This document shows positions 1 through 64,000 of a stretch of DNA of 64,000 nt, piece after piece. The notes under the pieces are model-generated. The model searched no databases. It was not told the origin of the DNA and worked only from the letters and a program-made list of their open reading frames with translations. The stretch is from an uncultured Planctomycetales bacterium (GTDB lineage Bacteria; Omnitrophota; Gorgyraeia; Gygaellales; Profunditerraquicolaceae): contig CAZRVK010000009.1 of the NCBI GenBank assembly GCA_964603585.1, positions 7,319 through 71,318 of the forward strand. The letters run 5' to 3'. The translations under genes and the position numbers were made by a program. Every line of letters begins with the position of its first letter. Position 1 is the stretch's first letter.

Positions 1-82
1 CTGTTAGCACAAGGCCCCTTTGCCCACAAACAAAAAAGGCAGCCGATGATATAACTCATTGACTACCTTTCTCTTCTATTTA

Positions 83-156
<74 letters not shown>

Positions 157-225
157 AATCTTTTTAGATATCAGAAACAATTGAGATGTATTATACCACA
201 AATCTATCAACAACAAGAACTTTAT

Positions 226-507
226 TTACTCTTTATCCCTGGGGATGATCTTAACCGGGATCTCGCCTTTACGCACAATTCCCATGCGCTCACGCGCGAT
301 CCTTTCCTGATAAACCGGGTCATTCTCAATTAAATGCGATTCCTGGCTTAAAAGGGCATTTTCAATATTCAAACGCTTGATCTTTGCTTCCAGATCACGG
401 TTTCTCTCACGTAAATCCTGCAGTTTGGCATAACCGGGCAGGAATATAAAAAACATAAGGACAGAAATCCCAAAGAGCCAAAAAGCTTTCTTAAACTTCT
501 TTAACAT
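226..507 (-). CDS. ftsB: septum formation initiator FtsB/DivIC-like (93 aa)
   Basis: N-terminal TM helix followed by a coiled coil, and a conserved DPxYxExxAR..G tail. It lies directly downstream of eno. Confidence 0.6.
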   Translation of the reverse strand: MLKKFKKAFWLFGISVLMFFIFLPGYAKLQDLRERNRDLEAKIKRLNIENALLSQESHLIENDPVYQERIARERMGIVRKGEIPVKIIPRDKE

Positions 508-515
508 ACGCCCAG

Positions 516-1793
<1,278 letters not shown>

Positions 1794-1963
1794 TTATATT
1801 ATTATGTGAATTTATATCAACGTAAGGCTATATTATACACATCCGCCTATTGAGGTCAAATGATTTTTTACCACTTAAACGCGATTTACACCCGGCCTCA
1901 TAAAACGATTGACTAATATTTAGAGGTATGTTATCTTGCATATATATTAATAAGGAGCGACCT

Positions 1964-3646
1964 GTGAATTTTAAGAAAATAAGATTTTTCTGGAAATTAT
2001 ATTGGCTTAGGATATTAGGCATTGCCGGGGTTTCCGGATTAGCCATCTCCCTGGTGATCCTGGTGGTAAACGGGATGCGGGCATGGAATGAATCCGAATC
2101 TTTTTTACGGCAATCCAATATGGCCATGATCCCCCTGCAGTTATACCTGCAGATAGTAATGGCTTTGATCTTCGGCTTTGTTTATACTTTCCTGATGTAC
2201 TGGCTGTATTTCAAAAAAGGCGCATCCTCATTTTCACAAACCAGCAAGAAATCCATCTCCGGCCAGGAATTAGGCATTACCTGGAATGATGTGATCGGAA
2301 TGGATGAAGCAAAACAGGAAGCACTGGAAGTAGTGAAACTGATCACCGACCGCGCAGAATTACAGCGTATCGGCGGAAAGATCCTAAGGGGAATACTTAT
2401 GTTAGGCCCTCCGGGATGCGGAAAGACCTACCTGGCTAAAGCCATTGCTTGCGAGGCAAAAATGCCTTTTATCTCCATGTCCGGATCAGAGTTTGTTGAA
2501 ATGTTTGTCGGAGTAGGAGCAGGCCGCATTAGAAGCCTGTTTAAAAAAGCCCGTCAGCTGGCGGAATTAGAAGGCGGATGTATTATATTTATTGACGAGA
2601 TCGACGCCGTAGGCGCACAAAGGTCCACTGAATCGGGTTTGAGCGGACAAACCGAGACCAATACTACCTTAAACCAACTTTTAGTGGAAATGGACGGGTT
2701 AAAAGAAAAAGAATTGAATGTGGTAATTATCGGCGCAACCAATATGCCGGAATATTTTCTTGATGCGGCATTGTTAAGACCCGGGAGGTTTGACCGCAAG
2801 ATTTATGTAGATAAACCCAGCCTCGAAGACCGGCAAAAACTATTCGCCTATTATCTTAAGAAAGTAAAATATGACACCGAAAGCATGAAAATCGAACGCT
2901 TAGCCCGGATCACCGTAGGTAATAGCCCTGCGGATATTGCCAATATTATCCGTGAAGCCGCCTTGATCACTGTACGGCACAATAAACCCCTAATCACCAT
3001 GAAGGATATTGACGATGCCCGGGAAAGAATCGCCCTGGGGATTAAGCGCCGGATCAAAATGACGGAAAAAGCAAAATTGCAGGTCGCCTATCATGAAGCC
3101 GGACATGCCATGGTTACATATTTACTTGTCCCCAGCAAAGACGTTTTTAAGATCACCATCACTCCACGCGGGCATACCGGCGGCGCCACCTGGGTACCGG
3201 AAAAAGAAGAAATTCTTATTCAAGACCAACAACAGCTTTTAAATGACATAAAAATATCGGTGGGCTCGTATGCCGCAGAAAAATTAAAATTAGGGTTCAC
3301 CACTTCCGGAGTAGGCGGTGATTTTGCCACCGCCTTATATACCGCGCATAATATGGTTTGGCGCATTGGTATGGGCAAATCCGGGCTGATCGGTGATTTC
3401 CATGCCCTTGATTTTTACCGCCGTGTAGGCGGTATGCCGCTTATTTCCGAAGAAACAAAAGCCAAACTGGATAATGACGTCCAGGAAATAATGCAAACCT
3501 GCCTCAAAGAAGTTACCGAGCTCCTAAAAAAAGAAGACCTTCTCCTGGAACGCCTGGCGCAAGAACTGGTTAAGAAAGAAGAGCTTAATTACGATGAGAT
3601 TGAAGCCATCTTTAAGGAATTCGGCAAAGAGCGGCCTGTTTCTTAA
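1964..3646 (+). CDS. ftsH: ATP-dependent zinc metalloprotease FtsH-like (short periplasmic loop)
   Basis: Two N-terminal TM helices, an AAA+ module with Walker A GPPGCGKT, and the zinc motif HEAGHA. The ORF track starts at 1928, but an AGGAG Shine-Dalgarno at 1953-1957 precedes a GTG at 1964. The periplasmic loop is only about 20 aa, against about 70 in canonical FtsH. Confidence 0.8.
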
Positions 3647-4493
3647 CCTGTTATTAGTATTAAGTTTGATCTGTGGATGCTCCACATCTACCGCCCCTAC
3701 CTTTACCTTAGACAAGATCACCACCAGTATCGAAGATATCTGTAAAAAAGAATACGGGATGAATGTATCCTCAAGAATGGTTGGAGAAACGCTGTGGGTA
3801 TACCTGCCCCTTAATAACATCCTGGAAAAAAAAGACCCGCCAACCAAAGTTACCGACATATTTGAGATAAGGGACTTAACCGAAGAATTTAGAGATAAAA
3901 CCTTCCGGCTGGAATATTCCGTAATGAGTATCCCGCCAAAAGAAACCCTTGATGATTCTCAAATAACTAAAGACGCCTCGGACAAGATCGGCAACCTTTG
4001 GAAGGTTATCCGCCGGATAATTTTCAGCCTTGAGCATGCCGAGAATTCCGAGCCTAAATTCTACTGTGTAGTTGCCGCAGACATCAAAAAAGGATTTGAA
4101 ATAAAACTGGTTGTCTATTACCTCGACCTCAAAAAAGTTTCTTACGGCCTAATATCCAGCGAGGAGTATCAACACCGAACCATTCAAGATATCAATATCG
4201 ATCCGGCTATAATCGGCGACCGTCAAGGAGCTTACCTGCAATATCAGGATATCTCATTGAAAGAGTTTATCGCCAAGCAAATAATCAGCCGGATCAAGCT
4301 TAAATTCCAGAAACCCGAGGTAACCAAACATGCCGATATCGGAAAAGAAATCTTAAAGATAGTGGTCAATGTCTTTAATATTTATAAATTCGAGGGTTTT
4401 GAGAACGTAGAATTAGACGGCAAGGAGCAACAACTAAAGATACTGCTTAATAAAGCGGCGATACAAGAAAAGGCTAAAGAGTACGGATTTTAA
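3594..4493 (+). CDS. hypothetical lipoprotein/secreted protein
   Basis: Signal peptide with a Cys-containing lipobox-like LICGCS. No recognisable catalytic motifs. The start is uncertain because it overlaps the ftsH end by 53 nt. Confidence 0.45.
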   Translation: MRLKPSLRNSAKSGLFLNLLLVLSLICGCSTSTAPTFTLDKITTSIEDICKKEYGMNVSSRMVGETLWVYLPLNNILEKKDPPTKVTDIFEIRDLTEEFRDKTFRLEYSVMSIPPKETLDDSQITKDASDKIGNLWKVIRRIIFSLEHAENSEPKFYCVVAADIKKGFEIKLVVYYLDLKKVSYGLISSEEYQHRTIQDINIDPAIIGDRQGAYLQYQDISLKEFIAKQIISRIKLKFQKPEVTKHADIGKEILKIVVNVFNIYKFEGFENVELDGKEQQLKILLNKAAIQEKAKEYGF

Positions 4494-5082
4494 CCTTTCT
4501 TCCTTCCTGTTTCAATTTACCACGGATACACATCTGTATCGCCTGCGGATAAATCCTGTGTTCTATTTTATGGATTTTTGCTTCCAGGGTCTCTAAGGTA
4601 TCCTCTTCTTCTATCTTTATTGCTTGTTGTAAAATAATCGGCCCGTGATCCATCTCTTCATCCACAAAATGCACGGTTACGCCAGTTACTTTTGCGCCAT
4701 AATCAAAGGCGTCTTTTATCCCCCTGGATCCTTTAAATGCAGGCAAAAGCGCAGGATGAATATTCAATATCCTGTTTTTAAACCGGGCAACAAAATCCGG
4801 GCTAAGCATACGCATAAAACCGGCCAAAACAATTAGATCGATATCCTCCGCCTCTAAAGAAGTAATGATCTGGGATTCGAAGTCTTTCTTTGAGGAAAAA
4901 TCTTCTCTTCTTACCAAGGCTACTTTTATCCCTGCTTTTTGCGCATGCAAAATTGCACCTGCCTGCGGGTTATCGCATACAAGAAGCGCTAATTTAGCAG
5001 AGATCTTTTTCTGTTTGACCGCCTTAATAATGGCAACAAGGTTACTTCCCCAACCAGAGGCAAAAACCGCTATCTTCATCAT
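4474..5082 (-). CDS. purN: phosphoribosylglycinamide formyltransferase
   Basis: 202 aa with a GSNL motif and HPALLP. Typical PurN length. Confidence 0.85.
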   Translation of the reverse strand: MMKIAVFASGWGSNLVAIIKAVKQKKISAKLALLVCDNPQAGAILHAQKAGIKVALVRREDFSSKKDFESQIITSLEAEDIDLIVLAGFMRMLSPDFVARFKNRILNIHPALLPAFKGSRGIKDAFDYGAKVTGVTVHFVDEEMDHGPIILQQAIKIEEEDTLETLEAKIHKIEHRIYPQAIQMCIRGKLKQEGRKVKIRTL

Positions 5083-5903
5083 TTGCTCTCCAATTTATTC
5101 ACCCAGCCTTTATTCTCTTTTTTAGCGATAGCATTTACCGGGCAAACCTTAAAGCACTCCCCATGATCCTTGCAAAGCCCATAATCTATTACTGCCAGGT
5201 TATCCACTAATTTTATCGCTGAAACCGGGCACGCCTTAACGCATTTGCCACAGGTAATACATCCGACAGAACAAACTTCCATTACCTTCTTTCCGGAATA
5301 AAGCGATTTACAACGGATATTATACCCCTTACCTATCTCAACCAGGGTAAAAAGTTTCTTAGGGCAAGCCGAAACACATTTTCCACAAGCAGTGCATTTA
5401 TCCTCACTGACTCGAGGCAGGCCGTCTGTACTCATAGTGATCGCGCCAAACGGACAAACCTTAACACAGCTGCCATAGCCAATACAACCATAGATACATT
5501 CTTTTGGCCCGGCCATGATAAGGTTAGCGGCCAGGCAGTCTTTGATCCCGGAATAGCTGTATTTATCCTTTACCCGTTTACTGCCGCCATGGCAATGTAA
5601 TACTGCTACCTTCCGGGATGCAGTATTCAATTCTACTCCCAGGATCTTTGCAATTTCTGCTCTTTGCGATACGGGAGTAACCACGCACTTATCCACCGTC
5701 GTAGCCCCCTGGACAAGCGCCTCGGCAAAACCAAGGCATCCCGGATAACCGCAAGAGCCGCAGTTTGCCCCGGCAAGCAAGGCATAGACCTTCTCTATCC
5801 GCGGGTCGCTATGGACAGATAATTTCTTGGCCGCCCAGGCAAGGCCCGCCCCAAAGATCACCCCTAATCCGGTCAAAGCTAAAACAGGTATGAGAATGCT
5901 CAT
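5079..5903 (-). CDS. rnfB: Rnf complex subunit B (polyferredoxin)
   Basis: N-terminal TM helix, a CGSCGYPGC motif and several 4Fe-4S CxxCxxCxxxCP motifs. Confidence 0.85.
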   Translation of the reverse strand: MSILIPVLALTGLGVIFGAGLAWAAKKLSVHSDPRIEKVYALLAGANCGSCGYPGCLGFAEALVQGATTVDKCVVTPVSQRAEIAKILGVELNTASRKVAVLHCHGGSKRVKDKYSYSGIKDCLAANLIMAGPKECIYGCIGYGSCVKVCPFGAITMSTDGLPRVSEDKCTACGKCVSACPKKLFTLVEIGKGYNIRCKSLYSGKKVMEVCSVGCITCGKCVKACPVSAIKLVDNLAVIDYGLCKDHGECFKVCPVNAIAKKENKGWVNKLESK

Positions 5904-6508
5904 AATGAAAACCCGTTAAACCCCATAAACGCTAAACTCATCAAAGCCGCGACAATAAAAGCCAGAGGCACGCCCTCTAAAGCCTTGGGCGCATCAGATA
6001 ACTCCAGGCGCTCTCTTATCCCCGACATTAAGACCATCGCTAACAAAAACCCCGCCCCGGCAAATAGCCCCTGCACCGTACTCAAAATAAAACCGCCATG
6101 GATACTTTTACCCTGAATAAAGAAAGTCTCGGAATTTAAAACCGCCACCCCCAGGACCGCACAGTTTACCGTGATCAAAGGAAGATAAATCCCGAATGAC
6201 CGGTATAAAACCGGTGCGGTTTTACGAATAACCATTTCCACTAATTGGACAAAACTGGCGATCACTAAAATAAAAGAAATCGTCCGCAAATATGTAATAT
6301 CAAAAGGTATCAGTAAATACTGGTAGATCAACCAGGTAATCATACTGGACATGGTAGTGACAAAGGTAACGGCCAGCCCCATGGAAAGCGCGGGTTTAGT
6401 TTCTTTGGAAACTCCCACGAAGGCGCACAAACCCAGGAATTTAGAAAGAATGAAATTGTTGATAAAAACCATGGAGATCATGATCGATATAAATTTACTT
6501 GCATCCAT
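5900..6508 (-). CDS. rnfA: Rnf complex subunit A
   Basis: 202-aa polytopic protein with an NNFILSKFLGLCAFVGVSK signature. Confidence 0.85.
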   Translation of the reverse strand: MDASKFISIMISMVFINNFILSKFLGLCAFVGVSKETKPALSMGLAVTFVTTMSSMITWLIYQYLLIPFDITYLRTISFILVIASFVQLVEMVIRKTAPVLYRSFGIYLPLITVNCAVLGVAVLNSETFFIQGKSIHGGFILSTVQGLFAGAGFLLAMVLMSGIRERLELSDAPKALEGVPLAFIVAALMSLAFMGFNGFSL

Positions 6509-7130
6509 CGCATCCCACCTTTGTTATTTCTTTGTTGGTTTTACATTTAATATGCCAGCAATTAACCGCACCGATCAACAACCCAAGGGTCAAAAGCGCA
6601 CCCGGAGCAAGAATAAACATAGTTACCGGCTCCAACCCTTTAAAGATCTTTATGCCAAACAAACTCCCCGCCCCCACTACCTCCCGGATAAAAGCGATCA
6701 GGCAAAGGGCAATGGTAAAACCCGTACCCATCCCTAAAGCATCGAATATGGACTCCAGCACACCGTGTTTACTGGCAAATGCCTCCGCCCGGCCCAAAAC
6801 AATGCAGTTAACCACAATTAAAGGGACATATATCCCTAAGGCAAGGTTCAAAGCCGGAAAATAAGCCTTCATCATCATTTCATTGATTGTGACAAAGGTA
6901 GCAATGATCACGATAAAACAGGGGATCCTTATCTGGTTCGGGATTAAATTACGCACTAAAGAAATTATAATATTTGACCCCAGAAGCACAAAGGTCGCCG
7001 CTACCCCCATGCCAATGGCATTAGTCACGGATGTTGATACCGCTAACGTCGGGCATAAACCCAGGACTAAAGCAAAGGTTGGGTTCTCTAAGATTATCCC
7101 TTTAGTAAATTCCTTGATCAACTTTTTCAT
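6495..7130 (-). CDS. rnfE: Rnf complex subunit E
   Basis: 211-aa RnfA/E-family protein with NPTFALVLGLCPTLAVS. Confidence 0.85.
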   Translation of the reverse strand: MKKLIKEFTKGIILENPTFALVLGLCPTLAVSTSVTNAIGMGVAATFVLLGSNIIISLVRNLIPNQIRIPCFIVIIATFVTINEMMMKAYFPALNLALGIYVPLIVVNCIVLGRAEAFASKHGVLESIFDALGMGTGFTIALCLIAFIREVVGAGSLFGIKIFKGLEPVTMFILAPGALLTLGLLIGAVNCWHIKCKTNKEITKVGCDGCK

Positions 7131-8083
7131 TTAACCTCTCCATATCTTATCGGCTTGATGTAGCGGTCAATCAAAGGTACCGCCGCATTCATCATAAGGA
7201 TAGAATAAGATACCCCTTCCGGATACCCGCCAAAACGGCGGATAACAAAAGTCAATATTCCACAACCCAGGCCGAATATTAACTGCCCGGTCTTAGTGAG
7301 CGGAGTAGTAACATAATCGGTGGCCATAAAAAATGCTCCCAACACCAGGCCTCCGGATAAAATACTGAAAATAAAATCCCCTTTGAACGTCCCGGCACTG
7401 CTAAAGATCCAGCTTAAGGTGCCTACGGTCAAAATAAAACTAACCGGCGTCTGCCACCAAATATAACCTTTCCATAGCAAATATACGGCACCGATCAATA
7501 AGGCAACGATACAAACTTCTCCTAAACAGCCTGAACGTTTTCCCAAAAAGAGATCCCAGTATGATAACCCCATCTGCACTAAATTATCCGCTTTAGCTTC
7601 TTTAAGCATCATTAAAGGAGTAGCACTGGCCACGGCATCCGGAGCAAACGGACGGATAAATTCCGTCATATGTTTTGGCCAGGAGGCTAAAAGGAACGCA
7701 CGCGCGGCAAGAGCTGGATTAAAGATATTCTTGCCTAAACCGCCAAAAGCAAGTTTAGCGATAGTAATGGCAAAAACCCCTCCGATAACCGGTATCCAAA
7801 ACGGCACCGAAGAAGAAAGATTATACGCCAAAAGCAAACCGGTAAGGACAGCGGATCCGTCATTAATGGTTATCTTCTTATGGCTTAACTTTTCAATAAG
7901 CGCCTCGGTAATAACACAGGTAAAAACCGAAATGAGCATGATCTTTAAGGCCGAAAACCCGAAGATCAATACCCCGGCAATCCCGGCGGGAATAAGCGCC
8001 AATAATACCATCCACATCGCCTTGGCAGAAGATTCCCTGCTGTGGATGTGCGGCGAAGTACTGACAACAAACCTATTTTGCAT
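7127..8083 (-). CDS. rnfD: Rnf complex subunit D
   Basis: 318-aa membrane protein with an N-terminal TSPH motif and a GKNIFNPALAARAF motif (NqrB/RnfD family). Confidence 0.85.
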   Translation of the reverse strand: MQNRFVVSTSPHIHSRESSAKAMWMVLLALIPAGIAGVLIFGFSALKIMLISVFTCVITEALIEKLSHKKITINDGSAVLTGLLLAYNLSSSVPFWIPVIGGVFAITIAKLAFGGLGKNIFNPALAARAFLLASWPKHMTEFIRPFAPDAVASATPLMMLKEAKADNLVQMGLSYWDLFLGKRSGCLGEVCIVALLIGAVYLLWKGYIWWQTPVSFILTVGTLSWIFSSAGTFKGDFIFSILSGGLVLGAFFMATDYVTTPLTKTGQLIFGLGCGILTFVIRRFGGYPEGVSYSILMMNAAVPLIDRYIKPIRYGEVK

Positions 8084-8609
8084 TCTTTATCTCCTCAAGC
8101 AGTTTGGGCTTTAATTGAGAGATGATTTCCTTTAAACCATTTACGGCCGCGGTTGAAGAAATAGTCGCCCCGGCAATCGGAATAATCTTATCCATTGAAT
8201 CCAGTGTCTTTCCTGCAAATTGAGATAAGAACTCATTCTCGGTTATCCTAACCCCAAGGCCGGGGGTCTCATTTTGTGATAATACCCTGGCATTAACAAT
8301 TTCCAGTTTAAGATTTAATCCCGCCATGACCTCGATTTCCGAAGAATACCCTTTAGCCTTTGATTTCACCACAAATCCCGATATCTTATCGTCCTTATTA
8401 TAAGCCGTATAATAAACTGCCTTCTCCTTATCTAAATAAGGTTCGAACCTTGCCGCTTCAGGCAAGACTTTTCTCAATGCCGCCTGCTCATTTTCTTGGG
8501 CCTGTTTTATGATCTGCGGCTGGGTAACCGCATTGACTACCGCCAAAACCCCTCCCGACAAACAACAGATTATCCCCAGAACAACCCCATACCTGAACAT
8601 CTCATTCAT
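8073..8609 (-). CDS. rnfG: Rnf complex subunit G (FMN-binding)
   Basis: 178 aa with one TM helix, ETPGLG and the GATISS FMN-attachment motif. Confidence 0.8.
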   Translation of the reverse strand: MNEMFRYGVVLGIICCLSGGVLAVVNAVTQPQIIKQAQENEQAALRKVLPEAARFEPYLDKEKAVYYTAYNKDDKISGFVVKSKAKGYSSEIEVMAGLNLKLEIVNARVLSQNETPGLGVRITENEFLSQFAGKTLDSMDKIIPIAGATISSTAAVNGLKEIISQLKPKLLEEIKNAK

Positions 8610-8620
8610 CGCATTATCCT

Positions 8621-9892
8621 TTATTTGGGAGATTTGAGTTTAGCATACTTGATAGACTGAACAATATTCCTTTTTTGCGGGCAAAGATAGTTGCATAAAC
8701 CGCACTCCATACATTCCAAACATCCGTATGCCTTCGCCAAACCCCATTTTTCTTTTTCCGAAGCCAAAGAGATCAAACAAGGTTCCAAGCCTAAAGGGCA
8801 ATTTTCTACACACCTGGCGCATTTTAAACAGACAGGCTGCTCTCCTAAAGCTGGCTCGGATTCAGATAAACAGATTATCCCATTAGTGCTTTTTATTACC
8901 GGAGTATCCAAAGTATATTGAGCCAACCCCATCATTGGGCCACCAAAGATCACCTTTTGTGGATGCTTAATGAACGGCCCGCAAAACTCCAATAATTCCT
9001 TTGCTGTAGTGCCAATACGCACTAAAAGGTTCTCTGGTGTTTTAAGGCAATCTCCGCTTACCGTAACTACCCTTTCATACAAAGGTTTGCCCAAATAAAC
9101 TGCTTCATAAATCGCATTTATCGTCGCGACATTCTGCACTACAACCCCTAAATCAAAAGGGAGTTTGCCCGAGGGAACCTGGCACTTCAACACTTCTTGG
9201 ATCAACTGTTTCTCCCCTCCTTGAGGGTATTGCGCCTTCAACACCTTTAGCGAAAAATTATTTTTAGGGAGCCTTTTCCTGAAAGCCTCTATCGCCTCCG
9301 GTTTATTCTCCTCAATGGCAATATAAACATGCTTGACCCCAGTGCATTTTACCACTAAATCTATCCCGGCAAATATCTCTTGCGTTCTTTCAATCATCAA
9401 CCGGTCATCTGAAGTTAAATAAGGCTCGCATTCTGCGCCATTGACAATCAAAACTTCAACCGGCTTTGGAGGATCGAGCTTTATATGTGTCGGGAATGCC
9501 GCCCCTCCCATTCCCACGATCCCAGATTCAAATATGATATTACGGACCTGAATTGCGGTTAATTGATCTATTGGGTCAAATCTCTCCTTAGGCATAAGCC
9601 GGTCGGCCCCGTCATTTTCGATCACAATTGCCTGGCACTTGCCTAACGAAGGATGCGGACACTCCTGGATCGCCAAAACCTTGCCGGATACTGAAGCATG
9701 GATAGGCGACCAAACATGCCCCTGGCCAACAGCAATCTTTTGCCCTAAAAACACATTATCGCCGGATTTGACCTGGGGAGTGCAGATCTTGCCTAAATGC
9801 TGGCTTAAAGGGATATAGGCTAAAGCAGGAAGAGGCGCTTTCTTTATAGGCTTATGCTCGGTTTGAGATTTATGCTCAACTAATTTAAACAT
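8621..9892 (-). CDS. rnfC: Rnf complex subunit C
   Basis: 423 aa with an NADH-binding fold and two C-terminal 4Fe-4S motifs (CLKCARCVENCP, CLECMECGLCNYLCP). Confidence 0.85.
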   Translation of the reverse strand: MFKLVEHKSQTEHKPIKKAPLPALAYIPLSQHLGKICTPQVKSGDNVFLGQKIAVGQGHVWSPIHASVSGKVLAIQECPHPSLGKCQAIVIENDGADRLMPKERFDPIDQLTAIQVRNIIFESGIVGMGGAAFPTHIKLDPPKPVEVLIVNGAECEPYLTSDDRLMIERTQEIFAGIDLVVKCTGVKHVYIAIEENKPEAIEAFRKRLPKNNFSLKVLKAQYPQGGEKQLIQEVLKCQVPSGKLPFDLGVVVQNVATINAIYEAVYLGKPLYERVVTVSGDCLKTPENLLVRIGTTAKELLEFCGPFIKHPQKVIFGGPMMGLAQYTLDTPVIKSTNGIICLSESEPALGEQPVCLKCARCVENCPLGLEPCLISLASEKEKWGLAKAYGCLECMECGLCNYLCPQKRNIVQSIKYAKLKSPK

Positions 9893-11132
9893 TTATTCTG
9901 CGGTTAAAAATGAAGTTTACGATCCCTACAACGCTGAATATACAACCCACCACTACTAAAATCGAGACCCGGGATATTCGTTCAGCAAGCATACTACTTA
10001 CAAACATAAACAATAAAAACCCCAGATGCATTACTATCTCCAGGGAACTAAAAACCTTTCCCCTCATCTCGGTATCGCTGGAATTATGAATAATGGTATT
10101 AGAAGCGATCATAATCGGAGAAACCAGGAGCCCTAACGCAGAAGAAAGCATTGCCGCGATCAAAAATGAAGGGTATCGATTCAGCGTAAGAGCAAATACC
10201 ACTATCATTATACCACTTAAGAAAAGAGAAATAAATATTATCTTGTATTGTGAAAACTTCTGGCCGAACCGCCCATAAGCCAAAGACCCCAGGAATAACC
10301 CTATCCCCAAGAACATCACCAACAGCCCAAGGTCCTTAGTAGCGGAGTGCAGGGTGTTCTGCACAAAAACGATCAACACCACATAAATCGCCCCCAAGGC
10401 CGACCATAAAATAAAGGTGATCCCGGAGGTAAAACGGATATCTTTATTATTTATAAAATACTGCACTCCCTCTTTAATCTCCTGCAAGACCGATTTTCTG
10501 ATCAGCTCGACGATCTGCTTTCCTACATTCTTAAAGCTTACGGAAGAAACGGGTTTCTTGGCGATACAAAAAATGAGTGTCGCAGAGACTAAAAAGCTTA
10601 TTCCATCAAGGATAAACCCGAACTGCGCCCCCAGCCACTGCACCAATACCCCGCTGATCCCAAACCCCAGGATCGCCGCGATCATCCCGGTAATATTAAC
10701 CAGTGAATTGGCCAAAAGAAGGTCTTTCTTATCCACCAGGTCAGGAATGATCGCCAGCTTTGCCGGAACAAAAAACCTGCCGATAGAAAATATGATAAAA
10801 ACAATAATATAAATCGGCACCAGGCTTTTAGAGTAAAAAAGGCACAGCGGAATAATTAATACGAGAATTGCCCGAAGGAAATCACAGATATACATCGTGC
10901 GCCTTCTATCCCAGCGGTCCACATACACCCCGGCGATCGGCCCGATGAGAAACACCGGAATGATCGTAAATGACAGGATTTTAGCGATCTCCATTGCCGA
11001 ACCAGGGGCCCGATGATAAACAAAAGCGATCAAAGCCATCTGGTCAAGCCGGTCACCCAATTGCGAGATGATCTGGCCGATCCAAAGCAGGAGGAAATTA
11101 CGATTCCTTAGGACTTCATGGAATTTTGCCAT
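9885..11132 (-). CDS. MFS transporter
   Basis: 415 aa with about 12 TM helices and MFS-like loops. Confidence 0.7.
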   Translation of the reverse strand: MAKFHEVLRNRNFLLLWIGQIISQLGDRLDQMALIAFVYHRAPGSAMEIAKILSFTIIPVFLIGPIAGVYVDRWDRRRTMYICDFLRAILVLIIPLCLFYSKSLVPIYIIVFIIFSIGRFFVPAKLAIIPDLVDKKDLLLANSLVNITGMIAAILGFGISGVLVQWLGAQFGFILDGISFLVSATLIFCIAKKPVSSVSFKNVGKQIVELIRKSVLQEIKEGVQYFINNKDIRFTSGITFILWSALGAIYVVLIVFVQNTLHSATKDLGLLVMFLGIGLFLGSLAYGRFGQKFSQYKIIFISLFLSGIMIVVFALTLNRYPSFLIAAMLSSALGLLVSPIMIASNTIIHNSSDTEMRGKVFSSLEIVMHLGFLLFMFVSSMLAERISRVSILVVVGCIFSVVGIVNFIFNRRINV

Positions 11133-11144
11133 ATAAAAAATAAA

Positions 11145-11217
11145 AGCCGATGAGAGGGATCGAACCTCCGACCTTGACTTTACGAAAGTCCTGCTCTACC
11201 AACTGAGCTACATCGGC
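11145..11217 (-). tRNA. tRNA-Thr (anticodon CGU)
   Basis: The reverse complement GCCGATGTAGCTCAGTTGGTAGAGCAGGACTTTCGTAAAGTCAAGGTCGGAGGTTCGATCCCTCTCATCGGCT folds as a cloverleaf with anticodon loop TTCGTAA. Confidence 0.75.
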
Positions 11218-11232
11218 ATAAATACCTTACCA

Positions 11233-11238
11233 ATTATA
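11233..11238 (-). promoter_or_regulatory. putative extended -10 (TGgTATAAT) for tRNA-Thr
   Basis: On the minus strand GTTGGTATAATTGG sits about 9 nt upstream of the tRNA 5' end. The -35 is weak. Confidence 0.35.
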
Positions 11239-11312
11239 CCAACTTTTTAGAAAAAATAAAGCAGATTAAACCAAGTTCTGTGAAAAATTATTATAAAGGT
11301 ATTGACAAGAAC

Positions 11313-11340
11313 CCCGGTTATGTTATAATTTTTTTGTTAT
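11313..11340 (+). promoter_or_regulatory. sigma70-type promoter of cspA (TTGACA, 16 nt spacer, TGtTATAAT)
   Basis: Consensus -35 TTGACA at 11313-11318 and extended -10 TGTTATAAT ending at 11340. This leaves a 5' UTR of about 105 nt, typical of cold-shock genes. Confidence 0.7.
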
Positions 11341-11451
11341 TAACAAGCGTGAACAGGAGTAAAGCTATCAAAGACAAGAAGCCGTAAAGCAGACCGTTAT
11401 TGAAAGATGCTTTGCGGTTTTTTTTGTCAAGAAAGGAGCGGAAGGCAACAA

Positions 11452-11652
11452 ATGGCTAAAGGCAAAGTAAAGTGGTTCAGCAATCAAAAAGGTTACGGTT
11501 TTATCACTGGCGAGGATGCTAAAGATGTATTTGTACATTACAGCGCAATTACCGGTGAGGGTTACAAAACTTTAAATGAGGGTGACGAAGTCGAATTTGA
11601 AGTCACTCAAGGGCCAAAAGGCGAACAGGCAACTAACGTCAAAAAAGCCTAA
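11452..11652 (+). CDS. cspA: cold-shock protein (CspA family)
   Basis: [18 protein letters not shown] carries the RNP1 and RNP2 motifs. The true start is Met16 of the tracked ORF, preceded by a GGAG-type Shine-Dalgarno. Confidence 0.9.
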
Positions 11653-11672
11653 AACCCAATCTTAAAAAAATA

Positions 11673-11709
11673 CCCCGTATGGATTTAACTCCATGCGGGG
11701 TTTTTATTT
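11673..11709. terminator. bidirectional rho-independent terminator
   Basis: CCCCGTATGG..CCATGCGGGG stem followed by TTTTTATTT, between convergent cspA and paralog 1. Confidence 0.65.
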
Positions 11710-13348
11710 ATGGCGCGCTTCTTACGAAACGGGCGCCAAACCAGCTTGTACGCCCCGTTCCCGGATTGTCAGCCCGGTAAGAAATAAACCCGGTCGAGGT
11801 AGGGCTTTCCCAGCTGTTCCCGCGGAAACCGCGATTACCCGGAGGATCATAATAAACGCTATTATAAGCTCCCCCCGCATACCCGGGCCAATCAGTATTA
11901 TTGGCATAACCAGAAGTGGTTAAACTGCCGTCACCATGCGTGCCTTCAAAAGCCCGGTCAGTAGAATTACCGACCGTAACTGAACGTTCATAGACATTGC
12001 CGGCTAACTCCATATTACCATAATAACCTGCACCGGATTCCGCCCGGGTAGAATTTGCAGTAGCAAGAATTCCCGACCGCACAGGTCCACTGCCACCGTC
12101 GCCGCCGTCAAACCCTGTGAAACCTTCATTAGACATTATAACATTTGCCCCGGGATTAGCTATCGTCTCCGTACCATCCTCACTGCCAGAAATAGAAGTT
12201 GCTATAACAAGACTGCCCGTGCCATCTACTGTATCGCCTCGAAAAGCAGCATCTGGGCCGCGGGAGGCCTTTTCAAACTCCAGTTCGGTCATCGGCCGCA
12301 ATCCCGCCCAATCCGCATAAGCACAAAGATCCATCCAAGAGAGATAATTGCATGCCCTGTTCGGCCGGGTGGTCGCAGCATCCCCGCTTGACCAGGAAAT
12401 AGTATTACGATTAACTACGCTATCGCTGTTTTTACCGTTTACCCCGGTAAGATCACGGGCAGACTTTTGAGTAGCGGTTAAGCTGTTAAAGAAATCCACC
12501 CACTGGCCTTCAGTCACTTCATATTTCATCAAGTAAAATGCATTATACCCGGTAGGGAAATTAGCATTGTCAATACTTCCATCATTATTGGTATCCAAAC
12601 CAGACCATACCCCTGAACCGCCAATACCAATCCCTGTATTGATAAGCTGTGAATCATCTCCGAATCCGGAAGCAACACGTATATTCCTGGTTAAAGAAGT
12701 GCCGATCACTACTCCGGAATTACTTGTCCCGGAATGAAAAGCTCCTTGACTCTCACCATCCCCATCGCCATCACCAAGATAAAAACTGCCAGCCGGGATA
12801 TACACCATCTCTATTGCATAAACTTTTACGCGCGCGGAAGTGTCCGCAGATAAACCATTCTGGCCCCAGTTCCATTTTAACCCCACAAAAGCCGCGCTCA
12901 CTTGTCCGGCTCCCGCGCTATTTCTCTGAATAAACGCCCCCATCCCACGGATATTTCCGCCAACCGTACTCGTGCCAACCTTTACTTCATAAGGAGGATC
13001 ACAAGTATGATCCGAACCGGTGGTGGACAGATATGCATGATGCCAGGTACTGCCGGAGTCAGTGGAATATTTCGCGAATACCCAGACTGCATCATAATTG
13101 ACCTCATTGCGCCAGGAATTATTCCAGGAAAGTTCAAAACCTATCCTGGCAGTTTGATTAACACTATCTTGATCACTTATAAAAATCGCACCACTATCGA
13201 TGGTGAGGTTATTGGCAAAACTTTGCCCAAAAGGAAGGGAACAAAAAATCAAAGCTATCCCCATCAGAATAATATACAATTTATAAATTTGTTTTAACGC
13301 ACTCATTAAACTCATAAGTTTTGTACTTATACTCCCTTCCACGATCAT
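11708..13348 (-). CDS. secreted FGE-sulfatase (SUMF1/DUF323) C-type-lectin-fold domain protein, paralog 1
   Basis: Sec signal peptide (cleavage about SFA/NN) and an N-terminal beta-rich domain. The FGE-type domain runs from IEMVYIPAGSFYLGDG through RPMTELEFEKASRG and GNMELAGNVYE to RGNSW and GARFVRSAP at the C-terminus. It is very rich in Ser, Thr, Gly and Asn. Confidence 0.7.
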   Translation of the reverse strand: MIVEGSISTKLMSLMSALKQIYKLYIILMGIALIFCSLPFGQSFANNLTIDSGAIFISDQDSVNQTARIGFELSWNNSWRNEVNYDAVWVFAKYSTDSGSTWHHAYLSTTGSDHTCDPPYEVKVGTSTVGGNIRGMGAFIQRNSAGAGQVSAAFVGLKWNWGQNGLSADTSARVKVYAIEMVYIPAGSFYLGDGDGDGESQGAFHSGTSNSGVVIGTSLTRNIRVASGFGDDSQLINTGIGIGGSGVWSGLDTNNDGSIDNANFPTGYNAFYLMKYEVTEGQWVDFFNSLTATQKSARDLTGVNGKNSDSVVNRNTISWSSGDAATTRPNRACNYLSWMDLCAYADWAGLRPMTELEFEKASRGPDAAFRGDTVDGTGSLVIATSISGSEDGTETIANPGANVIMSNEGFTGFDGGDGGSGPVRSGILATANSTRAESGAGYYGNMELAGNVYERSVTVGNSTDRAFEGTHGDGSLTTSGYANNTDWPGYAGGAYNSVYYDPPGNRGFRGNSWESPTSTGFISYRADNPGTGRTSWFGARFVRSAP

Positions 13349-13417
13349 TTAGCAAAACCATACGGAGGAATTATCAGATCAAGAAATATGTACGGGTTAA
13401 ATCATGCAAAATCTTTA

Positions 13418-15097
13418 TTACGGATAACTTCTAACAAACCGGCCGCCCAACCACTGCGGCGAAGGAGTCACAGCTTTTCCATCCTCCGAACCAGGATAAA
13501 AACGAGTAGAAAGGCCGGTCAAATAAAAAACTCCTCCGGTCGATGTCCATAAACTCGTTTCTCCACTACCCCCGCGATCGCCTCCTGAAAGATCACTGGC
13601 AACGCCACTGCCGCTTACATACCCCGGCCAATCAGTATTCGTACCATATCCATTGGTAGTTAAACTGCCGTCTCCATGCGTGCCTTCAAAAGCCCGGTTA
13701 GTGGTGTTACCCACACTGACTGACCGCTCGTATACATTGCCGGCTAACTCCATATTCCCGTAATAACCTGCTCCGGCAACTGCCCGGGTAGAATTAGAAA
13801 CAGAAAATATTCCTGCACGCAATGGCCCAGTGCCGCCATCTCCGCCGCTGTAAACCGCAGGAGAAAAACCTCCCGCCAGCTGATAAACAGCAAACACCGC
13901 ATCACCTCCGCCGCTGACGGTTTCCGTGCCGTTCTCACTGCCGGAAATCGTCTGTGCAGAAGTTACAGCCGTCGTGCCAAAGACCGTCTGATTAGCCAAG
14001 GTACTGCTGGCTCCCCGGGAAGCTTTTTCAAATTCCAGTTCGGTCATCGGCCGCAACCCTGCCCAGTCCGCATAAGCGCAAAGGTCTGCCCAGGAAAGAT
14101 AATTGCATACCCTGTCTGAACGGGTAGTAGTGGCCGAACCCGATCCCGGCCAGGCAATGGTATTACGATAAACCGTGCTCTGGCTATTCTTGCCGTTAAT
14201 ACCGGTTATATCCCTGGCAGATTTCTGTGCGTCGGTTAAACTATTAAAGAAATCCACCCATTGCCCTTCTGTAATTTCATACTTCATCATATAAAACGGA
14301 TTATACCCCGTAGGAAAACTGGCATTATCGATCGTTCCGTCATTATTGGTGTCTAGGCCTGACCAAACGCCTGATCCACCGATACCAATACCTGAATCAG
14401 TTAATTGGGAATCATCACCTGGTGCCGTCCGCTCAACACTTATATTCCTGGTTAAAGATGTCCCGATTAACGCAGGGGTTGTAGAGCTTAAAGTACAAAA
14501 AGCCCCCGGGCTTGCCCCATCGCCAATATAGAATCCCCCTGCCGGGACATAAACCATTTCTATAGCATAAACTTTTACGCGCGCGGAAGTAGTGGCGGAT
14601 AAACCGTTCTGGCCCCAGTTCCATTTTAACCCCACGAAAGCCGCGCTCACTTGTCCGGCTCCCGCGCTATTTCTCTGAATAAACGCCCCAATCCCGCGGG
14701 TATTTCCGCCAACCGTACTCGTGCCAACCTTTACTTCATAAGGAGGATCACAAGTATGATCCGAACCGGTGGTGGACAGATATGCATGATGCCAGGTACT
14801 GCCGGAGTCAGTGGAATATTTCGCGAATACCCAGACTGCATCATAATTGACCTCATTGCGCCAGGAATTATTCCAGGAAAGTTCAAAACCTATCCTGGCA
14901 GTTTGATTAACACTATCTTGATCATCTATAATAACCGCGCCACTATCGATGGTGAGGTTATTGGCAAAACTTTGCCCCAAAGGAAGAAAGCAAAAAATCA
15001 AAGCTGTTCCACCCAGGATAAAACGCAACTTATAAATTTGTTTTAGCGCATTCATTAAACTCATAAGTTTTGTACTTATACTCCCTTCCACAATCAT
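13418..15097 (-). CDS. secreted FGE-sulfatase-domain protein, paralog 2
   Basis: The 5' part (about 400 nt) and the upstream intergenic region are nearly identical to paralog 1. The C-terminal 60-70 aa diverges, including indels. Confidence 0.7.
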   Translation of the reverse strand: MIVEGSISTKLMSLMNALKQIYKLRFILGGTALIFCFLPLGQSFANNLTIDSGAVIIDDQDSVNQTARIGFELSWNNSWRNEVNYDAVWVFAKYSTDSGSTWHHAYLSTTGSDHTCDPPYEVKVGTSTVGGNTRGIGAFIQRNSAGAGQVSAAFVGLKWNWGQNGLSATTSARVKVYAIEMVYVPAGGFYIGDGASPGAFCTLSSTTPALIGTSLTRNISVERTAPGDDSQLTDSGIGIGGSGVWSGLDTNNDGTIDNASFPTGYNPFYMMKYEITEGQWVDFFNSLTDAQKSARDITGINGKNSQSTVYRNTIAWPGSGSATTTRSDRVCNYLSWADLCAYADWAGLRPMTELEFEKASRGASSTLANQTVFGTTAVTSAQTISGSENGTETVSGGGDAVFAVYQLAGGFSPAVYSGGDGGTGPLRAGIFSVSNSTRAVAGAGYYGNMELAGNVYERSVSVGNTTNRAFEGTHGDGSLTTNGYGTNTDWPGYVSGSGVASDLSGGDRGGSGETSLWTSTGGVFYLTGLSTRFYPGSEDGKAVTPSPQWLGGRFVRSYP

Positions 15098-15166
15098 TTA
15101 GCAAAACCATACGGAGGAATTATCGAGTCAGGAAATATGTGCAGGTTTAATTATGGAAAATCTTTA

Positions 15167-16807
15167 TTAAGGATAACTTCTGACAAAACGGGCGCCATAC
15201 CAGGCTTCTTCCGGAGCATAATCACCCTCATCCGCAGAATTAATATATTTACGTGTAGAAAGCCCGCTCTGTAATCTATAATCCGGGGTTGAAGTATACA
15301 GAAGATTACTCCCACTTCCACCCCGTAATCCAGTAGTAATACTGCCCGTAACGCCACTGCCGCTTACATACCCCGGCCAATCAGTATTCGTACCATATCC
15401 ATTGGTAGTTAAACTGCCGTCTCCATGCGTGCCCTGAAAAGCCCGGTTAGTGGTGTTACCGACACTGACTGACCGCTCGTATACATTGCCGGCTAACTCC
15501 ATATTCCCGTAGTAGCCTGCTCCGGCAACTGCCCGGGTAGAATTAGAAACAGAAAATATCCCAGCGCGCAATGGCCCGATGCCTCCATCGCCGCCATAAA
15601 AAGTTACGGAATAACACCTTTCTCCGCTAATACAAGTAGCAAAAAGGGCGTTGCCTACACCACTGATAGTTTCAGTACCGTTCTCACTGCCGGAAATCGT
15701 CTGTGCAACCGTAATATCACTGCCGGAAACTGTTTGGCCAGCCGAATAAGTACTTGGACCGCGGGAAGCTTTTTCAAATTCCAGTTCGGTCATCGGCCGC
15801 AATCCTGCCCAGTCCGCATAGGCACAAAGATCCGCCCAGGAAAGATAATTGCATACCCTATCAGGACGGGTAGTAGTGGCATTGCCCGATCCCGGCCAGG
15901 CAATGGTATTACGATAAACCGTACTCTGGCTGTTCTTGCCGTTAATACCGGTTATATCCCTGACAGATTTCTGTGCGTCGGTTAAACTATTAAAAAAATC
16001 CACCCATTGCCCTTCGGTCACTTCATACTTCATCATATAGAATGGATTATACCCAGTGGGAAAACTGGCATTATCGATCGTTCCGTCATTATTGGTGTCC
16101 AAACCTGACCAAACGCCGGAACCGCCCACACCAATACCTGAAGTATCTAATTGAGAATCATCCCCTGGAGCTGCCTGTTCAACAATTATATCCCTGGTTA
16201 AAGATGTCCCGATTAACGCAGGGGTGGTAGAACCTAATTTACAAAAAGCCCCCGGGCTTGATCCATCTCCAATATAAAAACTTGCGGCCGGGATATACAC
16301 CATTTCAATAGCATAAACTTTCACGCGCGCGGAAGTAGTAGCGGATAAACCGTTCTGGCCCCAATTCCACCTTAAACCGACAAAAACACTGTTGATTGTT
16401 CCCGTTCCGGCAGCATTTCTTTGAACAAATACCCCCATCCCGCGGGTATTTCCACCAACGGTGCTTGTGCCAACCTTAACTTCGAGAGGATAATCACAAT
16501 CATGATCCGAGTTGGTAGTAGAAAGATAAGCATGATGCCAGGTGTTCCCTGAATCAGTAGAGTATTTTACGAAAACCCAGGCGGCATCATAATTGATCTC
16601 ATTACGCCAGGAATTGTCCCAGGTAATTTCAAAACCCACTCTGGCAGTTTGATTGGCTGTATCTTGTTCATCTATACTAACGTAAGAACTCTCTATTATA
16701 AGATTATTGGCAAAAGCCTGATTAGAAAGAACAACCCAGAAAATAAAGATTGCTCCAAACAAGACACACCGGTGCCTGGATCGCCATTTAGCTGTAGTCA
16801 TAAGCAA
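15167..16807 (-). CDS. secreted FGE-sulfatase-domain protein, paralog 3
   Basis: Same architecture with a different signal peptide. It has its own promoter. Confidence 0.7.
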   Translation of the reverse strand: MLMTTAKWRSRHRCVLFGAIFIFWVVLSNQAFANNLIIESSYVSIDEQDTANQTARVGFEITWDNSWRNEINYDAAWVFVKYSTDSGNTWHHAYLSTTNSDHDCDYPLEVKVGTSTVGGNTRGMGVFVQRNAAGTGTINSVFVGLRWNWGQNGLSATTSARVKVYAIEMVYIPAASFYIGDGSSPGAFCKLGSTTPALIGTSLTRDIIVEQAAPGDDSQLDTSGIGVGGSGVWSGLDTNNDGTIDNASFPTGYNPFYMMKYEVTEGQWVDFFNSLTDAQKSVRDITGINGKNSQSTVYRNTIAWPGSGNATTTRPDRVCNYLSWADLCAYADWAGLRPMTELEFEKASRGPSTYSAGQTVSGSDITVAQTISGSENGTETISGVGNALFATCISGERCYSVTFYGGDGGIGPLRAGIFSVSNSTRAVAGAGYYGNMELAGNVYERSVSVGNTTNRAFQGTHGDGSLTTNGYGTNTDWPGYVSGSGVTGSITTGLRGGSGSNLLYTSTPDYRLQSGLSTRKYINSADEGDYAPEEAWYGARFVRSYP

Positions 16808-16835
16808 GCATATTGAAATGCGTGTATTATCTATA

Positions 16836-16863
16836 AGTATAAACTTACCTCTTAATTTGTCAA
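16836..16863 (-). promoter_or_regulatory. sigma70-type promoter for paralog 3 (TTGACA, 16 nt spacer, TATACT)
   Basis: On the minus strand: ATTGACAAATTAAGAGGTAAGTTTATACTTATAG. Confidence 0.5.
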
Positions 16864-16880
16864 TATTAATAGATAAAATC

Positions 16881-18605
16881 TTACTGCGAAAGATCCTCTA
16901 AGATCTGGGGCAAATCTCCCTGCTTAATCAATTTCTTAAAGTATAGTTTTTTGGCGATATTGGCTCTTTTTTTTACGATTCTTTCTGAACGGTCCCAAAC
17001 AGTAAACTGCCTGGGATTAGGCAGTATCACTGCCAAACGGATCGCCTCGGGCATGGTTAAATCCGATGCCGGCTTATTAAAATAAACCTGCGCAGCAGAT
17101 CCTGCCCCATAGATCCCATTCCCCCACTCCACAATATTCAGATAAAGCTCGAGAATTCGGTTTTTTGATAAGGATCTTTCCAACTTATACGCAATAATCA
17201 TCCCCCGTATTTTCCGAATGATACTTTTTGACGGGTTAAGAAATAGGTTTTTTGCCAACTGTTCGGTGATCGTTGAAGCACCTGAAGTAATTTTTTTCTC
17301 TGAAACCACCCTCCTTAACGCCCAATCAAAACTCTCCCAATCAAACCCTCTGTGATCAAAAAAATTACGATCCTCGGCAACAACCACCGCATCAACCAGG
17401 TTCTGGGATATCTGGCTTAAAGGTGTATATTGCCACTGGATAAGATATGGCTTATCCAGATTGGCTGCTTCATTATTGCGGATACGCATCAAAGCAGTCT
17501 CTGAAGGATTCCTCTCTTTCAACCAGGAAATATCCGGAGTGAAAAACCAGAACAATAATGACATAAAAACAATAACAGCAAATAAACAAGCTATCCCCAT
17601 TAACACTTTTCTTCGTAAGATTTTTAATGAATACTTTTCATCTGCACCGCTTGCGCTTGCGTTAACCCCCATAATAAAACCGCACAACAGGCAAAAAAAC
17701 ATATAAAAATTGCTCTTATAAAGTAATGCCCCCCGGTTCAACTCAATTAAAATCACGGCAAGAATCAATATACCGGCAAGTAAAGCTTGTTTTTTATTAT
17801 CCTGCGTGATCCGGATAAACCCTGAAATACCGCGTTTAAATAACGCAGATACCAGGACAATAAATCCTGATAGCCCGATCAAACCGGTTTCTATCAATAA
17901 GCTAAGGTACATATTATTCATTGCAGATTTAGACACCCATCCGCGTTTAAAAGGATAATATTGATCGAAAACATACCCGTACCTGTCCAGCCCCACCCCT
18001 ACAAAAGGATAATCTTTGAATATCTCCAAAGACATCTCCATCTGCAGGGGTCGGTACGGATAAAAAATATCCCGGTTAAACACTCCCGGGAAGAAATGAC
18101 TTATTGCTATTGCCATCAATAATACGACGGAGGAAATAATGAAGCTTTTATACCGCTTATTCGCCAAAAGATAAACCAGCACCGCAGTGATCAGTATCAA
18201 AACCATCTGCTTGCCGATAAAAGCGGCTAACCCTCCGGAGAGCAAGAAAACCTTAATGGCAAGACGTCTATCTTCATCTGAAAAGGACAAAGATTTACCG
18301 ATGTAAAAAAGAAAGAACATGTTCGTAGATAGGTCAAGGTATATGCCTAAGGCCAGGTCTTTTCTTGACACCGGAAAAAGGCAGGCGCAAAGGCCTATTA
18401 TGAATAACCACACCGGCCAATCAGACAACGTAACCAAGCCCGGCGCTTCTTTTTTGGCAGGCAATAAATAACAAAAAAAAGCAAGTAAGAATAACTTTAC
18501 CAAGAGCACATATTCTTTTTGCACTTGTAAAGGAACAAAGAAAATCAAAATAAAAAGGGAACTGATAAAAAAAAGGTTTTTAGGTATATTTATCTTTATC
18601 GGCAT
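16881..18605 (-). CDS. polytopic membrane domain (O-antigen-ligase/Wzy-like, unverified) fused to a GT51 peptidoglycan transglycosylase (MtgA-like) domain
   Basis: About 10 TM helices in the first 340 aa. The C-terminal domain carries GT51 motifs: EDRNFFDHRGFD, GASTITEQLAKN, RKIRGMIIAYKLE, and a GxG motif. Confidence 0.65.
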   Translation of the reverse strand: MPIKINIPKNLFFISSLFILIFFVPLQVQKEYVLLVKLFLLAFFCYLLPAKKEAPGLVTLSDWPVWLFIIGLCACLFPVSRKDLALGIYLDLSTNMFFLFYIGKSLSFSDEDRRLAIKVFLLSGGLAAFIGKQMVLILITAVLVYLLANKRYKSFIISSVVLLMAIAISHFFPGVFNRDIFYPYRPLQMEMSLEIFKDYPFVGVGLDRYGYVFDQYYPFKRGWVSKSAMNNMYLSLLIETGLIGLSGFIVLVSALFKRGISGFIRITQDNKKQALLAGILILAVILIELNRGALLYKSNFYMFFCLLCGFIMGVNASASGADEKYSLKILRRKVLMGIACLFAVIVFMSLLFWFFTPDISWLKERNPSETALMRIRNNEAANLDKPYLIQWQYTPLSQISQNLVDAVVVAEDRNFFDHRGFDWESFDWALRRVVSEKKITSGASTITEQLAKNLFLNPSKSIIRKIRGMIIAYKLERSLSKNRILELYLNIVEWGNGIYGAGSAAQVYFNKPASDLTMPEAIRLAVILPNPRQFTVWDRSERIVKKRANIAKKLYFKKLIKQGDLPQILEDLSQ

Positions 18606-20329
18606 TGTTTTATACTAAGCTCCAGCAACTTTATCCCCAATGTACGCTCATCGCCATTGCCGGGTTTTTTTATGATAGGCGCCTCAAAAGTGATATTATT
18701 GATCTGGTTGAACCTAATCATCCCTGCGTCAAATACCAGGGATTGCCTTTTTGAGCGATTTCCAACTGTCAAGTTGCCAATCAATCGATTATTCAGAAAA
18801 ACACTGACAACCTGGTTTACCAAGGATTCAGCGTGAATAACCAGGGCATACTCCCTGCAATCATCTTCTTTATCTTTAAGCCTCAATAAAAGCACGGATC
18901 TTTTTGCCAGGCTCCAGCGGTATCTGGCATTCGGCCATGACCAGCCCTCGACAAATATCGCCTGGCTGTAACCATCAAGCCCTATCCGTTCATTCATTTT
19001 GTATTCCCGCATTGTTTTCTTTAACTGCGGATAATAACTCTGGTAATTACCGCCCAACCTCGTGCCGCGTAAAAACTGGATATCCTGCAAATTCCAGGCC
19101 CTCTCCTGGTTATAGTTAATATCATTTGGCTCCCAGTTCCATTTCCATACCTCCCAATCAGTCGCCCCGCGGTAATGCACAAAGAAACTGAATGCCAAAA
19201 ACAGCCAAAAAATTAGTCCCGCCAACATCCGCTTTTTATTTTTCCGGCTGAATATTAAAGGGATAACCGGGATAATGAAATAAATAAAAAAAGGAATTAT
19301 ATCCGAAATATAACGCGAGCCAAAAGATGCGCCGGCACACCAATAAGGGATAAGGGAAGCCGCCAGCCAATACAGAAGCATCGTTATCAGCACAAAATAA
19401 TCCAAACGTCCAAACTTAGCGCTTTTTATTTTCAGATAAATCCCCAGAATAGAAAATAAGAGTATGGGGGAAAAAATAAATATCCCCCGGGAAGGGCTGA
19501 CCAAATGGCCAAGCAGCCTCACAAAAAAACCCGCATCGACCCCGGTTTTTCTATAAAGATAATACTTCGGCAGGATCGCTCCATATATATTCAAGTTATG
19601 GATAAAAAACAAGCCGATAATTACCGTCAGCCAAAAGAAATAATACAACGCGTATTTCCGGTAAGAGAACAAGATAAATATCGAGAAAATACCGATGACG
19701 ATAATGTTCGTTGGCCTGACTAAATAGGAAAAGGCCAGGGTGATCCCCGCAAATTGCGCTAAGTACGGTTTTTTGCGCGCTAACACAAATAGGTACAAAG
19801 TTAAAGCCAAAAACAGCATTGACGGCCCGTGCTGCCATAAGGCCCGCGTGCCGATCGACCAGGCAGAGGTACAGAAACTAAAAATAAAAGTAACCAGCAA
19901 TGCCTGGATCTTATTGATAAATTGGCTCGCCAAAAGGTAAATTAAAGCCGCGCATAAAGCAATAATGCATGATGCAATCAGGCGCTCTATCTGTTCATAA
20001 TATTCGGTAAGGTCAAGATCCCAGAAACGATTGAAGATATAAACAAATGGCACAGCAACCAGAGATACCCCAAGAGGGAATATCGTATAGAAATGTCCCC
20101 GGGAGTTTATAATAGTCCAGCCGCCGTGGGTTCGAGAAAGGATTGTGGAGTAATCGATGTATTCATCCAGGTCGGTATTGCCTTCTTTAAGGAGGCTAGT
20201 TGCGGTATGTATTGTCCAGCTGGAATCCCAGGCAGTTGTAATAGGTAATCTTGCATTAATCAATGTTACGCATATGCTGATTGCCAGGGCGATAACAAGA
20301 TTACTGGTAACAAGCCTCTTAATTGTCAT
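18596..20329 (-). CDS. GT-C fold membrane glycosyltransferase (ArnT/PMT-like, family uncertain)
   Basis: About 11 TM helices plus a C-terminal extracytoplasmic domain. The ORF track begins at TTG 20368, but an ATG at 20329 (MTIKRLVTS...) sits 6 nt after a TGGTATAAT element. This suggests a leaderless start. Confidence 0.55.
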   Translation of the reverse strand: MTIKRLVTSNLVIALAISICVTLINARLPITTAWDSSWTIHTATSLLKEGNTDLDEYIDYSTILSRTHGGWTIINSRGHFYTIFPLGVSLVAVPFVYIFNRFWDLDLTEYYEQIERLIASCIIALCAALIYLLASQFINKIQALLVTFIFSFCTSAWSIGTRALWQHGPSMLFLALTLYLFVLARKKPYLAQFAGITLAFSYLVRPTNIIVIGIFSIFILFSYRKYALYYFFWLTVIIGLFFIHNLNIYGAILPKYYLYRKTGVDAGFFVRLLGHLVSPSRGIFIFSPILLFSILGIYLKIKSAKFGRLDYFVLITMLLYWLAASLIPYWCAGASFGSRYISDIIPFFIYFIIPVIPLIFSRKNKKRMLAGLIFWLFLAFSFFVHYRGATDWEVWKWNWEPNDINYNQERAWNLQDIQFLRGTRLGGNYQSYYPQLKKTMREYKMNERIGLDGYSQAIFVEGWSWPNARYRWSLAKRSVLLLRLKDKEDDCREYALVIHAESLVNQVVSVFLNNRLIGNLTVGNRSKRQSLVFDAGMIRFNQINNITFEAPIIKKPGNGDERTLGIKLLELSIKQCR

Positions 20330-20335
20330 TTTTAG

Positions 20336-20364
20336 ATTATACCACCCTGGCTTAACCTTGATAA
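20336..20364 (-). promoter_or_regulatory. promoter with TTATCA, 17 nt spacer and extended -10 TGGTATAAT; likely leaderless mRNA
   Basis: On the minus strand TTATCAAGGTTAAGCCAGGGTGGTATAATCTAAAAATG, so the ATG lies at about +1. Confidence 0.5.
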
Positions 20365-20594
20365 GCAATTTATAGCAATAAGGGTTTAAACATCTCTAAT
20401 ACCGCTTCAAGCATAAAAAAACTGAACGGTTAAGTCCAGGCGGGGAAAATACTACCCTAAAAGTGGTTAATGGCAGTTCAACTCCCAAGGCCTTTTTTAA
20501 ATATCCGGCTGTAACAAAAAACCAACAGGCTCAAAATAAATACCCAAGAGATAATCATGAACATCCCGCCGCTAAATGTCATCTGGCCCCCCGC

Positions 20595-21806
20595 TTATAA
20601 ATAAACAACATCGTCCTTATAAAATAACGAAAGAAACAGCAGGATATAGTCACGTAAATGCCTGGTGATGAGAAAATTGTTCCGGATATGTTCCTTGCCG
20701 TTGTCTCCCAGTTTTTGGGCATACGCCGGGCTGTTTAAAAGTTGTTTTAAGCCAAAGGATGCCCCCGGGACCGAATGGCACAACAATCCGGAATATTTGT
20801 GTTTGATCTGCAGGGGGATCCCCCCTACATTAGAGGCAATCACCGGTTTTGCTTTCCATAAAGCTTCCGCCACCGTCAGACCAAACCCTTCGCGAAGGGA
20901 TTTTTGCATGATGATCGTGGAAGCCCGCTGCAGCGCATTAATTTCTATGTCATTTTGAGAAAGAAGCAAAATATGGATATCTTCGTCTTTATCGGCGCGT
21001 TCTTTTACCTCGGCAAAGACTTGAGCCCCTTCCGGGTCATCCACTGCACCCCCTCCGGCTAAAACCAGCCGGCAATCAACATATTTCTTTACTTCCGCAT
21101 ATGCCTCAATGACACCTAAAGGATCCTTTAAACGGTCAAAACGGGATATTTGCGTAATAATAGGTTTATCTTTGGGGATCTTGTATTTACGCAGTACCGC
21201 ATCAATTATTTCCTGCGGCAATTCTTTATTTTTATCACTTAAAGGGTCAATCGAAGGAGAGATCAAAAATTGCCTTATCGGTAGTTTTCTTGAAAAAGAA
21301 GGCGCAGAAAATACAGCCGAATCATATTGGACTATGAAATCCATTAAGAAATCCCAAACCTTCTTATTGGGATTGGACACATCAATATGGCAGCGCCACA
21401 GCCATTTATTGGCGCCTTTCTTCTTGACCATGGCGATCGGTTGCGGGTCATGCACAAATACAATATCCCCGTATATATTCAATTCTTTAAGATTCTCCTG
21501 GCTTGTTTCCAGAAAAATATCAAAATCCCGGGAATTAATCGCTCCCGCCTGCCCGTGAAGCAGGTTATGGAACTTCTTCGTGACCTCAAAAAACTGTTCT
21601 CCCCCTTTTATCACATCCCAGCGGGTATCAATCCCCAGCTGCTGCAGCAATGGGGTCATCCGGTTAAGGATCTCGGCAACACCCCCTCCTACGGCCGTAG
21701 AATTAATATGCTGGATAGACTTTCCTTTTAGGCGGCTTGATATAAGGCGCAGATCATCTATCACGGATTGCCCCACAAGAGGGATATACTCTTCTATGTT
21801 TATCAT
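20595..21806 (-). CDS. GT4 retaining glycosyltransferase, TreT-like (trehalose glycosyltransferring synthase) candidate
   Basis: 403 aa with N-terminal INSTAVGGGVAEIL and a C-terminal E..G....EA motif (REGFGLTVAEALWKAKPV). Size and motifs resemble TreT. It sits in an operon with otsB and otsA. Confidence 0.55.
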   Translation of the reverse strand: MINIEEYIPLVGQSVIDDLRLISSRLKGKSIQHINSTAVGGGVAEILNRMTPLLQQLGIDTRWDVIKGGEQFFEVTKKFHNLLHGQAGAINSRDFDIFLETSQENLKELNIYGDIVFVHDPQPIAMVKKKGANKWLWRCHIDVSNPNKKVWDFLMDFIVQYDSAVFSAPSFSRKLPIRQFLISPSIDPLSDKNKELPQEIIDAVLRKYKIPKDKPIITQISRFDRLKDPLGVIEAYAEVKKYVDCRLVLAGGGAVDDPEGAQVFAEVKERADKDEDIHILLLSQNDIEINALQRASTIIMQKSLREGFGLTVAEALWKAKPVIASNVGGIPLQIKHKYSGLLCHSVPGASFGLKQLLNSPAYAQKLGDNGKEHIRNNFLITRHLRDYILLFLSLFYKDDVVYL

Positions 21807-21807
21807 T

Positions 21808-22479
21808 TTAACAGGATATCCTATTCTCGACGATATTAATAATCGTTGCCCTTAAATCTTCCAATGTCCTGGTGTACGGGTCAAGCCTAGATATTTCTTC
21901 AGCAGTATCTTTATCATCCAATGAATGCTCGAACCAATTCGAAAAATCATTGGTATCATGCTCTAACCTTAAACGCGACTCAAAGATATGGAAGTAAATA
22001 GAATCCACCGTGATTCTCTTTAGGATATTAACGAATTCTTCACGATCACGCGCCTCATTTGCGGTAGGGATGATAAAACTTATCGATTTTATGAAATGAA
22101 ACTCTTCACCTTCCCTGGCGAATTTAAGCTTTGCCCACTGATTATTCTTGAGATGCTCTTCAATCGTTTCGACGATCTTGTCCCTTAAGTTCCTGATGTT
22201 GGAGAACTGTATGGTATCGATACTGGCAAGCTCCTCCCCTAACCTCTCATCGCCTATGATCTTAGTTACCCAATACGCAAAATCATTGGGCGGCTCGGGA
22301 GACAAGTATTGATGCTGTAGCAAAAACCTGTGGGTGTGATGATAGATACATGAACCGGGGACACTTTTTATCAAATCTTTCAATTGCCATAGCGTGGCGG
22401 CCCTTAACCCGGTCAGCTCGGATAAATGCAGCCGCGCATAAAATCTGAATGGCTCTTTTGACTTAGATAAAGATGGCAT
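21808..22479 (-). CDS. hypothetical protein (223 aa) in the trehalose operon
   Basis: Good coding potential. No recognisable motifs. Confidence 0.5.
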   Translation of the reverse strand: MPSLSKSKEPFRFYARLHLSELTGLRAATLWQLKDLIKSVPGSCIYHHTHRFLLQHQYLSPEPPNDFAYWVTKIIGDERLGEELASIDTIQFSNIRNLRDKIVETIEEHLKNNQWAKLKFAREGEEFHFIKSISFIIPTANEARDREEFVNILKRITVDSIYFHIFESRLRLEHDTNDFSNWFEHSLDDKDTAEEISRLDPYTRTLEDLRATIINIVENRISC

Positions 22480-22481
22480 CG

Positions 22482-23273
22482 TTATCCTATCCCCAGTATT
22501 TGTTCCATGAATTTATCCACTTCTACCGCATCATTCACAAAATAATCCGCCTCTGAAACCTTGGGAGGGCCTACAAATATTGTTAAGCCTTTGTTCTTTA
22601 ATATTCGAAAACCATCCTCGTCGGTTATATCATCCCCGAGGTAAACGGGGAAGATATCATCTTTTACGGCTGAACCTTGGGGCCTGGACAAAAACCACAA
22701 TACCGCCTTGCCTTTATCCCAGTCCACCTTAGGCCTGATTTCACAGACCTTCTTACCTTCTTTAATCTCGATCTTTTTGCGCACCATAAAAGGATCTGTA
22801 ACCTCCGAGAAAATGCGCAAAAACCTTGGCATCTCTTTTGGATCCATTAAACGATAATGCACACTAATCGCCAAGCCTTTATCCTCGATCAACACCCCCT
22901 TGATCCCTGCAAGATTATTTAATATATCCTTATAAAGGTTGCGGATAACCAACCTTAATCTCGGTGAAACCTGGCTTTCAAACTTTATTCCGGGCCCTTC
23001 TATCTCTATACCATGATTACCTACATAAACAATCTCTTTTAGTCCAATAATGTTCTTTATATCTGGCAATGCCCGCCCGCTTATTACCGCTACCTTAAAA
23101 TTATTTCTTTTAGACAATTGCCTTAGCAATTCTTTTGTCTTCCCGGAGATCTCCGCCTGCTGCGGGGTCTCTGCGATCGGGGTTAAAGTCCCATCATAGT
23201 CAAAAAAGAATAAAATATGTTTGCCGTACAACTGCCCTTTTATCTGTTCCCACTGGTCGAATAAATATTGCAT
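22482..23273 (-). CDS. otsB: trehalose-6-phosphate phosphatase (HAD superfamily)
   Basis: FFDYDGTLTPIA and GDDITDE HAD motifs. Confidence 0.8.
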   Translation of the reverse strand: MQYLFDQWEQIKGQLYGKHILFFFDYDGTLTPIAETPQQAEISGKTKELLRQLSKRNNFKVAVISGRALPDIKNIIGLKEIVYVGNHGIEIEGPGIKFESQVSPRLRLVIRNLYKDILNNLAGIKGVLIEDKGLAISVHYRLMDPKEMPRFLRIFSEVTDPFMVRKKIEIKEGKKVCEIRPKVDWDKGKAVLWFLSRPQGSAVKDDIFPVYLGDDITDEDGFRILKNKGLTIFVGPPKVSEADYFVNDAVEVDKFMEQILGIG

Positions 23274-23277
23274 CCAG

Positions 23278-25515
23278 TTATACTTTCTTTAACGCCGCAA
23301 GTTCGGTAATAATATTCCCTGCCCAGCGATAAATATTGTTCTCCATGACCACCTTCTGCATCTTCTCCATCCGCCTTGTTTTTTCCTCACCCGGCAGGTC
23401 AAGGGCTGACTTTATACTGTCGGCAAACTCTTCTATCGAATAGGGATTTACTTGAACCGCATCGGTCAACTCTCTTGCTGCCCCGGTAAACTGGCTTAAA
23501 ATCAGGGCGCCCGAGAGGTCTTTTTTGGCCGCTACGTATTCCTTGGCCACAAGGTTCATCCCGTCATGAAGCGAGCTAACGATACAAAGATCGGCCATTT
23601 TATAAAACGGCTCGATTTCATCCAGTGAAAAATGCTTTTTAAGATAAATGATCGGTTTCCAGCTATGATCGGAATATTTCCAGTTTTTCTTCTCGATTAA
23701 TTCGTCGATTTCTGCCATCAGGTCATGATAACGCTTTATATGCACGCGGCTGGGGGCAGCCAGCTGGATAAAAACAAATTTCTTCTGATACTCCGGGTAC
23801 TTTTCTAAAAACCTGTCTATCGCAAGCACCCTTTCCACGATCCCTTTTGTATAGTCGATCCGATCGACCCCCAGGCCAATGATTTTTCCTTCAAGATCAA
23901 ACTCCTTCTTAATCGTATCCACCTCTTGCATTACTGCTGGATCATTTCGGCTTTGATTTAAATGCCCATTAACACTGATCGGAAAAGCCCGCACAAAAGT
24001 TTCTTTTTCGGAACGGACAATACTGAACTTCTCCAAGTCAACTCTTGATTCAAGGAGCCTGTTAGCTGTATCCAGGAAATTATTGCAATGGTTCTGCACA
24101 TGAAAACCTATTAAATCGCACCCAAGCATCCCTTCCAGGATCTCTTTGCGATAAGGGCAAATGGAAAATGCCTCTGGGGTAGGCCAAGGTATATGCCAAA
24201 ACATGGCGATCGTAACGTCGGGACGCTTCTCCTTGATCATTTTCCCAAGCAGGGTAAAATGATAATCCTGAATGAACACAAAGGCGTGTTTGGCGGGAAG
24301 CTCATCTAAAACAGAATCCGCGAACTTCTGATTCACCTTCTTATAAATCTGCCAGTCCGAATCACGAAAGATCGGCCGGGTATGTGTATTATGGCTTAAA
24401 GGCCATAACCCCTCATTGGAAAACCCGTAATAATAACCGTCCTCTTCTTCTTTATTAAGCCATACCCTTTTTAAGATATAACGTATATCTTTAGGCGGGA
24501 CACCGAGCTTGTCCTTTGAATTGACGAATTTTTTATCCACATTCCCGGACCCGTGAGCAATCCATGTGCCGCCACAAGCACATAAAACCGGGTGAAGCGC
24601 CGTAACCACCCCGCTTGCAGGCCTGATACATCTTTCTAAACCAGTTGCCTCATCAGCTATATGCATATATGGCTCACGGTTAGAAACTACAAATAACGAA
24701 TTCTCACCCAGCTTAGCCCGGACAAGGTCTTTTAATTTTACTTCCGTCCATATTTCTTCTTTTTCTATACGCACCTGTGCTTCGTCGGAGATCGAACGCC
24801 TGGCGACCCTTAAATTCAAAGCCACCTGCTCAACCTCACTGGCAAGTTTGCCTAAATCCCCCTTTTCCCTGATAGGATGTGCTTCATCGGTTTCGCCTTT
24901 CTGAAAATATTGAAACCAATCCGTGAGCCGTTTAATAGGCAAAACAAAGATCTGCCGATGCAAAAGAATGGATATCGCAAAGATCACTACTACTAAGATT
25001 ATTAACGTCGAGCTAATACGTCTCCAGAGTTCAGTTAACCTGGCAAAAACATATGAGGTATCATGTATAACCTCGATCATTCCCAAAAGCTCGCCCTCAT
25101 CATCAAGGATAGGAAGGATATAACTGTAAATCTGGTAATCCTTAAACTGCTCCATTTCCCCTCTGGGGGATTTGCCGGTCAAAACATCTTTGATATAAGG
25201 CTTATCTTTTTCTTTCCAATCGCCGAAACGTTTAGTAAGCGCGATTATATTACCGTCTTTGTCATAAATAGCGCACCCCTGTAATCTTTCCCTGGTTTCA
25301 AACTTCTCGGTAAGATAATTTGCGTTCTTGAGATCATTGGCTAAAAGCACGTGTTTTACCGATAATTCCATGCTTTCAGCGATGCTTTTGGCTTTTCGTT
25401 TCAAGTCATCAATCAGCTTCTCTTCTTCAAAACGCACCTGAAAGAAACCAAAAAGCGTAAAAGCCGCGGAAACAATAATTAAGATCGGCAGGATAAATAA
25501 AAGGACTCTTCGCAT
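23278..25515 (-). CDS. otsA: membrane sensor-HAMP domain fused to trehalose-6-phosphate synthase
   Basis: A TM helix (residues 5-25), an extracytoplasmic domain of about 140 aa, a second TM helix and a HAMP-like segment. A full OtsA GT20 domain then runs from about residue 265 to 745, including a VNPYS motif. GAGGTGG Shine-Dalgarno. Confidence 0.8.
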   Translation of the reverse strand: MRRVLLFILPILIIVSAAFTLFGFFQVRFEEEKLIDDLKRKAKSIAESMELSVKHVLLANDLKNANYLTEKFETRERLQGCAIYDKDGNIIALTKRFGDWKEKDKPYIKDVLTGKSPRGEMEQFKDYQIYSYILPILDDEGELLGMIEVIHDTSYVFARLTELWRRISSTLIILVVVIFAISILLHRQIFVLPIKRLTDWFQYFQKGETDEAHPIREKGDLGKLASEVEQVALNLRVARRSISDEAQVRIEKEEIWTEVKLKDLVRAKLGENSLFVVSNREPYMHIADEATGLERCIRPASGVVTALHPVLCACGGTWIAHGSGNVDKKFVNSKDKLGVPPKDIRYILKRVWLNKEEEDGYYYGFSNEGLWPLSHNTHTRPIFRDSDWQIYKKVNQKFADSVLDELPAKHAFVFIQDYHFTLLGKMIKEKRPDVTIAMFWHIPWPTPEAFSICPYRKEILEGMLGCDLIGFHVQNHCNNFLDTANRLLESRVDLEKFSIVRSEKETFVRAFPISVNGHLNQSRNDPAVMQEVDTIKKEFDLEGKIIGLGVDRIDYTKGIVERVLAIDRFLEKYPEYQKKFVFIQLAAPSRVHIKRYHDLMAEIDELIEKKNWKYSDHSWKPIIYLKKHFSLDEIEPFYKMADLCIVSSLHDGMNLVAKEYVAAKKDLSGALILSQFTGAARELTDAVQVNPYSIEEFADSIKSALDLPGEEKTRRMEKMQKVVMENNIYRWAGNIITELAALKKV

Positions 25516-25730
25516 TAAAATACCACCTCACATGACCAGGGGGCCCAAGGATTGTAAAAACAATGGGCCGGCACCTGAGATGACTCAGATGGCGGCCCGA
25601 CCATCTATTAATCCTCCAAGGATATTTTACGCATCCCCAGACCACTTAGATTAAATTTCTTCCTGTAATATACCACAACCCAAGCAAACTTCAACAAAAA
25701 CTTACAAACCGCAGATACCTAATAAAGTAA

Positions 25731-25795
25731 TAAAGGGGACGTTTCTATTTTTCTAAATACTATCGAAAAAACGAAAAATAGAAACGTCCCCTTTA
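25731..25795 (-). terminator. 22-bp perfect palindrome hairpin (21-nt loop)
   Basis: TAAAGGGGACGTTTCTATTTTT at 25731-25752 is perfectly complementary to 25774-25795. It lies directly 3' of the small ORF. Confidence 0.5.
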
Positions 25796-25797
25796 TT

Positions 25798-26004
25798 TCA
25801 AGAAGCAACTATTGTAGAACAAACATCGCAAGGGATTGATCCGCAAGGGGAGAATTCCGAGTCTGGACCGCTGGTAAACTCCACACCATCAGGCATTTTG
25901 CAAGAAATAAGAACCACTTCTTCCCTGCTTGCTTTTATTAGCCTTATCAACGATGGCTTTACCCAAATCTTTTTGATTTTACACTCCATGCTTTCATTAG
26001 ACAT
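25798..26004 (-). CDS. small Cys-rich protein (68 aa), leaderless
   Basis: MSNESMECKIKKIW...SPCGSIPCDVCSTIVAS begins at an ATG 7 nt after a perfect -10. It ends at the palindrome. Confidence 0.35.
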   Translation of the reverse strand: MSNESMECKIKKIWVKPSLIRLIKASREEVVLISCKMPDGVEFTSGPDSEFSPCGSIPCDVCSTIVAS

Positions 26005-26010
26005 GAAAAA

Positions 26011-26039
26011 ATTATACTTCACAAGTTTTATCCTGTCAA
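26011..26039 (-). promoter_or_regulatory. perfect consensus sigma70 promoter (TTGACA, 17 nt spacer, TATAAT)
   Basis: On the minus strand ATTGACAGGATAAAACTTGTGAAGTATAATTTTTTCATG. Confidence 0.6.
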
Positions 26040-26149
26040 TAACCCGATAAGGAGGTAATAGAAAAATGCCTGTCCCAAAAGTGACTGTCACCTTTGACAT
26101 GCCTAAATAAAACAAAAAGAGAGGGTTACAATAACCCCCTCTTTTTAAA

Positions 26150-26224
26150 TGGTGCCGAGGAAGAGAATCGAACTCCCCACGCCGGCCTTTTCAGGGCCGC
26201 GCTCTACCACTGAGCTACCTCGGC
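26150..26224 (-). tRNA. tRNA-Phe (anticodon GAA), CCA encoded
   Basis: The reverse complement GCCGAGGTAGCTCAGTGGTAGAGCGCGGCCCTGAAAAGGCCGGCGTGGGGAGTTCGATTCTCTTCCTCGGCACCA has anticodon loop CTGAAAA. Confidence 0.8.
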
Positions 26225-26262
26225 AGAATATCTATTAAAACTTGACTTGAAATATATTGCTC

Positions 26263-26982
26263 TTATAAGCCTAACAATTTTACCACAAATGGTGAAAATA
26301 TCAAATAAATTATGAATAGAATGGCCATGATCAAAGAAAATGAGAATCCCCCAGTAATCCAATAAGATACAAACAAAACCAGCAATAACCCCGCAAGAGA
26401 AACAAAAACCGCTGGAATTGACCGGCATAAGATCATTCTTACGGAATTCAGGTTTGGATACTTGATCTTCGAGATCATGAGAAAAGACAGCCCTAACATT
26501 AAGAATAAAAATCCATACTTAGGGAAATACTGGACAGAATTTAAATACAGCAAAATAAGAAAACCCAGTATCCCCCCACTCATAGTAACAGGCAAACCGA
26601 CGAAACAATTTGATAATTCTTCCTTAGGAGTAAGATTGTATCTTGCCAGGCGCAATACAGCGCAAATCAAGTAAATAGATAAAACCCCGACTACCCAAAA
26701 ATGAGATTTTTCATATATCAACGTATACCCCAATACTGACGGAGCTACGCCAAAAGATACCAGGTCCGCAAGTGAATCGAGCTCCCTGCCGAATTGGTTA
26801 GAGTGATGGTTCATCCTCGCTAATTGCCCGTCCAAACCATCGAAAAACACAGATAATAGTATCGCCCAGCTCGCAATAAAAAATTGGGATTTAAAAGAGG
26901 AAATAACAGAAAGAAACCCCAAGATAAGGTTTACCAGGCTAAAAATATTAGCCAGACGATTATAAGGCACATCATTCTTCAT
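26263..26982 (-). CDS. pssA: CDP-alcohol phosphatidyltransferase (phosphatidylserine synthase-like)
   Basis: DGLDGQLAR...GRELDSLADLVSFG matches the D-G-x2-A-R...G-x3-D-x3-D motif. Polytopic. Confidence 0.7.
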   Translation of the reverse strand: MKNDVPYNRLANIFSLVNLILGFLSVISSFKSQFFIASWAILLSVFFDGLDGQLARMNHHSNQFGRELDSLADLVSFGVAPSVLGYTLIYEKSHFWVVGVLSIYLICAVLRLARYNLTPKEELSNCFVGLPVTMSGGILGFLILLYLNSVQYFPKYGFLFLMLGLSFLMISKIKYPNLNSVRMILCRSIPAVFVSLAGLLLVLFVSYWITGGFSFSLIMAILFIIYLIFSPFVVKLLGL

Positions 26983-27073
26983 TTGATTTCTTTTTTAGAG
27001 GACGGCTTGCAGGAATAACGGGCTGAAAGAAGAATGGCGCAATACCTAAACATGAATAACAAAATACCCGGCG

Positions 27074-28633
27074 TCATTTATAAACCCTTTCCTCCCTGCG
27101 TGCCCAGGCAATCTTAACCAAAACAGCTAATAATGCAAAAATCATCACCAATCCGACCCTGGTCCATAATATAAACGGACGATTGATCTGGGATACGTTT
27201 TTCATAAGGATAATCGGCATCCATTCCTGCCAAAACCACATCCCTAAAATAAAGAACAAAAATAAAGGGGTAATGTATTTAATAATGAATTTGTATGCTC
27301 CAGGCACGCGCATATCCGCACCCTTATGTATCTCATCCCAGGCTTTTTCCATCCCGAAAACCCAGGCAAAAAGGATAGTCTCAATGGTGGCAAAAAGCAC
27401 CAGGAAAAAAGTCCCTCCCCAGAAATCAAGCTCATCCACCACTCCCCGGCCTAAGAAAAATATCCCCGGCTGGCAAAGGATAAAACTTACTATTGCGAAT
27501 ATCTTTACCGCTTTTTTACGGTTAATATTGAATTCGTCTTCTAAAAAAGCTACTGCCGGCTGCGCAAGAGAAACAGAAGAAGTGATCCCTGCCAGAAAAA
27601 GCAGGAAAAACCAAAGGAATCCGAATATCTCCGAGAAAGGCAGTTTATTCAGCACAAGCGGCATGGTCACAAACCCCAGATTAAATACCCCGGAATGAGC
27701 AATCGATTGGATATCCTGCGGACCAAAAAAAACAAAGGCGGCAGGAATAATAATACTGCTTCCCAAAATCACTTCTGCAAACTCATTAGTGCTTGAGGCG
27801 GTAAGCCCGGAAAGGACTACATCATCACCTTTAGAGAGATAACTGGCATAAGTAAGGATCACGCCAATCCCTACGCTCAAAGTAAAGAATATCTGTCCTG
27901 CGGCTTCTAACCAGACTTTCGCTGACTTTAAAGCCGAAAAATCCGGGTTCCATAAGAAACCAAAACCATTAGCAATATTCCAATCCGGTTTGAGGGGGTC
28001 CGGAGCACCCAAGGTAATAACTCTTAATAATAACACTACCCCAAAGATAAAAAGAAGCGGCATTGCCCATTTGCAAAGTTTTTCAATCCCGCCTTTAATC
28101 CCATGATAAATCACCCAGATATTTAAAACAAAGGTTATCAGAAAAAATATATATGCCGGAGCAATCCCGTTAAAATGCTGGTTCTTTTCTAAACCTTGGA
28201 AGGCGCTTAGGAAGCTTTGCATCGCTGACTGGTCAAATAATTTACCGTATTTGCCGAATAAGGCGAAAAAACTATATGCTAACGTCCAAGATTCTATATA
28301 AAGATAATATATGAATATAACCAACGGGCCGAATATCCCAATTATCCCAAAATATTTGATAAACCGGTTTTTCTTCCAAAGGTTGTGGAATATACCAGGC
28401 GCGGTTCCATGTTCAAAACCTCCGCCATAACGCCCAAGCGTCCATTCAATCCACATCAAAGGTATCCCCAAAAGAAGAAGAGAGATAAAATACGGGATCA
28501 TGAATGCTCCCCCGCCATTTGCCGCAGCTTTGGCCGGAAAACGCAAAAAGTTACCCAGCCCAATGGCAGAACCCGCCACCGCCATAATGATCCCTAAACG
28601 CGTTCCCCAGCTATCCCTTATTTTCTTAGGCAT
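27074..28633 (-). CDS. sodium:neurotransmitter symporter family (SNF) transporter
   Basis: 519 aa with N-terminal GTRLGIIMAVAGSAIGLGNFLRFP and 11-12 TM helices. Confidence 0.8.
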   Translation of the reverse strand: MPKKIRDSWGTRLGIIMAVAGSAIGLGNFLRFPAKAAANGGGAFMIPYFISLLLLGIPLMWIEWTLGRYGGGFEHGTAPGIFHNLWKKNRFIKYFGIIGIFGPLVIFIYYLYIESWTLAYSFFALFGKYGKLFDQSAMQSFLSAFQGLEKNQHFNGIAPAYIFFLITFVLNIWVIYHGIKGGIEKLCKWAMPLLFIFGVVLLLRVITLGAPDPLKPDWNIANGFGFLWNPDFSALKSAKVWLEAAGQIFFTLSVGIGVILTYASYLSKGDDVVLSGLTASSTNEFAEVILGSSIIIPAAFVFFGPQDIQSIAHSGVFNLGFVTMPLVLNKLPFSEIFGFLWFFLLFLAGITSSVSLAQPAVAFLEDEFNINRKKAVKIFAIVSFILCQPGIFFLGRGVVDELDFWGGTFFLVLFATIETILFAWVFGMEKAWDEIHKGADMRVPGAYKFIIKYITPLFLFFILGMWFWQEWMPIILMKNVSQINRPFILWTRVGLVMIFALLAVLVKIAWARREERVYK

Positions 28634-28941
28634 TAGAACTTTTTACCGTGCCGATAAGCACGCGTTTTATTATACTCGATCTTCTTTAAAAGCGCGCCTT
28701 CCAAGTCTATTTCTCTTGCCCCGCAATAATCAAAGATCCGGATACAACAATCAGCGAGCTCTTCAGCAACATTCTCCTTGGTGCCATGGTTACGCATTGC
28801 CTCCAAAGCCTCCGATAATTCTGAATGCATTAAAGCGATTAACTCTCCGTCATTACGCGCCTCGATCCACCACCCCTTTTCTTTCGCAATGCTGTGGCAG
28901 ACCTCGATCAATTTATTGATGGAGTTATTATTCCCTGGCAT
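28633..28941 (-). CDS. MazG-like nucleotide pyrophosphohydrolase domain protein
   Basis: 102 aa with the small all-alpha EExxE/D motifs (ELSEALEA, EELADC). Confidence 0.6.
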   Translation of the reverse strand: MPGNNNSINKLIEVCHSIAKEKGWWIEARNDGELIALMHSELSEALEAMRNHGTKENVAEELADCCIRIFDYCGAREIDLEGALLKKIEYNKTRAYRHGKKF

Positions 28942-29366
28942 TATGGGGTCCTTTCTTTTTCAGTAAGTGCATTTTCTATAAACGGAAAAATCTTCTTTGA
29001 CATCTCCTCGACGGCATAAGTGCTGGGAGAGGCTAACTCTACCTTGGTATTATTTGCATCGATCTCTGTCAGAAATACCCCTACCGGAGTAGTATCAGAT
29101 TCTGAAACATAAAAAGCAATCAGTCTCTGGCTAAGATCCTCTCTATATATATACGCCTTGATATCTTTTAATGCCTCCCGCACCTTATTATCGCAAGCCT
29201 GGTAATCACAATTAAAAGTCTTAGACAAAGACCTGCTCCGGGCATCTTCGATCTGCTTGGTAGAAACACCCAGAAACCCACGGGTCGTCTCTTTAAGCAT
29301 CGCACATCCAGAGAATAAGAATAAAATTAGAACCCAGTAAAAAGCATGAAGCATTTTCCTTGGCAT
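28941..29366 (-). CDS. lipoprotein, unknown function
   Basis: Signal peptide with an LFSGC lipobox. Confidence 0.55.
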   Translation of the reverse strand: MPRKMLHAFYWVLILFLFSGCAMLKETTRGFLGVSTKQIEDARSRSLSKTFNCDYQACDNKVREALKDIKAYIYREDLSQRLIAFYVSESDTTPVGVFLTEIDANNTKVELASPSTYAVEEMSKKIFPFIENALTEKERTP

Positions 29367-29381
29367 ATTCCCTCCGTTAGA

Positions 29382-31400
29382 TTAATCATTGATCATTTTA
29401 AATATCTTGTCCAGATTACTACGCGCCTCGGCTTCTCCCCGCAAGAAAAATTCCTTGGCCCGGCCTAACTCCAGCCAATGCATACCTTGGGTATCCGGAT
29501 GTAAGACGACATCCGCCAACAACGCCTCTTTCTGTGCTAATTCTGACTGCATCATTTCAAAACTGCTGAAGATCGAATCCAGGATATTCGTCTTGAATTG
29601 ATCTTTTAAATACGAACGTAAATCAAACCATCTCCTCTTCTTTACTGCCGCATAGGTATCGGCAAGCTGTTTTTCTAAAGATCTGCGGTATTTAATCACA
29701 TCCTCTTTGGAAGGGGTAACATTGACCGCAATGATCTTTTTAACCCCCATGGAGATCAACGGCTCCGTGGGTAACGGATGCACTACACCTCCGTCAAAAA
29801 GCAGTTCACCTTTAAACCTAAAGGGCCAAAATACACCCGGCATCGAACAGCTTGCCATGATCGCATCCAATAAAAGGCCTTTTTCTATGACCCGCGGCTC
29901 TTTTTTCTTTATATCACTGGCGATGATCTTTAGGGGAAGCCTTGTATCATAAAAAGTCTTATGCCCAAAATATTTCTTTAAAAGATTATAAAGTTTATTG
30001 CCTTTTATAAAGCCTATTACAGGGAACGTCAAATCAACCAAACTCCAGACATAACGGGGATCATGGAACTCCTGGGTGATCGACAATATCTCATCCGCGG
30101 ATTTTCCTATTGCCCAGAGGCTGGCGATCAATGAACCCATGCTTGTTCCGGTGATGACATCAATAGGGATATGTTCTTCCTCAATCACCTTTAAAACACC
30201 GATATGGCAGAACCCATATGCAAACCCCACGCCCAAAGCCAGGCCTACCAAAGCATCCCCTTCCTGCCGGGAAATCCTCCTAATCACCCGGGAATACTCA
30301 CAACCCGGGTCATCAATGATCATCCGGTCCCCGGTCTTAAACTCCACCTTGGGCAGAGTGGCAAAGATACTATACCCCAATATCTCTACCTGTTCATCAG
30401 GGGATACCTTTGCAAATTTATATTCATTGATTATAACCTTGATCTTCGATTCCTGAAAATTAAAATCATCTTTAAGCCTTTCGATCAAACTACGGGTGCG
30501 CTTCAAATCCACAGGCTCCGGGCTGGTTAGGGTATGGATAGAATCTGATTGATTGAGGACATGAAAAACAAAATGATCCATTGAAGACGGCAAATCAAGA
30601 ATAATATAGTTATAATCATTTACCAGCAAAGTAAAGATTTCCACCAGCCTGCGCACACAGGATGCATCTTCAATGTTGTAAGTAAAAAATGCTACATCAA
30701 TACCAAATTTATCTTTAATAATAAAGTCTTGGATCCGGCCAAGGTTTTCAGAATCAAGGCTCAAATCGAATACCCCGTAATCCCCGGTAATGTCCAGCCG
30801 TTTCGGTAAACTATGAAGCCTGTCCTTGGGGCAAACATCCAGGATAATCAACCGCTTCCTTGTCTCATGCTGCAGGCTAAACGCCAAATTAAGGGCATAA
30901 ATGGACTTACCGGCCTGCGAATAAGAACTAAAAACCGAGATCACCTTGCTTTCAAAAACAATTTTTTGATGTATATCCTTGTTTTTGAGCCTGCGGGAAA
31001 GAGTATGGCTGAAATGAATAGCCAGCGACGGTATTTTCTCAAGAATAAGCTTAAAATCGTCTTTGTTAATCACTAAAATAGTGCAGTCATTAACCGCCCG
31101 CGCGGTAACTGAATGGGTTTCTCCGGTCAAAAGAGAGATGATCCCAAAATACTTGCCATGATGGAGATATTCCAATACAGTTTCATTGCCTTTTGAATCA
31201 TGGGTAAAAACAGAGACCCTCCCGGAGACAATACAATAAAATGCAGCTCCGGGGGAACCTTCCTCATAAATAACCTCGCCTTTCTTGAAATTGGCAATAC
31301 CCGATCTTTCCTTTATGTAATCGATGTCTTTTCCCTTAAGCCCGGAGAATAAAGGGATTTCCTGGAATATTAAATCTTTATTGATCGGGTCCATGTTCAC
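29382..31400 (-). CDS. cNMP-binding domain :: degenerate ParA/MinD-like domain :: patatin-like phospholipase (NTE-like)
   Basis: Residues 15-130 form a cyclic-nucleotide-binding fold. Residues 150-370 form a ParA-like fold with altered Walker A (SSYSQAGKS). Residues 385-580 are a patatin domain with GVGFAYG, the GTSMG serine motif and a DGG Asp. Confidence 0.7.
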   Translation of the reverse strand: MNMDPINKDLIFQEIPLFSGLKGKDIDYIKERSGIANFKKGEVIYEEGSPGAAFYCIVSGRVSVFTHDSKGNETVLEYLHHGKYFGIISLLTGETHSVTARAVNDCTILVINKDDFKLILEKIPSLAIHFSHTLSRRLKNKDIHQKIVFESKVISVFSSYSQAGKSIYALNLAFSLQHETRKRLIILDVCPKDRLHSLPKRLDITGDYGVFDLSLDSENLGRIQDFIIKDKFGIDVAFFTYNIEDASCVRRLVEIFTLLVNDYNYIILDLPSSMDHFVFHVLNQSDSIHTLTSPEPVDLKRTRSLIERLKDDFNFQESKIKVIINEYKFAKVSPDEQVEILGYSIFATLPKVEFKTGDRMIIDDPGCEYSRVIRRISRQEGDALVGLALGVGFAYGFCHIGVLKVIEEEHIPIDVITGTSMGSLIASLWAIGKSADEILSITQEFHDPRYVWSLVDLTFPVIGFIKGNKLYNLLKKYFGHKTFYDTRLPLKIIASDIKKKEPRVIEKGLLLDAIMASCSMPGVFWPFRFKGELLFDGGVVHPLPTEPLISMGVKKIIAVNVTPSKEDVIKYRRSLEKQLADTYAAVKKRRWFDLRSYLKDQFKTNILDSIFSSFEMMQSELAQKEALLADVVLHPDTQGMHWLELGRAKEFFLRGEAEARSNLDKIFKMIND

Positions 31401-31405
31401 TTAAA

Positions 31406-32626
31406 TTACTCCAGAGTACCGTTCTTACAAACCAGTGCAAAACGCCTGGCGCTTTCTCTAATCTTGCGCTGATAAGTGTTATAATCCACATCCACAAGCC
31501 CAAACCGAGGGCCAAACCCTTTATCCCATTCAAAATTATCCATTAAAGACCAGTAGATATACCCGGAAACCTTTACCCCTGCTTGCATCGCACGATGCAG
31601 GCTAAAAAGATGCGCGCGAATAAACTCCCAGCGCAAATTATCATCTGCCGTGCAAATCCCGTTTTCCGTAATAATTACCGGCAGATTATACCGTTTTACT
31701 TTTAAAAGCGTATCATACAACCCTTCGGGATAAATATCCCAATTTAACGAATTCTTTTTTAAGGGATGGTGATTTTTCTGGCACTCGTCTAAAAGCAAGT
31801 TCATAAACCTGGGTTTTTGCACCTCCACCAAGCTGCGCGTATAATAATTGATCCCGATAAAATCAATCGCTTTATGCCGGTAAACCTCATCCAGGAACAA
31901 TGTATTATAAAGCTTATCCCTCAAATAGACAGCAAATTTATCCCGCAGGCGGTCAGTGCAGGGAACAAATGCCTGCATGTTCTTGGCAAAACTAATATAA
32001 GGAGCCGGCAAATTAGATTTTCTGTAAATATCCTTTATCGCATAATACGCCTTAACATGGGCGTTTTTAAAAGTCGCTCCTATCTTCCATGCCTTACAAA
32101 GAGATCTCTCCTGGGGAGGCCAATCCCCAAGGATATAGCCATGATAAACATACACCATCGGCTCATTAATTGTGATCCAGTAACGAGCCTGCCCGCTTAA
32201 AGCCTGCACAATATGCTTTACATACCGCAAGAAAGACTCACAGGCATCACGCCTAAGCCAACCGCCAGAATGGGCAAGCCAAAGGGGGATGGTAAAATGA
32301 TTCAAGGTGACCAAAGGCTCAATTCCCCGGGACTTTAACTGACCAATGACATTTACATAATGCTGTGTTTCTTCAGCAGAAAATTCCCCCTCTTTTGGTT
32401 CAACACGGCTCCATTCAATAGAAAGCCGATGCGCATTATGCCCCAATTGCCCCAACAAATCAAAATCCTGCGGATATAATTCATAATGCCGGCAGGCAGA
32501 CCCGGAGGTATGGGCCAACCCAACCCGCTTCTCCCATTCCCACCAATCAGCGTTAGAATTATTCCCTTCGACTTGATAACTGGAAGTAGCTGACCCCCAA
32601 AGAAAATTTCCAGGAAATTCAATCAT
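31406..32626 (-). CDS. bglA: GH1 beta-glucosidase
   Basis: LWGSATSSYQVEG at the N-terminus, ITENG nucleophile and NEP acid/base motifs. Confidence 0.85.
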   Translation of the reverse strand: MIEFPGNFLWGSATSSYQVEGNNSNADWWEWEKRVGLAHTSGSACRHYELYPQDFDLLGQLGHNAHRLSIEWSRVEPKEGEFSAEETQHYVNVIGQLKSRGIEPLVTLNHFTIPLWLAHSGGWLRRDACESFLRYVKHIVQALSGQARYWITINEPMVYVYHGYILGDWPPQERSLCKAWKIGATFKNAHVKAYYAIKDIYRKSNLPAPYISFAKNMQAFVPCTDRLRDKFAVYLRDKLYNTLFLDEVYRHKAIDFIGINYYTRSLVEVQKPRFMNLLLDECQKNHHPLKKNSLNWDIYPEGLYDTLLKVKRYNLPVIITENGICTADDNLRWEFIRAHLFSLHRAMQAGVKVSGYIYWSLMDNFEWDKGFGPRFGLVDVDYNTYQRKIRESARRFALVCKNGTLE

Positions 32627-32631
32627 GATTG

Positions 32632-33030
32632 TTAAGATTGTGTTTGGATGAAAAGATTTTCTTTCTTGAAACCTTTGTATATCCGGTATGATAAGAAATA
32701 AAAATACCCCCGCACCGGATTAGTTAGAATATCTACAATCAAATGCTGGGTAAGCCCCAGCATAAAAGCAATCCATATTACTGATAAATGCATGGACAAT
32801 ACAGCCATCCAAAGGACCAGGATAAGCTCGATAGAATGAAAGAATATAAAAACAAACCGGAATTGTCGTAAAACAAACCATTGATAAACCTTAGGGAAGT
32901 TAAAAGTAAACCCGCGCTGCAGATAATAATCAAGCATATGGTCTGCGTCTATTAAAGTCCCGGCAGCAAGAGCCGCATAAAAAGCTCCCCACGACTTAGA
33001 AATAAAATAGATTATAGAGCTTATACCCAA
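32632..33030 (-). CDS. DUF457/YdjM-like membrane-bound metal-dependent hydrolase (putative)
   Basis: 132 aa with 4 TM helices and His/Asp motifs DADHMLDY and HLIVDIL. It is the first gene after the riboswitch. Confidence 0.5.
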   Translation of the reverse strand: MGISSIIYFISKSWGAFYAALAAGTLIDADHMLDYYLQRGFTFNFPKVYQWFVLRQFRFVFIFFHSIELILVLWMAVLSMHLSVIWIAFMLGLTQHLIVDILTNPVRGYFYFLSYRIYKGFKKENLFIQTQS

Positions 33031-33114
33031 TGAATAGATAAAATGCCCGCTAACTCTGATATTTTTCCTCCAGAATTATTATCCTTTACTCATTATATCA
33101 CCTGAAAATAAAAA

Positions 33115-33141
33115 ATCCCAACAAAATATGTTGGGATTTTT
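33115..33141 (-). terminator. intrinsic terminator (9-bp stem ATCCCAACA/TGTTGGGAT, U-tract), riboswitch expression platform
   Basis: Perfect stem with a 5-nt loop, flanked by A-tract and T-tract. About 90 nt upstream of the DUF457 start. Confidence 0.6.
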
Positions 33142-33160
33142 AAAGCAAAAAAATAAGACG

Positions 33161-33341
33161 GCCGATAAAGGCAATGGCCACACACCCACGCCATCTCCTT
33201 CGGCAACCCAGCTGCCATAACAGCTAACCCGCTAAAACCGCTGGCCAGAAAACCCACAACCAGCACCAGCAAAAACGAGCATCACTGCCTTAGGCCTGTA
33301 GCTTTGCGCCCCCCGGTTTCCCGAGGTTTGCCTTTATCGGC
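33161..33341 (-). promoter_or_regulatory. c-di-GMP-I (GEMM) riboswitch aptamer with extended P3
   Basis: Minus-strand RNA: AGCCGAUAAAGGCAAACC UCGG-GAAA-CCGG GGGGCGCAAAGCUACAGGCCUAAGG ... GCUGGGUUGCCGAAGG ... UUGCCUUUAUCGGC. GGCAAACC, the GNRA tetraloop hairpin, GGGRCGCAAAGC, GGCCUAA and GGGUUxCCGA appear in the order and spacing of the V. cholerae Vc2 aptamer. P1 is closed by a 14-bp helix (33161-33174 with 33328-33341). Confidence 0.65.
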
Positions 33342-33385
33342 TAAGTTAAGTATATACCAAGATTACACTGATTTCAAGTAAAGCC

Positions 33386-33880
33386 TTAACGTTTCTTTGC
33401 CGGGCTTTTCTCTACCGCTTCTGTGGCTACGGGTGCCGGATTAAGATGCGTACTTAAAACTGCCCAGGTCTTTGGCCCCACCTTGCCATCTACTTGCAAA
33501 TTGTTGGCCTTTTGGAAAGCTTCAATCGCCTGTTTTGTCTTGGGACCGCTCTTACCATCGATGTTTCCTGTATAAAATCCAGCGTTCTTTAATGCCGTCT
33601 GAATTTCATTGACACTGGGCTTATACGGGCCTGATGGTGGAAGCATTTCTAATTTTGGCTCTGTCGCTGATACCGCAGGAATGCTTTCCGGTACAACCTG
33701 GGGTTTTACTTCAACCCCTTTCATTTCCGGAGATGCTTGAGTCTGATTACCAATAGTGCTTAAAGCCTCGATCGACATGGGCTCCTGCATCTCTTCTAAA
33801 GGCTGCTGCTTTTTGCCACATCCTGCCAGATGCATAACCACAACCAAACCTAAAGCTATAAATACCGCTTTCTTCATCAA
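33386..33880 (-). CDS. lipoprotein with C-terminal peptidoglycan-binding (PG_binding_1) domain
   Basis: LAGC lipobox. The C-terminus LKNAGFYTGNIDGKSGPKTKQAIEAFQKANNLQVDGKVGPKTW is a PG-binding repeat. Confidence 0.65.
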   Translation of the reverse strand: MMKKAVFIALGLVVVMHLAGCGKKQQPLEEMQEPMSIEALSTIGNQTQASPEMKGVEVKPQVVPESIPAVSATEPKLEMLPPSGPYKPSVNEIQTALKNAGFYTGNIDGKSGPKTKQAIEAFQKANNLQVDGKVGPKTWAVLSTHLNPAPVATEAVEKSPAKKR

Positions 33881-33966
33881 AACACTCCTTTCTTAAGATT
33901 AGTATAATTGATTTTTATTGTATTACTTATTCAGGAAAAAGCAAATAAAAATTATGCCTTTGTTCC

Positions 33967-35163
33967 TTATAATTTACTTAACTCCGGATACCTTAAATTT
34001 ATCCCAACAAAAAAAACCGCGCAGGCCAAACCGCTGATAAAAACAGCTGCTGGCGCACCGATCCATTGAGTAAGGCTGCCGGCAATAAGATTGCCAAATG
34101 GCATTACTCCGGCAAAAGTAAACATGAACGCACTCATTACCCGGCCACGAAAACTATCCTGGACCAAGGTTTGCAGCAACGTATTTATTAAACTTACGGC
34201 AGTAACTGATGACCATCCGACGAATACCAAGCTTATTGAAGAAAGCAGGTACATATGGGATGAAGCAAATACTAATTGCGAAATAGAAAATACTGCCGTA
34301 GCAATAAAAAGCAATTTGCCTTTGTATTTAAAATCTCCCATCCGGGCAAGTATTAAGGCCGCCGCTAAAGCACCCGCCCCGGCAGAGGACATTAACACAC
34401 CCAGCCCCTTTACTCCTACCTGAAGGATATCTTTGGCAAAAACCGGCATCAATATCACATAAGAAATCCCGAACAAGCTGGTAAGCCCCACCATGGAAAT
34501 TAAAATCATGATCTGCCGGTTACTGCGAATAAATATTAATCCGGCCAGCAGATCTTTCATAAAATGGTCCTTTGTCCCGGGATGAACCGCGCCAGGAAGA
34601 TGTATCGCTAAAAGTGCAACGATTACCGCCAGGAAACTTATGCCATTTAAATAAAAACATCCGCTCATTTCTATACTCGCTATAAGAATCCCCGCTAACG
34701 CCGGCCCAATGATGCGCGCGGAATTAAAAGCCGCGGAATTCAAAGCAATCGCATTCATTAAATGCGCCTTACCCACCAACTCCACCACCATTGCCTGCCG
34801 GGTCGGGCCGTCAAAAGCCATGACTATCCCGTTGAGTACAGCAATAACCATAATTTGAAAAGGAGTGATCACTCTTAATTGGGTCAATACCGCCAGGACA
34901 AAAGCCAAGGTCATAAAAGCGCTTTGCGTAACAAGAAGTATGTTCCTCTTATTTACTCTGTCTGCGACTACACCCCCAAATAAAGAAAGAATAAATACCG
35001 GGATAGTGCTTAAAAAACCCACTAATCCTAAAAGGAATGCTGAATTAGTCAGTTCAAAAACCAGCCAGCTCTGGGCAACTGATTGCACCCAGGTCCCGAT
35101 CAGTGAAAAGAACATCCCAAACCAATAAATCCGGAAATCTTTTATTTTAAGAGAGGAAAACAT
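33967..35163 (-). CDS. MFS transporter
   Basis: 398 aa with 12 TM helices. Confidence 0.7.
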   Translation of the reverse strand: MFSSLKIKDFRIYWFGMFFSLIGTWVQSVAQSWLVFELTNSAFLLGLVGFLSTIPVFILSLFGGVVADRVNKRNILLVTQSAFMTLAFVLAVLTQLRVITPFQIMVIAVLNGIVMAFDGPTRQAMVVELVGKAHLMNAIALNSAAFNSARIIGPALAGILIASIEMSGCFYLNGISFLAVIVALLAIHLPGAVHPGTKDHFMKDLLAGLIFIRSNRQIMILISMVGLTSLFGISYVILMPVFAKDILQVGVKGLGVLMSSAGAGALAAALILARMGDFKYKGKLLFIATAVFSISQLVFASSHMYLLSSISLVFVGWSSVTAVSLINTLLQTLVQDSFRGRVMSAFMFTFAGVMPFGNLIAGSLTQWIGAPAAVFISGLACAVFFVGINLRYPELSKL

Positions 35164-35203
35164 CGGTATTTTTTAGTTGATTTGCTACTCTTCAAACTGG
35201 CCT

Positions 35204-36394
35204 TTACATGAATTTCCTTGCAGCACGGACAATGGAATCATCTCCGAATTTGCATCTGATCTTATCCACAGCCTTATGAATATTTTCTTTTTTAATTTCC
35301 AATTTCTCTGGGAAAAACCCCGGGTCTGAATCTATCGCGGACAAATCAGAAGCTTTGACCCCAACTAACCGGATATCCTGGCCGGATGATATAAAATCAT
35401 GATATAACTGCTTAACCCGGAGGTTTAAGATATCCACAAGATTAGTCCCGCCGGTAACCGTAACTGAACGGGTATAAGTCTGGAAATTCTTTAACCGGAT
35501 CTTTAAGGTGATCGTCCGACATTTTTTCCCTTCCCGGCGTAAACGCATAGATACCTTTTCGCACAAATACATTAAAACACTCTCAACCTTCTCATGGTCC
35601 GAAGTATCCTCTGCAAATGTAACCTCGTTGCTGATCGATTTAGCCGCTTGCTTTGCCTGAACCTCGCTTTCATCCCTGCCATTAGCTAACTCCCAAAGAT
35701 AAGCCCCATTCTTACCCAATAACCCGATCAATTCCCTCACATCACGGCGGGCTAAATCTCCAATAGAATGGATCCCTCTTTCATTTAAACGCTGTTGCGA
35801 TTTCTTCCCCACACCCCAGATCTTCGAAACATCCAAAGGCCAAAGAAACTCCAGGACCCTGCCATTTTCGACTTCTACCAGCCCATCCGGCTTCTTAAGA
35901 TCAGAGGCGATCTTTGCTGCCATTTTTATCGGAGCCAGGCCAATAGACGCAGTAAGCCCGGTAACATCTCTTATCCTGGATTTTATGACTGAACAGGCAT
36001 TATAAGCAGAATCAGCAAAAAGCTGGTATGTTTGACTTATATCTAAAAATGCTTCATCGATGCTTACCGGTTCAACAAGCGGAGTAAAATTATTGAGTAT
36101 CCTATAAATCTGTTCTGAAACACCGCAATATTTATCCATATCCACAGGTAAAAACACTCCTTCAGGGCATTTCTGGTATGCAAGAGAAATAGGCATTGCA
36201 GAATGTATACCAAACTGCCTGGCCTCATAAGAACAGGTGGAAACCACCCCGCGGCCGTAGCCGGCCTTTGGGTCTGATCCGACTATTACCGGCCTTGACT
36301 CAAGAGAAGGATCATCCCTTTGCTCTATAGCGGCAAAGAATGCATCCATATCGATATGAACAATATACCGGCTGTTAAGAAGGTCTTTAGTCAT
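35204..36394 (-). CDS. dinB: DNA polymerase IV (Y-family)
   Basis: IVHIDMDAFFAAIEQRDDP at the N-terminus and SIDEAFLD motifs. Confidence 0.85.
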   Translation of the reverse strand: MTKDLLNSRYIVHIDMDAFFAAIEQRDDPSLESRPVIVGSDPKAGYGRGVVSTCSYEARQFGIHSAMPISLAYQKCPEGVFLPVDMDKYCGVSEQIYRILNNFTPLVEPVSIDEAFLDISQTYQLFADSAYNACSVIKSRIRDVTGLTASIGLAPIKMAAKIASDLKKPDGLVEVENGRVLEFLWPLDVSKIWGVGKKSQQRLNERGIHSIGDLARRDVRELIGLLGKNGAYLWELANGRDESEVQAKQAAKSISNEVTFAEDTSDHEKVESVLMYLCEKVSMRLRREGKKCRTITLKIRLKNFQTYTRSVTVTGGTNLVDILNLRVKQLYHDFISSGQDIRLVGVKASDLSAIDSDPGFFPEKLEIKKENIHKAVDKIRCKFGDDSIVRAARKFM

Positions 36395-36409
36395 CTGCCA
36401 ATGATAACA

Positions 36410-36458
36410 AAGGGCCCGATCTTATACAACATTAAATTAATTATAAGATCGGGCCCTT
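36410..36458 (-). terminator. 17-bp perfect inverted repeat hairpin downstream of gpmA
   Basis: AAGGGCCCGATCTTATA (15-nt loop) TATAAGATCGGGCCCTT, followed by T-rich sequence on the minus strand. Confidence 0.5.
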
Positions 36459-36468
36459 AGGGATTCTT

Positions 36469-37215
36469 TTATTTGGTCTTTCCCTGATTAGCCACCTGAT
36501 CCATCGCCTTTTTCACCTCTAACGGGTCACCTAAATAATAATGCTTGATCGGCTTTAAATCATCGTCTAATTCATAAACCAGAGGCATCCCTGTCGGGAT
36601 ATTCAACTTTACGATTTCAGCATCCGAGATATTATCCAGGTATTTCACCAATGCCCTTAGGCTGTTGCCATGCGCGGCAATTATCAGGCGTTTGCCGGAT
36701 TTTAGCGCAGGGGCAATAGTTTCATGCCAATAGGGCAGGAACCTGGCCACTGTATCCTTTAGGCATTCCGTGAGCGGCAGGTCACTCTTATTAAGCGCGC
36801 TATAGCGGGGATCAAACCCCGGATACCGGGGATCGGTCTCGGTCAAGGCAGAAGGACGTATATCATAACTTCGTCTCCAGATCAAAACCTGATCTTCTCC
36901 GTATTGGGATGCCGTTTCGGATTTATTCAAACCCTGTAAAGCCCCATAATGCCTCTCATTCAATCTCCAGGTATTGTAAACCGGTATCCACATCAGATCC
37001 ATCTCATCCAAAACAACCCATAAGGTCCTGATTGCCCGTTTTAATACCGAGGTATAGGCGGCATCGAAAATAAACCCTTCCTTCTTTAAAACCTCTCCGG
37101 CAGCCTTGGCCTCCTGAAGGCCTCGAGGCGAAAGATCAACATCCGTCCATCCGGTAAACCGGTTTTCTTTATTCCAGGCACTTTCACCGTGTCGCAAAAG
37201 AACGATCTTTTTCAT
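36469..37215 (-). CDS. gpmA: 2,3-bisphosphoglycerate-dependent phosphoglycerate mutase
   Basis: RHGESAWN and the histidine phosphatase signature. 248 aa. Confidence 0.85.
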
Positions 37216-37308
37216 TTATTTGTCTCCTCTCAATCAATCAGTAAAGATTATATATTACTATTTCCTATACCGGTATTTTAAAACGATTTACCCAGAAAGG
37301 ATTTATTT

Positions 37309-39798
37309 CTATGGTGCGGGTGGGCTCCCTCCGAGAACAGGAACATTCCAAATATCTTTGGCATACTCACCAATCGTCCTGTCACTAGAGAATTTCCCGG
37401 ATTTTGCCACATTAATAATGGATTTCTCGATCCATTCCTGCTTGTTGGCATAAAGCTGGGTTGCATCCTCCTGGGTCCTGCAATAAGCATCGAAATCAGC
37501 ACAAATAAAATAGGTATCGCTATAAAGTAAATTATCCACGATCGGTTTAAACAGATTATAATCCATAGGAGAAAAGAAATTAGCCTGAATGAGCTGAATG
37601 ATCTCCTTTAAAACAGTAGAGCGTCCGATATACTCCTGCGGGTTATACCCGCTTCTTTGCATACTGCGGATATTCTCCACATTCAGTCCGAAAATAAATA
37701 TATTCTCTCGGCCCACCTCTTCAACCATCTCGACATTAGCCCCGTCTAAAGTGCCGATCGTCAACGCCCCGTTCATCATGAATTTCATACATCCAGTACC
37801 GGAGGCTTCAGCGCCTGCGGCGGATATCTGTTCAGAAAGATCGCTTGCCGGGAATATCTTTTCTGCAAGAGAAACCTGATAATTCTCCAGGAATACCAGC
37901 TTCATCCGGTCATTGGCCACCTTATCATTATTTATCACATCGGCTATACTGTTAATGAACTTAATGATCAATTTCGCCATAAAATAACTCGGCGCAGCCT
38001 TACCGGCAATAATAAAAGTCCGCGGGATAAAATTGGCCTTGGGATTCTTTTTTAATCTAAGATAATGCGAAATAATATAAAGTGCGAATAATAACTGACG
38101 CTTATACTCATGGATACGTTTAACCTGGACATCGAACATAGATTCAGGATCAACTACCACCCCGGTAGTTTTATAAATATAACTGGCCAGCACTTTCTTA
38201 TTCTCGACTTTAACCTTATACCATTTATCCCGAAAAGAATCATACCCCTTAAAAGCCATCAGTTTTTCCAGTTCATAAAGGTCGGTGATCCATTTCTTAC
38301 CGATCACCTCGCTAATCAGGTTAGAAAGCCCCGGGTTAGCCTTTTGCAGCCACCGGCGCTGTGTAATCCCGTTAGTTTTATTATTAAACCTTTCGGGGAA
38401 AAACTCATAAAAATCACGGAAGAGCTCGGATTTTAAAAGATTGGTATGCAGTTGAGAAACGCCGTTTACGGAATGCGACCCGATGATCGAAAGAAAGGCC
38501 ATCCGCACTCTTTTAGGGTTACCTTCATCAATAATGGACATACGGCGCAAACGGTCATTATCTCCCGGGAACCTGATCGCTACACTTTTTAAGAAACGCA
38601 TATTGATCTCAAAAATGATCTGCATATGCCTGGGAAGCAGGTTTTCCATCACTGGGATAGGCCAGCTTTCTAACGCTTCCGGCATAACAGTATGGTTTGT
38701 ATAAGCAAAAGTTTTTACTGTAATATCCCAAGCCAAGTCCCAATCAAGGTTCTCTTCATCAATTAATATGCGCATCAACTCTACGATCGCAAGCGAAGGA
38801 TGGGTATCATTCAGCTGGATCACCACCTTGTCGGGGAAATTCCGGAAATCGGAATTTTCCATTTTGAAACGGCGGATAATATCAGCAATAGAGGCCGCCG
38901 TAAAAAAATACTCCTGTTTAAGCCTAAGTTCCCGACCACGGATCACTTCATCGCTGGGATAGAGGACTTTAGAGATATTTTCAGAAAATATTTTATTATA
39001 AGCGGCCCGTTCATAGTCCCCTTCATTAAAATATTTCAGATCAAATTCCTCACTGCTCAAAGCCGACCATAAACGCAAGGTGTTCACCACATTAGTCTTG
39101 TATCCGGAAATAGGGATATCGTAAGGTTTAGCTAACACCTCTTCAGTATCCACCCATTTGGCCCGTAATTTACCTTTGGAATCGTTAAACATATAGGTGT
39201 GCCCGTAAAATTGGACCTTTACGGTATATTCAGTACGGGCAAATTCCCAAGGACAGCCTTTACTTAACCATTCATCAGGAAACTCAACCTGGTATCCCCG
39301 AAGTATTTTTTGCTTAAATATACCGTAATCATACCTGATCCCATAACCATGAGCAGGGATACCTAAAGTAGCCATAGAATCAAGGAAACAAGCCGCCAAC
39401 CTCCCTAAACCGCCGTTTCCAAGCCCGGCATCGGCTTCGCATTCACGGATATCCTCAAGATCAAAACCCAAATCCGACATCGCCTGGGTCACTTCATTTT
39501 CCAACCCCAGATTAAACATATTCGTCCCGAATAAACGGCCGATCAGGAATTCAAGGGATAAATAATATACCCGCTTTACATTATCTTTATGATAATTCTG
39601 TTGAGTAACTATCCAGCGTTCGATCAAACGATCACGGACAACTATAGCTAAGGCAATAAAATCATCATTTAAGGTGGCGGTATACTGGTCTTTGGCAAGG
39701 GCGTATTCACGATTAGTCAGGAATGACCTTTTAATCCCTTCTGTAGTCATATCCTTATGAATACTCAACCAAATGGTATCAACTTTATTCTTAGCCAT
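37309..39798 (-). CDS. glgP: glycogen/alpha-glucan phosphorylase
   Basis: 829 aa with the PLP site EASGTGCMKFMMNGALTIGTLDGANVE. Confidence 0.9.
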   Translation of the reverse strand: MAKNKVDTIWLSIHKDMTTEGIKRSFLTNREYALAKDQYTATLNDDFIALAIVVRDRLIERWIVTQQNYHKDNVKRVYYLSLEFLIGRLFGTNMFNLGLENEVTQAMSDLGFDLEDIRECEADAGLGNGGLGRLAACFLDSMATLGIPAHGYGIRYDYGIFKQKILRGYQVEFPDEWLSKGCPWEFARTEYTVKVQFYGHTYMFNDSKGKLRAKWVDTEEVLAKPYDIPISGYKTNVVNTLRLWSALSSEEFDLKYFNEGDYERAAYNKIFSENISKVLYPSDEVIRGRELRLKQEYFFTAASIADIIRRFKMENSDFRNFPDKVVIQLNDTHPSLAIVELMRILIDEENLDWDLAWDITVKTFAYTNHTVMPEALESWPIPVMENLLPRHMQIIFEINMRFLKSVAIRFPGDNDRLRRMSIIDEGNPKRVRMAFLSIIGSHSVNGVSQLHTNLLKSELFRDFYEFFPERFNNKTNGITQRRWLQKANPGLSNLISEVIGKKWITDLYELEKLMAFKGYDSFRDKWYKVKVENKKVLASYIYKTTGVVVDPESMFDVQVKRIHEYKRQLLFALYIISHYLRLKKNPKANFIPRTFIIAGKAAPSYFMAKLIIKFINSIADVINNDKVANDRMKLVFLENYQVSLAEKIFPASDLSEQISAAGAEASGTGCMKFMMNGALTIGTLDGANVEMVEEVGRENIFIFGLNVENIRSMQRSGYNPQEYIGRSTVLKEIIQLIQANFFSPMDYNLFKPIVDNLLYSDTYFICADFDAYCRTQEDATQLYANKQEWIEKSIINVAKSGKFSSDRTIGEYAKDIWNVPVLGGSPPAP

Positions 39799-39812
39799 AT
39801 TTATCTTTGGGG

Positions 39813-40253
39813 TTATAAGCAGCTGTAATATGCGTAGATCACATCGCGCCGGCCGACAATTCCGACTATAAAATCACCTTCCACAACCGGAAGAGTATGA
39901 ATATTCTTATCTCGCATCAGACTGATTATTTCATGAAGGGTGGTTTCGCGATTAATGGTAGAAACATTCCTGGTCATAACATCTTTGACTAAAGTTGCCT
40001 CATTCAAAGCAGGAGACTCTCCTGCCACCGATTTCTCCATGACCTTGAACAGGTCAGTAACTGTAATGATCCCGGCTATTTTACCTATTGAAGAGACAAC
40101 CGGCGAGCCACTGATCCTCAAACGCATCATCTGATGCGCCACGCCAAGCAAAGGATCATCCTCCTTAACAGTGACCGCAAAAGGGGTCATAATATTCGTG
40201 GCTTTGATTTGTTTTATCTTTTCCGTAATATCTATTTTACTCTGGCTATCCAT
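39813..40253 (-). CDS. CBS-pair domain protein
   Basis: 146 aa with two CBS motifs. Confidence 0.7.
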   Translation of the reverse strand: MDSQSKIDITEKIKQIKATNIMTPFAVTVKEDDPLLGVAHQMMRLRISGSPVVSSIGKIAGIITVTDLFKVMEKSVAGESPALNEATLVKDVMTRNVSTINRETTLHEIISLMRDKNIHTLPVVEGDFIVGIVGRRDVIYAYYSCL

Positions 40254-40380
40254 AGCTCTCCTCTTTTACAACATCATTTCCCGATCATTCACTGAAGAAT
40301 AAAATATCTATTTTATTTTATCATTAAACAATCTGCTGTTCAATTTAAATATATAAAATAATTACGTGCGGAACAAGCCT

Positions 40381-41514
40381 TTACGTAAGCCACTTAGGAG
40401 AGCCTTCTCCTATAAAATTGCTTAAGAAAACCGGGAAATCCGCTTCCACTAAGCGCATATCATAGAAATCATTAGCCCCGGCCTTTTGCCACCGGTTCTT
40501 CATCTCCCGAAGCACCGCTATATTATCGCGTTCTGCTCCCTGGACCCGCCAGTTACAATACATAATGATCAAAACATCTTTGTTCTTAATGGTACGTATC
40601 TTGGCAATAAAATCCGCCGGATTGCTTTTTACTCCCGTTAAATATACAACAACGATCTTATATTTAGATGCCTTTGCATGCTCAAATACAGCCTCTTCAT
40701 CGCGGGCAAGATGCACTTCATAACGATATGACCGCAGAGCATCAGTAATCCGGTCAGAAACGGTATCATCAGAAAGGACCAGGGCCTTATCTTTAAGCAA
40801 ATACCGGATCTTATCTACCATTTCCTTGCCGTCAAAAGGCTTGGATACAAATTCATCTACATCGGAAGCCGCAAAAATATCCCGCATCATAGACCGGGCG
40901 GTAAGGACAATAACCGGTATATTGGCATAAAGCGGATCTTTTTTAATGGTTTTATAAAACTCAAATCCATCCATCACCGGCATTAAGACATCCAAAACGA
41001 TTAGATCAGGATTCTCACTCTTAACCTTATCTAACCCCTCCCTGCCGTTAGAAGCGATAACTACATCAAAATCACTCGCCCGCAGCCTCATCCCCAGCAG
41101 CTCGGTGATCGCCGGCTCATCATCAATCAACAATACCTTCTTGGCTAAGGCATCACCGATATGTTTCCTGACTTTAGCGATCAGCTCTGCGGCCTCAAAA
41201 GGCTTGATAATATAATCTTTAACACCCTCGATCTGCAGCACCTTGACCATACGCTGATGTGCGGTAAGGACAATGACCGGGATTGCGCGAGTTGAAACAT
41301 CCTCTTTGATCCTGGAGACAAAATTATACCCGTCGATCTTAGGCATCATAATATCCAACAGGATCAAATCAGGCTTAATGTTCTTGGCCTTTTCCAGTCC
41401 GTCCTCTCCGTCAAAGGAACCGATAACCTCATAACCTTTCGCTTCCAGACGCAGACGCACCAATTCTACCATATCCTCTTCATCATCGATAACCAAGACC
41501 TTTTTGGGCATCAT
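40381..41514 (-). CDS. response regulator with two receiver domains plus a third degenerate receiver-like domain, no output domain
   Basis: REC1 covers residues 5-120 (DD...D...K) and REC2 residues 127-245. The C-terminal 130 aa is REC-like but lacks the phospho-Asp context. Confidence 0.7.
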   Translation of the reverse strand: MMPKKVLVIDDEEDMVELVRLRLEAKGYEVIGSFDGEDGLEKAKNIKPDLILLDIMMPKIDGYNFVSRIKEDVSTRAIPVIVLTAHQRMVKVLQIEGVKDYIIKPFEAAELIAKVRKHIGDALAKKVLLIDDEPAITELLGMRLRASDFDVVIASNGREGLDKVKSENPDLIVLDVLMPVMDGFEFYKTIKKDPLYANIPVIVLTARSMMRDIFAASDVDEFVSKPFDGKEMVDKIRYLLKDKALVLSDDTVSDRITDALRSYRYEVHLARDEEAVFEHAKASKYKIVVVYLTGVKSNPADFIAKIRTIKNKDVLIIMYCNWRVQGAERDNIAVLREMKNRWQKAGANDFYDMRLVEADFPVFLSNFIGEGSPKWLT

Positions 41515-41584
41515 ACCCCCTGTATGTTAAGATTTTACCCTGAAAGCAATGGTTTGGCAAGACAAAAACAAAAAAGGAGCTGGA

Positions 41585-42832
41585 TCAATACTGCTTTTTC
41601 CCACGATAAAAAGCATCCAGTGCAGCAGGAAAAGGGGATAAAACCCTCTCTACTACACCTTGCAGCAGAGATATGCAAATACCGTAATTCGTGACGGCGA
41701 CCCCGGAATCTTTCGCCTTTTGCATCCTAAACAGCATCTCTCTGCGGTTCAACATACATCCGCCGCAATGAACAACCAGTTTATATTCCCGCAGGTTCTC
41801 CGGATAATCATGACCGGAACAAATATCAACTTCCAGATCAACCCCGGCATACTGCCTTAACCAACGGGGTATCTTTATACGCCCAATATCATCTTCTATG
41901 GCGTGATGACTGCAGGCTTCAGCAATCAAAACTTTATCATTGGCTTTTAATCTGTCGATCACCGCGGCACCCCTCGCCGCTTCTATCAAGTCGCCTTTAA
42001 AACGGGAGAAAAGAATGGAAAATGTAGTGCATAAGATATCTTTCGGAGTGTCCGCCACCATCTTTAATACCACCTGCGAATCACATACTACCAGGTCCGG
42101 AGGCGACTTCAATCTTGCCAGTAAATGCGCATACTCACGCTCCTTAACTACCAAAGCCGCGGCATCATTATCCAGGGCATCACGTATGGTTTGCACTTGC
42201 GGCAGGATCAGACGACCTCGAGGCGCCTCCAGATCAATGGGAACAATTAAAACTGCAAGCCCCCCGCAAGGAAGCAAATCACCAACCAAAGGCGAAGGAT
42301 TCAAGAATTCATCAGGACAAACAGCCAAAAGATGCTGTTTTAGGATATTGATATAAGTATCCCGTTCAGACAGATTGATGCTGGAGCAGGCAAAATAATG
42401 CGCGCTTTTAGATGCAAGATGTTTGACAAATCCATCCGTAAGGGCCCCCAAGTCACTTTTATTAACAACAATGATCACCGGGATTTCTTTCTTTACTGCC
42501 TCACCAAGTATATTATCCTCATACTCATTCCAAACCCCTGGCTCGGTTAAAAGCATGATTATATCTGAACGCTCAAAGACCTTCTTGGTCTTTTTAAGCC
42601 TAAGAGAGGATAGCAATGATTTATCATCCAGGCCTGCGGTATCTAAAAAAACCACCGGACCTAAAGGTAAAAGTTCCATGGTTTTTTCTACCACATCGGT
42701 TGTGGTTCCTGCAACCGGAGAAATGATCGCTACATCCTGGCCCGCTACCATATTCAAGAAACTGGATTTCCCGACGTTCGTACGGCCGAATAAACCGATA
42801 TGCAATCGTAGTGATTTAGGAGTTTTTTCCAT
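41585..42832 (-). CDS. hydF: [FeFe] hydrogenase maturase GTPase HydF
   Basis: G1 motif GRTNVGKSS, a GTPase domain and a C-terminal CxH...C cluster domain. Confidence 0.8.
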   Translation of the reverse strand: MEKTPKSLRLHIGLFGRTNVGKSSFLNMVAGQDVAIISPVAGTTTDVVEKTMELLPLGPVVFLDTAGLDDKSLLSSLRLKKTKKVFERSDIIMLLTEPGVWNEYEDNILGEAVKKEIPVIIVVNKSDLGALTDGFVKHLASKSAHYFACSSINLSERDTYINILKQHLLAVCPDEFLNPSPLVGDLLPCGGLAVLIVPIDLEAPRGRLILPQVQTIRDALDNDAAALVVKEREYAHLLARLKSPPDLVVCDSQVVLKMVADTPKDILCTTFSILFSRFKGDLIEAARGAAVIDRLKANDKVLIAEACSHHAIEDDIGRIKIPRWLRQYAGVDLEVDICSGHDYPENLREYKLVVHCGGCMLNRREMLFRMQKAKDSGVAVTNYGICISLLQGVVERVLSPFPAALDAFYRGKKQY

Positions 42833-42920
42833 AAATATAGTCCCTTTGCTGTTGTTAGGGTCACCATCCTGGCCCTAGTCCCAAAACCACAACTTACCTT
42901 AAACCTTTAAACAAATTCAA

Positions 42921-43979
42921 CTAAGCCAGATCACTAAATAAACTATCTCCCCGCGAATAATCAAGCTCCCTGCCTATAGAGTTTACTTTCTTCTTCAAGC
43001 AGCCAAGACAGGTACGCGACTCTTCACTGATACATCTTTTGCCGGGATAAATCTCATAGAGGGCTTTGTATTTCAAAGGCGTAAAGTTCGGCATCAAAAC
43101 ATTGGCGCCGATCTTTAAACCATCAACGCGGTAATCCTCCTCCTGACTGCCTAATGCAGTAGTTGCCGGAAGATGCGGATATTTTGTCACAATGCGTGTT
43201 AACGCCAAGGTTTTTAAGGTAAGGCGCGTATCTCCCCTGGATTGCGAAGACAATTTAGTCCTCTGATGGGGGATAAACGGCCCGATACCGATCATATCAA
43301 AGTTATTCTGCTTAAAGAAAATGATGTCTCCGGCAATATGCTTCAGACTTTGGCCCTTTAAACCAATGATATTGCCTGAACCAACCTGATATCCCAATTC
43401 TCTCAACTGGCGTAAACATCTTAGCCGGTTTGGGAAACTCATCCCCGGATGAAGCGATTCATATAACTTCCGGTCCGAAGTCTCTATTTTTAATAAATAC
43501 CGGTCAGCTCCGGCCCGGCGCCATACTTTATATTCTCTAAGCGTTCTTTCCCCCAGGCAAAGCGTTATCGCAATACTAAACTTGGCCTTTATTTCTTGAA
43601 TAATCCCGGCAAACCAGAGATAATCCAGAGCATCATCCTCCCCTGACTGCAGAACTACAGTTTTTATGCCGGCTGCGGACAATCGCGCGATACTTCCCAG
43701 GATCTCTTTGCTGGTTAAACGGTACCTTTGTAAATTGCGGTTATTCCGATTAAGGCCGCAATATAAACAGGCATTCCGGCAAAAGCTTGAGAACTCGACG
43801 ATACCTCTTAACAAAACGCCCGGACCAGCAAATTCAGCTCTAACCTCATCGGCAAAACAAAAAAGCTTGCACAATGCAGCATCGTTCTTTAAGGAAAGCA
43901 GATACTCGAGATCTTTACTATCGGGGATATCTGCGTCATAGATCCTTTTTAAAATCAGGTCCGTTTTAGACAAACTCAT
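42921..43979 (-). CDS. hydE: [FeFe] hydrogenase maturase HydE (radical SAM)
   Basis: CRNACLYC radical-SAM motif, 352 aa, biotin-synthase-like. Confidence 0.8.
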   Translation of the reverse strand: MSLSKTDLILKRIYDADIPDSKDLEYLLSLKNDAALCKLFCFADEVRAEFAGPGVLLRGIVEFSSFCRNACLYCGLNRNNRNLQRYRLTSKEILGSIARLSAAGIKTVVLQSGEDDALDYLWFAGIIQEIKAKFSIAITLCLGERTLREYKVWRRAGADRYLLKIETSDRKLYESLHPGMSFPNRLRCLRQLRELGYQVGSGNIIGLKGQSLKHIAGDIIFFKQNNFDMIGIGPFIPHQRTKLSSQSRGDTRLTLKTLALTRIVTKYPHLPATTALGSQEEDYRVDGLKIGANVLMPNFTPLKYKALYEIYPGKRCISEESRTCLGCLKKKVNSIGRELDYSRGDSLFSDLA

Positions 43980-45357
43980 CCCTCATCCCATTATCAATAT
44001 CGGCAAAAAATCTTGGCAGTTGATCAATGATATCCTTGTCCAGCTGCTGTTTAAGCTGGTCAATTAACTGATACCCATCCCTTTTGACCTTTGGAGAAGC
44101 AAAATCATCAAGGTATTCTTTTAAGGTAATTATAGCGTTAAGGCTGCATTTGCCTTTAATCGTCCCGGGTTTCGCTAAGTTCATAAACGCCTCTCCGGTC
44201 CTTTCCTTGCGGTAACAGGCCGCGCAAAAACTAGGGATAAACCTTTTTTCGATCAAAGATCCCACAACATCATCCAGGGTACGCTGATCTCCTAAAGTAA
44301 ATTGGATATCGGTATCTTGATTATTGTCTGCAGAGGAATACCCCCCGGGCGAGGTCCTAGACTCCGCGCTTATCTGCGATACGCCTAAAGAGAATAAGGC
44401 ATCACGCATTTGCGCATTCTCACGAGTAGAAAGGATTAATCCGGTATAAGGCACTGCCAGCCGGATGACCGCAACTAATTTCTTAAAATCATCGTCGTTG
44501 ACCTTATAAGGCATATCCCGGGTGAATTCGACTCCTTCTGCCGGCTCAATGCGCGGGACCGAGATCGTATGCGGGCCAACATTAAAGGTATTCTCCAGAT
44601 GCTCTACATGCATCAGCATCGCCAGCGTATCGAACTTCCAATCGTACAAACCATATAATACACCGATGCCTACATCATCTATACCGGCATGAAATGCCCG
44701 GTTTACCGCATCCAGTCGGTTATCCGGGTCGCTTTTAGGGCCTTTAGGATGCAGCCGGCGGTAAGTTTGTTCATGATAAGTCTCCTGAAATATCTGATAG
44801 GTCCCAATCCCGGAAGATTTCAATTGTTTAAAATCTTCGGTACTAAGAGGCGCACAATTTATATTCACTCTTTTGATCTTATGTACTCCCACGCCTGCGG
44901 CATAAACCGCCCTTACCGCAGCAGTATAATAATCTACATTTCTCAAGCCTCCTGGTGCAGATTCTCCGGCAACAACCAGTATCCTTTTATGCCCGCGCCT
45001 AAGGAGCCACTCTACCTGCTTCTTTATCTCATCAGGGCTAAGCGCTTTTCTTTTGGTAACCGGGTTATCGAATTTAAAAGCACAGTAAAGGCAATTATTT
45101 GAACAAAAGTTACTGATATAAAGCGGAGCAAAAAGCACCACCCTGCGGCCATAAATTGTATCTTTGACATAAGAAGCCGCGGAAAAGATCTTATTTAATA
45201 AGCCCGGATCGCTGACATTTAGAAGTATGGCGGTTTCCTTTAGTGTTAACCGGCATAAGGATCTTGATTTATTTAAGATCTTTTCCACCTCCACGAAAGG
45301 GACCTGCCGGGTATCATCTAAAAGGCTAAAGATCTTTTTATCATCAATATATTTCAT
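43966..45357 (-). CDS. hydG: [FeFe] hydrogenase maturase HydG (radical SAM tyrosine lyase)
   Basis: CSNNCLYCAF and the C-terminal Cys motif CAACYRKE. 463 aa. Confidence 0.8.
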   Translation of the reverse strand: MKYIDDKKIFSLLDDTRQVPFVEVEKILNKSRSLCRLTLKETAILLNVSDPGLLNKIFSAASYVKDTIYGRRVVLFAPLYISNFCSNNCLYCAFKFDNPVTKRKALSPDEIKKQVEWLLRRGHKRILVVAGESAPGGLRNVDYYTAAVRAVYAAGVGVHKIKRVNINCAPLSTEDFKQLKSSGIGTYQIFQETYHEQTYRRLHPKGPKSDPDNRLDAVNRAFHAGIDDVGIGVLYGLYDWKFDTLAMLMHVEHLENTFNVGPHTISVPRIEPAEGVEFTRDMPYKVNDDDFKKLVAVIRLAVPYTGLILSTRENAQMRDALFSLGVSQISAESRTSPGGYSSADNNQDTDIQFTLGDQRTLDDVVGSLIEKRFIPSFCAACYRKERTGEAFMNLAKPGTIKGKCSLNAIITLKEYLDDFASPKVKRDGYQLIDQLKQQLDKDIIDQLPRFFADIDNGMRDEFV

Positions 45358-46754
45358 GCCCCCTCCGGATCGTTAGATTTGGACTGCTTATATCCCAAAG
45401 ACATCAGGTTCTCAACGGATAAAACCTGTTTTACTAAATCATCCCCCAGCTTTTTTCCTAAGAACTCCTGGATATTCTCATTCTTGGTTTGAGCAAATTC
45501 CTTTAATATTTTACTTGCCTGGTCATAACCGATATGCGGCAGAAAAGCGGTAATGATCACCGGGCTTTTCTTAAAATACTCCTGGCATTTTTCTTCGTCC
45601 GCGCTTATCGCATACACATGGGTTTTAAACATTGCGCAGGTATTAATCAAAAGATCGAGCGACTCTAAGATTCCTTGTGCCAAAAGCGGCATAAATTCAT
45701 TGATCTGTAAAGTGCTACGGGATGCGGCTTCAAAAACCATTCCGCAATTGGCATTAACTTTAAGCCCCGCCTGAATTACCGACTCCAGGACAACCGGATT
45801 GACTTTCCCGGGCATGATCGAAGATCCTGCCTGCAAGACAGGTAACTTTATTTCGCCCAAGGCATGCAAAATACGCAGGTCATTCGCAATTTTAATCAAG
45901 TTGCCGGCATGCGCATTAAGAATACCGCAAACCTCTACAAAAGCATCACTATTGGCGGTCTGATCCACAGTATTTTCTCCCCGCGACAACCCTATCCCGG
46001 TGAGTTCCCGTAATTTTTCAATTACCAGAAAAATATAACTGCGCGGACTGGCCAACCCGGTTCCGACCGCTGTCCCGCCCATATTGACTACCCTTAAACG
46101 CTCTTGGCACTTAAACACCCTCCAACGGTCGCGGGCAACCGCCTCGGAATAAGCACTGAATTCCGCGCCCATCGATAATGGAACCGCCTCCTGTAATTCT
46201 GTACGGCCGATTTTAACTATCCGGGCAAATTCATTTTCTTTCTTTTGAAAGGCATCCTGCAGGCCAGTGATCATTTCGCTTAATTCTCTTAACGCAAGCA
46301 TAACTGCGATCTTTAATGCTGTCGGATAAACATCGTTAGTCGACTGATGCAGGTTAACATCCTCTAAGGGATGGACTAAACGATCATCACCGATTTTTCC
46401 CCCTAATAATTCTATAGCACGATTAGCAATCACTTCATTGACATTCATATTCGTGGAAGTTCCTGCCCCGCCCTGAAGGGCGTCCAGCGGGAACTGGCCA
46501 TCTAATTTACCTGCGATAACCTCATCACAGGCAGAGATGATGGCGGAAGCTTTATCTTTTTCCAAAAAACCCAACTCTAAATTACTTAAAGCCGCGGCTT
46601 TTTTTACCTTAGCCATTGACTTAATTAAACGCGGGCTTACTTTAGATCCGCTTAAAGTAAAATTATCTTTGGCCCGCTGTGTATGTATCCCCCAATAAAT
46701 ATCCCGGGGGATCTTCTTTTCGCCTAAAAGGTCTTTTTCGATCCTGTATTCCAT
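45354..46754 (-). CDS. aspA: aspartate ammonia-lyase/fumarase class II family protein
   Basis: GSSIMPGKVNP signature, 466 aa. This family is commonly linked to hydEFG clusters. Confidence 0.75.
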   Translation of the reverse strand: MEYRIEKDLLGEKKIPRDIYWGIHTQRAKDNFTLSGSKVSPRLIKSMAKVKKAAALSNLELGFLEKDKASAIISACDEVIAGKLDGQFPLDALQGGAGTSTNMNVNEVIANRAIELLGGKIGDDRLVHPLEDVNLHQSTNDVYPTALKIAVMLALRELSEMITGLQDAFQKKENEFARIVKIGRTELQEAVPLSMGAEFSAYSEAVARDRWRVFKCQERLRVVNMGGTAVGTGLASPRSYIFLVIEKLRELTGIGLSRGENTVDQTANSDAFVEVCGILNAHAGNLIKIANDLRILHALGEIKLPVLQAGSSIMPGKVNPVVLESVIQAGLKVNANCGMVFEAASRSTLQINEFMPLLAQGILESLDLLINTCAMFKTHVYAISADEEKCQEYFKKSPVIITAFLPHIGYDQASKILKEFAQTKNENIQEFLGKKLGDDLVKQVLSVENLMSLGYKQSKSNDPEGA

Positions 46755-46756
46755 AT

Positions 46757-47008
46757 TTACTTTCCTTTGCTAAGGGCGGACTTTACTGACACCCCCTCTA
46801 ACAAGCCCAATTTGCCGGTAAATGAACCTACCTCATCTGTCGTCGCATCCACGATCAAAACAATGACACTACAGGATTTCTTGGCATAAGGCAGACCCAT
46901 TCTGGCCACGACTAACTCACCAAACTCGGAAATGATATTATTCACGCCCAATGCCGAGCGCTTCCTGTTTTCAATAATGATCCCCACAAAGCCCAGTCTT
47001 TTTTCCAT
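46757..47008 (-). CDS. small ACT-like 'iron-only hydrogenase system regulator' (TM1266-like)
   Basis: 83 aa, in the position conserved next to hydG and hydA in many anaerobes. Confidence 0.5.
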   Translation of the reverse strand: MEKRLGFVGIIIENRKRSALGVNNIISEFGELVVARMGLPYAKKSCSVIVLIVDATTDEVGSFTGKLGLLEGVSVKSALSKGK

Positions 47009-47148
47009 CTCGCTCGCTCCTTTATCCGGGATTTTAGCCCAAAAAAATCCCGGCTCTACTTAATCTTGCAGTAAAGTCGGGATAGTATTATTATTTTGTA
47101 TCCCCATGGTTTCAGAGTTGCCTCCTTACCGCAGGATATAACCAGCTA

Positions 47149-48900
47149 TTATTTTACGTAAATCGGCCTTGCCTTATAATGCACATGCAGGAGTTTTTCC
47201 GATCTCTCTCCCAAAGGTTTGCCCAGGAACTCATTATAAAGCCTTTTAATGTACGGGTTCTGATGGCTTGAACGAACTTCTTTTTGATCATCATCCTGAT
47301 ATAAAGCCTGTGCCCTTTTAATCCTTAGTTCATCGGTAACCATATAAGGCTGGCCTCCGCCACCTACACAACCGCCAGGACAAGCCATAACCTCAATAAA
47401 ATGATAGGGGATCTCCTGGTTATTCTTTTTTGCATCCCTTATCTTATCGATAAGATATTCAACATTGCTCAAACCATGGGCGATCGCGATCCGGATCTTC
47501 TTTCCCCCCACTTCAATCTCTGTTTCTTTAACTCCCTTTAAACCTCTTACACTCTCAAATTCGACCTTTTTTAATTCCTTGCCGGTAATGAAATAATGCG
47601 CGGTCCTTAAAGCCGCTTCCATTACCCCACCGGTAGCGCCAAAGATTACCCCAGCTCCGGCATATTCGCCCAGAATAGAATCAGATTCTTCATCGGGCAG
47701 ATTGTCGAAATCTATTCCCGCCTGCTTGATCATACGCACTAATTCCCGTGTCGACAAAACCACATCAATATCCTGAAAACCAGATGCCGACATTTCTTCG
47801 TTCCTGGTAATCTCATACTTTTTAGAAGTACACGGCATGATCGAAACCATATATATCTTGGCCGGATCGATTTTATTCTTTTCGGCATAATAAGTCTTGG
47901 AAAGCACCCCTAAGATCTCATGCGGTGATTTACAGGAAGAAAAATGTTCGATCATATCCCCATGGAACTTCTCCATAAAATCAACCCACGAAGGGCAACA
48001 TGTAGTAATTAACGGCAGCGGCCGTTTACCCGACAACAATCTTCCTTCAAATTCACTGGCCTCTTCCATGATCGTAACATCGGCGGCAAAAGATGTATCG
48101 AAAACTGCCTTAAACCCTAAGCGCCGCAGCAATGCATACAGCTTTTTAGTAAAATTCTTGCCTACGTAGCCAAATGCCTCTCCGATAGAGACCCTTACTG
48201 CTGGAGCGATCTGAACCACACAATATTTATCTGTATCCTGCAAGGCTTTCCAGGCTAACGCCGTATGGTCCTGTTCAACGAAAGCTCCTGTTGGGCAATG
48301 GGCCGAACACTGGCCGCAACGCACACAAGGAGAATCTGCCAACTGGATATCCCCGGCAGGAGAGATCCTGGTCTTAATACCTCTTTCCAAGAATGACAAC
48401 GCCCAAACATCCTGGCATTCCTGGCAGACATAAACACACCTGCCGCAAAGGATACATTTCTTAGGGTCAAGATCAACCGCCCGGGTAGAAGTATCGATCG
48501 GCAGATCTCTTAAGAACTGCGGGAATGATTCTTCTTTAATCCCGAACTCGGCAGTAAGTTTTTGCAATTCACACTCATTATTCCTGCCGCATTTAAGGCA
48601 GTCATTGGGATGATTGGATAAAATCAATTCAATAACCGTTCTTCTTATCTCGACGATCTCCGGGTCATGGGTAATGATATCCATCCCCTCATCCAAAGGC
48701 GTACAGCAGGCACGCAGCATCTTATGCGTACCCCTTAATTTAACGATACAAATACCGCAGGATGCCGAAGCAGGCAGATCCGGATGTTTGCACAACGTAG
48801 GGATCTTTATCTGCACCTGCTTAGCCGCTTCCAGAATAGTCGTTCCGGCTTCCACCCTCAAGAGAATACCGTTTATCTTTGCTTGGATTATTTTAGCCAT
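47149..48900 (-). CDS. hndD: [FeFe] hydrogenase catalytic subunit HndD-like
   Basis: N-terminal 2Fe-2S and 4Fe-4S domains. H-cluster motifs are intact: L1 TTCCPSW, L2 MPCTSKKYE, L3 EVMACPGGCVGGGGQP. Confidence 0.85.
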   Translation of the reverse strand: MAKIIQAKINGILLRVEAGTTILEAAKQVQIKIPTLCKHPDLPASASCGICIVKLRGTHKMLRACCTPLDEGMDIITHDPEIVEIRRTVIELILSNHPNDCLKCGRNNECELQKLTAEFGIKEESFPQFLRDLPIDTSTRAVDLDPKKCILCGRCVYVCQECQDVWALSFLERGIKTRISPAGDIQLADSPCVRCGQCSAHCPTGAFVEQDHTALAWKALQDTDKYCVVQIAPAVRVSIGEAFGYVGKNFTKKLYALLRRLGFKAVFDTSFAADVTIMEEASEFEGRLLSGKRPLPLITTCCPSWVDFMEKFHGDMIEHFSSCKSPHEILGVLSKTYYAEKNKIDPAKIYMVSIMPCTSKKYEITRNEEMSASGFQDIDVVLSTRELVRMIKQAGIDFDNLPDEESDSILGEYAGAGVIFGATGGVMEAALRTAHYFITGKELKKVEFESVRGLKGVKETEIEVGGKKIRIAIAHGLSNVEYLIDKIRDAKKNNQEIPYHFIEVMACPGGCVGGGGQPYMVTDELRIKRAQALYQDDDQKEVRSSHQNPYIKRLYNEFLGKPLGERSEKLLHVHYKARPIYVK

Positions 48901-48903
48901 TTT

Positions 48904-50643
48904 TTATTTTTTAAGCACTGCTTTAAATTTACAGACATCCCAACACCGGCCGCATTTTATACATTTATCCTGAATGATACTATACCCTGATTCTTTATCC
49001 CCGATAATTGCCTGGACCGGGCAATTATTAAAACAGATCCCGCAACGTTTGCATTTATCCTCAATTATTTCAAACACCACCAGGCTGCGGCATTTTCCTG
49101 CCGGGCACCGCTTATTCACGATATGCTCGGTATATTCCTGTTCAAAATACTTCAGGGTAGAAAGCACCGGGTTCGATGCCGTTTGGCCTAACCCGCATAA
49201 TGAAGCTTTCTGCATCGCCTGGGCAATCCGTCTTAATTGCCCCAGATCTTCCGGACGGCCTTTACCTTCCGATATTTTTTTAAGGTATCCGAGCATTTGA
49301 AAACCGCCGATACGGCAAGGCGCGCATTTCCCACAGGACTCTTCCACGCAAAATCCCAGATAAAATTTAGGGATATCCACCATACAATCGTCTTCGTCGA
49401 TCACGATCATTCCGCCTGAACCCATGATCGAACCTAATTTCTGTAAATTCTCATAATCGACCGGGGTATCCAGCAATTCATTGGGAATGACCCCTCCGGA
49501 AGGCCCGCCGGTTTGTACGGCCTTGATCGGCTTGCCGGATAATGTCCCGCCGCAGATATCCGATACGATCTGCCTTAAGGTAGCCCCCATGGCAATCTCA
49601 ACCAGACCGGAATTTTTGACCTTGCCGGTAACCGCAAAAACTTTGGTGCCTTTTGAAGTAGGCGTACCAACCTGCGTCAACCACTTACCGCCTTTATGGA
49701 CAATTGCCGGGATATTAGCTAAAGTCTCTACATTATTGATCACCGTCGGCTTTCCCCATAACCCTTTTACTGAAGGATACGGAGGGCGGGGATGCGGAGT
49801 CCCCCTTTTGCCTTCGATCGAAGAAATTAAGGCGGTTTCCTCGCCGCAAACAAACGCACCGGCACCTAATCGGATATCTATGTCGAGGCTAAAAGGAGTG
49901 CCAAGGATATTCTTGCCTAATAAACCATAATCATACGCCTGCTGGATAGCTTTATTGATCCTTTCAACCGCCAAAGGATACTCGGCGCGGATATAAAAAT
50001 ACCCCTGGGAAGCGCCGATAGCAAAAGCCGCGATGATCAAGCCCTCGATAACCGCATGCGGATCACCTTCTAAAATGCTCCTGTCCATATACGCACCCGG
50101 GTCACCTTCATCAGCATTACAAATGACAAATTTTTCTTTCGAATCAACTTCCCGGGCAAAATTCCATTTCATCCAGGTAGGATACCCGGCACCGCCTCTG
50201 CCGCGGATACCGCTGACCTTTATCTCTTCGATCAGTTTTTGCGGACCTAACTCAACAAGGGCTTTCTTTAAACCCAGATACCCGCCACAGGAAATATACT
50301 CTTCGATACTCTCCGGATTGATCTTACCGCAATTACGCAAAACGATCCGGTGTTGTTTGACCTTAGGAGTAAAAACCAAATCCTGAATGACCTTGTTTTC
50401 ATTCAGGGAATCGACTATTCTTTTAATATCGGAATCCGCGACATTGGCATAAACCAGTTTATCCGGAAGTATTTTGACCACCAGCCCCCGGTCATAAACA
50501 CCGATATCGGCTACTCTGACCACCTGGAACTGCGCATGCAGGTTAGCCTCTCTAAGATAATCAAGCAGGCGGGTATAGAACTCCCTGGTCTTATCTTCTC
50601 TTTTTGCATCCGTATCTTTTACTAAAATAACCTTGGCATACAT
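48904..50643 (-). CDS. hndC: NuoF-like NAD(P)H-binding flavoprotein subunit HndC
   Basis: FMN/NADH site GGAGYPTWMKW, CGKCAPCRIG and two C-terminal 4Fe-4S motifs. Confidence 0.85.
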   Translation of the reverse strand: MYAKVILVKDTDAKREDKTREFYTRLLDYLREANLHAQFQVVRVADIGVYDRGLVVKILPDKLVYANVADSDIKRIVDSLNENKVIQDLVFTPKVKQHRIVLRNCGKINPESIEEYISCGGYLGLKKALVELGPQKLIEEIKVSGIRGRGGAGYPTWMKWNFAREVDSKEKFVICNADEGDPGAYMDRSILEGDPHAVIEGLIIAAFAIGASQGYFYIRAEYPLAVERINKAIQQAYDYGLLGKNILGTPFSLDIDIRLGAGAFVCGEETALISSIEGKRGTPHPRPPYPSVKGLWGKPTVINNVETLANIPAIVHKGGKWLTQVGTPTSKGTKVFAVTGKVKNSGLVEIAMGATLRQIVSDICGGTLSGKPIKAVQTGGPSGGVIPNELLDTPVDYENLQKLGSIMGSGGMIVIDEDDCMVDIPKFYLGFCVEESCGKCAPCRIGGFQMLGYLKKISEGKGRPEDLGQLRRIAQAMQKASLCGLGQTASNPVLSTLKYFEQEYTEHIVNKRCPAGKCRSLVVFEIIEDKCKRCGICFNNCPVQAIIGDKESGYSIIQDKCIKCGRCWDVCKFKAVLKK

Positions 50644-50662
50644 AAGTTACTTATCTCCGTTA

Positions 50663-51010
50663 TCAATCCAAAAGCTCAAAGATACAATCGTTAACCAGCA
50701 TCTTAGAAATTACATGCTTTTCCAGTATTTTAGTCGCAACATCTTTATTTACCGCGCCATAAGTTACTGCCGGCATACCGTCAACTCTTACCTCTACTAA
50801 CGGCTCGGCATAACAGGCCCCGGCGCAACCACATTTCTTGATCTCAATCTGCAGGTTCCTCTTTTTAACCTCATCAACGAAGAAGTTAAAAACTTCCTCT
50901 GCTCCGGCAGCGATACCGCAGCTGCTCATACCGACCTTAATCCAATCCTTGGGCTTATCAGAAAGCCCCTGGCTCATTTTTTCCAAATCATCCGGGGTCA
51001 ATTTATTCAT
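50663..51010 (-). CDS. hndB: thioredoxin-like [2Fe-2S] protein HndB
   Basis: 115 aa with GMSSCGIAAGAEE...CGCAGACYAEPLV. Confidence 0.7.
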   Translation of the reverse strand: MNKLTPDDLEKMSQGLSDKPKDWIKVGMSSCGIAAGAEEVFNFFVDEVKKRNLQIEIKKCGCAGACYAEPLVEVRVDGMPAVTYGAVNKDVATKILEKHVISKMLVNDCIFELLD

Positions 51011-51016
51011 CGCCAG

Positions 51017-51490
51017 TTATTCCTCTTTTATATATTTCGATAAGATATCCGCGATCTCATTTTTCTTTACCTTGCCATACACCTTGTCATCGATCATGAC
51101 AACCGGCGCTAACCCGCAGCATCCTAAACAGCGGACAACATCCAAGTAAAAAAGCCCATCCTTGGTTGTCTGGCCTTCCTTAATGCCCAGTATATTCTTT
51201 ATTTCATCAAGGATAACTTCAGCGCCCCGCAAATAACAGGCAGTTCCCATACATAAAGCAATCCGATGTTTACCGGGGGGGGTTAATTTAAAAAAATTAT
51301 AAAAAGTAATTACTTCATAAATCCTGGCTAAAGGGACATCAAGCATTTTGGAAAGCTGCAGTGAGGCCTCGCGCGGGACATAACCGTAGTGGTTCTCCAA
51401 TTCATGTAAAATCATGATCAGATTACCCGGCTTATCCTTCCACTTCTTTACCAAACCCGTAATCTCTTTTAATACCTCTTCCTTAACCAT
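51017..51490 (-). CDS. hndA: NuoE-like [2Fe-2S] subunit HndA
   Basis: 157 aa with the CxxxxC...CxxxC NuoE fold (CMGTACYLRG...CLGCCGLAPV). Confidence 0.8.
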   Translation of the reverse strand: MVKEEVLKEITGLVKKWKDKPGNLIMILHELENHYGYVPREASLQLSKMLDVPLARIYEVITFYNFFKLTPPGKHRIALCMGTACYLRGAEVILDEIKNILGIKEGQTTKDGLFYLDVVRCLGCCGLAPVVMIDDKVYGKVKKNEIADILSKYIKEE

Positions 51491-51648
51491 CTTATTTACT
51501 CCCAGGATTTACTTCAGCTTATGATAAATACCTGTTTTTAGAAGCGTTTCCGATAGCAAATATTTCTGCGGGGGATACTTTTGCAGGGATTTGACTTAAT
51601 AGAAACAATACAAATACGCCCTAAAAATCAGCGTTTACACGCAATCCG

Positions 51649-51676
51649 AATATACCATAGTTATCTCCATTGTCAA
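51649..51676 (-). promoter_or_regulatory. sigma70-type promoter for hndABCD (TTGACA, 16 nt spacer, TATATT)
   Basis: On the minus strand TTCTTGACAATGGAGATAACTATGGTATATTCGG, leaving a leader of about 150 nt. Confidence 0.5.
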
Positions 51677-51711
51677 GAAAATTTTCAACAATGCGCGCCT
51701 TTAAACCTGAT

Positions 51712-53538
51712 TTAAGATTTTTTCGCCCCGGATGAAGAATAGTGGGTATGAAGAAGTTCATGGCTCAAATGGCCGCACGGCCCATCGGTAAAGAATTCTT
51801 TATATATCGCCTTGACAGAAGGGTTATCATGAGATTTCCTGTAAACAAGACCTTCATCTTCTTTATATACGGAATCTTTACGCCGCTCTTTGGCCGCTGC
51901 CGCATCATCTGCGATCGGTTGGCCTCCGCCGCCCAGGCATCCTCCCGGGCAGGTCATAATCTCTATAAAATGATAATCGTCCAATTCCCCCTTAGCAAGC
52001 AATTCCATGATCTGGCGTGCGCTGCCGATAGTATGGCCTACCATCAACTTGAGTGTCACTCCCTCAAGGAATTTCCATTGCCCGACGGCTTTCTGTATCG
52101 GGATCTCAACCCTGCGTAAATAGGAAAACCCGCGGACCGGGACAATGTTCAACTTATCAAACGGCACTTCACTGCCGGTTATGACCTCATAAACAGTGCG
52201 CAAAGCGGCTTCCATGACGCCGCCGGTCGCTCCAAAAATAGTCCCCGCTCCGGTCGACACACCCAGAGGATCATCAAAACTATCTTCCTTAAGAAGTCCG
52301 AAATTAACCCCTGACTCTTTTATCATCCTGGCGACTTCGCGGGTGGTCAAAACATAATCGACATCAGGAAAAGCCTCGTTGTCTTTGAGTTTCATCTTCT
52401 CCTGCCAGTATTTAAAAGCATTTATCATCTCCGGCCTTTTGGCTTCATATTTCTTGGCGGTACAAGGCATGATGGAAACTACAATGAGGTCGCGCGGATC
52501 AATATTCATCTTCTCGGCATAATAGGTTTTAGTCACCGCGCCAAACATCTGCTGCGGGGATTTACAGGTAGAAATATGCGGGACGGCCTTTGGATAAAAC
52601 AATTCGGCAAACCTGATCCATCCAGGAGAGCATGACGTGATCATCGGAAGTCTGCCTTTTGATCTTAGCCTGGCCAGGAGTTCATGGCCTTCCTCGATAA
52701 TCGTAAGATCCGCAGTGAATTGAGTGTCAAACACCTTTAAAAAACCGAGTTTACGTAACGCCCCCACCATCTTGCCGGTGACCAGGCTTCCGGGCTCCAT
52801 ACCGAATTCTTCACCGAGAGCTACCCGGACTGCAGGGGCCGTTTGGACCACAACCTTTTTTTTGGGGTCGCCTATCGCCTTCCAAACATCCTCAATCGAA
52901 TCCTTCTCTACAATTGCTCCGGTCGGGCAAACAAGAAGGCACTGGCCGCAATTAATACATGTGGAACTGGCCAAACCTTTATCGAAGAAAGTGGAAACCC
53001 GTGTGCGTTTACCTCTGCCGGTCAGATTAATTGCGTTGACCGACTGAACATTCGCACATACCCCAATACACCGTTCGCATAATATGCACTTATTGGGGTC
53101 TCTTGACAAAGACAAGCTTGTCAGGTCCTTATTCACCTGGAATGACTCTTGTTTGGCAAACCGGATATCTTTGACCCCCATATCAAAAGCAAGACGGCGC
53201 AGATGGCAATTCTGGTTACGCTCACAAGTCAAACAATCAGCCGGATGGGACGCTAAAAGCAGTTCAATACTAAGCCTCCTGGCCTGGCGAACCCTTTCGG
53301 AATTAGTATATATTTCCATATGCTCGCTTACTTTACTGACACATGAACGTAACAGAGTTTTAGCCCCTTTAACCTCGACTAAACACACAGAACAGGCACC
53401 TTCTTCATTGACACCTTCCAAATAACAAAGAGTCGGGATTTCAATACCGATATCCTTACAGGCCTTTAATATAGTAACCCCTTCCGGACAATCGTAATAT
53501 TCCCCGTTGATTTTTACGCTGACAAGCTTCTGTTCCAT
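51712..53538 (-). CDS. hydA: [FeFe] hydrogenase-like catalytic subunit with variant L1 motif
   Basis: N-terminal Fe-S domains. L2 (MPCTAKKYE) and L3 (EIMTCPGGCLGGGGQP) are intact, but L1 reads TSCSPGW where TSCCPxW is expected. Confidence 0.75.
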   Translation of the reverse strand: MEQKLVSVKINGEYYDCPEGVTILKACKDIGIEIPTLCYLEGVNEEGACSVCLVEVKGAKTLLRSCVSKVSEHMEIYTNSERVRQARRLSIELLLASHPADCLTCERNQNCHLRRLAFDMGVKDIRFAKQESFQVNKDLTSLSLSRDPNKCILCERCIGVCANVQSVNAINLTGRGKRTRVSTFFDKGLASSTCINCGQCLLVCPTGAIVEKDSIEDVWKAIGDPKKKVVVQTAPAVRVALGEEFGMEPGSLVTGKMVGALRKLGFLKVFDTQFTADLTIIEEGHELLARLRSKGRLPMITSCSPGWIRFAELFYPKAVPHISTCKSPQQMFGAVTKTYYAEKMNIDPRDLIVVSIMPCTAKKYEAKRPEMINAFKYWQEKMKLKDNEAFPDVDYVLTTREVARMIKESGVNFGLLKEDSFDDPLGVSTGAGTIFGATGGVMEAALRTVYEVITGSEVPFDKLNIVPVRGFSYLRRVEIPIQKAVGQWKFLEGVTLKLMVGHTIGSARQIMELLAKGELDDYHFIEIMTCPGGCLGGGGQPIADDAAAAKERRKDSVYKEDEGLVYRKSHDNPSVKAIYKEFFTDGPCGHLSHELLHTHYSSSGAKKS

Positions 53539-53562
53539 AAAAATGCCCCTTTAATGTCCTGC

Positions 53563-56500
53563 TTATTTTATGTCACACCGCAGGCAACGCCTGATCTCGG
53601 TATACACCTGTTTCTGGGTCAAACCAAGATTGATTTCCTTAAAATTATTGACCCGGCGATTGATTTTTAATTTATCCATTGCCTGATGCGGCTCTTTTTC
53701 AACCGTAAGCGGCAGGCTCATACTATACTTAAAAACAGGCACCAACTTCTCAAAACGCCTCTTGTCTGACATTAATGCCATATCGATCTTTTCGGAAAAC
53801 CTTCTTCCCCAACTCATCGCCTCTACAGCGGTAGCCGGACCGGTAACAAGATCGCCCCCGGCAAAAATCTTGGGATTCCGAGTTTTAAGCGTATTGCGGT
53901 CAACAACCAACGCGCCATATTTATCCAACTCGACACCAAAATCCCGCAAAAAATCCGCATCTACTTTCTCCCCAATAGCCGTCATAACGGTATCGCAAGG
54001 GATCTCATATGTTTCAGAGGTAGATATCGGTTTACGCCGTCCGGTAAGATCATACTCACCCGGGACCATTTTCATGACATCCAACGCCACAACATGGCCT
54101 TTTTCATCTCCAATAATAGCCTTGGGATTGGCAAAGAATACAAAATTGACCCCTTCCTTGAACGCCTCGGCTATCTCTTCCTTATTTGCCGGCATATCTT
54201 CCTGCGAACGCCGATAAACAATGGTCGCCTTTGAACCTAACCTCCATACACTGCGCGCCGCATCAATGGCGACATTGCCCGCGCCTATTATAACCACGTG
54301 ATTGCCGATCTTCGGTTTCTTTCCAAATGCCAATTCTTCCAGGAAATGCACTCCGGACCAAACCCCTTTTAAGGTTTCACCAGGGATATTCAAGGGCATC
54401 TCTTTATATGCCCCGGTAGCCAGAAAAACAGCATCGGATGTTTTTTCTATTGCCCGCAGTTTTTTAGAATCAATTTTAGAGTTAAAAATAAACTTGGCGC
54501 CGCACCGTTTGATAAACTCTATCTCTTTTGCGAGTACCCCCCGGGGAAGGCGGTATTGCGGGATACCATAGCGTAATATCCCTCCTGCCTCGGGATTCTT
54601 TTCATAAACACTAACACAATGGCCCAGCCGGGACAAATAATACGCGGCCATCAATCCTGCTGGTCCGGCACCAATAATAGCAATCTTTTTCCCCGTAGGA
54701 GGAAAACGCTCTTTAAGTATCTTCTTATAAACAGCTTCCTGGGCCTTATTTTTGTATACTGTATCGGCGATGTACCGATGCACCTCTCCCTGGGCAACAG
54801 GAGAATCGATATCCTCCCTCCTGCACCTTAACTTGCAATGAAAATGACATATCCTGCCCGTACTGGCCGGGAGAGGGTTATCACGCAGAGATAATTCAAA
54901 AGCATCCTTGAGCCTTTTGGCCTTAGTCAGTGCCATAAACCCGGAAATGTTCATATGTAATGGACAACTATTCTCACAGGGAGAAACAAATAAACTCTGG
55001 CAAACGCCGGATTCACAACGTTTATCCTTGGCGTGTGATTCGTATTCATCCAGGAAATATTTAATTGTGGTTAACACCGGATTCGGACCGGTCTGGCCCA
55101 GCCCGCAAAGAGCACTATCTTTGATAAATGACCCCAGGGATTTAAGCTCATCTAAATACCCTGAAGAGGCCTTGCCTTCTGTAATTGCATTCAGGTTTTC
55201 TAAAATATGATGTAAGCCTTCCCGGCAGGGAGTACACTTACCGCATGACTCGGAATTTGTAAATTCCACAAAATAGCGCGCTACATCCACCATACAGTTA
55301 TCATCGTCCATGACAACCATCCCGCCGCTTCCCATGATCGCGCCAAGTGAATTTAAAGACTCATAATCGACCGGCGTATTGAAAAGCTCAACCGGGATAC
55401 AGCCTCCTGAAGGGCCACCCGTCTGAACCGCCTTGACCGCGCGATGCGTACCTGTTCCCTCGCCGATATTATAAATGATCGTTTGGATAGGCGAGCCAAG
55501 CGGCATTTCGACAAGTCCAGTATTCTTGATCTTACCAACCAGAGAGAACACTTTCGTCCCCGGGCTTGTTTTTGTACCTGTCTGCAGAAAGAAATCCGCT
55601 CCTTTATGAATAATCACCGGGATATTACACCAGGTCTCCACATTATTGATTGTCGTCGGCTTATCCCATATCCCTTTCTGTGCCGGAAACGGCGGCCTCG
55701 GACGCGGACGTCCCGATTTACCCTCGATAGAACGTATTAACGCGGTTTCTTCCCCGCAGACAAAAGCACCGGCACCTTCAACCATATGCAGATCAAAGTT
55801 AAAATCAGTGCCAAATATTTTCTCCCCTAAGAAACCGCTCTCGGTGGCTTGTTTAATCGCAAGTTTCAGCCTTTCGACAGCCAAAGGATACTCTGCGCGT
55901 ATATAAATAACCCCTTTGGAAGCTCCAGTCGCATAAGCACCTATCAACATCCCTTCAAGAAGCATATGCGGGTCTGATTCGATCTCATTACGGTTCATAT
56001 ATGCCCCGGGATCTCCTTCATCGGCATTACAAACAATATACTTCTCTTTTGCCTCAACTTTAGCCATCAACCCCCATTTAACACCGGTAGGAAAACCCGC
56101 TCCCCCACGGCCGCGCAACTTTGACCGGCTGACTTCATCAATCACCTGCGAAGGAGTAACACCATGCATAACCTTATACAAAGATGAATACCCTCCTACC
56201 CCTATATACTCCTCAATATCCTCCGGGTTAATAAGGCCGCAATCCCTTAAAACGATCTTCTTCTGCCATTTGAAAAACGGTATGTCACTCCAATTAGGCA
56301 GATCATCGAACCCATGCCCGTAAAACACCCTGCCCGTCAGATGATCCCACTCCTCTATCTTGCACAAGGCTTTATCCAAGAATATCTCCCCGTCAAGGAT
56401 ACGTTCGATTATCTTTGCCACATCCTTAGGCTGGACCTTTTGCAGAATAACAAGGGGCTTATGCGGCAGAATGATATTAACCAGCGGTTCGCGCGCGCAG

Positions 56501-56724
56501 AAACCAAAACATCCGGTTTTTACCAAATGCGCCTTCGATTTCTTTTTCCGTAAAATCGAATCAAAAGAATTATAGAGTTCATCGGCACCGTTACCAATCC
56601 CGCAGGTATCCATGCCGATCGCGATCCTGGGTTCAGCCGGCATTATTTTCCGTAAGCCTTTTTCCTTTACTTGATTAAGCTGATCAAGATTTCTTATTAG
56701 CACCGCTGGCCCCTTTTCTATCAA
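53563..56724 (-). CDS. fusion: HndB-like Trx domain + NuoF-like flavoprotein + GltD/NfnB-like NADPH:FAD oxidoreductase (1053 aa)
   Basis: N-terminal GMDTCGIGNGADE..CFGFCAREPLV, then NuoF motifs (GGAGFPTGVKW, CGKCTPCREG). The C-terminal 400 aa has GltD-type Cys motifs, GAGPAGL (FAD) and IIGAGNVAIDAA (NADPH). A start at GTG 56703 or ATG 56643 is possible. Confidence 0.8.
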   Translation of the reverse strand: MIEKGPAVLIRNLDQLNQVKEKGLRKIMPAEPRIAIGMDTCGIGNGADELYNSFDSILRKKKSKAHLVKTGCFGFCAREPLVNIILPHKPLVILQKVQPKDVAKIIERILDGEIFLDKALCKIEEWDHLTGRVFYGHGFDDLPNWSDIPFFKWQKKIVLRDCGLINPEDIEEYIGVGGYSSLYKVMHGVTPSQVIDEVSRSKLRGRGGAGFPTGVKWGLMAKVEAKEKYIVCNADEGDPGAYMNRNEIESDPHMLLEGMLIGAYATGASKGVIYIRAEYPLAVERLKLAIKQATESGFLGEKIFGTDFNFDLHMVEGAGAFVCGEETALIRSIEGKSGRPRPRPPFPAQKGIWDKPTTINNVETWCNIPVIIHKGADFFLQTGTKTSPGTKVFSLVGKIKNTGLVEMPLGSPIQTIIYNIGEGTGTHRAVKAVQTGGPSGGCIPVELFNTPVDYESLNSLGAIMGSGGMVVMDDDNCMVDVARYFVEFTNSESCGKCTPCREGLHHILENLNAITEGKASSGYLDELKSLGSFIKDSALCGLGQTGPNPVLTTIKYFLDEYESHAKDKRCESGVCQSLFVSPCENSCPLHMNISGFMALTKAKRLKDAFELSLRDNPLPASTGRICHFHCKLRCRREDIDSPVAQGEVHRYIADTVYKNKAQEAVYKKILKERFPPTGKKIAIIGAGPAGLMAAYYLSRLGHCVSVYEKNPEAGGILRYGIPQYRLPRGVLAKEIEFIKRCGAKFIFNSKIDSKKLRAIEKTSDAVFLATGAYKEMPLNIPGETLKGVWSGVHFLEELAFGKKPKIGNHVVIIGAGNVAIDAARSVWRLGSKATIVYRRSQEDMPANKEEIAEAFKEGVNFVFFANPKAIIGDEKGHVVALDVMKMVPGEYDLTGRRKPISTSETYEIPCDTVMTAIGEKVDADFLRDFGVELDKYGALVVDRNTLKTRNPKIFAGGDLVTGPATAVEAMSWGRRFSEKIDMALMSDKRRFEKLVPVFKYSMSLPLTVEKEPHQAMDKLKINRRVNNFKEINLGLTQKQVYTEIRRCLRCDIK

Positions 56725-57223
56725 CCTGTTTTATCAACCGTTTTATTTTCGCTTCAGTCATGTGGCTGTATATCTTACCGTCTATATCGATTACGGGGGC
56801 AAGTGCACATTGTCCGAAACAAGCAACGGTTCTAATGGTAAATTTATTATCGGCAGTAGTCAAAAAGATCTTTTCATTCTCTTTGAGATTTTCTTCTTTA
56901 AACCCTAAAGTAAGCGCCAATGAACGCAGGAGATCCTTTGAACCCCTGGTATGGCATGCCGTTCCGCGGCAGACAATTATGGAATGCTCTCCTTGCGGTT
57001 TCAGGTTAAAGAAAGAATAGAATGTTGCCACGCTATATACCTGAACAAGCGGCAAACCCAGATTCTCGGCAATATAGGCCAAGACTTCCTCGGGCAAATA
57101 ATTGTGCTGATTAAGCTTTTGCGCCTCCTCCATGACACTAAGCAGCTCACCCGGCTTTCCCTTATATGCCAGGATCATTTTATCGAGCGCCTTGAAATCA
57201 GAGCCTTTGGTTTTTGCCTTCAC
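56684..57223 (-). CDS. NuoE-like [2Fe-2S] subunit (second copy)
   Basis: 179 aa with the NuoE fold CRGTACHTRG...CFGQCALAPV. GTG start with an AAGGGGGG Shine-Dalgarno. Confidence 0.8.
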   Translation of the reverse strand: MKAKTKGSDFKALDKMILAYKGKPGELLSVMEEAQKLNQHNYLPEEVLAYIAENLGLPLVQVYSVATFYSFFNLKPQGEHSIIVCRGTACHTRGSKDLLRSLALTLGFKEENLKENEKIFLTTADNKFTIRTVACFGQCALAPVIDIDGKIYSHMTEAKIKRLIKQVDRKGASGANKKS

Positions 57224-57270
57224 AATCCCCCCTTAAAACACTTTATTTTACGCCTTTAAATGGCATCACG

Positions 57271-57298
57271 CAATATAAGTAGTATAGCAAAACATAAC
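57271..57298 (-). promoter_or_regulatory. sigma70-type promoter for the second hydrogenase operon (TTGATA, 16 nt spacer, TATACT)
   Basis: On the minus strand TTGATAAGGAGTTATGTTTTGCTATACT. Confidence 0.5.
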
Positions 57299-57361
57299 TC
57301 CTTATCAAGCAAATTAACGCTTCAGGAGATACAAATCAAATCCCAATAGGATAAGAGAGCT

Positions 57362-57787
57362 TTACTTCTTCTCTAAATATTTGATCAACACCGACCAGGT
57401 CTTTGACCCCACGACACCGTCAGCGTTGATCCCATTTGCCTGCTGAAACTTGCGGATCGCATCTTTTGTATTAGGCCCGATCTGTCCGTCGATTGCCCCA
57501 TCATAAAAATTAGCGTTCTTTAACGCAGTTTGTATCTCTGCGCCATTGGGCATACGGATATTTTCTTCCTGCAAGGAGCGCACTGTCGACTCTAACTGCT
57601 CCAGTTTGGCCCTTAAGGCCGCGTTCTCATTGCGGAGGTTATTTAATTCAGCCGAACGCTCAAGAATAACCTTGTCTTTACCTCTGGTTTGTGATTCCAA
57701 ATTGCTGTATTCCGTTGCAGTTACACACCCGGACAAAAATAATAATGACATGGCCATTAAAACACGAAGCATTTTATCCCTCCTCAA
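57362..57787 (-). CDS. coiled-coil lipoprotein with PG_binding_1 domain
   Basis: LSGC lipobox, heptad coiled coil and PG-binding repeat. A paralog of the C-terminus of the gene at 33386-33880. Confidence 0.6.
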   Translation of the reverse strand: MRRDKMLRVLMAMSLLFLSGCVTATEYSNLESQTRGKDKVILERSAELNNLRNENAALRAKLEQLESTVRSLQEENIRMPNGAEIQTALKNANFYDGAIDGQIGPNTKDAIRKFQQANGINADGVVGSKTWSVLIKYLEKK

Positions 57788-57798
57788 AAGATTTAAAC

Positions 57799-58659
57799 CT
57801 ATTTGGATTTTACGATTATTTTTATCTTCTGCCCGCTATAAATCGTAGTCCCTGTTATATTATTCCAATCGCTTATCTGTTCTACACTGGCACCAAAACG
57901 TTTAGCTAAACCGCACAAAGTATCTTTTGGCTTAACTACATAATATAAAACTTCACCCTTCCTGCCGGATGCCTTTAACGATTTTCCATTTCGATTCAAA
58001 GGCAGATATCCTTTTAAAAGCGGTTTGGCACAATTGATCGGAAGGGCAAAATTTATATTCTGCCCCTGGGTATTTGTGGCAGTAGTAATTGCGATCACCT
58101 CCCCTTTAAGATTGAACAAAGAACCCCCGCTTGAACCACTCGAAAGCGGGACACTGACCTGGAACACCTTAAATCCCTCGTTTGTATCTCTTAGCGAACT
58201 AACCAGGCCGTCGGATACAGTATTCTCAAGGCCAATAGGGTTACCGATGGCAACAACTTTCTGCCCGACTTTTACCTGATTGCTATCCCCAAGGCTAACT
58301 GGCTTAAGGCCTTTGGCGTCTATTTTTATGATCGCAATATCTTTACGCGGGTCGATTTTCAGTATCTGCACATTATTATACTCTTTTTTATTCTTTAACC
58401 TGACCGCGATCTTTTTAGATTTATGAATAATATGCAGATTGGTGACGATCACGCCATCGGAAGTAACAATAAAACCGCTCCCCAAAGATGAGCCGCCTTT
58501 ATCCCGCATCGCCCCGATCAAAACCACGGATTCTGACTGCCGATTGTAAATACTGGAAGCGGAATATTCCGGTTTAACCGAGGCATAAGCCTCCGGGGAT
58601 AAATAAACCAGAAGAAATGCGGATATGATCGCTCTTACATATAGTCTCATTTTATCCAA
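57799..58659 (-). CDS. trypsin-like serine protease (S1C/DegP-like, no PDZ) with C-terminal LysM
   Basis: Signal peptide. His, Asp and Ser triad motifs (TNLHII, DIAIIKI, GSSGGSLF). LysM motif DTLCGLAKRFGASVEQISDWN. Confidence 0.7.
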   Translation of the reverse strand: MDKMRLYVRAIISAFLLVYLSPEAYASVKPEYSASSIYNRQSESVVLIGAMRDKGGSSLGSGFIVTSDGVIVTNLHIIHKSKKIAVRLKNKKEYNNVQILKIDPRKDIAIIKIDAKGLKPVSLGDSNQVKVGQKVVAIGNPIGLENTVSDGLVSSLRDTNEGFKVFQVSVPLSSGSSGGSLFNLKGEVIAITTATNTQGQNINFALPINCAKPLLKGYLPLNRNGKSLKASGRKGEVLYYVVKPKDTLCGLAKRFGASVEQISDWNNITGTTIYSGQKIKIIVKSK

Positions 58660-58726
58660 TTATACCGCGCCACTCTGCCTTAAACAAGAAAAAACCACGC
58701 CTTTATCCCCAAAGGCAGGAGGATGA

Positions 58727-58758
58727 CAAAAAAAGGCCGTTTCTAAAAAGAAACGGCC
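58727..58758 (-). terminator. rho-independent terminator
   Basis: GGCCGTTTC (6-nt loop) GAAACGGCC, followed by a U7 tract on the minus strand. Confidence 0.6.
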
Positions 58759-58780
58759 GAAAACAAGTTCTATATTATTT

Positions 58781-59227
58781 TTATACCTTAGATAACCTTT
58801 CCCGCACCAAATCACTTACTAACCTTCCATCTGCCTTACCGGAGATCCTGGCATTTATTTCCTTCATTACTTTACCCATATCCTTAGCGCCACAAGCAGA
58901 TATCGCAACAACCACATCCTCAATAACCTTTTTGATCTCATCCGCAGAAAGTTCTTCAGGCAGATAAGGCTTAAGCAGCTCCAATTCCTGTTTTTCTTTT
59001 TCTGCCATCTCCAACCTTCCGCCTTGGGTAAACTGTTCAATGGAATCCTGGCGCTGTTTGATCTGTTTTTTAATCAAGGAAACCACTTCGCTATCATCCA
59101 AATTGTTCTTCTTCTTTGCCACAGCAAGATTAGTGATCTCTGCCCGCAATAGACGCAATACCGAAACCTTTAGCGCATCCTGATTTTTCATAGCTTGTTT
59201 ATAATCATTAAAGATATTCTCTTCCAG
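58781..59227 (-). CDS. yqeY: GatB/YqeY domain protein
   Basis: YqeY-like sequence. The internal Met start (MLEENIFNDYKQAMKN) is preferred over the tracked start. Confidence 0.65.
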   Translation of the reverse strand: MEENIFNDYKQAMKNQDALKVSVLRLLRAEITNLAVAKKKNNLDDSEVVSLIKKQIKQRQDSIEQFTQGGRLEMAEKEKQELELLKPYLPEELSADEIKKVIEDVVVAISACGAKDMGKVMKEINARISGKADGRLVSDLVRERLSKV

Positions 59228-59244
59228 CATGAAACCTCTCCTTC

Positions 59245-60144
59245 TTACAGACAAATATATTTCTTAAAGATCTTTAACCGGCGATCCAGGTCTTTCAATC
59301 TTAAGCGGCTGGTCTTATCCATCCCGAACCCTTCCACATTGAAAGAAGCAGCGATCGTACCATAAGCCAGAGCATTCTTGATATTGCCCCGGCAAATCCT
59401 GCCGGAACGCGCTAAATACCCCATAAATCCACCGGCAAAGGTATCTCCGGCGCCAGTCGGGTCGATCACATCATCCGTAGGGAATGCCGGCAGGGAGAAA
59501 ATAAATTCCCGGCTGTAAAAAAGCACTCCGTGCTCGCCTTTTTTGATCAAGATCATCTCTGGCCCCAATGCCCGGAGTTTTTTAGCGGCACGCAGTAAAT
59601 TATTTTCCCCGGAAAGAGCCCTGGCTTCCTGATCGTTAGCCACATAGATATTCACATCTTTAAGCAAACGCAATAAGGAAGCGCGTTTGCTGTGTATCCA
59701 GAAATTCATACTGTCTAAACCGACAAAAATAGGCTTCTGCATATTCTTTAACAACTGCCGCTGAATATCCGGGTCAACATTAGCCAAGAATATATACTTT
59801 ATCTTCTTTTGCTCTTGGGCAACATGGGGGGTAAAAGCAGAAAGCACTCCCAATTGGGTATTTAAGGTAAGCGCGGTATTCAGGTCCCCCTCATATTTAC
59901 CCTCCCATTTAAAAGTCTTCCCCTTGGAGTGCAGCAAAGAGGTCAGGATAATGCCTTTTTGGTGCAGAAAATCAATATGTCTGCGCGGAAAATCCTCTCC
60001 CACTACCGCCACCAGATTGACATCGGTAAAAAGACGGGCGGACATGGCAAAATGCGCAGCAGACCCTCCGAGCATTTCTTTACGCAGGCCAAAAGGAGTT
60101 TTTACCGAATCCAAAGCTACTGTACCCAAAACCAATATACTCAT
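59245..60144 (-). CDS. PfkB-family carbohydrate/nucleoside kinase
   Basis: DPTGAGDTFAGGF motif. Start set at MSILVLGTV, which has a GAGGTGA Shine-Dalgarno. Confidence 0.65.
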   Translation of the reverse strand: MSILVLGTVALDSVKTPFGLRKEMLGGSAAHFAMSARLFTDVNLVAVVGEDFPRRHIDFLHQKGIILTSLLHSKGKTFKWEGKYEGDLNTALTLNTQLGVLSAFTPHVAQEQKKIKYIFLANVDPDIQRQLLKNMQKPIFVGLDSMNFWIHSKRASLLRLLKDVNIYVANDQEARALSGENNLLRAAKKLRALGPEMILIKKGEHGVLFYSREFIFSLPAFPTDDVIDPTGAGDTFAGGFMGYLARSGRICRGNIKNALAYGTIAASFNVEGFGMDKTSRLRLKDLDRRLKIFKKYICL

Positions 60145-60170
60145 TATCACCTCTCTATGCCTAAAAAGGT

Positions 60171-60914
60171 TTATTTTACAAACAATAAAGTAAGGACAGC
60201 CACAATTATACAATAATAACCGAAATAATACAACTTCGCCCGGTGTAAAACCAGTTTTAATGCCCAGAGTGCAAAAAGCCCGGTTAACAAACTGGCCAGA
60301 AACCCGGCAATAAGATCCGCGGAAGAGGTTTTGACTGCAAAATTCATTTTCTTCGCTTCCAGCAAAGCTGCTCCGAAAATTACCGGGATCGAAACTAAGA
60401 ATGACAACTTAAAACTAGTTTTGATATCGATCCCTCTAAATAAAAGCGCAGAAATTGTCGATCCTGAACGGGAAATCCCCGGGATGACTGCGATCCCCTG
60501 AACAATCCCAAGGATAAAAGCATCTAATAACCCAAATGATTCCTTTTTGCCCTGCATGAATCTCCTAGTTGAAATAAGCAGGATCCCGGTAATCATTAAA
60601 GACCATGCTACCTTGCCTGGGCAGTTAAAAAGGCTTTCAAAGAAATCATTGCCGGCAAACCCAATGGCTGCCGTGATTATAGTAACAAGAGCCAGCATTA
60701 AAACCAGCCGAAAATTACGCAAGGCCTCCAATATATCCTTAAAGAAGAATATAACTACAGAAAACCCTGTGCCTAAATGCAGGATGATGGTTAGAGCCAA
60801 CCCCCCCTCCTTAATCCCTAAAATATGCTCTAAGATCACCAGATGCCCGGAGCTGCTTACCGGCAGGAATTCAGTCACCCCTTGAACTATACCCAGAATA
60901 ACATATTTAAGCAT
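60171..60914 (-). CDS. uppP: undecaprenyl-diphosphatase
   Basis: VQGVTEFLPVSSSGH, 8 TM helices and a PGISRSG motif. Confidence 0.8.
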   Translation of the reverse strand: MLKYVILGIVQGVTEFLPVSSSGHLVILEHILGIKEGGLALTIILHLGTGFSVVIFFFKDILEALRNFRLVLMLALVTIITAAIGFAGNDFFESLFNCPGKVAWSLMITGILLISTRRFMQGKKESFGLLDAFILGIVQGIAVIPGISRSGSTISALLFRGIDIKTSFKLSFLVSIPVIFGAALLEAKKMNFAVKTSSADLIAGFLASLLTGLFALWALKLVLHRAKLYYFGYYCIIVAVLTLLFVK

Positions 60915-60915
60915 T

Positions 60916-61542
60916 TCAAGGGTTCCTTTCTGTGAATTCATTCATATGCTGCGGTAATCCGGCTTCGAAATGCAGGTTTTTCTTAGTTAATGGATGGATG
61001 AATTCTATTTCTTTTGCGTGCAAACATAATTTCTTTGCCCTGACTTTAAAATCGCGCCGGAAAGCGAACTTATCCTCTCCCATCAGCGGATGACCAATAC
61101 CAGCGAAGTGTATCCGGATCTGGTTGGTCCTTCCGGTCAAAAGGATGATCTCAACAACAGTATAATCCTTTTTTGTTTCCAATACTTTATAAACAGTGTG
61201 TGCAAAAACACCTTCGATGGGGCTTTTGATCTGGCTTTGCCCAGGATTAACCACGCCATGGACAAACGCAATATACTTTTTCTTAATTTGCCTTGATTTA
61301 AAAAGATCCATCATCCGCTTTTGCCATGATTTTCCTTTAGCATAAATAATCAGCCCCGAAGTGTCCCGATCAAGGCGATGACAGGGATGAAGCCGATATA
61401 ATGCGCCTTTCTCCTTTAAATCATTGTTTAGGATACTGGTCAAAGTACGTGTTTCATTCTTTGGGGTAGGAATAACGAGTAACCCTGCGGGCTTATTGAC
61501 AACCACCAACTGTTCATCCTCATAAACAACAGGGATATTCAT
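60916..61542 (-). CDS. RluA-family pseudouridine synthase
   Basis: HRLDRDTSGLIIYAKG catalytic Asp motif. Confidence 0.75.
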   Translation of the reverse strand: MNIPVVYEDEQLVVVNKPAGLLVIPTPKNETRTLTSILNNDLKEKGALYRLHPCHRLDRDTSGLIIYAKGKSWQKRMMDLFKSRQIKKKYIAFVHGVVNPGQSQIKSPIEGVFAHTVYKVLETKKDYTVVEIILLTGRTNQIRIHFAGIGHPLMGEDKFAFRRDFKVRAKKLCLHAKEIEFIHPLTKKNLHFEAGLPQHMNEFTERNP

Positions 61543-62460
61543 CTAAACTATATTCAACATAAGATCGATGGCATTCTTGGCGCGGATGCGTATTTGATCA
61601 CTGACTCTGACCTCTTCCCGCAGCTCCTCTAACGCCCAAAGCACTTTTTCCTGTGTAGTGCGTTTCATATTCGGGCAAACCGCGGCTTCGGATGCAGGAT
61701 AAAACTCCTTATCCGGAAAGTCTTTTTTTAACCTGTAGATCAGCCCGATCTCGGTTGCGACGATAATCTCCTTGGCTTGAGTTTCTTTGGCAAATTTACA
61801 CATCTGGCTGGTAGAAAGCACTTCGTCAGCCAAATCCAAGACCGCAGGCAGGCATTCCGGATGCGCAATCACCAAGGCGCGCGGATGGAACTTTTTCTCC
61901 CGCAGGATATCCTCGGGAAGTATTTTAACGTGCGTGGGACAAAAACCTTTCCAAGAAACAATCTTTCTCCCTGATTTCTTTGAAACATAATGGGCTAAAT
62001 ATTTATCCGGGATAAAAATAACCTCTTTTTTATCTTTGAAATAATTCACCACAGCCACGGCATTTGTAGAAGTACAGCAAACATCCAGCTCCGCTTTAAC
62101 CGCAGCGGGAGTATTCACGTAACCAACCACAACCGCATTGGGGTGTTTTGCGCGAAGCTCACGCACATCCTCGGGCTTGATCATATTGGCCATCGGGCAA
62201 GCGGCAAAAGGATCCGGCATAATGATCTTTTTATCCGGGCAGATGATCGAAGCCGTTTCTGCCATAAAATACACTCCGCAAAAAACAATCACCCGGGCGT
62301 CTGTCTTACTGGCCTTACGCGCAAGTTCCAGTGAATCACCGTGAAAATCTGCGACATCCTGGACCTCGGGAAGCTGGTAATTATGCGCCAGGATCACTGC
62401 CTGGCGGGCTTTCTTTAGTTCCTTTATCTTTTTTTCTATTTCCGCAAACGGTTTTAGCAT
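61543..62460 (-). CDS. nadA: quinolinate synthase A
   Basis: 305 aa, NadA family with conserved Cys ligands. Confidence 0.8.
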   Translation of the reverse strand: MLKPFAEIEKKIKELKKARQAVILAHNYQLPEVQDVADFHGDSLELARKASKTDARVIVFCGVYFMAETASIICPDKKIIMPDPFAACPMANMIKPEDVRELRAKHPNAVVVGYVNTPAAVKAELDVCCTSTNAVAVVNYFKDKKEVIFIPDKYLAHYVSKKSGRKIVSWKGFCPTHVKILPEDILREKKFHPRALVIAHPECLPAVLDLADEVLSTSQMCKFAKETQAKEIIVATEIGLIYRLKKDFPDKEFYPASEAAVCPNMKRTTQEKVLWALEELREEVRVSDQIRIRAKNAIDLMLNIV

Positions 62461-62461
62461 T

Positions 62462-63526
62462 TTAATCCAACACTCTTTCTATGATCCCGCCGCCTACAAC
62501 AATATCTCCATCATAAAACACTGCCGATTGTCCTGGAGTAATGGCAAACTGGGGTTTTTGGAAAACAACTTTGAGTTTACTGCTATAAGGAGAAATCAAA
62601 GCTTTTTCTTCTTTATGATTATACCTAATCTTTACCTGTAAAACAACCTTCTTTTTTATTACGGAAGAAACAAAGTGCGTTTTTCCTACCATAAACTGCC
62701 TGGCACAGGCATCATCCCTTTTACCAACCGTTATCCGGTTCCTCCTGGCATCGATATTAGTAACATACAGAGGATAACCGGCCGCGATTCCTAAACCACC
62801 TCTCTGGCCGAGAGTATAATAAGGAATGCCCTGATGCCTGCCCATAAGTTTCCCGGTTTTATCCACCACCTCGCCCGGGCCCGCGCTTACATGACAGTGT
62901 TCTCGCAAGAATTCCCGGTAAGACATCTTCGGGATAAAACAAATCTCCTGGCTATCTACCTTATCCGATACCGGCAAAGCAAATTTTCGCGCCAAGGCGC
63001 GAACCTCTTCTTTGGAATAATCCCCTAAAGGGAAAATAAGGTGCTTAAGCTGACGCTGCCCCAGGCGGTATAAGAAATACGACTGGTCTTTACGCAAGTC
63101 ATTGGCTTTATGCAGAAAATATCTTTTCTGCCGGGAAACTTTTGCATAATGGCCTGTTGCCATAAAAAGCGCGCCCAAGGCAATAGATTTTTTCAGGAGC
63201 GCATCAAACTTTACATACTGGTTGCATCTTACACAAGGGTTAGGTGTTCTGCCTCCTAGATACTGGAGGCAAAAATCCTTGATCACGCGTTCCTCTAACA
63301 CCTTTTGCATGTTCACGACATAATGTTTGATCCCGATCTTATGTGCCACCCTTTGGGCATCCTCGATTCCCTGAAGGCCGCAACAACTGGGCTTTCTACC
63401 AGCTGATTCTGCCAGATTAAAACACATCGTCAGCCCAATGACTTCATACCCGGCATCTTTTAACAAACAGGCTGCGACCGAGGAATCAACGCCGCCGCTC
63501 ATCGCCACAACAACACGGTCTTTCAT
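62462..63526 (-). CDS. mnmA: tRNA-specific 2-thiouridylase
   Basis: PP-loop VAMSGGVDSSVAA, 354 aa. Confidence 0.85.
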   Translation of the reverse strand: MKDRVVVAMSGGVDSSVAACLLKDAGYEVIGLTMCFNLAESAGRKPSCCGLQGIEDAQRVAHKIGIKHYVVNMQKVLEERVIKDFCLQYLGGRTPNPCVRCNQYVKFDALLKKSIALGALFMATGHYAKVSRQKRYFLHKANDLRKDQSYFLYRLGQRQLKHLIFPLGDYSKEEVRALARKFALPVSDKVDSQEICFIPKMSYREFLREHCHVSAGPGEVVDKTGKLMGRHQGIPYYTLGQRGGLGIAAGYPLYVTNIDARRNRITVGKRDDACARQFMVGKTHFVSSVIKKKVVLQVKIRYNHKEEKALISPYSSKLKVVFQKPQFAITPGQSAVFYDGDIVVGGGIIERVLD

Positions 63527-63531
63527 TGGGA

Positions 63532-64000
63532 TTATTTTGCTACCTCTACAGGATTGGTTCTGCCTGGGTTTATTAAACTATATTCGCGCATTAACAGGAT
63601 ATACCCAAAAGCTCCCGTACCCTTTATTCTCACCGGGATCCTGCGCTTATCTGCAGTAACCCAAATCTCGAATTTATCCGGCTGGCTGTCAAAACGGTAA
63701 ACCTCGAATTCTCCGGCGGGAACTTTTATTTTTTCCAAACCGGACAACCGGATAACAAAGTCTGCAGTAGGAAGCTGTACCGACAAACTCCATCCCGGCT
63801 CAATATCCGAGTAACGCCGCAGATAAAACGGCAATAAGATCGCATTATGGATAACATCGCTTTTCTGGATATGCATCAACTCCGATTTATCTCCGACAAC
63901 TTTTGTAATCGAAAGACGGTGGTTCTTCTGGTCATAATCTTCTGTGATCTGCTCATTTTTATTCCAGCCGGTTACCCGGCGAACAACCTTTATGGGGAGG
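63532..64000 (-). CDS. hypothetical protein, possibly 5'-truncated by the window edge
   Basis: The reading frame is open with no stop to 64000, and the upstream in-frame residues look like coding sequence. Alternatively it is complete, starting at ATG 63876, which has a GGAG 3 nt upstream. Confidence 0.4.
   Translation of the reverse strand, partial: LPIKVVRRVTGWNKNEQITEDYDQKNHRLSITKVVGDKSELMHIQKSDVIHNAILLPFYLRRYSDIEPGWSLSVQLPTADFVIRLSGLEKIKVPAGEFEVYRFDSQPDKFEIWVTADKRRIPVRIKGTGAFGYILLMREYSLINPGRTNPVEVAK

Follow-up and report, generated by a model that had tools for sequence, protein, structure and literature searches.

We describe a tandem array of three genes whose products are probably secreted two-domain binding proteins with a variable C-terminal tip, an orphan array with the neighbouring glycosyltransferase genes most likely belonging to a separate module. 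The three paralogs lie on the minus strand of the window (the whole 64-kb stretch of DNA that was analysed) in the order P3, P2, P1, with the following features:

15167..16807, minus strand: P3, 546 aa, TTG start, first gene of the array
13418..15097, minus strand: P2, 559 aa, middle gene of the array
11708..13348, minus strand: P1, 546 aa, last gene of the array
about 14966-15097, minus strand: signal peptide of P2
14528-14965, minus strand: N-domain of P2 (residues 45-190)
13421-14527, minus strand: FGE-fold domain of P2
16836..16863, minus strand: sigma-70-like promoter match TTGACA-16-TATACT (11/12), a consensus match only
11672..11701, no strand assigned: GC-rich 12-bp hairpin with T/A runs on both sides, 7 nt past the P1 stop codon

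The first-pass annotation had described three head-to-tail paralogs of 546, 559 and 546 aa, each with a signal peptide, a beta-rich N-domain and an FGE-type domain, and this description holds in full. The ORFs have exactly the bounds listed above, and each protein consists of a signal peptide, an N-domain modelled by AF2 as an Fn3/Ig-like beta-sandwich, and an FGE-sulfatase-fold domain. The N-terminal hydrophobic segment with its AxA-type site (predicted cleavage between SFA and NN) suggests secretion via Sec. The richness in Ser, Thr, Gly and Asn remarked on before is also real, as these residues make up 40-42% of the mature proteins compared with 21% in the 32 other ORFs of the window. The hairpin is likely a bidirectional terminator that closes the array, and the promoter-like site, the best of the region, is placed within the 73-nt gap upstream of P3, after a fusion gene described below.

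Nucleotide alignment of the three genes allowed two gene-conversion tracts to be mapped, together with a second variable segment:

12768..13067, minus strand: core of the P1/P2 conversion tract, coding for the N-domain, 93% identical to 14517-14816 and 100% identical over one run of 180 nt
13601..13846, minus strand: P2/P3 conversion tract, 95% identical to 15350-15595, protein 99% identical, dS 0.13
13826..14011, minus strand: second variable segment, P2 residues 363-424, also diverged in the P1 and P3 equivalents, of low AF2 confidence

The mosaic of dS values supports gene conversion, and with it the concerted evolution proposed earlier. In the N-domain dS is 0.15 between P1 and P2 versus 0.84-0.91 for the other pairs, and in residues 425-499 it is 0.13 between P2 and P3 versus 0.74-0.89 for either of them with P1. 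This second tract, like the second variable segment, had been missed; the P2 and P3 proteins have 92% identity over residues 191-362, rising to 99% over residues 425-499. P1 and P2 had been called near-identical over the first 400 nt and the upstream spacer. We found 377 of these 400 nt identical, with 199/200 in nt 201-400, so that the statement is correct for nt ~100-500 and weaker for the first 100 nt and for the spacer (87% each; 60/69 nt in the spacer). Segmental gene conversion has homogenised the scaffold, while the C-terminal segment and the second loop have stayed diverged. The C-terminal divergence of all three paralogs, also pointed out before, amounts to 15-44% amino acid identity (two alignments) against 72-99% in the scaffold, and identity within the variable segments is 26-52% for each pair among the three paralogs. 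Family-wide, in 40 within-locus paralog pairs, the equivalent of the variable region (VR) of diversity-generating retroelements (DGRs) is on average 29% identical, compared with 50-58% for the scaffold. These values do not demonstrate positive selection in the window, because the variable segments also have a high dS, and dN/dS exceeds 1 in only one pair of the three paralogs. Judged from the sequence, the diversity in the window is the product of paralogy and segmental gene conversion.

The divergent C-terminal segment coincides with the region that is varied by DGRs in homologous loci:

11726..11836, minus strand: P1 VR-equivalent, about residues 505-541 (GFRGNSW...FGARF), from alignment to DGR-targeted homologs, with the lowest inter-paralog identity
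13442..13600, minus strand: P2 VR-equivalent, residues 500-552, with a ~14-residue insertion relative to the family
15191..15349, minus strand: P3 VR-equivalent, about residues 487-539, from alignment to DGR-targeted homologs

A DGR is present in four of these loci (L009, L010, L024 and L053), where the 3'-terminal 123-135 nt are repeated 0.7-1.8 kb downstream, the mismatches fall at template adenines (14/14, 13/13, 20/21 and 13/13, respectively), and RVT_1 (reverse transcriptase) and bAvd genes adjoin the repeats. The variable region of these homologs aligns column for column with the divergent segment of P1-P3. In P1 this segment is colinear with the variable region that is canonical for the family, and P2 and P3 carry the insertion and do not have the family's RGGxW tryptophan. 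This correspondence supports the idea, already put forward in the first-pass annotation, that the divergent segment is a putative ligand-binding variable region. The predicted binding surface would comprise the last ~40-50 residues (RGGxW ... GGRxVR) of the CLec-fold domain, and the AF2 model has pLDDT below 50 in precisely both variable segments. In the 'category b' DGR targets, an FGE-sulfatase domain contains the variable region, which is of the CLec1 type (Wu et al., 2018; PMC5758913).

P1-P3 have more than 3200 homologs and belong to a large, uncharacterised family found mostly in Omnitrophota and also in Bacteroidota, Ignavibacteria and PVC phyla. The N-domain alone accounts for 1838 representative clusters, nearly all of them ~500-aa proteins with this domain at the N-terminus. 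Each locus contains one to four copies of the family, and the usual downstream neighbour is a secreted, often giant protein whose mature N-terminus carries the motif AQ[YF]xGGxxxG, present at 60/78 loci in the downstream gene against 12/631 other ORFs (Fisher p 2e-58). In Omnitrophota the family directly follows a secretin, a weakly T2SS-C-like protein, an ExeA-like ATPase and a TPR protein, and in MAGs of this phylum its members are located between the secretin module and giant repeat proteins of at least 2770-3331 aa, whose ends fall outside the loci. In Bacteroidota, Ignavibacteria and others the motif-bearing partner is present and the secretin absent. Neither the partner gene nor the secretin module was found within the 64-kb window, and the array is therefore an orphan, which could be a decaying or functionally shifted offshoot.

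Other roles for these proteins have to be weighed against binding. In public records, members of the family carry the name 'SUMF1/EgtB/PvdO family nonheme iron enzyme', and P1-P3 might be active enzymes of this type that modify the N-terminal AQYxGGxxxG of the partner, as FGE modifies the linear CxPxR motif. The strict pairing with a partner bearing a short linear motif resembles enzyme-substrate gene pairs, and the FGE fold is confirmed: the three proteins match the PF03781 (FGE-sulfatase) HMM, as had been expected, at 45.7-48.6 bits over a gathering score of 23.3, along profile positions 35-128 of 255 only, and their 3D fold is that of solved members of the FGE-sulfatase/C-type-lectin-like superfamily. 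However, the catalytic FGE cysteines (human C336 and C341, GGS(Y/W)xC....C segment) are missing from P1-P3 and from the family profile, where the segment aligned to human FGE 'GGSYMCHRSYCYRYRC' is devoid of cysteine. P1-P3 have no DinB/EgtB-like metal-binding N-domain, the N-domain being Fn3/Ig-like instead, and they reach 19-20 bits with the EgtB (TIGR03440) and SenA models, whose cut-offs are 360 and 420. Furthermore, the FGE active-site region is hypervariable between the paralogs and DGR-mutagenised in homologs, which is incompatible with a conserved catalytic site there, and the window array comes without the partner gene. We consider enzymatic activity very unlikely, and P1-P3 are predicted to be non-catalytic members of the FGE-sulfatase fold. 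A distinctly improbable role is that of a periplasmic or outer-membrane scaffold of a secretion machine, serving a giant-exporting secretin and comparable to the FGE-fold lipoproteins PorK/GldK/GldJ, which belong to the gliding and type IX secretion machinery of Bacteroidota. The position immediately after the secretin, T2SS-C-like, ExeA-like ATPase and TPR genes in Omnitrophota would fit a scaffold, as would the copy number per locus, but the proteins have no lipobox and no conserved cysteine at the predicted cleavage site, the family is paired with its partner outside Omnitrophota where no secretin occurs, and the window is devoid of the secretin module. In addition, DGR hypermutation of the C-terminal surface fits variable ligand binding and not a fixed ring interface. 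It is extremely improbable that a retroelement outside the 64-kb window acts in trans on the 3' ends of P1-P3 and diversifies them as active DGR variable regions, although family members are genuine DGR targets, the P1 segment is colinear with their variable regions, and ~20 kb of the 84,210-bp contig and the remaining genome lie beyond the window. Within it, no reverse transcriptase was detected by tblastn with the RT cluster of related loci or among the ORFs scanned against Pfam, and the three 3' ends have no further, template-like copy. Codon usage does not fit AAY mutagenesis either, since the AAY-equivalent positions use GAA, GGA, ACA, TGG, CCG and CAG, unreachable by adenine mutagenesis of AAY, and NNY is not enriched there (6/11, 3/11 and 8/11 in P1-P3, respectively, versus 0.59-0.64 gene-wide). 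With the insertion in P2 and P3, the three segments are also too different for a single template.

The genes upstream of the array had been identified as a co-directional GT-C gene and a polytopic-membrane::GT51 fusion, in agreement with AF2/Foldseek and with the Wzy_C and GT51 HMMs:

16881..18605, minus strand: Wzy_C::GT51 fusion, 574 aa, from Pfam and TIGR02070, adjoining the array
18596..20368, minus strand: GT-C-fold membrane glycosyltransferase, ORF of 590 aa (577 aa in the public annotation), from AF2 fold and Foldseek

The N-terminal half of the fusion matches Wzy_C in residues 120-249 (39.9 bits, cut-off 31.7), and its C-terminal half matches Transgly/GT51 (180 bits) and TIGR02070 (200.3, cut-off 182.65) and carries EDRNFFDHRG and GASTITEQ, where EDxxFxxHxG and GxSTITQQ are the defining catalytic motifs of GT51. 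The HMM assignment of the Wzy_C half would fit a ligase, a polymerase or an O-OTase. The GT-C ORF shows sub-threshold HMM matches of its own and no Pfam match, and 5/22 of its homologs match PMT_2. Its AF2 model (pLDDT 83) has a C-terminal CBM-like beta-sandwich and a membrane domain whose Foldseek matches are all GT-C enzymes: STT3 (E 4.5e-5), EmbC, AftA, ArnT, ALG9/12 and PglB. D48, E62 and E69 in the first loop, candidates for the acidic catalytic residues that GT-C enzymes have in their first extracytoplasmic loop, are conserved in all or nearly all of 22 GT-C homologs. The first-pass annotation had joined both genes and the array into a dedicated glycosylation or cell-wall-attachment system, a proposal that it made dependent on gene order being conserved in related genomes; the order GT-C/Wzy::GT51/FGE recurs in one close relative (L087, 66-77% amino acid identity) and in 0/83 other loci, and we do not maintain the proposal. 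That the two enzymes O-glycosylate the FGE-fold proteins or anchor them to the cell wall, as a five-gene cassette, now seems unlikely. In its favour, the five genes run in one direction, the ORF of the GT-C protein and that of the fusion share 10 nt, the order is kept in L087, and the mature proteins have the S+T+G+N content given above. In addition, PglL and PilO, which are protein O-oligosaccharyltransferases, belong to the Wzy_C family, protein mannosyltransferases are found among GT-C enzymes, and the array family's canonical Omnitrophota cassette carries glycosyltransferases too (two GT2). Against this, tblastn in 80 loci from other species' genomes retrieved GT-C 0, Wzy 0 and GT51 1 times (L052), and three further loci around P0007 have neither the GT-C nor the fusion gene. 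Orthologs found elsewhere (GT-C P0267 and P0268, 51% and 46%; fusion P0123, 47%) reside in polysaccharide-type islands among Wzy_C, GT2, stand-alone GT51, Wzt ABC transporter and radical-SAM genes, and no FGE-like gene lies closer to them than 10 kb. Moreover, the best promoter-like site separates the fusion gene from P3, the S/T/G/N richness is a family trait seen also where the GT genes are absent, and the family's conserved neighbours are other genes. Most likely, the GT-C and Wzy_C::GT51 genes are a module of their own for a lipid-linked glycan or the envelope and are merely syntenic with the array in this lineage; the synteny persists at ~70% amino acid identity in L087 and may yet reflect a lineage-specific functional link. 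Co-directional neighbours that have no comparative support should not be taken for a cassette.

In the reading that we favour, an orphan array of binding proteins, the cell would keep three receptor-binding specificities on one scaffold, and a hard-wired paralog repertoire would replace retroelement mutagenesis. The three tips probably bind surface structures of other cells or particles. The family context suggests that such proteins normally work with the downstream, often giant AQ[YF]xGGxxxG partner and, in Omnitrophota, also with the secretin/ExeA-like export module, so the partner of the window array would have to be encoded elsewhere in the genome. A broader reading is possible though doubtful: the family may be the exchangeable, hypervariable tip of an unrecognised two-component surface fibre spread across Omnitrophota, Bacteroidota, Ignavibacteria and PVC phyla, in which the N-domain would dock on the conserved mature N-terminus (QYxGGxxDG) of a stalk protein and the CLec domain would bind prey or substrate. 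The stalk would be giant and exported by the secretin/ExeA-like machinery in Omnitrophota and would bear a T9SS CTD in Bacteroidota, with tips varied by DGRs or, here, by a repertoire maintained through gene conversion at a distance from the stalk gene. The Omnitrophota are ultra-small bacteria that probably live as predators or depend on hosts. The family is a candidate variable recognition module for their attachment to targets, which is supported by its genomic tie to giant surface proteins and the secretin, by the diversification of one scaffold along two routes (retroelements in certain genomes, and here tandem paralogs that undergo gene conversion), and by the conserved N-terminal signature of the partners, which could be a docking or sorting signal. 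The family is very large, unnamed and currently mis-annotated as 'nonheme iron enzymes', and a match to FGE-sulfatase need not mean an enzyme.

Among known systems, FGE (SUMF1) and its non-catalytic paralog pFGE (SUMF2) share the fold; in contrast, the family is without the catalytic Cys pair, has an extra N-domain and large insertions of its own (THGDG...DWPG and the loop at residues 363-424), and consists of bacterial secreted proteins in tandem arrays. It differs from PorK/GldK/GldJ in having no lipobox and no PorN/GldN-type partner (none of the PorL/M/N or GldL/M/N type in 83 loci, where neighbours are secretin-type or motif-bearing), in having a secretin and not the T9SS as its channel, and in a C-terminal surface that is hypervariable and not a conserved ring interface. 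Type II secretion-like loci have been described beside Omnitrophota giant genes (West-Roberts et al., 2023, bioRxiv 10.1101/2023.11.21.568195), and they resemble the arrangement in which relatives of P1-P3 stand between secretin module and giant genes, whereas the window locus has neither secretin nor giant gene; that study and its 2026 follow-up make no mention of an FGE, SUMF or sulfatase-fold component. The closest known proteins are TvpA, the DGR variable protein of Treponema denticola (PDB 2y3c), and the 'category b' DGR targets. The family adds to these a conserved Fn3-like N-domain, which no Pfam model covers, and a downstream partner that is likewise conserved and has AQYxGGxxxG at its N-terminus, neither of which is described in the DGR surveys compared. 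The window copies are without template repeat, RT and DGR codon signature, and their diversity is carried instead by three paralogs homogenised through gene conversion.

P1, P2 and P3, the three tandem FGE-fold paralogs, are encoded head-to-tail with P3 first and P1 last in the direction of transcription, and both spacers are 69 nt long. Upstream of them lie a GT-C membrane protein gene and a Wzy_C::GT51 fusion gene, whose ORFs overlap by 10 nt; past the hairpin that follows P1 are a plus-strand cold-shock gene, a tRNA-Thr and an MFS transporter.

Features of the array and its immediate surroundings
11145-11217, tRNA-Thr, past the hairpin
11672-11701, strong hairpin with T and A runs on its flanks, 7 nt past the P1 stop
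11708-13348, minus strand, P1, 546 aa
13418-15097, minus strand, P2, 559 aa
15167-16807, minus strand, P3, 546 aa, TTG start
16881-18605, minus strand, co-directional with and upstream of the array, Wzy_C::GT51 fusion, 574 aa
18596-20368, minus strand, co-directional with and upstream of the array, GT-C polytopic membrane protein, 590 aa

The observation made in the first-pass annotation was confirmed as a whole and can be extended. P1 and P2, described there as near-identical over their first 400 nt and the upstream intergenic region, share 377 of these 400 nt (199/200 within nt 201-400) and 60 of the 69 nt of the spacer. A further likeness, overlooked in that annotation, joins P2 to P3, whose proteins are 92% identical at residues 191-362 and 99% at residues 425-499 (P2 numbering). 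In the Fn3/Ig-like N-domain, dS is 0.15 for P1-P2 and 0.84-0.91 for P3 versus either of them, while at residues 425-499 it is 0.13 for P2-P3 and 0.74-0.89 for P1 versus the other two. Such a mosaic of synonymous divergence is the mark of segmental gene conversion. In all pairs, conversion has spared residues 363-424 and the final ~50 residues (26-52% identity, dS > 0.9), and in the dN/dS comparison among P1-P3, dS is saturated in these variable segments. The richness in Ser, Thr, Gly and Asn also held, these residues making up 40-42% of the mature proteins versus 21% in the other ORFs of the window. A mosaic like this one was seen in a Verrucomicrobiota locus (L059:6180-9676), where two of three paralogs are 88-100% identical in FGE-N, loop and core and only 62% identical in the segment equivalent to the variable region; an extra 236-nt copy of the 3' region, 85% identical, lies there outside the called family genes.

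The proposal that the divergent C-terminus is a ligand-binding variable region (VR) proved right, since the equivalent segment is the least conserved one across the family, with a mean identity of 29% versus 50-58% in the scaffold among 40 within-locus paralog pairs. It is also colinear with the VRs of diversity-generating retroelements (DGRs) found in homologs. Four loci of other genomes (L009, L010, L024 and L053) contain family members with ~41% identity to P2, and the 3'-most 123-135 nt of each such gene have a second copy 0.7-1.8 kb downstream. Where the two copies disagree, the downstream one has an adenine in 14/14, 13/13, 20/21 and 13/13 cases, respectively; reverse transcriptase (RT; RVT_1) and bAvd genes are found beside these repeats. 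These elements are textbook DGRs. The VR of these homologs (RGGNW NN..TN AR.SDR NN AA NT..R NNNN GGRCV) matches column for column the segment where P1, P2 and P3 diverge. The scaffold of P1-P3 undergoes gene conversion, and their divergent C-terminal segment is homologous to DGR VRs. The cassettes, complete DGRs targeting family members, span L009:6859-9179, L010:1707-3833, L024:8692-10741 and L053:1808-3773. In those of L009 and L010, bAvd is separated from the target gene by a small MutS domain I ORF (PF01624, 83 bits), an accessory unusual for a DGR.

P1-P3 have the FGE/C-type-lectin fold without its catalytic residues. Their N-termini carry a hydrophobic segment and an AxA-type site resembling a Sec signal peptide, so that export and cleavage between SFA and NN are predicted. 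The family is large (>3200 homologs at E <= 1e-5 among 8000 candidates), and a search with the N-domain alone returned 1838 clusters at 50% identity, in which it is nearly always N-terminal in proteins of ~500 aa. Neither the family, nor its N-domain, nor the motif of its downstream partner described below has a model in Pfam or NCBIfam, and the only public names in use are "SUMF1/EgtB/PvdO family nonheme iron enzyme" and "hypothetical". The nearest NCBI homolog, P0004 (55% identity), lies on a 180-kb contig; exact-sequence look-ups of P2 and P0004 gave no record, and a literature search for Omnitrophota and formylglycine gave no match. Scanning one genome per species yielded 80 loci, hosted by Omnitrophota (many labelled Planctomycetales), Bacteroidota (including cultured Winogradskyella, Jiulongibacter and Neolewinella), Ignavibacteria, Verrucomicrobiota, Kiritimatiellia, Lentisphaeria and Cloacimonadota.

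The usual neighbours of the family were surveyed by clustering the ORFs of 83 loci. In Omnitrophota, a conserved cassette was found that encodes, in this order, an S41 peptidase, a GT2, DUF2304, a methyltransferase, a second GT2, an ExeA-like AAA_22 ATPase, a weakly T2SS-C-like protein, a secretin, a coiled-coil/TPR protein, 1-4 FGE-like proteins and a giant repeat protein of at least 2770-3331 aa, truncated where the loci end. It occurs in L013, L015, L019, L021, L025, L027, L034 and others (e.g. L021:3-11671). Its ATPase/secretin/TPR trio is reminiscent of MshM/MshL/MshN. Across all phyla, 60 of 78 immediate downstream genes encode a secreted protein with the motif AQ[YF]xGGxxxG right after its signal peptide, versus 12 of 631 other ORFs (Fisher p 2e-58); examples of these partners among L001-L083 are L021:11703-20012, L080:11433-12848 and L046:7593-8834. 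The partners are otherwise unrelated, comprising giant repeat proteins, GGxGDGF-repeat proteins, T9SS-CTD proteins and Ig-like proteins, and the motif may serve as a signal for docking or for sorting. Two papers on giant genes of Omnitrophota describe type II secretion-like loci nearby and mention no FGE-fold component (West-Roberts et al. 2023, bioRxiv 10.1101/2023.11.21.568195; 2026 follow-up); the terms FGE and SUMF are absent from them. The window holds no homolog of the partner, secretin, ExeA-like, TPR, GT2, DUF2304 or S41 proteins, and none of its ORFs combines a signal peptide with the [YF]xGG motif, save a false positive inside an SNF transporter. Since partners and modules are all absent, the array of the window is an orphan.

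How these proteins vary and act was weighed against several alternatives. A DGR inside the window was rejected: no RT was detected by tblastn with the RTs of related loci or by Pfam on the window ORFs scanned, and no template repeat by a repeat search of the whole 64 kb or by blastn-short with the three 3' ends. The codon fossil signature of a DGR is likewise absent from P1-P3, which at sites matching template AAY codons have GAA, GGA, TGG, CCG, CAG and others, unreachable by adenine mutagenesis. A DGR acting in trans would account for the missing RT and template, and the homologs are indeed DGR targets; given these same codons, we regard it as highly improbable. Diversity in the window is instead a fixed three-member repertoire with a scaffold kept uniform through gene conversion. 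An FGE-type enzyme was rejected, for both the family profile and P1-P3 are without cysteine in the segment aligned to human FGE "GGSYMCHRSYCYRYRC"; an EgtB-type enzyme was rejected too, there being no DinB-like domain and the EgtB and SenA models scoring ~19 bits against cut-offs of 360-420. That the family members are genuine enzymes modifying the partner motif would suit the frequent pairing of both genes and is, with these catalytic features lacking, very unlikely. A PorK-like structural scaffold of the secretin would agree with the Omnitrophota cassette, and the array stands in a window with no secretin homolog; we consider such a role quite unlikely.

The first-pass annotation had further proposed a dedicated glycosylation cassette, in which the GT-C and fusion proteins serve the FGE-fold proteins. 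Both upstream genes match its description. The fusion gave 39.9 bits for Wzy_C, 180 bits for Transgly (GT51) and 200 bits for TIGR02070, over the cut-off, with intact GT51 motifs. The GT-C protein has no Pfam match of its own, although 5 of 22 homologs match PMT_2, and its profile matched no PDB sequence; its placement came only from a fold search, where the membrane part of the AF2 model (pLDDT 83) has GT-C enzymes as its sole matches (STT3, EmbC, AftA, ArnT, ALG9/12, PglB) and the predicted C-terminal sandwich is like BcsB and CBM6/35. The genes are co-directional with the array, but the neighbourhood is not conserved: tblastn of 80 other-species loci with the window's GT-C, Wzy half, GT51 half, TreT and MFS gave a single stray match (GT-C 0/80, Wzy half 0/80, GT51 1/80), and L087, a 3.4-kb contig of a close relative (66-77% aa identity), is alone in repeating the order GT-C, fusion, FGE-like. 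The orthologs of the fusion (L084, 47%) and of GT-C (L088 and L090, 51% and 46%) lie amid Wzy_C, GT2s, stand-alone GT51, a Wzt-type ABC transporter, PMT_2 and radical-SAM genes, with no FGE-like gene within 10 kb. Because these orthologs cluster without FGE-like genes, GT-C with Wzy_C and/or GT51 is an association of its own, which three genomes show and which does not depend on the lectin-fold family. In addition, the 73 nt that separate the fusion gene from P3 contain the top promoter-like site of the region (11/12, a consensus match only). The dedicated cassette is thus unlikely.

Some observations concern these and other genes of the window. The Wzy_C::GT51 architecture is very rare, with only 3 clusters in 5.8 billion proteins (the window's own and two homologs, at 70% and 47%); the closest GT51 domains apart from these have NlpC/P60 plus SH3 as fusion partners. 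GT-C orthologs adjoin Wzy_C proteins in two other genomes, with a stand-alone GT51 close by in one, a pattern suggestive of a separate envelope-glycan module. The organism of L087 (sample SRR31558123) carries the family at least twice more, on short contigs of their own where the flanks differ (L092 and L093), so the family is multi-copy and assembly-breaking there too. Further upstream of GT-C is an unrelated trehalose operon, where a trehalose-6-phosphate synthase (23278-25515, minus strand; GT20, 418 bits) with a ~270-residue N-terminal extension weakly matching sCache/dCache sensor domains accompanies trehalose phosphatase, DUF5752 and a TreT-type trehalose synthase; OtsA fused to a sensor domain appears unusual. 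The remainder is anaerobic housekeeping: Rnf-like genes, HydE/F/G maturases (41585-45357) and two [FeFe]-hydrogenase sets, paralogous hydrogenase/NuoF-like gene pairs at 47149-50643 and 51712-56724 (minus strand) connected by DNA repeats D6 and D8 (47.3-47.9 kb with 51.9-52.6 kb). The second NuoF-like subunit (1053 aa) carries a fused pyridine-nucleotide-disulfide oxidoreductase domain.

From the earlier interpretation, then, the C-terminal variable region is retained and the glycosylation cassette is not. P1-P3 would be surface or extracellular binding proteins offering three specificities. It is possible, if doubtful, that a stalk protein offers its conserved N-terminus as a docking site for the conserved N-domain, so that proteins of this type would be exchangeable fibre tips. 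The locus of the window is an orphan array without the usual partners, yet it provides a family-level lead on target recognition by Omnitrophota and other bacteria. The "category b" DGR targets of TvpA type have a non-catalytic C-type-lectin domain of the FGE subclass whose C-terminus presents the variable residues that bind the ligand (PMC5758913), and this published picture agrees with the placement of the VR in the homologs of P1-P3. P1-P3 belong to an already known type, the FGE-subclass C-type-lectin variable binding proteins; what is new is their architecture, their diversification through paralogs and gene conversion, and an undescribed partner rule that holds family-wide.

Follow-up and report, generated by a model that had tools for sequence, protein, structure and literature searches.

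Analysis of the 64-kb window (the whole stretch of DNA under study), which comes from an uncultivated Candidatus Omnitrophota bacterium, revealed a minus-strand gene cluster built around a single uninterrupted frame of 574 aa. The encoded protein begins with a polytopic domain of Wzy_C/O-antigen-ligase fold that has 10 transmembrane (TM) helices, continues through a single linker TM helix, and ends in a GT51 (MtgA-type) domain on the periplasmic side. The features of the cluster are as follows:

18596..20368, minus strand: translationally coupled upstream partner (10-nt overlap); glycosyltransferase of GT-C-A fold (ArnT/STT3/Emb/AftB-like) carrying a CBM-like beta-sandwich domain at its C-terminus (AF2, Foldseek)
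16881..18605, minus strand: whole fusion ORF, identical to P0001 (ORF list, both Pfam domains; identical protein in NCBI/Logan)
17631..18605, minus strand: N-terminal polytopic domain, aa 1-325, 10 TM helices, reduced Wzy_C/O-antigen-ligase (GT-C1 clan) fold (AF2 helices; Foldseek to WaaL 7TPG, RodA, and FtsW; profile match; stand-alone relatives)
17859..18248, minus strand: Pfam Wzy_C (PF04932), aa 120-249 (E 4.6e-10, 39.9 bits against a gathering cut-off of 31.7)
18204..18221, minus strand: deletion junction, aa 129-134, between FIG and KQM, with K132 in the Arg191 column (alignments, position table; Arg191 role from PMC10920833)
17913..18092, minus strand: large periplasmic loop, aa 172-231, with R185 (Arg265 equivalent), a conserved PxVGVG motif, and N230 (His313/Asp equivalent, codon 17916-17918) (alignments, topology)
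17541..17609, minus strand: TM11, aa 333-355, an MtgA-type signal-anchor helix reused as an in-to-out linker (hydropathy peak 2.84; AF2 helix 326-355; TIGR02070 alignment from aa 345; K/R-rich cytoplasmic loop before it)
16947..17432, minus strand: GT51 (Transgly, PF00912), aa 392-553 (E 2.9e-53, 180.4 bits against a cut-off of 27)
17262..17264, minus strand: E448, motif 2 reading STITEQ for STITQQ in all three known fusions (alignment, motif census)
17202..17204, minus strand: G468, Gly replacing the Glu of motif 3 (RKxxE) (alignment to Aquifex PBP1a; census of 120 homologs)
11708..16807, minus strand: tandem array of three secreted FGE-sulfatase-domain paralogs (546, 559, and 546 aa) located downstream of the fusion, with spacings of 69-73 nt (Pfam FGE-sulfatase)

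The AF2 model of the fusion protein (pLDDT 88.1) contained 10 TM helices and an 11th, linker helix (aa 326-355) ahead of GT51, and the positive-inside tally (12 Lys and Arg residues inside versus 5 outside) placed both the large Wzy_C loop and the GT51 domain in the periplasm. The earlier note had described a Wzy/O-antigen-ligase-like domain with 10 TM helices fused to GT51 and had proposed Pfam and topology predictions as checks; Pfam (Wzy_C above its cut-off), the AF2 topology with TM11 as linker, the charge tally, and Foldseek all agree with that description.

Database searches recovered the fusion architecture in only three proteins among 5.8 billion clusters, every one metagenomic: P0001 (the window protein), P0002 (70% identical), and P0003 (47% identical). 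It accounted for 3 of 514 GT51 matches and for 2 of the 150 best relatives of the N-terminal domain (among 1.84 billion representatives), and a literature search for a Wzy_C-GT51 fusion found no description. The suspicion that this was not a described architecture was thus well founded. The opposite picture, an N-terminal anchor without family assignment in an architecture common among MtgA homologs, does not apply, as Wzy_C is assigned and the fusion is very rare. A merger of two adjacent genes through a frameshift or chimeric assembly, raised only because the source is a metagenome-assembled genome and backed by no evidence that we found, is next to negligible and was ruled out because the same continuous ORF occurs in independent assemblies of different samples (the identical copy in Logan SRR15237810, the 70%-identical copy in SRR31558123, and the copy with 47% identity in assemblies from ENA, JGI, and Logan), with the linker TM helix conserved in the fusion relatives and selection spanning the full length.

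The fused GT51 domains shared 57-71% identity among themselves and 40-50% with all others and therefore form one clade, which indicates, as far as the sequences go, that the three fusions trace to a single old fusion event in Omnitrophota. Omega was approximately 0.15 for both halves (0.156 for the N-terminal domain, compared with L005, and 0.136 for GT51), corresponding to purifying selection, with the values being rough because dS (~1.1) is near saturation. A decaying N-terminal pseudo-domain was ruled out, since its omega resembles that of GT51; the domain is therefore retained for some purpose.

Structural comparison of the N-terminal half with Foldseek gave WaaL 7TPG as the best match (probability 1.00, E 2.7e-3), with RodA and FtsW next. 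A profile built from an 18-sequence clade of this domain matched WaaL 7TPG (E 4.5e-7), while a three-sequence profile found no match among solved structures. Stand-alone relatives of the domain matched down to E 1e-81, and P0003 scored 59.1 bits against Wzy_C; a search of GTDB representative genomes with the domain returned no relatives. None of the family-specific models for Wzy-type polymerases or SEDS proteins matched the window protein, and sequence similarity to SEDS was undetectable. Because the Pfam score exceeds the gathering cut-off, the clade profile matches 7TPG, and the stand-alone relatives are strong, the N-terminal part belongs genuinely to the Wzy_C/O-antigen-ligase superfamily, as opposed to being a multi-TM anchor that defies assignment.

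In WaaL, Und-PP binding falls to Arg191 and Arg265 and acceptor activation to His313, a position at which polymerases carry Asp or Glu (PMC10920833; PMC10449877). At these three positions the window protein has K132/R185/N230, P0002 has G/H/N, and P0003 and the stand-alone relatives have R/R/D. Alignment across the deletion junction revealed that 69 residues are missing relative to P0003, or about 100 alignment columns when the stand-alone relatives serve as the reference; gone with this segment are a loop on the periplasmic side ('RPMSTQ..'), a pair of TM helices, and the 'TFSRG' motif that contains the Arg191 equivalent of the clade. This segment of about 100 columns with its two TM helices is absent from both the window protein and P0002, leaving Lys and Gly, respectively, in the Arg191 column. 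The 12-TM count of O-antigen ligases is consequently not reached, with 10 TM helices before the linker, and the long loop (aa 172-231) is kept. The Arg265 equivalent, present as R185 in the window protein, is His in the 70%-identical P0002. In the His313 column, Asn occupies the position in both of these proteins, Asp is found in P0003 (D310) and 13 stand-alone relatives, and His itself occurs only in the distant P0134 and P0135. The polymerase/SEDS-type acidic residue at this column is thus absent from the window protein and P0002 and present in P0003 and the stand-alone clade.

The C-terminal half exceeded the cut-off of the NCBIfam MtgA equivalog TIGR02070 (200.3 bits versus 182.65), and Foldseek matched it to GT51 structures with the lysozyme-like head plus jaw fold (TM 0.88 to Aquifex PGT, 3NB6/2OQO; 0.83 to S. 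aureus MGT, 3VMT). It does not have the single-anchor layout of a monofunctional MtgA of ~240 aa, the anchor helix being TM11 of a 574-aa protein. Conserved GT51 positions included the catalytic base E411 (17373-17375), D412, K452, K460, R464, K465, motif 4 (KNRILELYLN), and R547. Motif 1, whose Glu is the key catalytic base of GT51 (PMC4632607; PMC8119973), is intact (E411-D412-RNFFDHRG) and invariant across the three fusions.

Motif 3 reads R464-K465-I-R-G468 in the window protein and aligned to RKIKE of Aquifex PBP1a. In the motif census, for which 120 homologs were taken, Glu was found at this position in 106 of the ~114 parsable homologs and Gly in the three fusions only. The motif-3 Glu, E290 of PBP1b, has been termed catalytic (PMC7400108). 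The earlier note had listed all GT51 motifs as present, which is correct for motif 1 and for GASTITEQ as read; its 'RK..E' does not stand, as the Glu counted there lies eight residues further on (E476, in YKLE). The PBP1b E290Q variant is said to have residual activity only, and work on the mechanism of S. aureus MtgA reportedly proposed that K140 and R148, rather than E156, stabilise the leaving group. Compensation of the motif-3 loss by the Glu in motif 2 (co-variation) gained no support in this sample, because the GASTITEQ variant also occurs in a few ordinary PBPs that retain the motif-3 Glu.

Examination of the neighbouring genes revealed a conserved arrangement. The AF2 model of the GT-C partner (pLDDT 85.5) matched STT3, ArnT, EmbB, AftB, and ALG9 in Foldseek, as well as CBM6/35 and BcsB, and the protein also showed a weak match to the NCBIfam LA_3751/2 family. 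In L005 the partner is kept upstream of the fusion at 66% identity, and the gene order of GT-C partner, fusion, and FGE protein is conserved. The three FGE-sulfatase-domain paralogs are 62-76% identical to one another, have a homolog downstream of the fusion in L005, and gave weak PDB matches to FGE and CalU17; they possibly belong to the same operon as the fusion, with a putative functional tie. Promoter and terminator scans for the operon limits gave counts not above chance. No peptidoglycan genes were found within the 64-kb window, and the local cluster has no cytoplasmic glycosyltransferases, flippase, or initiating transferase.

Relatives of both halves, together with an ortholog of the GT-C partner, are located in large glycan-biosynthesis islands of Omnitrophota, where GT2/GT4 enzymes, radical-SAM enzymes, Wzm/Wzt, and even a stand-alone GT51 are encoded. 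The partner ortholog, P0285, lies in the glycan island of P0003, 17 kb away; the immediate neighbours of P0003 were ruled out as orthologs of the window GT-C partner, as they showed no BLAST similarity. In the same island, an unfused GT51 gene is separated from a Wzy_C gene by one small gene, the sole such neighbourhood found. No GT51 gene adjoined the stand-alone Wzy_C relatives in three loci, the closest of these relatives directly follows a PMT_2 GT-C gene, and the closest stand-alone MtgA-like relative has an ordinary gene context.

Comparison with characterised systems revealed both shared and distinct properties. Like MtgA (CAZy GT51; TIGR02070; PF00912), the C-terminal ~230 aa pass the equivalog cut-off with the same fold and have the motif-1 base, the basic donor-site residues, motif 4, and a preceding signal-anchor helix with periplasmic orientation, whereas the 10-TM Wzy_C-fold domain in front, the motif-3 Gly, and STITEQ are unlike MtgA. 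The N-terminal half resembles WaaL (CAZy GT121; PF04932; PDB 7TPG) in its Pfam score, its profile and fold matches, the periplasmic loop with PxxGxG, and R185 as the Arg265 equivalent, but differs in having 10 rather than 12 TM helices, a deleted Arg191 motif (K132), Asn at His313 (Asp in the wider clade), and an attached GT51. P0003 and the stand-alone relatives share Asp in the His313 column with Wzy polymerases and SEDS RodA/FtsW, unlike the window protein with its Asn. WadA of Brucella/Mesorhizobium likewise fuses a GT121/Wzy_C membrane module to a second globular glycosyltransferase of the same pathway, a GT25 module that adds the last core sugar (PMC10920833). Its partner module is not a periplasmic Und-PP-dependent GT51, and WadA comes from an unrelated lineage. 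Class A PBPs and SEDS-bPBP pairs also couple a GT51 or GT-C polymerase physically to a second envelope-assembly module; their partner, however, is a transpeptidase, whereas the fusion has a GT-C-fold membrane module and no transpeptidase domain. GT25 enzymes use nucleotide-sugar donors.

The best explanation, which we hold tentatively and rate a little short of an even chance, is that the window protein is an atypical glycan polymerase of MtgA type with a polytopic anchor, in which the Wzy-like half now serves as a non-catalytic membrane platform. The analysis establishes what the domains are, how they lie in the membrane, which residues have been lost, how rare the fusion is, the selection acting on it, and the synteny; which half is active, on what substrate, and with which partner is inferred. 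In Omnitrophota, a Wzy/WaaL-fold GT-C enzyme (Asp-type, 12 TM) would have become fused to a monofunctional GT51 whose signal-anchor helix turned into the linker. In the window lineage, the GT-C half has been cut to 10 TM helices and has lost its Und-PP-binding and acceptor-activating residues. Most likely, no transfer catalysis is left in this half, which would hold GT51 at the periplasmic face and may still dock an undecaprenyl-linked substrate or partner proteins. Catalysis, if any, would come from GT51, with E411 deprotonating the acceptor 4-OH and K452, K460, R464, and K465 holding the donor pyrophosphate; the loss of the motif-3 Glu would mean an impaired or altered donor site, and because this residue is missing, the GT51 half may be inactive too. 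The fusion enzyme would have as its working partner the ArnT/STT3-fold GT-C enzyme to which its gene is translationally coupled; the CBM-like domain of that partner points to decoration of a periplasmic glycan.

Two observations on the N-terminal domain count against a mere platform. The domain is as constrained as GT51, beyond the apparent need of a passive anchor, and the K132 and R185 that remain in the window protein might bind pyrophosphate.

Complete loss of catalysis is unlikely, if far from negligible. Under this explanation, neither half would be catalytic, and the protein would be a scaffold or regulator that binds lipid II or an Und-PP-glycan and thereby serves the adjacent GT-C enzyme or cell-wall synthases whose genes lie elsewhere. 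Canonical residues are gone from both halves, yet both are under purifying selection, a pattern typical of binding modules kept after catalysis was lost. However, none of the fusions, down to the 47%-identical one, departs at E411-D412, at any basic donor-site residue, in motif 4, or at R547; this conservation exceeds expectation for binding alone, and the MtgA equivalog cut-off is still passed.

It is rather unlikely that GT51 instead polymerises a non-peptidoglycan Und-PP-linked repeat, in a dedicated envelope-polysaccharide pathway whose other members would be the ArnT-like GT-C/CBM enzyme and the FGE-domain proteins that are secreted. The donor-site changes specific to the fusion clade (motif 3 E to G, motif 2 Q to E), the Omnitrophota glycan islands that hold relatives of both halves and the GT-C partner ortholog, and the lack of peptidoglycan genes in the window are all consistent with such a pathway. 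To our knowledge, however, the characterised GT51 enzymes are all peptidoglycan polymerases. The MtgA equivalog threshold is also passed, the local cluster lacks the cytoplasmic glycosyltransferases, flippase, or initiating transferase that such a pathway would need, and the ordinary context of the closest stand-alone MtgA-like relative likewise argues against it.

A true bifunctional enzyme appears quite improbable. Here, GT51 would polymerise an Und-PP-linked disaccharide unit, and the Wzy/WaaL-like half would take an Und-PP-linked glycan, possibly the one made by GT51, and polymerise it or ligate it to an acceptor on the same side of the membrane. In favour are the periplasmic orientation of both active regions, the use of Und-PP-linked donors by both enzyme classes, and purifying selection on the N-terminal domain; P0003 has the full R/R/D triad and 12 TM helices, with an unfused GT51 near a Wzy_C gene in its island, and the bimodular O-antigen ligase WadA (GT121+GT25) provides a precedent (PMC10920833). 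In the window protein, however, the Asn at the acceptor-activating position cannot serve as a base, and a deletion has removed the Arg191 motif together with two TM helices. P0002 additionally has no Arg265 equivalent, and GT51 lacks the motif-3 Glu. The idea in the earlier note that this protein could couple two catalytic activities is therefore not supported for the window copy, whose GT-C half is without two TM helices, a loop, and R/R/D; because the membrane half has lost key residues and GT51 one hallmark Glu, the window protein is probably not a two-in-one enzyme. Judged from sequence, such coupling is plausible only for the more ancestral relative P0003.

For that intact form, a two-step periplasmic machine can be imagined, which we regard as very doubtful. 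GT51 would build an Und-PP-linked strand, and the Wzy/WaaL-fold module would transfer the strand en bloc to an acceptor or join blocks, with the window protein being a derived, simplified descendant. Shared handling of the donor pyrophosphate would then explain why the GT51 motif-3 Glu is dispensable.

GT51 and the Wzy/WaaL/SEDS-fold GT-C enzymes are the two known classes that use Und-PP-linked glycans at the outer face of the cytoplasmic membrane; so far, each has been studied as a system of its own. A natural covalent GT51/GT-C fusion argues that both can work on one shared or on successive lipid-linked intermediates, and the unfused GT51-Wzy_C neighbourhood in the same Omnitrophota glycan island strengthens this argument. 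The practical importance is limited, as three sequences are known, all from uncultivated bacteria, the window copy looks reduced, and any activity is putative. The fusion clade nevertheless provides a natural experiment on the debated second Glu of GT51, which is gone in every fused copy with the other active-site residues invariant. The two-step machine, if true, would be a new mechanism by which peptidoglycan-like strands are terminated, attached, or re-routed.

Pfam analysis assigned one domain to each half of the protein encoded by the fusion gene.

16881..18605, minus strand: uninterrupted 574-aa fusion ORF (ORF list)

Residues 120-249 matched Wzy_C (O-antigen ligase family) at 39.9 bits (gathering cut-off 31.7) and residues 392-553 matched Transgly/GT51 (E = 2.9e-53), while the NCBIfam MtgA equivalog TIGR02070 scored 200.3 bits, above its cut-off of 182.65. 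A confident AlphaFold2 model (pLDDT 88.1, pTM 0.71), built from a mixed 63-sequence alignment, comprised ten transmembrane helices with a long loop (aa 172-231), an eleventh long helix (aa 326-355) and then a globular domain. In Foldseek, the C-terminal half superposed on solved structures of the GT51 domain (TM 0.88 to Aquifex PGT); for the N-terminal half, the top membrane-protein match was WaaL 7TPG (probability 1.00, E = 2.7e-3), with RodA and FtsW next. The Pfam domains, model topology and structural matches thus bear out the polytopic Wzy/O-antigen-ligase-like plus GT51 architecture described in the earlier note. A positive-inside tally over short loops, using the model helix boundaries, gave 12 cytoplasmic versus 5 periplasmic K+R, which places the GT51 domain on the periplasmic side together with the large Wzy_C loop.

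Among 514 significant GT51 matches from a search of 5.8 billion protein clusters, only three proteins carried both domains.

P0001: identical to the window protein
P0002: 70% identity, 574 aa
P0003: 47% identity, 654 aa

An exhaustive HMMER search of 1.84 billion representatives recovered 4619 relatives of the N-terminal domain; among the best 150, a GT51 extension was present only in the two fusion clusters, and the few other long proteins were tandem Wzy_C duplications or a Wzy_C-phosphodiesterase fusion. Within the same Wzy_C subclade, P0141, P0171, P0258 and P0264 comprised one 1022-aa Wzy_C plus type I phosphodiesterase/nucleotide pyrophosphatase protein and three ~800-aa tandem duplications. 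No N-terminal-domain relative was found in GTDB representative genomes at the sensitivity used. The best-annotated relative came from Omnitrophota, and the window's glycogen phosphorylase shared 72-77% identity with those of Candidatus Omnitrophota MAGs. The architecture is not common, and a literature search found no description of it, in agreement with the earlier note, so that a Wzy_C plus GT51 fusion is apparently undescribed; its nearest precedent, WadA, is a bimodular ligase (GT121+GT25; PMC10920833). The fusion is thus genuine but extremely rare, with all copies in uncultivated Omnitrophota, and it joins two kinds already known without amounting to a new type of system. The GT51 domains of the three fusions shared 57-71% identity with each other and 40-50% with any other GT51, including a stand-alone copy in the genome of P0003, which indicates that one fusion event gave rise to all three. 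Outside the fusion clade, the nearest GT51 relatives (P0004-P0020, homologous to 16881-17625 of the window) were ~750-aa proteins in which a transmembrane anchor and GT51 are joined to PF12913 and an NlpC/P60 peptidase domain, a peptidoglycan synthase and hydrolase in a single chain.

The N-terminal domain is a genuine O-antigen-ligase-family member, belonging to a subclade of stand-alone 362-434-aa proteins (E down to 1e-81). The profile of this stand-alone clade matched WaaL 7TPG (E = 4.5e-7), which allowed residues to be mapped onto WaaL. WaaL binds the Und-PP phosphates through Arg191 and Arg265 and activates the acceptor through His313, the His313 column being Asp/Glu in polymerase families and SEDS proteins (PMC10920833); RodA Asp262 is described likewise (PMC10449877).

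Residues at the WaaL Arg191, Arg265 and His313 columns
Stand-alone clade: R, R, D
P0003: R198 (shifted by one column), R261, D310
Window protein: K132, R185, N230
P0002: G, H, N

A polymerase-like signature is thus shared by P0003 and the stand-alone clade. The window protein and P0002 lacked 69 residues relative to P0003 (~100 alignment columns relative to the stand-alone proteins), comprising a conserved periplasmic loop, two transmembrane helices and the TFSRG motif; they also lacked an 11-residue stretch of the large loop. Removal of an even number of helices preserves topology. Comparison with the related locus L005 gave omega values of 0.156 (aa 1-325) and 0.136 (GT51 domain), both far below 1 and rough, as dS (~1.1) is near saturation; on this sequence comparison, the reduced membrane domain is not decaying.

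The GT51 active site departed from the earlier note's claim that all motifs, including RK..E, are present. RKIKE (motif 3 of Aquifex PBP1a) aligned with R464-K465-I-R-G468, at verified coordinates, and the donor-site Glu is thus Gly. Its equivalent in E. coli PBP1b, E290, has been called catalytic (PMC7400108). In a census covering the top 120 GT51 homologs, 106 of ~114 parsable sequences had the motif-3 Glu and just three, the fusions themselves, had Gly. PBP1b E290Q reportedly keeps only residual activity, and a S. aureus MGT-lipid II analog study is said to assign leaving-group stabilisation to K140/R148, not the second Glu; these correspond to K452/K460 in our alignment. All other active-site positions were invariant across the fusions (E411-D412, K452, K460, R464, K465, motif 4 and R547), the motif-1 Glu equivalent to E411 being the catalytic base (PMC4632607, PMC8119973). 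Motif 2 was STITEQ, not STITQQ, in all three; this variant also occurs in ordinary PBPs retaining the motif-3 Glu, so the census holds no evidence that it compensates for the loss.

The fusion gene and the gene upstream of it overlap by 10 nt, the stop codon of the latter included.

18596-20368, minus strand: 590-aa GT-C partner
11708-16807, minus strand: three tandem secreted paralogs with a partial FGE-sulfatase domain, downstream of the fusion gene, 69-73 nt apart

The GT-C partner model (pLDDT 85.5) showed a GT-C-A fold, with STT3, ArnT, EmbB, AftB and ALG9 all matched at probability 1.00; the beta-sandwich at its C-terminus is similar to CBM6/35 and to the carbohydrate-binding domain of BcsB. 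Its family is large and mostly unannotated (904 matches, P0284-P0403, ~420-440-aa GT-C-A-fold membrane proteins); some members end in a PA14 or CBM-like domain, Pfam PMT_2 recognises very few of them, and the NCBIfam LA_3751/2 match is weak. The FGE-domain paralogs (~550 aa, 62-76% identical) have an AxA signal peptide and Gly/Ser/Thr-rich stretches. The order GT-C, fusion, FGE-domain protein was kept in L005 (66-76% identity). Promoter and terminator scans gave counts no better than chance; a near-consensus sigma-70-like site (11/12, TTGACA-16-TATACT; 16836-16863, minus strand) lies in the 73-nt gap that separates the fusion gene from the first FGE-domain gene, its regional count likewise not above chance.

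The remainder of the 64-kb window held no peptidoglycan genes. Encoded there are an Rnf complex (5079-9892), functions in the metabolism of trehalose and glycogen, and [FeFe]-hydrogenase together with its maturases. The trehalose cluster (20595-25515, minus strand) comprises a TreT-type synthase, DUF5752, trehalose-phosphatase and a 745-aa GT20 OtsA that carries a Cache-like sensor domain at its N-terminus. The hydrogenase region (41585-56724, minus strand) has HydF, a pair of radical-SAM maturases (presumably HydE/G) and two [FeFe]-hydrogenase large subunits. It also has NuoF-like subunits, among them a 1053-aa fusion of NuoF with a GltD-like pyridine-nucleotide oxidoreductase.

Relatives also occupied glycan loci. 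The gene of P0121, the closest stand-alone Wzy_C relative, comes after a PMT_2 GT-C gene, the stop codon of one overlapping the start codon of the next, and other relatives belong to glycan clusters of Omnitrophota that contain GT2/GT4, radical-SAM and Wzt genes. P0003 is encoded within a ~40-kb glycan island. This island also carries an ortholog of the window's GT-C partner (51% identity), as well as a 224-aa stand-alone GT51 with intact RKIKE, which adjoins Wzt and a likely Wzm gene (no Pfam match) and is one small gene from a 1187-aa Wzy_C protein. This second site (L089 2767-7802, contig k141_2207103) is ~17 kb from P0003; its GT51 has Asn for His in motif 1, the small gene is pilin-like (N_methyl), and the Wzy_C protein is fused to TPR, beta-propeller and S9-peptidase-like domains. 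Two paralogous ~390-aa membrane proteins (41% identical, weak PMT_2 match) flank P0003 (L001 8730-9953, plus strand; 12010-13161, minus strand), followed by a DUF2079 membrane protein and an adjoining radical-SAM/SPASM block.

These observations fit a three-step history. A 12-helix Asp-type Wzy/WaaL-fold enzyme would have fused to an MtgA-type GT51, whose own anchor helix became the linker; the motif-3 Glu would have been lost early, being absent from all three fusions; at a later stage, two helices, a loop and functional residues would have disappeared from the membrane half in the window's lineage. For the window's protein we tentatively favour a polytopically anchored, atypical MtgA-type protein with predicted polymerase activity, its Wzy-like half a conserved but non-catalytic platform; it would act on a periplasmic glycan together with the coupled ArnT-like GT-C/CBM enzyme. 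A double pseudoenzyme or scaffold, with substitutions in both halves and retention of E411 to weigh, seems unlikely. A GT51 polymerising a non-peptidoglycan repeat in a dedicated pathway, compatible with the favoured reading, is also improbable; the glycan-gene setting of relatives speaks for it, the MtgA equivalog match against it. A truly bifunctional enzyme is more doubtful still and likelier for P0003, which keeps R/R/D; the coupling of two activities proposed earlier is poorly supported for the window's reduced copy. An assembly artefact is scarcely credible, as independent assemblies contain the uninterrupted ORF. Of most interest are P0003, as an intact relative, and the second GT51 glutamate, whose loss is specific to this clade.

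Follow-up and report, generated by a model that had tools for sequence, protein, structure and literature searches.

A trehalose operon of four genes was found in a 64,000-nt stretch of DNA (the window) from an uncultured Omnitrophota bacterium, in which the first gene encodes the trehalose-6-phosphate (T6P) synthase OtsA fused to a receptor-like membrane module, and the 5′ leader carries a predicted cation riboswitch. Control over the production of trehalose, a stress protectant, seems to act at two points, transcription and the enzyme itself. The operon is comprised of four tightly packed ORFs on the minus strand (25515..20595), separated by gaps of 4, 2, and 1 nt, and its features are listed in Table 1. 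The gene order otsA-otsB-orfY-treT is present in 55 of the 61 related loci that have enough downstream DNA to be counted.

Table 1. Coordinates of the features of the operon and its leader
Feature	Position	Strand	Basis or detail
Sigma-70-like promoter candidate	25667..25694	-	TTGAAG-16-TATATT, TG before -10 hexamer; consensus match only
nhaA-I motif aptamer (Li+-I / Na+-II riboswitch class)	25587..25644	-	Rfam RF03057, 45.6 bits vs gathering 37
Intrinsic terminator (expression platform)	25556..25598	-	-27.1 kcal/mol, z = -5.1; stem then AUUGUUUUU
Shine-Dalgarno GAGGTGG	25523..25529	-	7 nt before ATG at 25515; read from sequence
Sensor-OtsA fusion gene	23278..25515	-	745 aa
TM1, residues about 4-26	25438..25506	-	Kyte-Doolittle peak 2.86; MRR precedes on cytoplasmic side
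Extracytoplasmic single-Cache / PDC (PAS-like) sensor domain, WalK-like, residues 27-165	25021..25437	-	sCache_3_2, Foldseek
TM2, residues about 166-188	24952..25020	-	Kyte-Doolittle peak 2.96
HAMP domain, residues 189-238	24802..24951	-	LPIKRL helix, connector, GDLGKLASEVEQVALNL helix
Helical linker, residues 239-272, with W256	24700..24801	-	Leads into strand beta-1 and SNR loop
GT20 T6P synthase domain, residues 273-745	23281..24699	-	PF00982, residues 274-740, E 7e-125
otsB, T6P phosphatase	22482..23273	-	263 aa; TIGR00685 176 bits vs cut-off 68
orfY homologue (DUF5752)	21808..22479	-	223 aa; PF19027 E 9e-68
treT, GT4 trehalose glycosyltransferring synthase	20595..21806	-	403 aa; TreT_GT1 E 1e-54
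Terminator-like hairpin and T-run after treT, candidate operon end	20414..20439	-	Consensus scan

The receptor-OtsA fusion

An earlier note on this DNA had claimed that OtsA carries an N-terminal extension made of a transmembrane (TM) helix, an extracytoplasmic domain, a second TM helix, and a HAMP segment, and hydropathy, family-level profile matches, and a fold search agree on this layout. Exactly two hydropathy peaks exceed 1.6 (Kyte-Doolittle, 19-residue window), corresponding to TM1 and TM2. TM1 lies within helix 2-48 of an AlphaFold (AF2) model of residues 1-270 (pLDDT 85.6), whose best Foldseek match is the WalK TM-sensor-TM-HAMP model 9a5d (E 2.7e-11, 255 columns), followed by the WalK extracellular domains 5is1 and 4ywz (target TM-scores 0.71-0.76) and then by the sensor domains of DcuS, CitA, KinD, and DctB. 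The HAMP region is predicted as helix, loop, helix, and confidence is low at the linker (pLDDT 55-56 at residues 231-250). In addition, residues 4-245 can be aligned with the NCBIfam model of WalK (E 3e-11), and weak NCBIfam similarity to SiaA and YfiN covers TM2 and HAMP.

Profile searches bore out the sensor and HAMP domains within the family but not fully in the query itself. The approximately 140 residues between the TM peaks match Cache models in Pfam weakly (sCache_3_2, E 1.4e-5 to 4.6e-5, just below the gathering score in the query), and the same model is matched by 59 of 84 homologues. The Pfam HAMP model PF00672 is matched by 15 of the 84 close homologues and by only one of 23 more distant fusions, and the query HAMP alone has no Pfam match at any threshold. 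Over residues 189-238, the alignment of the family profile with the Af1503 HAMP (2l7i/2y0t) runs from end to end, with an E-value of about 0.2. Assignment of the extension as a TM, extracytoplasmic domain, TM, HAMP receptor module is supported by hydropathy, by family-level profiles, and by the predicted fold.

More than 120 protein clusters contain the fusion at its full length of 745 aa, and it was found in 262 species genomes, most of them Omnitrophota. A layout of two TM segments about 140 aa apart, then about 80 aa and GT20, is shared by 20 or more clusters (50% level), and clusters with this layout include ones named from Acidobacteriota and Bdellovibrionota. Judged from these sequences, annotation error does not explain the fusion. 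The Shine-Dalgarno sequence upholds the start at 25515, and the true start does not lie downstream at the OtsA domain, because full-length homologues conserve the N-terminus. Among 47 such homologues, the HAMP region (81% identical, 44% invariant columns) is conserved as much as the enzyme domain (80.5% and 40%, respectively), and the periplasmic domain is 77% identical, with many invariant polar and aromatic residues (R75, Q79, Y84, and T94 among them). Conservation indicates that selection acts on the N-terminal module. W256 in the linker is invariant in the Omnitrophota homologues (alignment A3) and in 19 divergent N-termini (A5), and nearly so in a further alignment (A1); in distant fusions, whose N-termini are about 15-25% identical, it is the only invariant residue, and D37 is nearly so.

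The GT20 domain, which the note had placed at residues about 265-745, resembles that of Mycobacterium thermoresistibile (PDB 5jij, E 2e-86). R280, D417, H441, R552, K557, R590, D651, and E659 align with the catalytic residues of Escherichia coli OtsA and are conserved across homologues; by alignment, R280 in the SNR loop is the counterpart of the arginine through which E. coli OtsA binds the phosphate group of glucose-6-phosphate (G6P), and all catalytic residues are intact. The domain shares its GT-B fold and all donor-, acceptor-, and phosphate-binding residues with soluble OtsA (1GZ5 of E. coli, 5JIJ), from which the fusion differs by its 272-residue TM-Cache-TM-HAMP-linker module. The OtsA enzymes known so far are soluble and cytoplasmic, and their regulation works through expression, metabolites, or partner subunits. 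A literature search found no paper describing a receptor-OtsA fusion.

Riboswitch and downstream genes

The best-supported regulatory element of the operon is the nhaA-I riboswitch with its terminator platform. The RF03057 match spans the full model (1-55), and a purpose-built covariance model (R1) scores the aptamer at 60.8 bits. P1 and P2 covary over 32 instances, in which 95.7% of cells are paired and 10 pairs have changed at both positions; in 500 shuffles, the both-side changes were reached once, and the percentage paired and the covariation score never. The 5′ arm of the terminator shares the loop and 3′ arm of aptamer P2, an overlap also present in related loci. The motif lies upstream of the operon on the same strand in 50 of 76 related loci, and about a third have no riboswitch within reach. 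In a consensus scan, the promoter candidate lay upstream of the riboswitch and downstream of a terminator hairpin (25793-25735). The earlier note had passed over this leader element (25644..25556).

The nhaA-I class has been validated for Li+, with Na+-responsive variants; specificity was reported to switch from Li+ to Na+ at one aptamer position (U vs. C), and the only reported terminator platforms were those of Na+-II variants from deltaproteobacteria, in which the base is C (PMC9646797). The association with otsA is already known, since the same study tallies 16 otsA associations of 944, plus 3 for mscS, and suggests Na+/osmotic regulation (PMC9646797). At this locus and in 29 of 30 related loci, the position is U; the ligand is uncertain because this is the Li+-I type rather than the C of Na+-II, and the cation sensed can be named only tentatively. 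The aptamer here belongs with the known riboswitches by its full-length match above the gathering score, and its terminator platform resembles that of Na+-II variants, but it combines this platform with the Li+-I type U, its host belongs to the Omnitrophota, and the otsA behind it encodes the receptor fusion.

With regard to the other genes, the OtsB and TreT-like GT4 that the note had proposed were recovered (Table 1); otsB adjoins otsA as in otsBA systems, here following it. The 223-aa product, previously called unknown, belongs to DUF5752 and matches Thermoproteus tenax OrfY (PDB 4CSO, titled 'OrfY protein, transcription factor'; E 1.5e-20, residues 5-218). The treT product also matches Glycos_transf_1 (Pfam/NCBIfam), scores below the NCBIfam TreT equivalog cut-off, and is closest to the crystallised trehalose synthase TreT of T. 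uzoniensis (6ZJ4, E 3e-122; 57% identical, counted from the printed alignment), with 2x6q at E 3e-98. Because the 223-aa gene is homologous to T. tenax OrfY, orfY-treT represents a known gene module; the pair in T. tenax was reportedly described by Kouril et al. in 2008.

As in T. tenax, an OrfY homologue is directly upstream of TreT and the TPS/TPP route is combined with the TreT route. T. tenax also has an msc-gt-tpsp operon (PMC3634074), and a mechanosensitive channel gene, MscS, likewise adjoins otsA in 17 of 80 related loci, a recurrent neighbour that the earlier note had not recorded; no MscS gene is present in the window itself. On the other hand, the system described here is bacterial (Omnitrophota), its TPS and TPP are separate proteins, no PimA-like activating GT is present in the operon, and the TPS is predicted to be membrane-tethered via the receptor module and the operon to be riboswitch-controlled.

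Proposed control of trehalose synthesis and alternatives

The riboswitch and the recurrent MscS neighbour point to salt or osmotic stress as the relevant signal. We place at about an even chance the explanation that this is a salt/osmotic-stress trehalose operon, in which a cation riboswitch acts on transcription and a receptor gates the synthase. Briefly, the aptamer P2 hairpin would compete with the intrinsic terminator in the 5′ leader; when the cation is bound, P2 would form, the terminator would not, and RNA polymerase would enter the operon (an ON switch). OtsA would be tethered to the membrane with N-in topology, with a WalK-like single-Cache domain in the periplasm between TM1 and TM2 and with HAMP following TM2 in the cytoplasm. 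The conserved helical linker after HAMP is predicted to continue without a break into strand beta-1 and the R280-bearing SNR loop. By analogy with other HAMP receptors, the fusion protein is probably a parallel homodimer. A periplasmic or membrane signal (ionic strength, osmolarity, or a ligand of the Cache pocket) might be relayed via HAMP and linker and switch the formation of T6P on or off with no need for newly made protein, which would amount to the direct environmental control that the note had proposed; the sign of the control over catalysis could be assigned only tentatively. OtsB would then free trehalose, and OrfY-TreT would provide a second route from NDP-glucose and glucose, without need of G6P, or else serve trehalose turnover.

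Several membrane enzymes, such as mycobacterial class III adenylyl cyclases (e.g., Rv3645), the diguanylate cyclase YfiN/DgcN, and the PP2C phosphatase SiaA, are likewise one-polypeptide receptor enzymes with HAMP between TM2 and the catalytic domain, but their activity rests on dimer geometry or a regulatory phosphatase fold. WalK (YycG), a histidine kinase of Firmicutes, likewise has an extracellular PAS/Cache-like domain between TM1 and TM2, followed by HAMP, but is only 15-20% identical in sequence and has PAS-DHp-CA kinase domains as its output in place of a glycosyltransferase, while the fusion has no cognate response regulator. To our knowledge, HAMP gating of a GT-B enzyme is without precedent, because the GT-B active site is contained within one protomer, unlike HAMP-controlled cyclases and kinases, which depend on dimer geometry; a GT-B sugar-nucleotide transferase as HAMP output was not found in the literature search. 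This missing precedent weighs against the proposed explanation, as do the sub-threshold HAMP and Cache matches of the query, the single HAMP match among distant fusions, the low model confidence at the linker, the U at the specificity position, the related loci lacking the riboswitch, the lack of MscS in the window, and the OtsA and TreT scores below their equivalog cut-offs.

It is possible, although we regard it as unlikely, that the N-terminal module serves to anchor the synthase in the membrane and to scaffold its dimerisation instead of receiving signals, placing T6P synthesis at the inner membrane face, e.g., close to MscS or to sugar transporters, or at sites of lipid protection by trehalose, with regulation solely by the riboswitch and substrate supply. 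The weak HAMP and Cache similarities of the query, the strong divergence of N-termini among distant fusions, and the frequent MscS neighbour are consistent with such a role, and other GT20 proteins (P0234, P0276, P0279, and P0291) have polytopic membrane N-termini without a sensor-like domain, as if membrane tethering itself were selected. However, a mere anchor needs neither a folded 140-aa periplasmic domain, with the invariant residues listed above, nor a HAMP so rich in invariant columns, and TM-Cache-TM-HAMP is a standard signalling layout.

The receptor reading could also hold with a different stimulus, in that the Cache domain might sense a particular small molecule outside the cell that has no connection with osmolarity, such as a carboxylate or a metabolite from a host or partner, with trehalose/T6P serving as carbon storage or signal and not as osmoprotectant. 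The best Pfam similarity is to sCache_3_2, the folds following WalK are carboxylate sensors, and Omnitrophota are thought to rely on other organisms for sugars (PMC8542988). We give this proposal a low probability, since the genomic context (nhaA-I riboswitch, MscS) points to ions and osmotic stress, and the closest fold, WalK, has an extracellular domain without a known small-molecule ligand.

That the GT20 domain makes another phosphorylated glycoside, e.g., glucosylglycerol-phosphate, and that the operon is not primarily for trehalose is very improbable: the OtsA equivalog TIGR02400 reaches 425 bits, below its NCBIfam cut-off of 565, and GgpS (TIGR02398) also scores well (E 1.9e-95), but the OtsA models score far better (E 2.7e-127), G6P-binding R280 and R590 are conserved, the adjacent gene is above the trehalose-phosphatase equivalog cut-off, and the last gene of the operon is TreT.

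The OtsA fusion and its sensor module

In the trehalose operon (otsA-otsB-orfY-treT), the first gene encodes a fusion of an N-terminal membrane module with a GT20 domain, and this fusion is real and selected. Its ATG is preceded, 7 nt upstream, by a GAGGTGG Shine-Dalgarno sequence; farther 5' come a promoter-like site and the strong hairpin that serves as terminator of the small ORF before the operon. An error in the start codon, or an adjacent upstream gene joined by mistake, was rejected because the ORF is single and unbroken, the Shine-Dalgarno sequence is correctly spaced, and conservation among the 745-aa homologues begins at residue 1; the last observation also disposes of a true start at the OtsA domain, which the earlier note had named as one outcome that would overturn its sensor-OtsA proposal.

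A survey of OtsA homologues for the N-terminal extension bore the fusion out. More than 120 clusters (90% identity) of 740-748 aa were recovered, with query coverage of 97-100% and identity of 74-89%. The fusion was found in 262 species (one genome per GTDB species, two N-domain peptide patterns), nearly all labelled Omnitrophota; binning may account for the few exceptions, and the close homologues carry the name Candidatus Omnitrophota in their source records. An exhaustive HMMER search added at least 20 further clusters at 50% identity (725-780 aa, GT20 starting near residue 210-270), all of which have two hydrophobic segments with about 140 residues between them; the named members are Acidobacteriota and Bdellovibrionota MAGs annotated only as trehalose-6-phosphate synthase. 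Across 47 full-length homologues, identity is 81% in the HAMP segment, 80.5% in GT20, and 77% in the periplasmic domain (invariant columns 44%, 40%, and 22%, respectively). The Geobacter genome paper states that GSU2337 of G. sulfurreducens "contains a domain" that is OtsA-like, wording that hints at a cultured example. Searching contigs for the identical protein returned no record. Two N-terminal searches for other outputs on this module, such as histidine kinases, returned only GT20 fusions or fragments, within a word index that distant kinases may escape. Four representative GT20 proteins (P0234, P0276, P0279, and P0291) have polytopic membrane N-termini instead (at least six hydrophobic segments, 350-430 aa, no Cache-HAMP), which is a different, second route to membrane-tethered OtsA-like enzymes.

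Exactly two hydropathy peaks of transmembrane strength are present, at residues ~4-26 (TM1) and ~166-188 (TM2). Positive charges occur before TM1 (MRR) and after TM2 (HRQ...KR), with which an N-in topology would fit, placing the intervening 140 residues outside. A cleavable signal peptide in place of TM1 (VSA-A at residues 15-18) is possible on paper; against it stand the hydrophobic stretch of ~22 residues and a single modelled helix at residues 2-48. The question is not decisive, because TM2 would anchor the protein anyway.

The query itself falls below the Pfam gathering scores for Cache domains (sCache_3_2, 24-25.6 bits versus 28.4; dCache_3, 20-23 versus 25.7), with E-values of 1.4e-5 to 4.6e-5 for the ~140-residue region against sCache_3_2. 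At the family level, sCache_3_2 was matched by 59 and dCache_1 by 55 of the 84 N-terminal homologues (E <= 0.01), and the NCBIfam WalK model aligns with residues 4-245 of the query (E 3e-11). The AlphaFold monomer predicted for residues 1-270 from the homologue alignment (pLDDT 85.6 overall, ~90 in the Cache region) runs from a long helix through a helical cap and a five-stranded sheet to a second long helix, a loop, and one last helix. It thus has the features of a Cache fold, namely a long N-terminal helix and a five-stranded antiparallel sheet between two transmembrane helices. The top Foldseek match in the PDB is a full-length WalK model (9a5d_A, E 2.7e-11, 255 columns, TM1 through HAMP), followed by the Staphylococcus aureus WalK extracellular domain (5is1, 4ywz; target TM-scores 0.71-0.76) and then by KinD, DctB, DcuS, and CitA; the probability is 1.0 for WalK, DcuS (3by8), CitA (2j80), and KinD (4jgp). 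The two helices and the extracytoplasmic domain of about 140 aa described earlier are therefore upheld by hydropathy, family-level Cache matches, and a WalK-like fold, and we conclude that the sensor is a WalK-like single Cache/PDC domain. A periplasmic CBS domain (MJ0922 at E 9e-4 in the profile search; Pfam CBS in 5/84 homologues) was rejected, the resemblance being a local strand-turn-strand motif in a PAS/Cache-like fold.

With regard to the HAMP domain, the ~50 residues straight after TM2 have the characteristic layout, in which helix AS1 starts from a proline and is followed by a connector and by helix AS2 with a DExG-like motif (LPIKRL...QKGE...GDLGKLASEVEQVALNL). No match of the query to Pfam PF00672 was found at E <= 0.1. 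PF00672 is matched at E <= 0.01 by 15 of the 84 close homologues (best 1.5e-6) and by one of 23 distant fusions. The family profile aligns with the Af1503 HAMP (2l7i, 2y0t) over positions 6-56 of 58 (E 0.17-0.21), pairing the initial proline (LPIKRL with RPIIEL) and the DExG-like motif (GDLGKL with DEIGIL). In the model of residues 1-270, this region forms a helix (154-206), a loop, and a second helix (220-251), and the WalK TM2-HAMP region falls inside the top fold match. It is concluded that the HAMP domain is divergent and that the proposed receptor architecture is correct.

Gene content of the operon and its leader RNA

The coordinates of the features are collected in the table. The intergenic gaps of the four co-directional genes in the window are 4, 2, and 1 nt, and the same gene order was found by tblastn in 55 of 61 related loci, counting those with an entire otsA and no less than 3 kb of downstream DNA (median gaps 10-22 nt); orfY-treT is absent from 6 of the 61. 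The OtsB and TreT-like identities claimed in the earlier note were supported. OtsB scores 176.3 bits against the TIGR00685 cut-off of 68.05 (NCBIfam), and TreT scores 184 bits against 27 for the TreT N-domain PF21269 (Pfam), with a GT4 C-domain also present. TreT aligns over residues 4-394 with the Thermoproteus uzoniensis enzyme 6ZJ4 (E 3e-122; ~57% identity, counted on the printed alignment) and is also near Pyrococcus horikoshii TreT (E 3e-98); it remains below the NCBIfam equivalog NF041139 (356 bits versus 775), which is a Thermococcales-specific model. The third gene, previously listed as unknown, is indeed present but is no orphan: its product matches PF19027 (228 bits versus 23, Pfam) and is a full-length homologue of PDB 4CSO ("OrfY protein, transcription factor"; E 1.5e-20). 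In Thermoproteus tenax, this OrfY is reportedly encoded by the ORF adjoining treT (Kouril et al. 2008). A literature search for DUF5752, for OrfY with trehalose, and for 4CSO found nothing. The 590-aa membrane protein downstream was left out of the system, since it adjoins the operon in no related locus.

Features of the trehalose operon, its related loci, and its surroundings
Feature	Coordinates	Strand	Remarks
nhaA-I aptamer	25644..25587	-	Rfam RF03057, 45.6 bits (gathering score 37), model positions 1-55 of 55
Intrinsic terminator	25598..25556	-	15-bp stem, then AUUGUUUUU; -27.1 kcal/mol, z -5.1
otsA fusion, 745 aa	25515..23278	-	GT20 at residues 274-740, E 7e-125 (Pfam)
otsB, 263 aa	23273..22482	-	Trehalose-phosphatase, TIGR00685 equivalog cut-off passed
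orfY homologue, 223 aa	22479..21808	-	DUF5752, E 9e-68
treT, 403 aa	21806..20595	-	GT4 with TreT-specific N-domain, E 1e-54
590-aa membrane protein	20368..18596
Promoter-like site before otsA	25694..25667
Terminator hairpin of small Cys-rich ORF	25793-25735		Very strong
Small Cys-rich ORF	25798-26115	-	Internal start MSNESMECKIKK...CGSIPCDVCSTIVAS; no Pfam family
Promoter match of small Cys-rich ORF	26039..26011		Perfect TTGACA-17-TATAAT
tRNA gene	26153-26224	-
CDP-alcohol phosphatidyltransferase gene	26263-26982	-
SNF-family sodium:solute symporter gene	27074-28633	-
672-aa ORF	31400..29382
406-aa ORF	32626..31406
132-aa membrane protein	33030..32632
c-di-GMP-I riboswitch	33199-33342	-	73 bits
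tRNA gene	11145-11217	-
tRNA gene	83-156	-
mscS, related locus L013	8253-9308
mscS, related locus L018	5057-5992
Second nhaA-I copy, related locus L005	10939-11001
Small ORF after second copy, L005	11069..11263		MKMVMLVYNEAIDVEVMEILDGCG...

An aptamer of the nhaA-I class (Li+-I/Na+-II riboswitches) is located 68-71 nt 5' of the otsA start codon on the operon strand, overlapped by an intrinsic terminator. Both elements lie outside the stretch covered by the earlier note and are absent from it. The 5' arm of the terminator re-uses the loop and 3' arm of aptamer stem P2, a design also found in related loci; since these segments are common to both structures, ligand-stabilised P2 should block termination, which would make the leader an ON switch. 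In a covariance model of 32 instances, 10 of 15 pairs are altered on both sides (equalled by 1/500 shuffles), and 95.7% of cells are paired (0/500 shuffles) versus 39-57% in slid controls; the alignment was selected on the conserved P2 loop, so the independent signal sits in stem P1.

The covariance model found 61 copies in the 80 related loci, every one on the otsA strand. A copy lies within 150 nt of otsA in 25 loci and within 2.5 kb in 25 more, often with mscS in between. In eight loci (L005, L006, L007, L012, L013, L028, L048, and L055), a second copy occurs just after treT; none was found in the window. These second copies carry their own terminator, and the one in L005 precedes a small ORF whose product seems to be a regulatory protein of the PII/GlnB type.

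It was reported that the nhaA-I class is validated as Li+-sensing and that rare Na+-responsive variants with terminator platforms exist (PMC9646797). At the specificity position, the nucleotide before the CGGGCC loop, C was reported for Na+-II and U for Li+-I, with AGCCGGGCC in the Na+-II construct from D. propionicus (PMC9646797). The window has U at this position, and so do 29 of 30 loci. Among 944 representatives, 16 otsA and 3 mscS associations were listed, for which the authors suggested possible Na+ sensors and a link to osmotic stress (PMC9646797).

A gene for an MscS-family channel (Pfam MS_channel domains) lies between otsA and otsB, or immediately 5' of otsA on the same strand, in 17 of the 80 loci; none was found in the window. 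In T. tenax, a mechanosensitive channel is likewise tied to the trehalose genes of the TPSP operon (PMC3634074).

The enzyme domain and its possible control

The GT20 domain reaches 417.9 bits for PF00982 (gathering score 32.5), and its nearest solved structure is Mycobacterium thermoresistibile OtsA (5jij, E 2e-86). In an alignment with E. coli OtsA (33% identity, E 8e-68), R280, D417, H441, R552, K557, R590, D651, and E659 correspond to R9, D130, H154, R262, K267, R300, D361, and E369, residues known to bind G6P, UDP, and glucose. Across 23 divergent fusions, all eight vary little or not at all. In the full-length model (pLDDT 82), AS2 runs to residue 252 and, after a short break with conserved W256, helix 258-269 runs straight on to strand beta-1 and the R280-bearing SNR loop, with low confidence at residues 231-250. 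No shorter connection between a signalling helix and the acceptor-phosphate site could be imagined than this modelled route from AS2 to R280.

The analysis shows the architecture, the intact active site, the conserved fusion and operon, and a riboswitch together with the terminator that competes with it; on these, a composite explanation can be built. Briefly, the operon would be induced by raised intracellular Li+ or Na+, the membrane receptor module would control OtsA activity on a periplasmic or membrane signal, and TreT with OrfY might provide a second trehalose route or a turnover route. Such a salt- or osmotic-stress trehalose operon, combining cation-riboswitch transcription with a receptor-controlled OtsA, is in our judgment evenly balanced between true and false. 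That Cache-HAMP-GT20 proteins form an undescribed class of one-component transmembrane receptor-enzymes, with the receptor directly gating a GT-B enzyme atop a cation riboswitch, is proposed tentatively, at somewhat below an even chance.

Allosteric control of catalysis is the weakest link, since the active site of a GT-B enzyme is contained in a single protomer and we know of no HAMP-glycosyltransferase precedent. There are two main rival readings. One is a purely anchoring or scaffolding N-domain, which we regard as unlikely; the HAMP segment is as strongly conserved as GT20 in the full-length homologues. The other is an N-domain that senses a specific metabolite unrelated to osmolarity, which we hold to be equally unlikely; the riboswitch and MscS context makes a salt- or osmolarity-related signal the most plausible one for the receptor. 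The OtsA equivalog cut-off TIGR02400 is missed (425 bits versus 564.85, NCBIfam), so the name OtsA is based on the family to which the domain belongs, on its conserved residues, and on the context, and for the same reason the substrate is inferred from the conserved residues and the adjacent bona fide OtsB; with these in place, a GT20 product unrelated to trehalose is very improbable.

No paper describing a bacterial T6P synthase fused to a HAMP or transmembrane sensor was found. Control of bacterial trehalose synthesis is mainly ascribed to transcription (RpoS, osmotic induction of otsBA) and to metabolite effects on the soluble enzyme, and the few HAMP outputs listed are kinases, chemoreceptors, cyclases, and a phosphatase. 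Among the components, OtsA/OtsB, OrfY/TreT, and the class of riboswitch are already known, as is a loose riboswitch-otsA association, and the fusion is hidden by the flat database annotation "trehalose-6-phosphate synthase". Much of the uncultured phylum Omnitrophota has the fusion as its standard OtsA, and the same layout is found in other phyla. If the proposal is true, a receptor-type synthase would link the cell exterior directly, at the protein level, to compatible-solute production, switching it within seconds on an extracytoplasmic or membrane signal above a riboswitch that sets transcription; a metabolic glycosyltransferase would be added to the HAMP outputs, and the otsA-associated nhaA-I RNAs would be identified as salt-stress switches. 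The Li+ riboswitch paper left open why otsA lies behind nhaA-I RNAs and whether Na+ is sensed (PMC9646797), a remark that gains a context in the predicted control of an entire trehalose operon by such an RNA, often with an MscS channel. The leader, the N-domain, and the GT20 domain are each small enough for work in a heterologous host.

Neighbouring genes

Upstream of the operon, the small Cys-rich ORF, which might encode a peptide precursor, has its own promoter match and terminator hairpin. One of the three tRNA genes of the window stands between the CDP-alcohol phosphatidyltransferase gene and this ORF with the trehalose operon. The SNF-family symporter gene farther upstream recurs near the operon in three related loci (L057, L070, and L080) and may be a further sodium/osmolyte link. 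In addition, a c-di-GMP-I riboswitch precedes the gene for the 132-aa membrane protein, which is followed by the 406-aa ORF, family-1 glycoside hydrolase-like by its sequence motifs, and by the 672-aa ORF, which looks like a cNMP-binding and patatin-like protein. The genes examined at 16.9-33.9 kb are all on the minus strand, and nearly all 2-kb bins of the window (1-64000) have a negative GC skew, which is consistent with one replichore and with strong strand bias.
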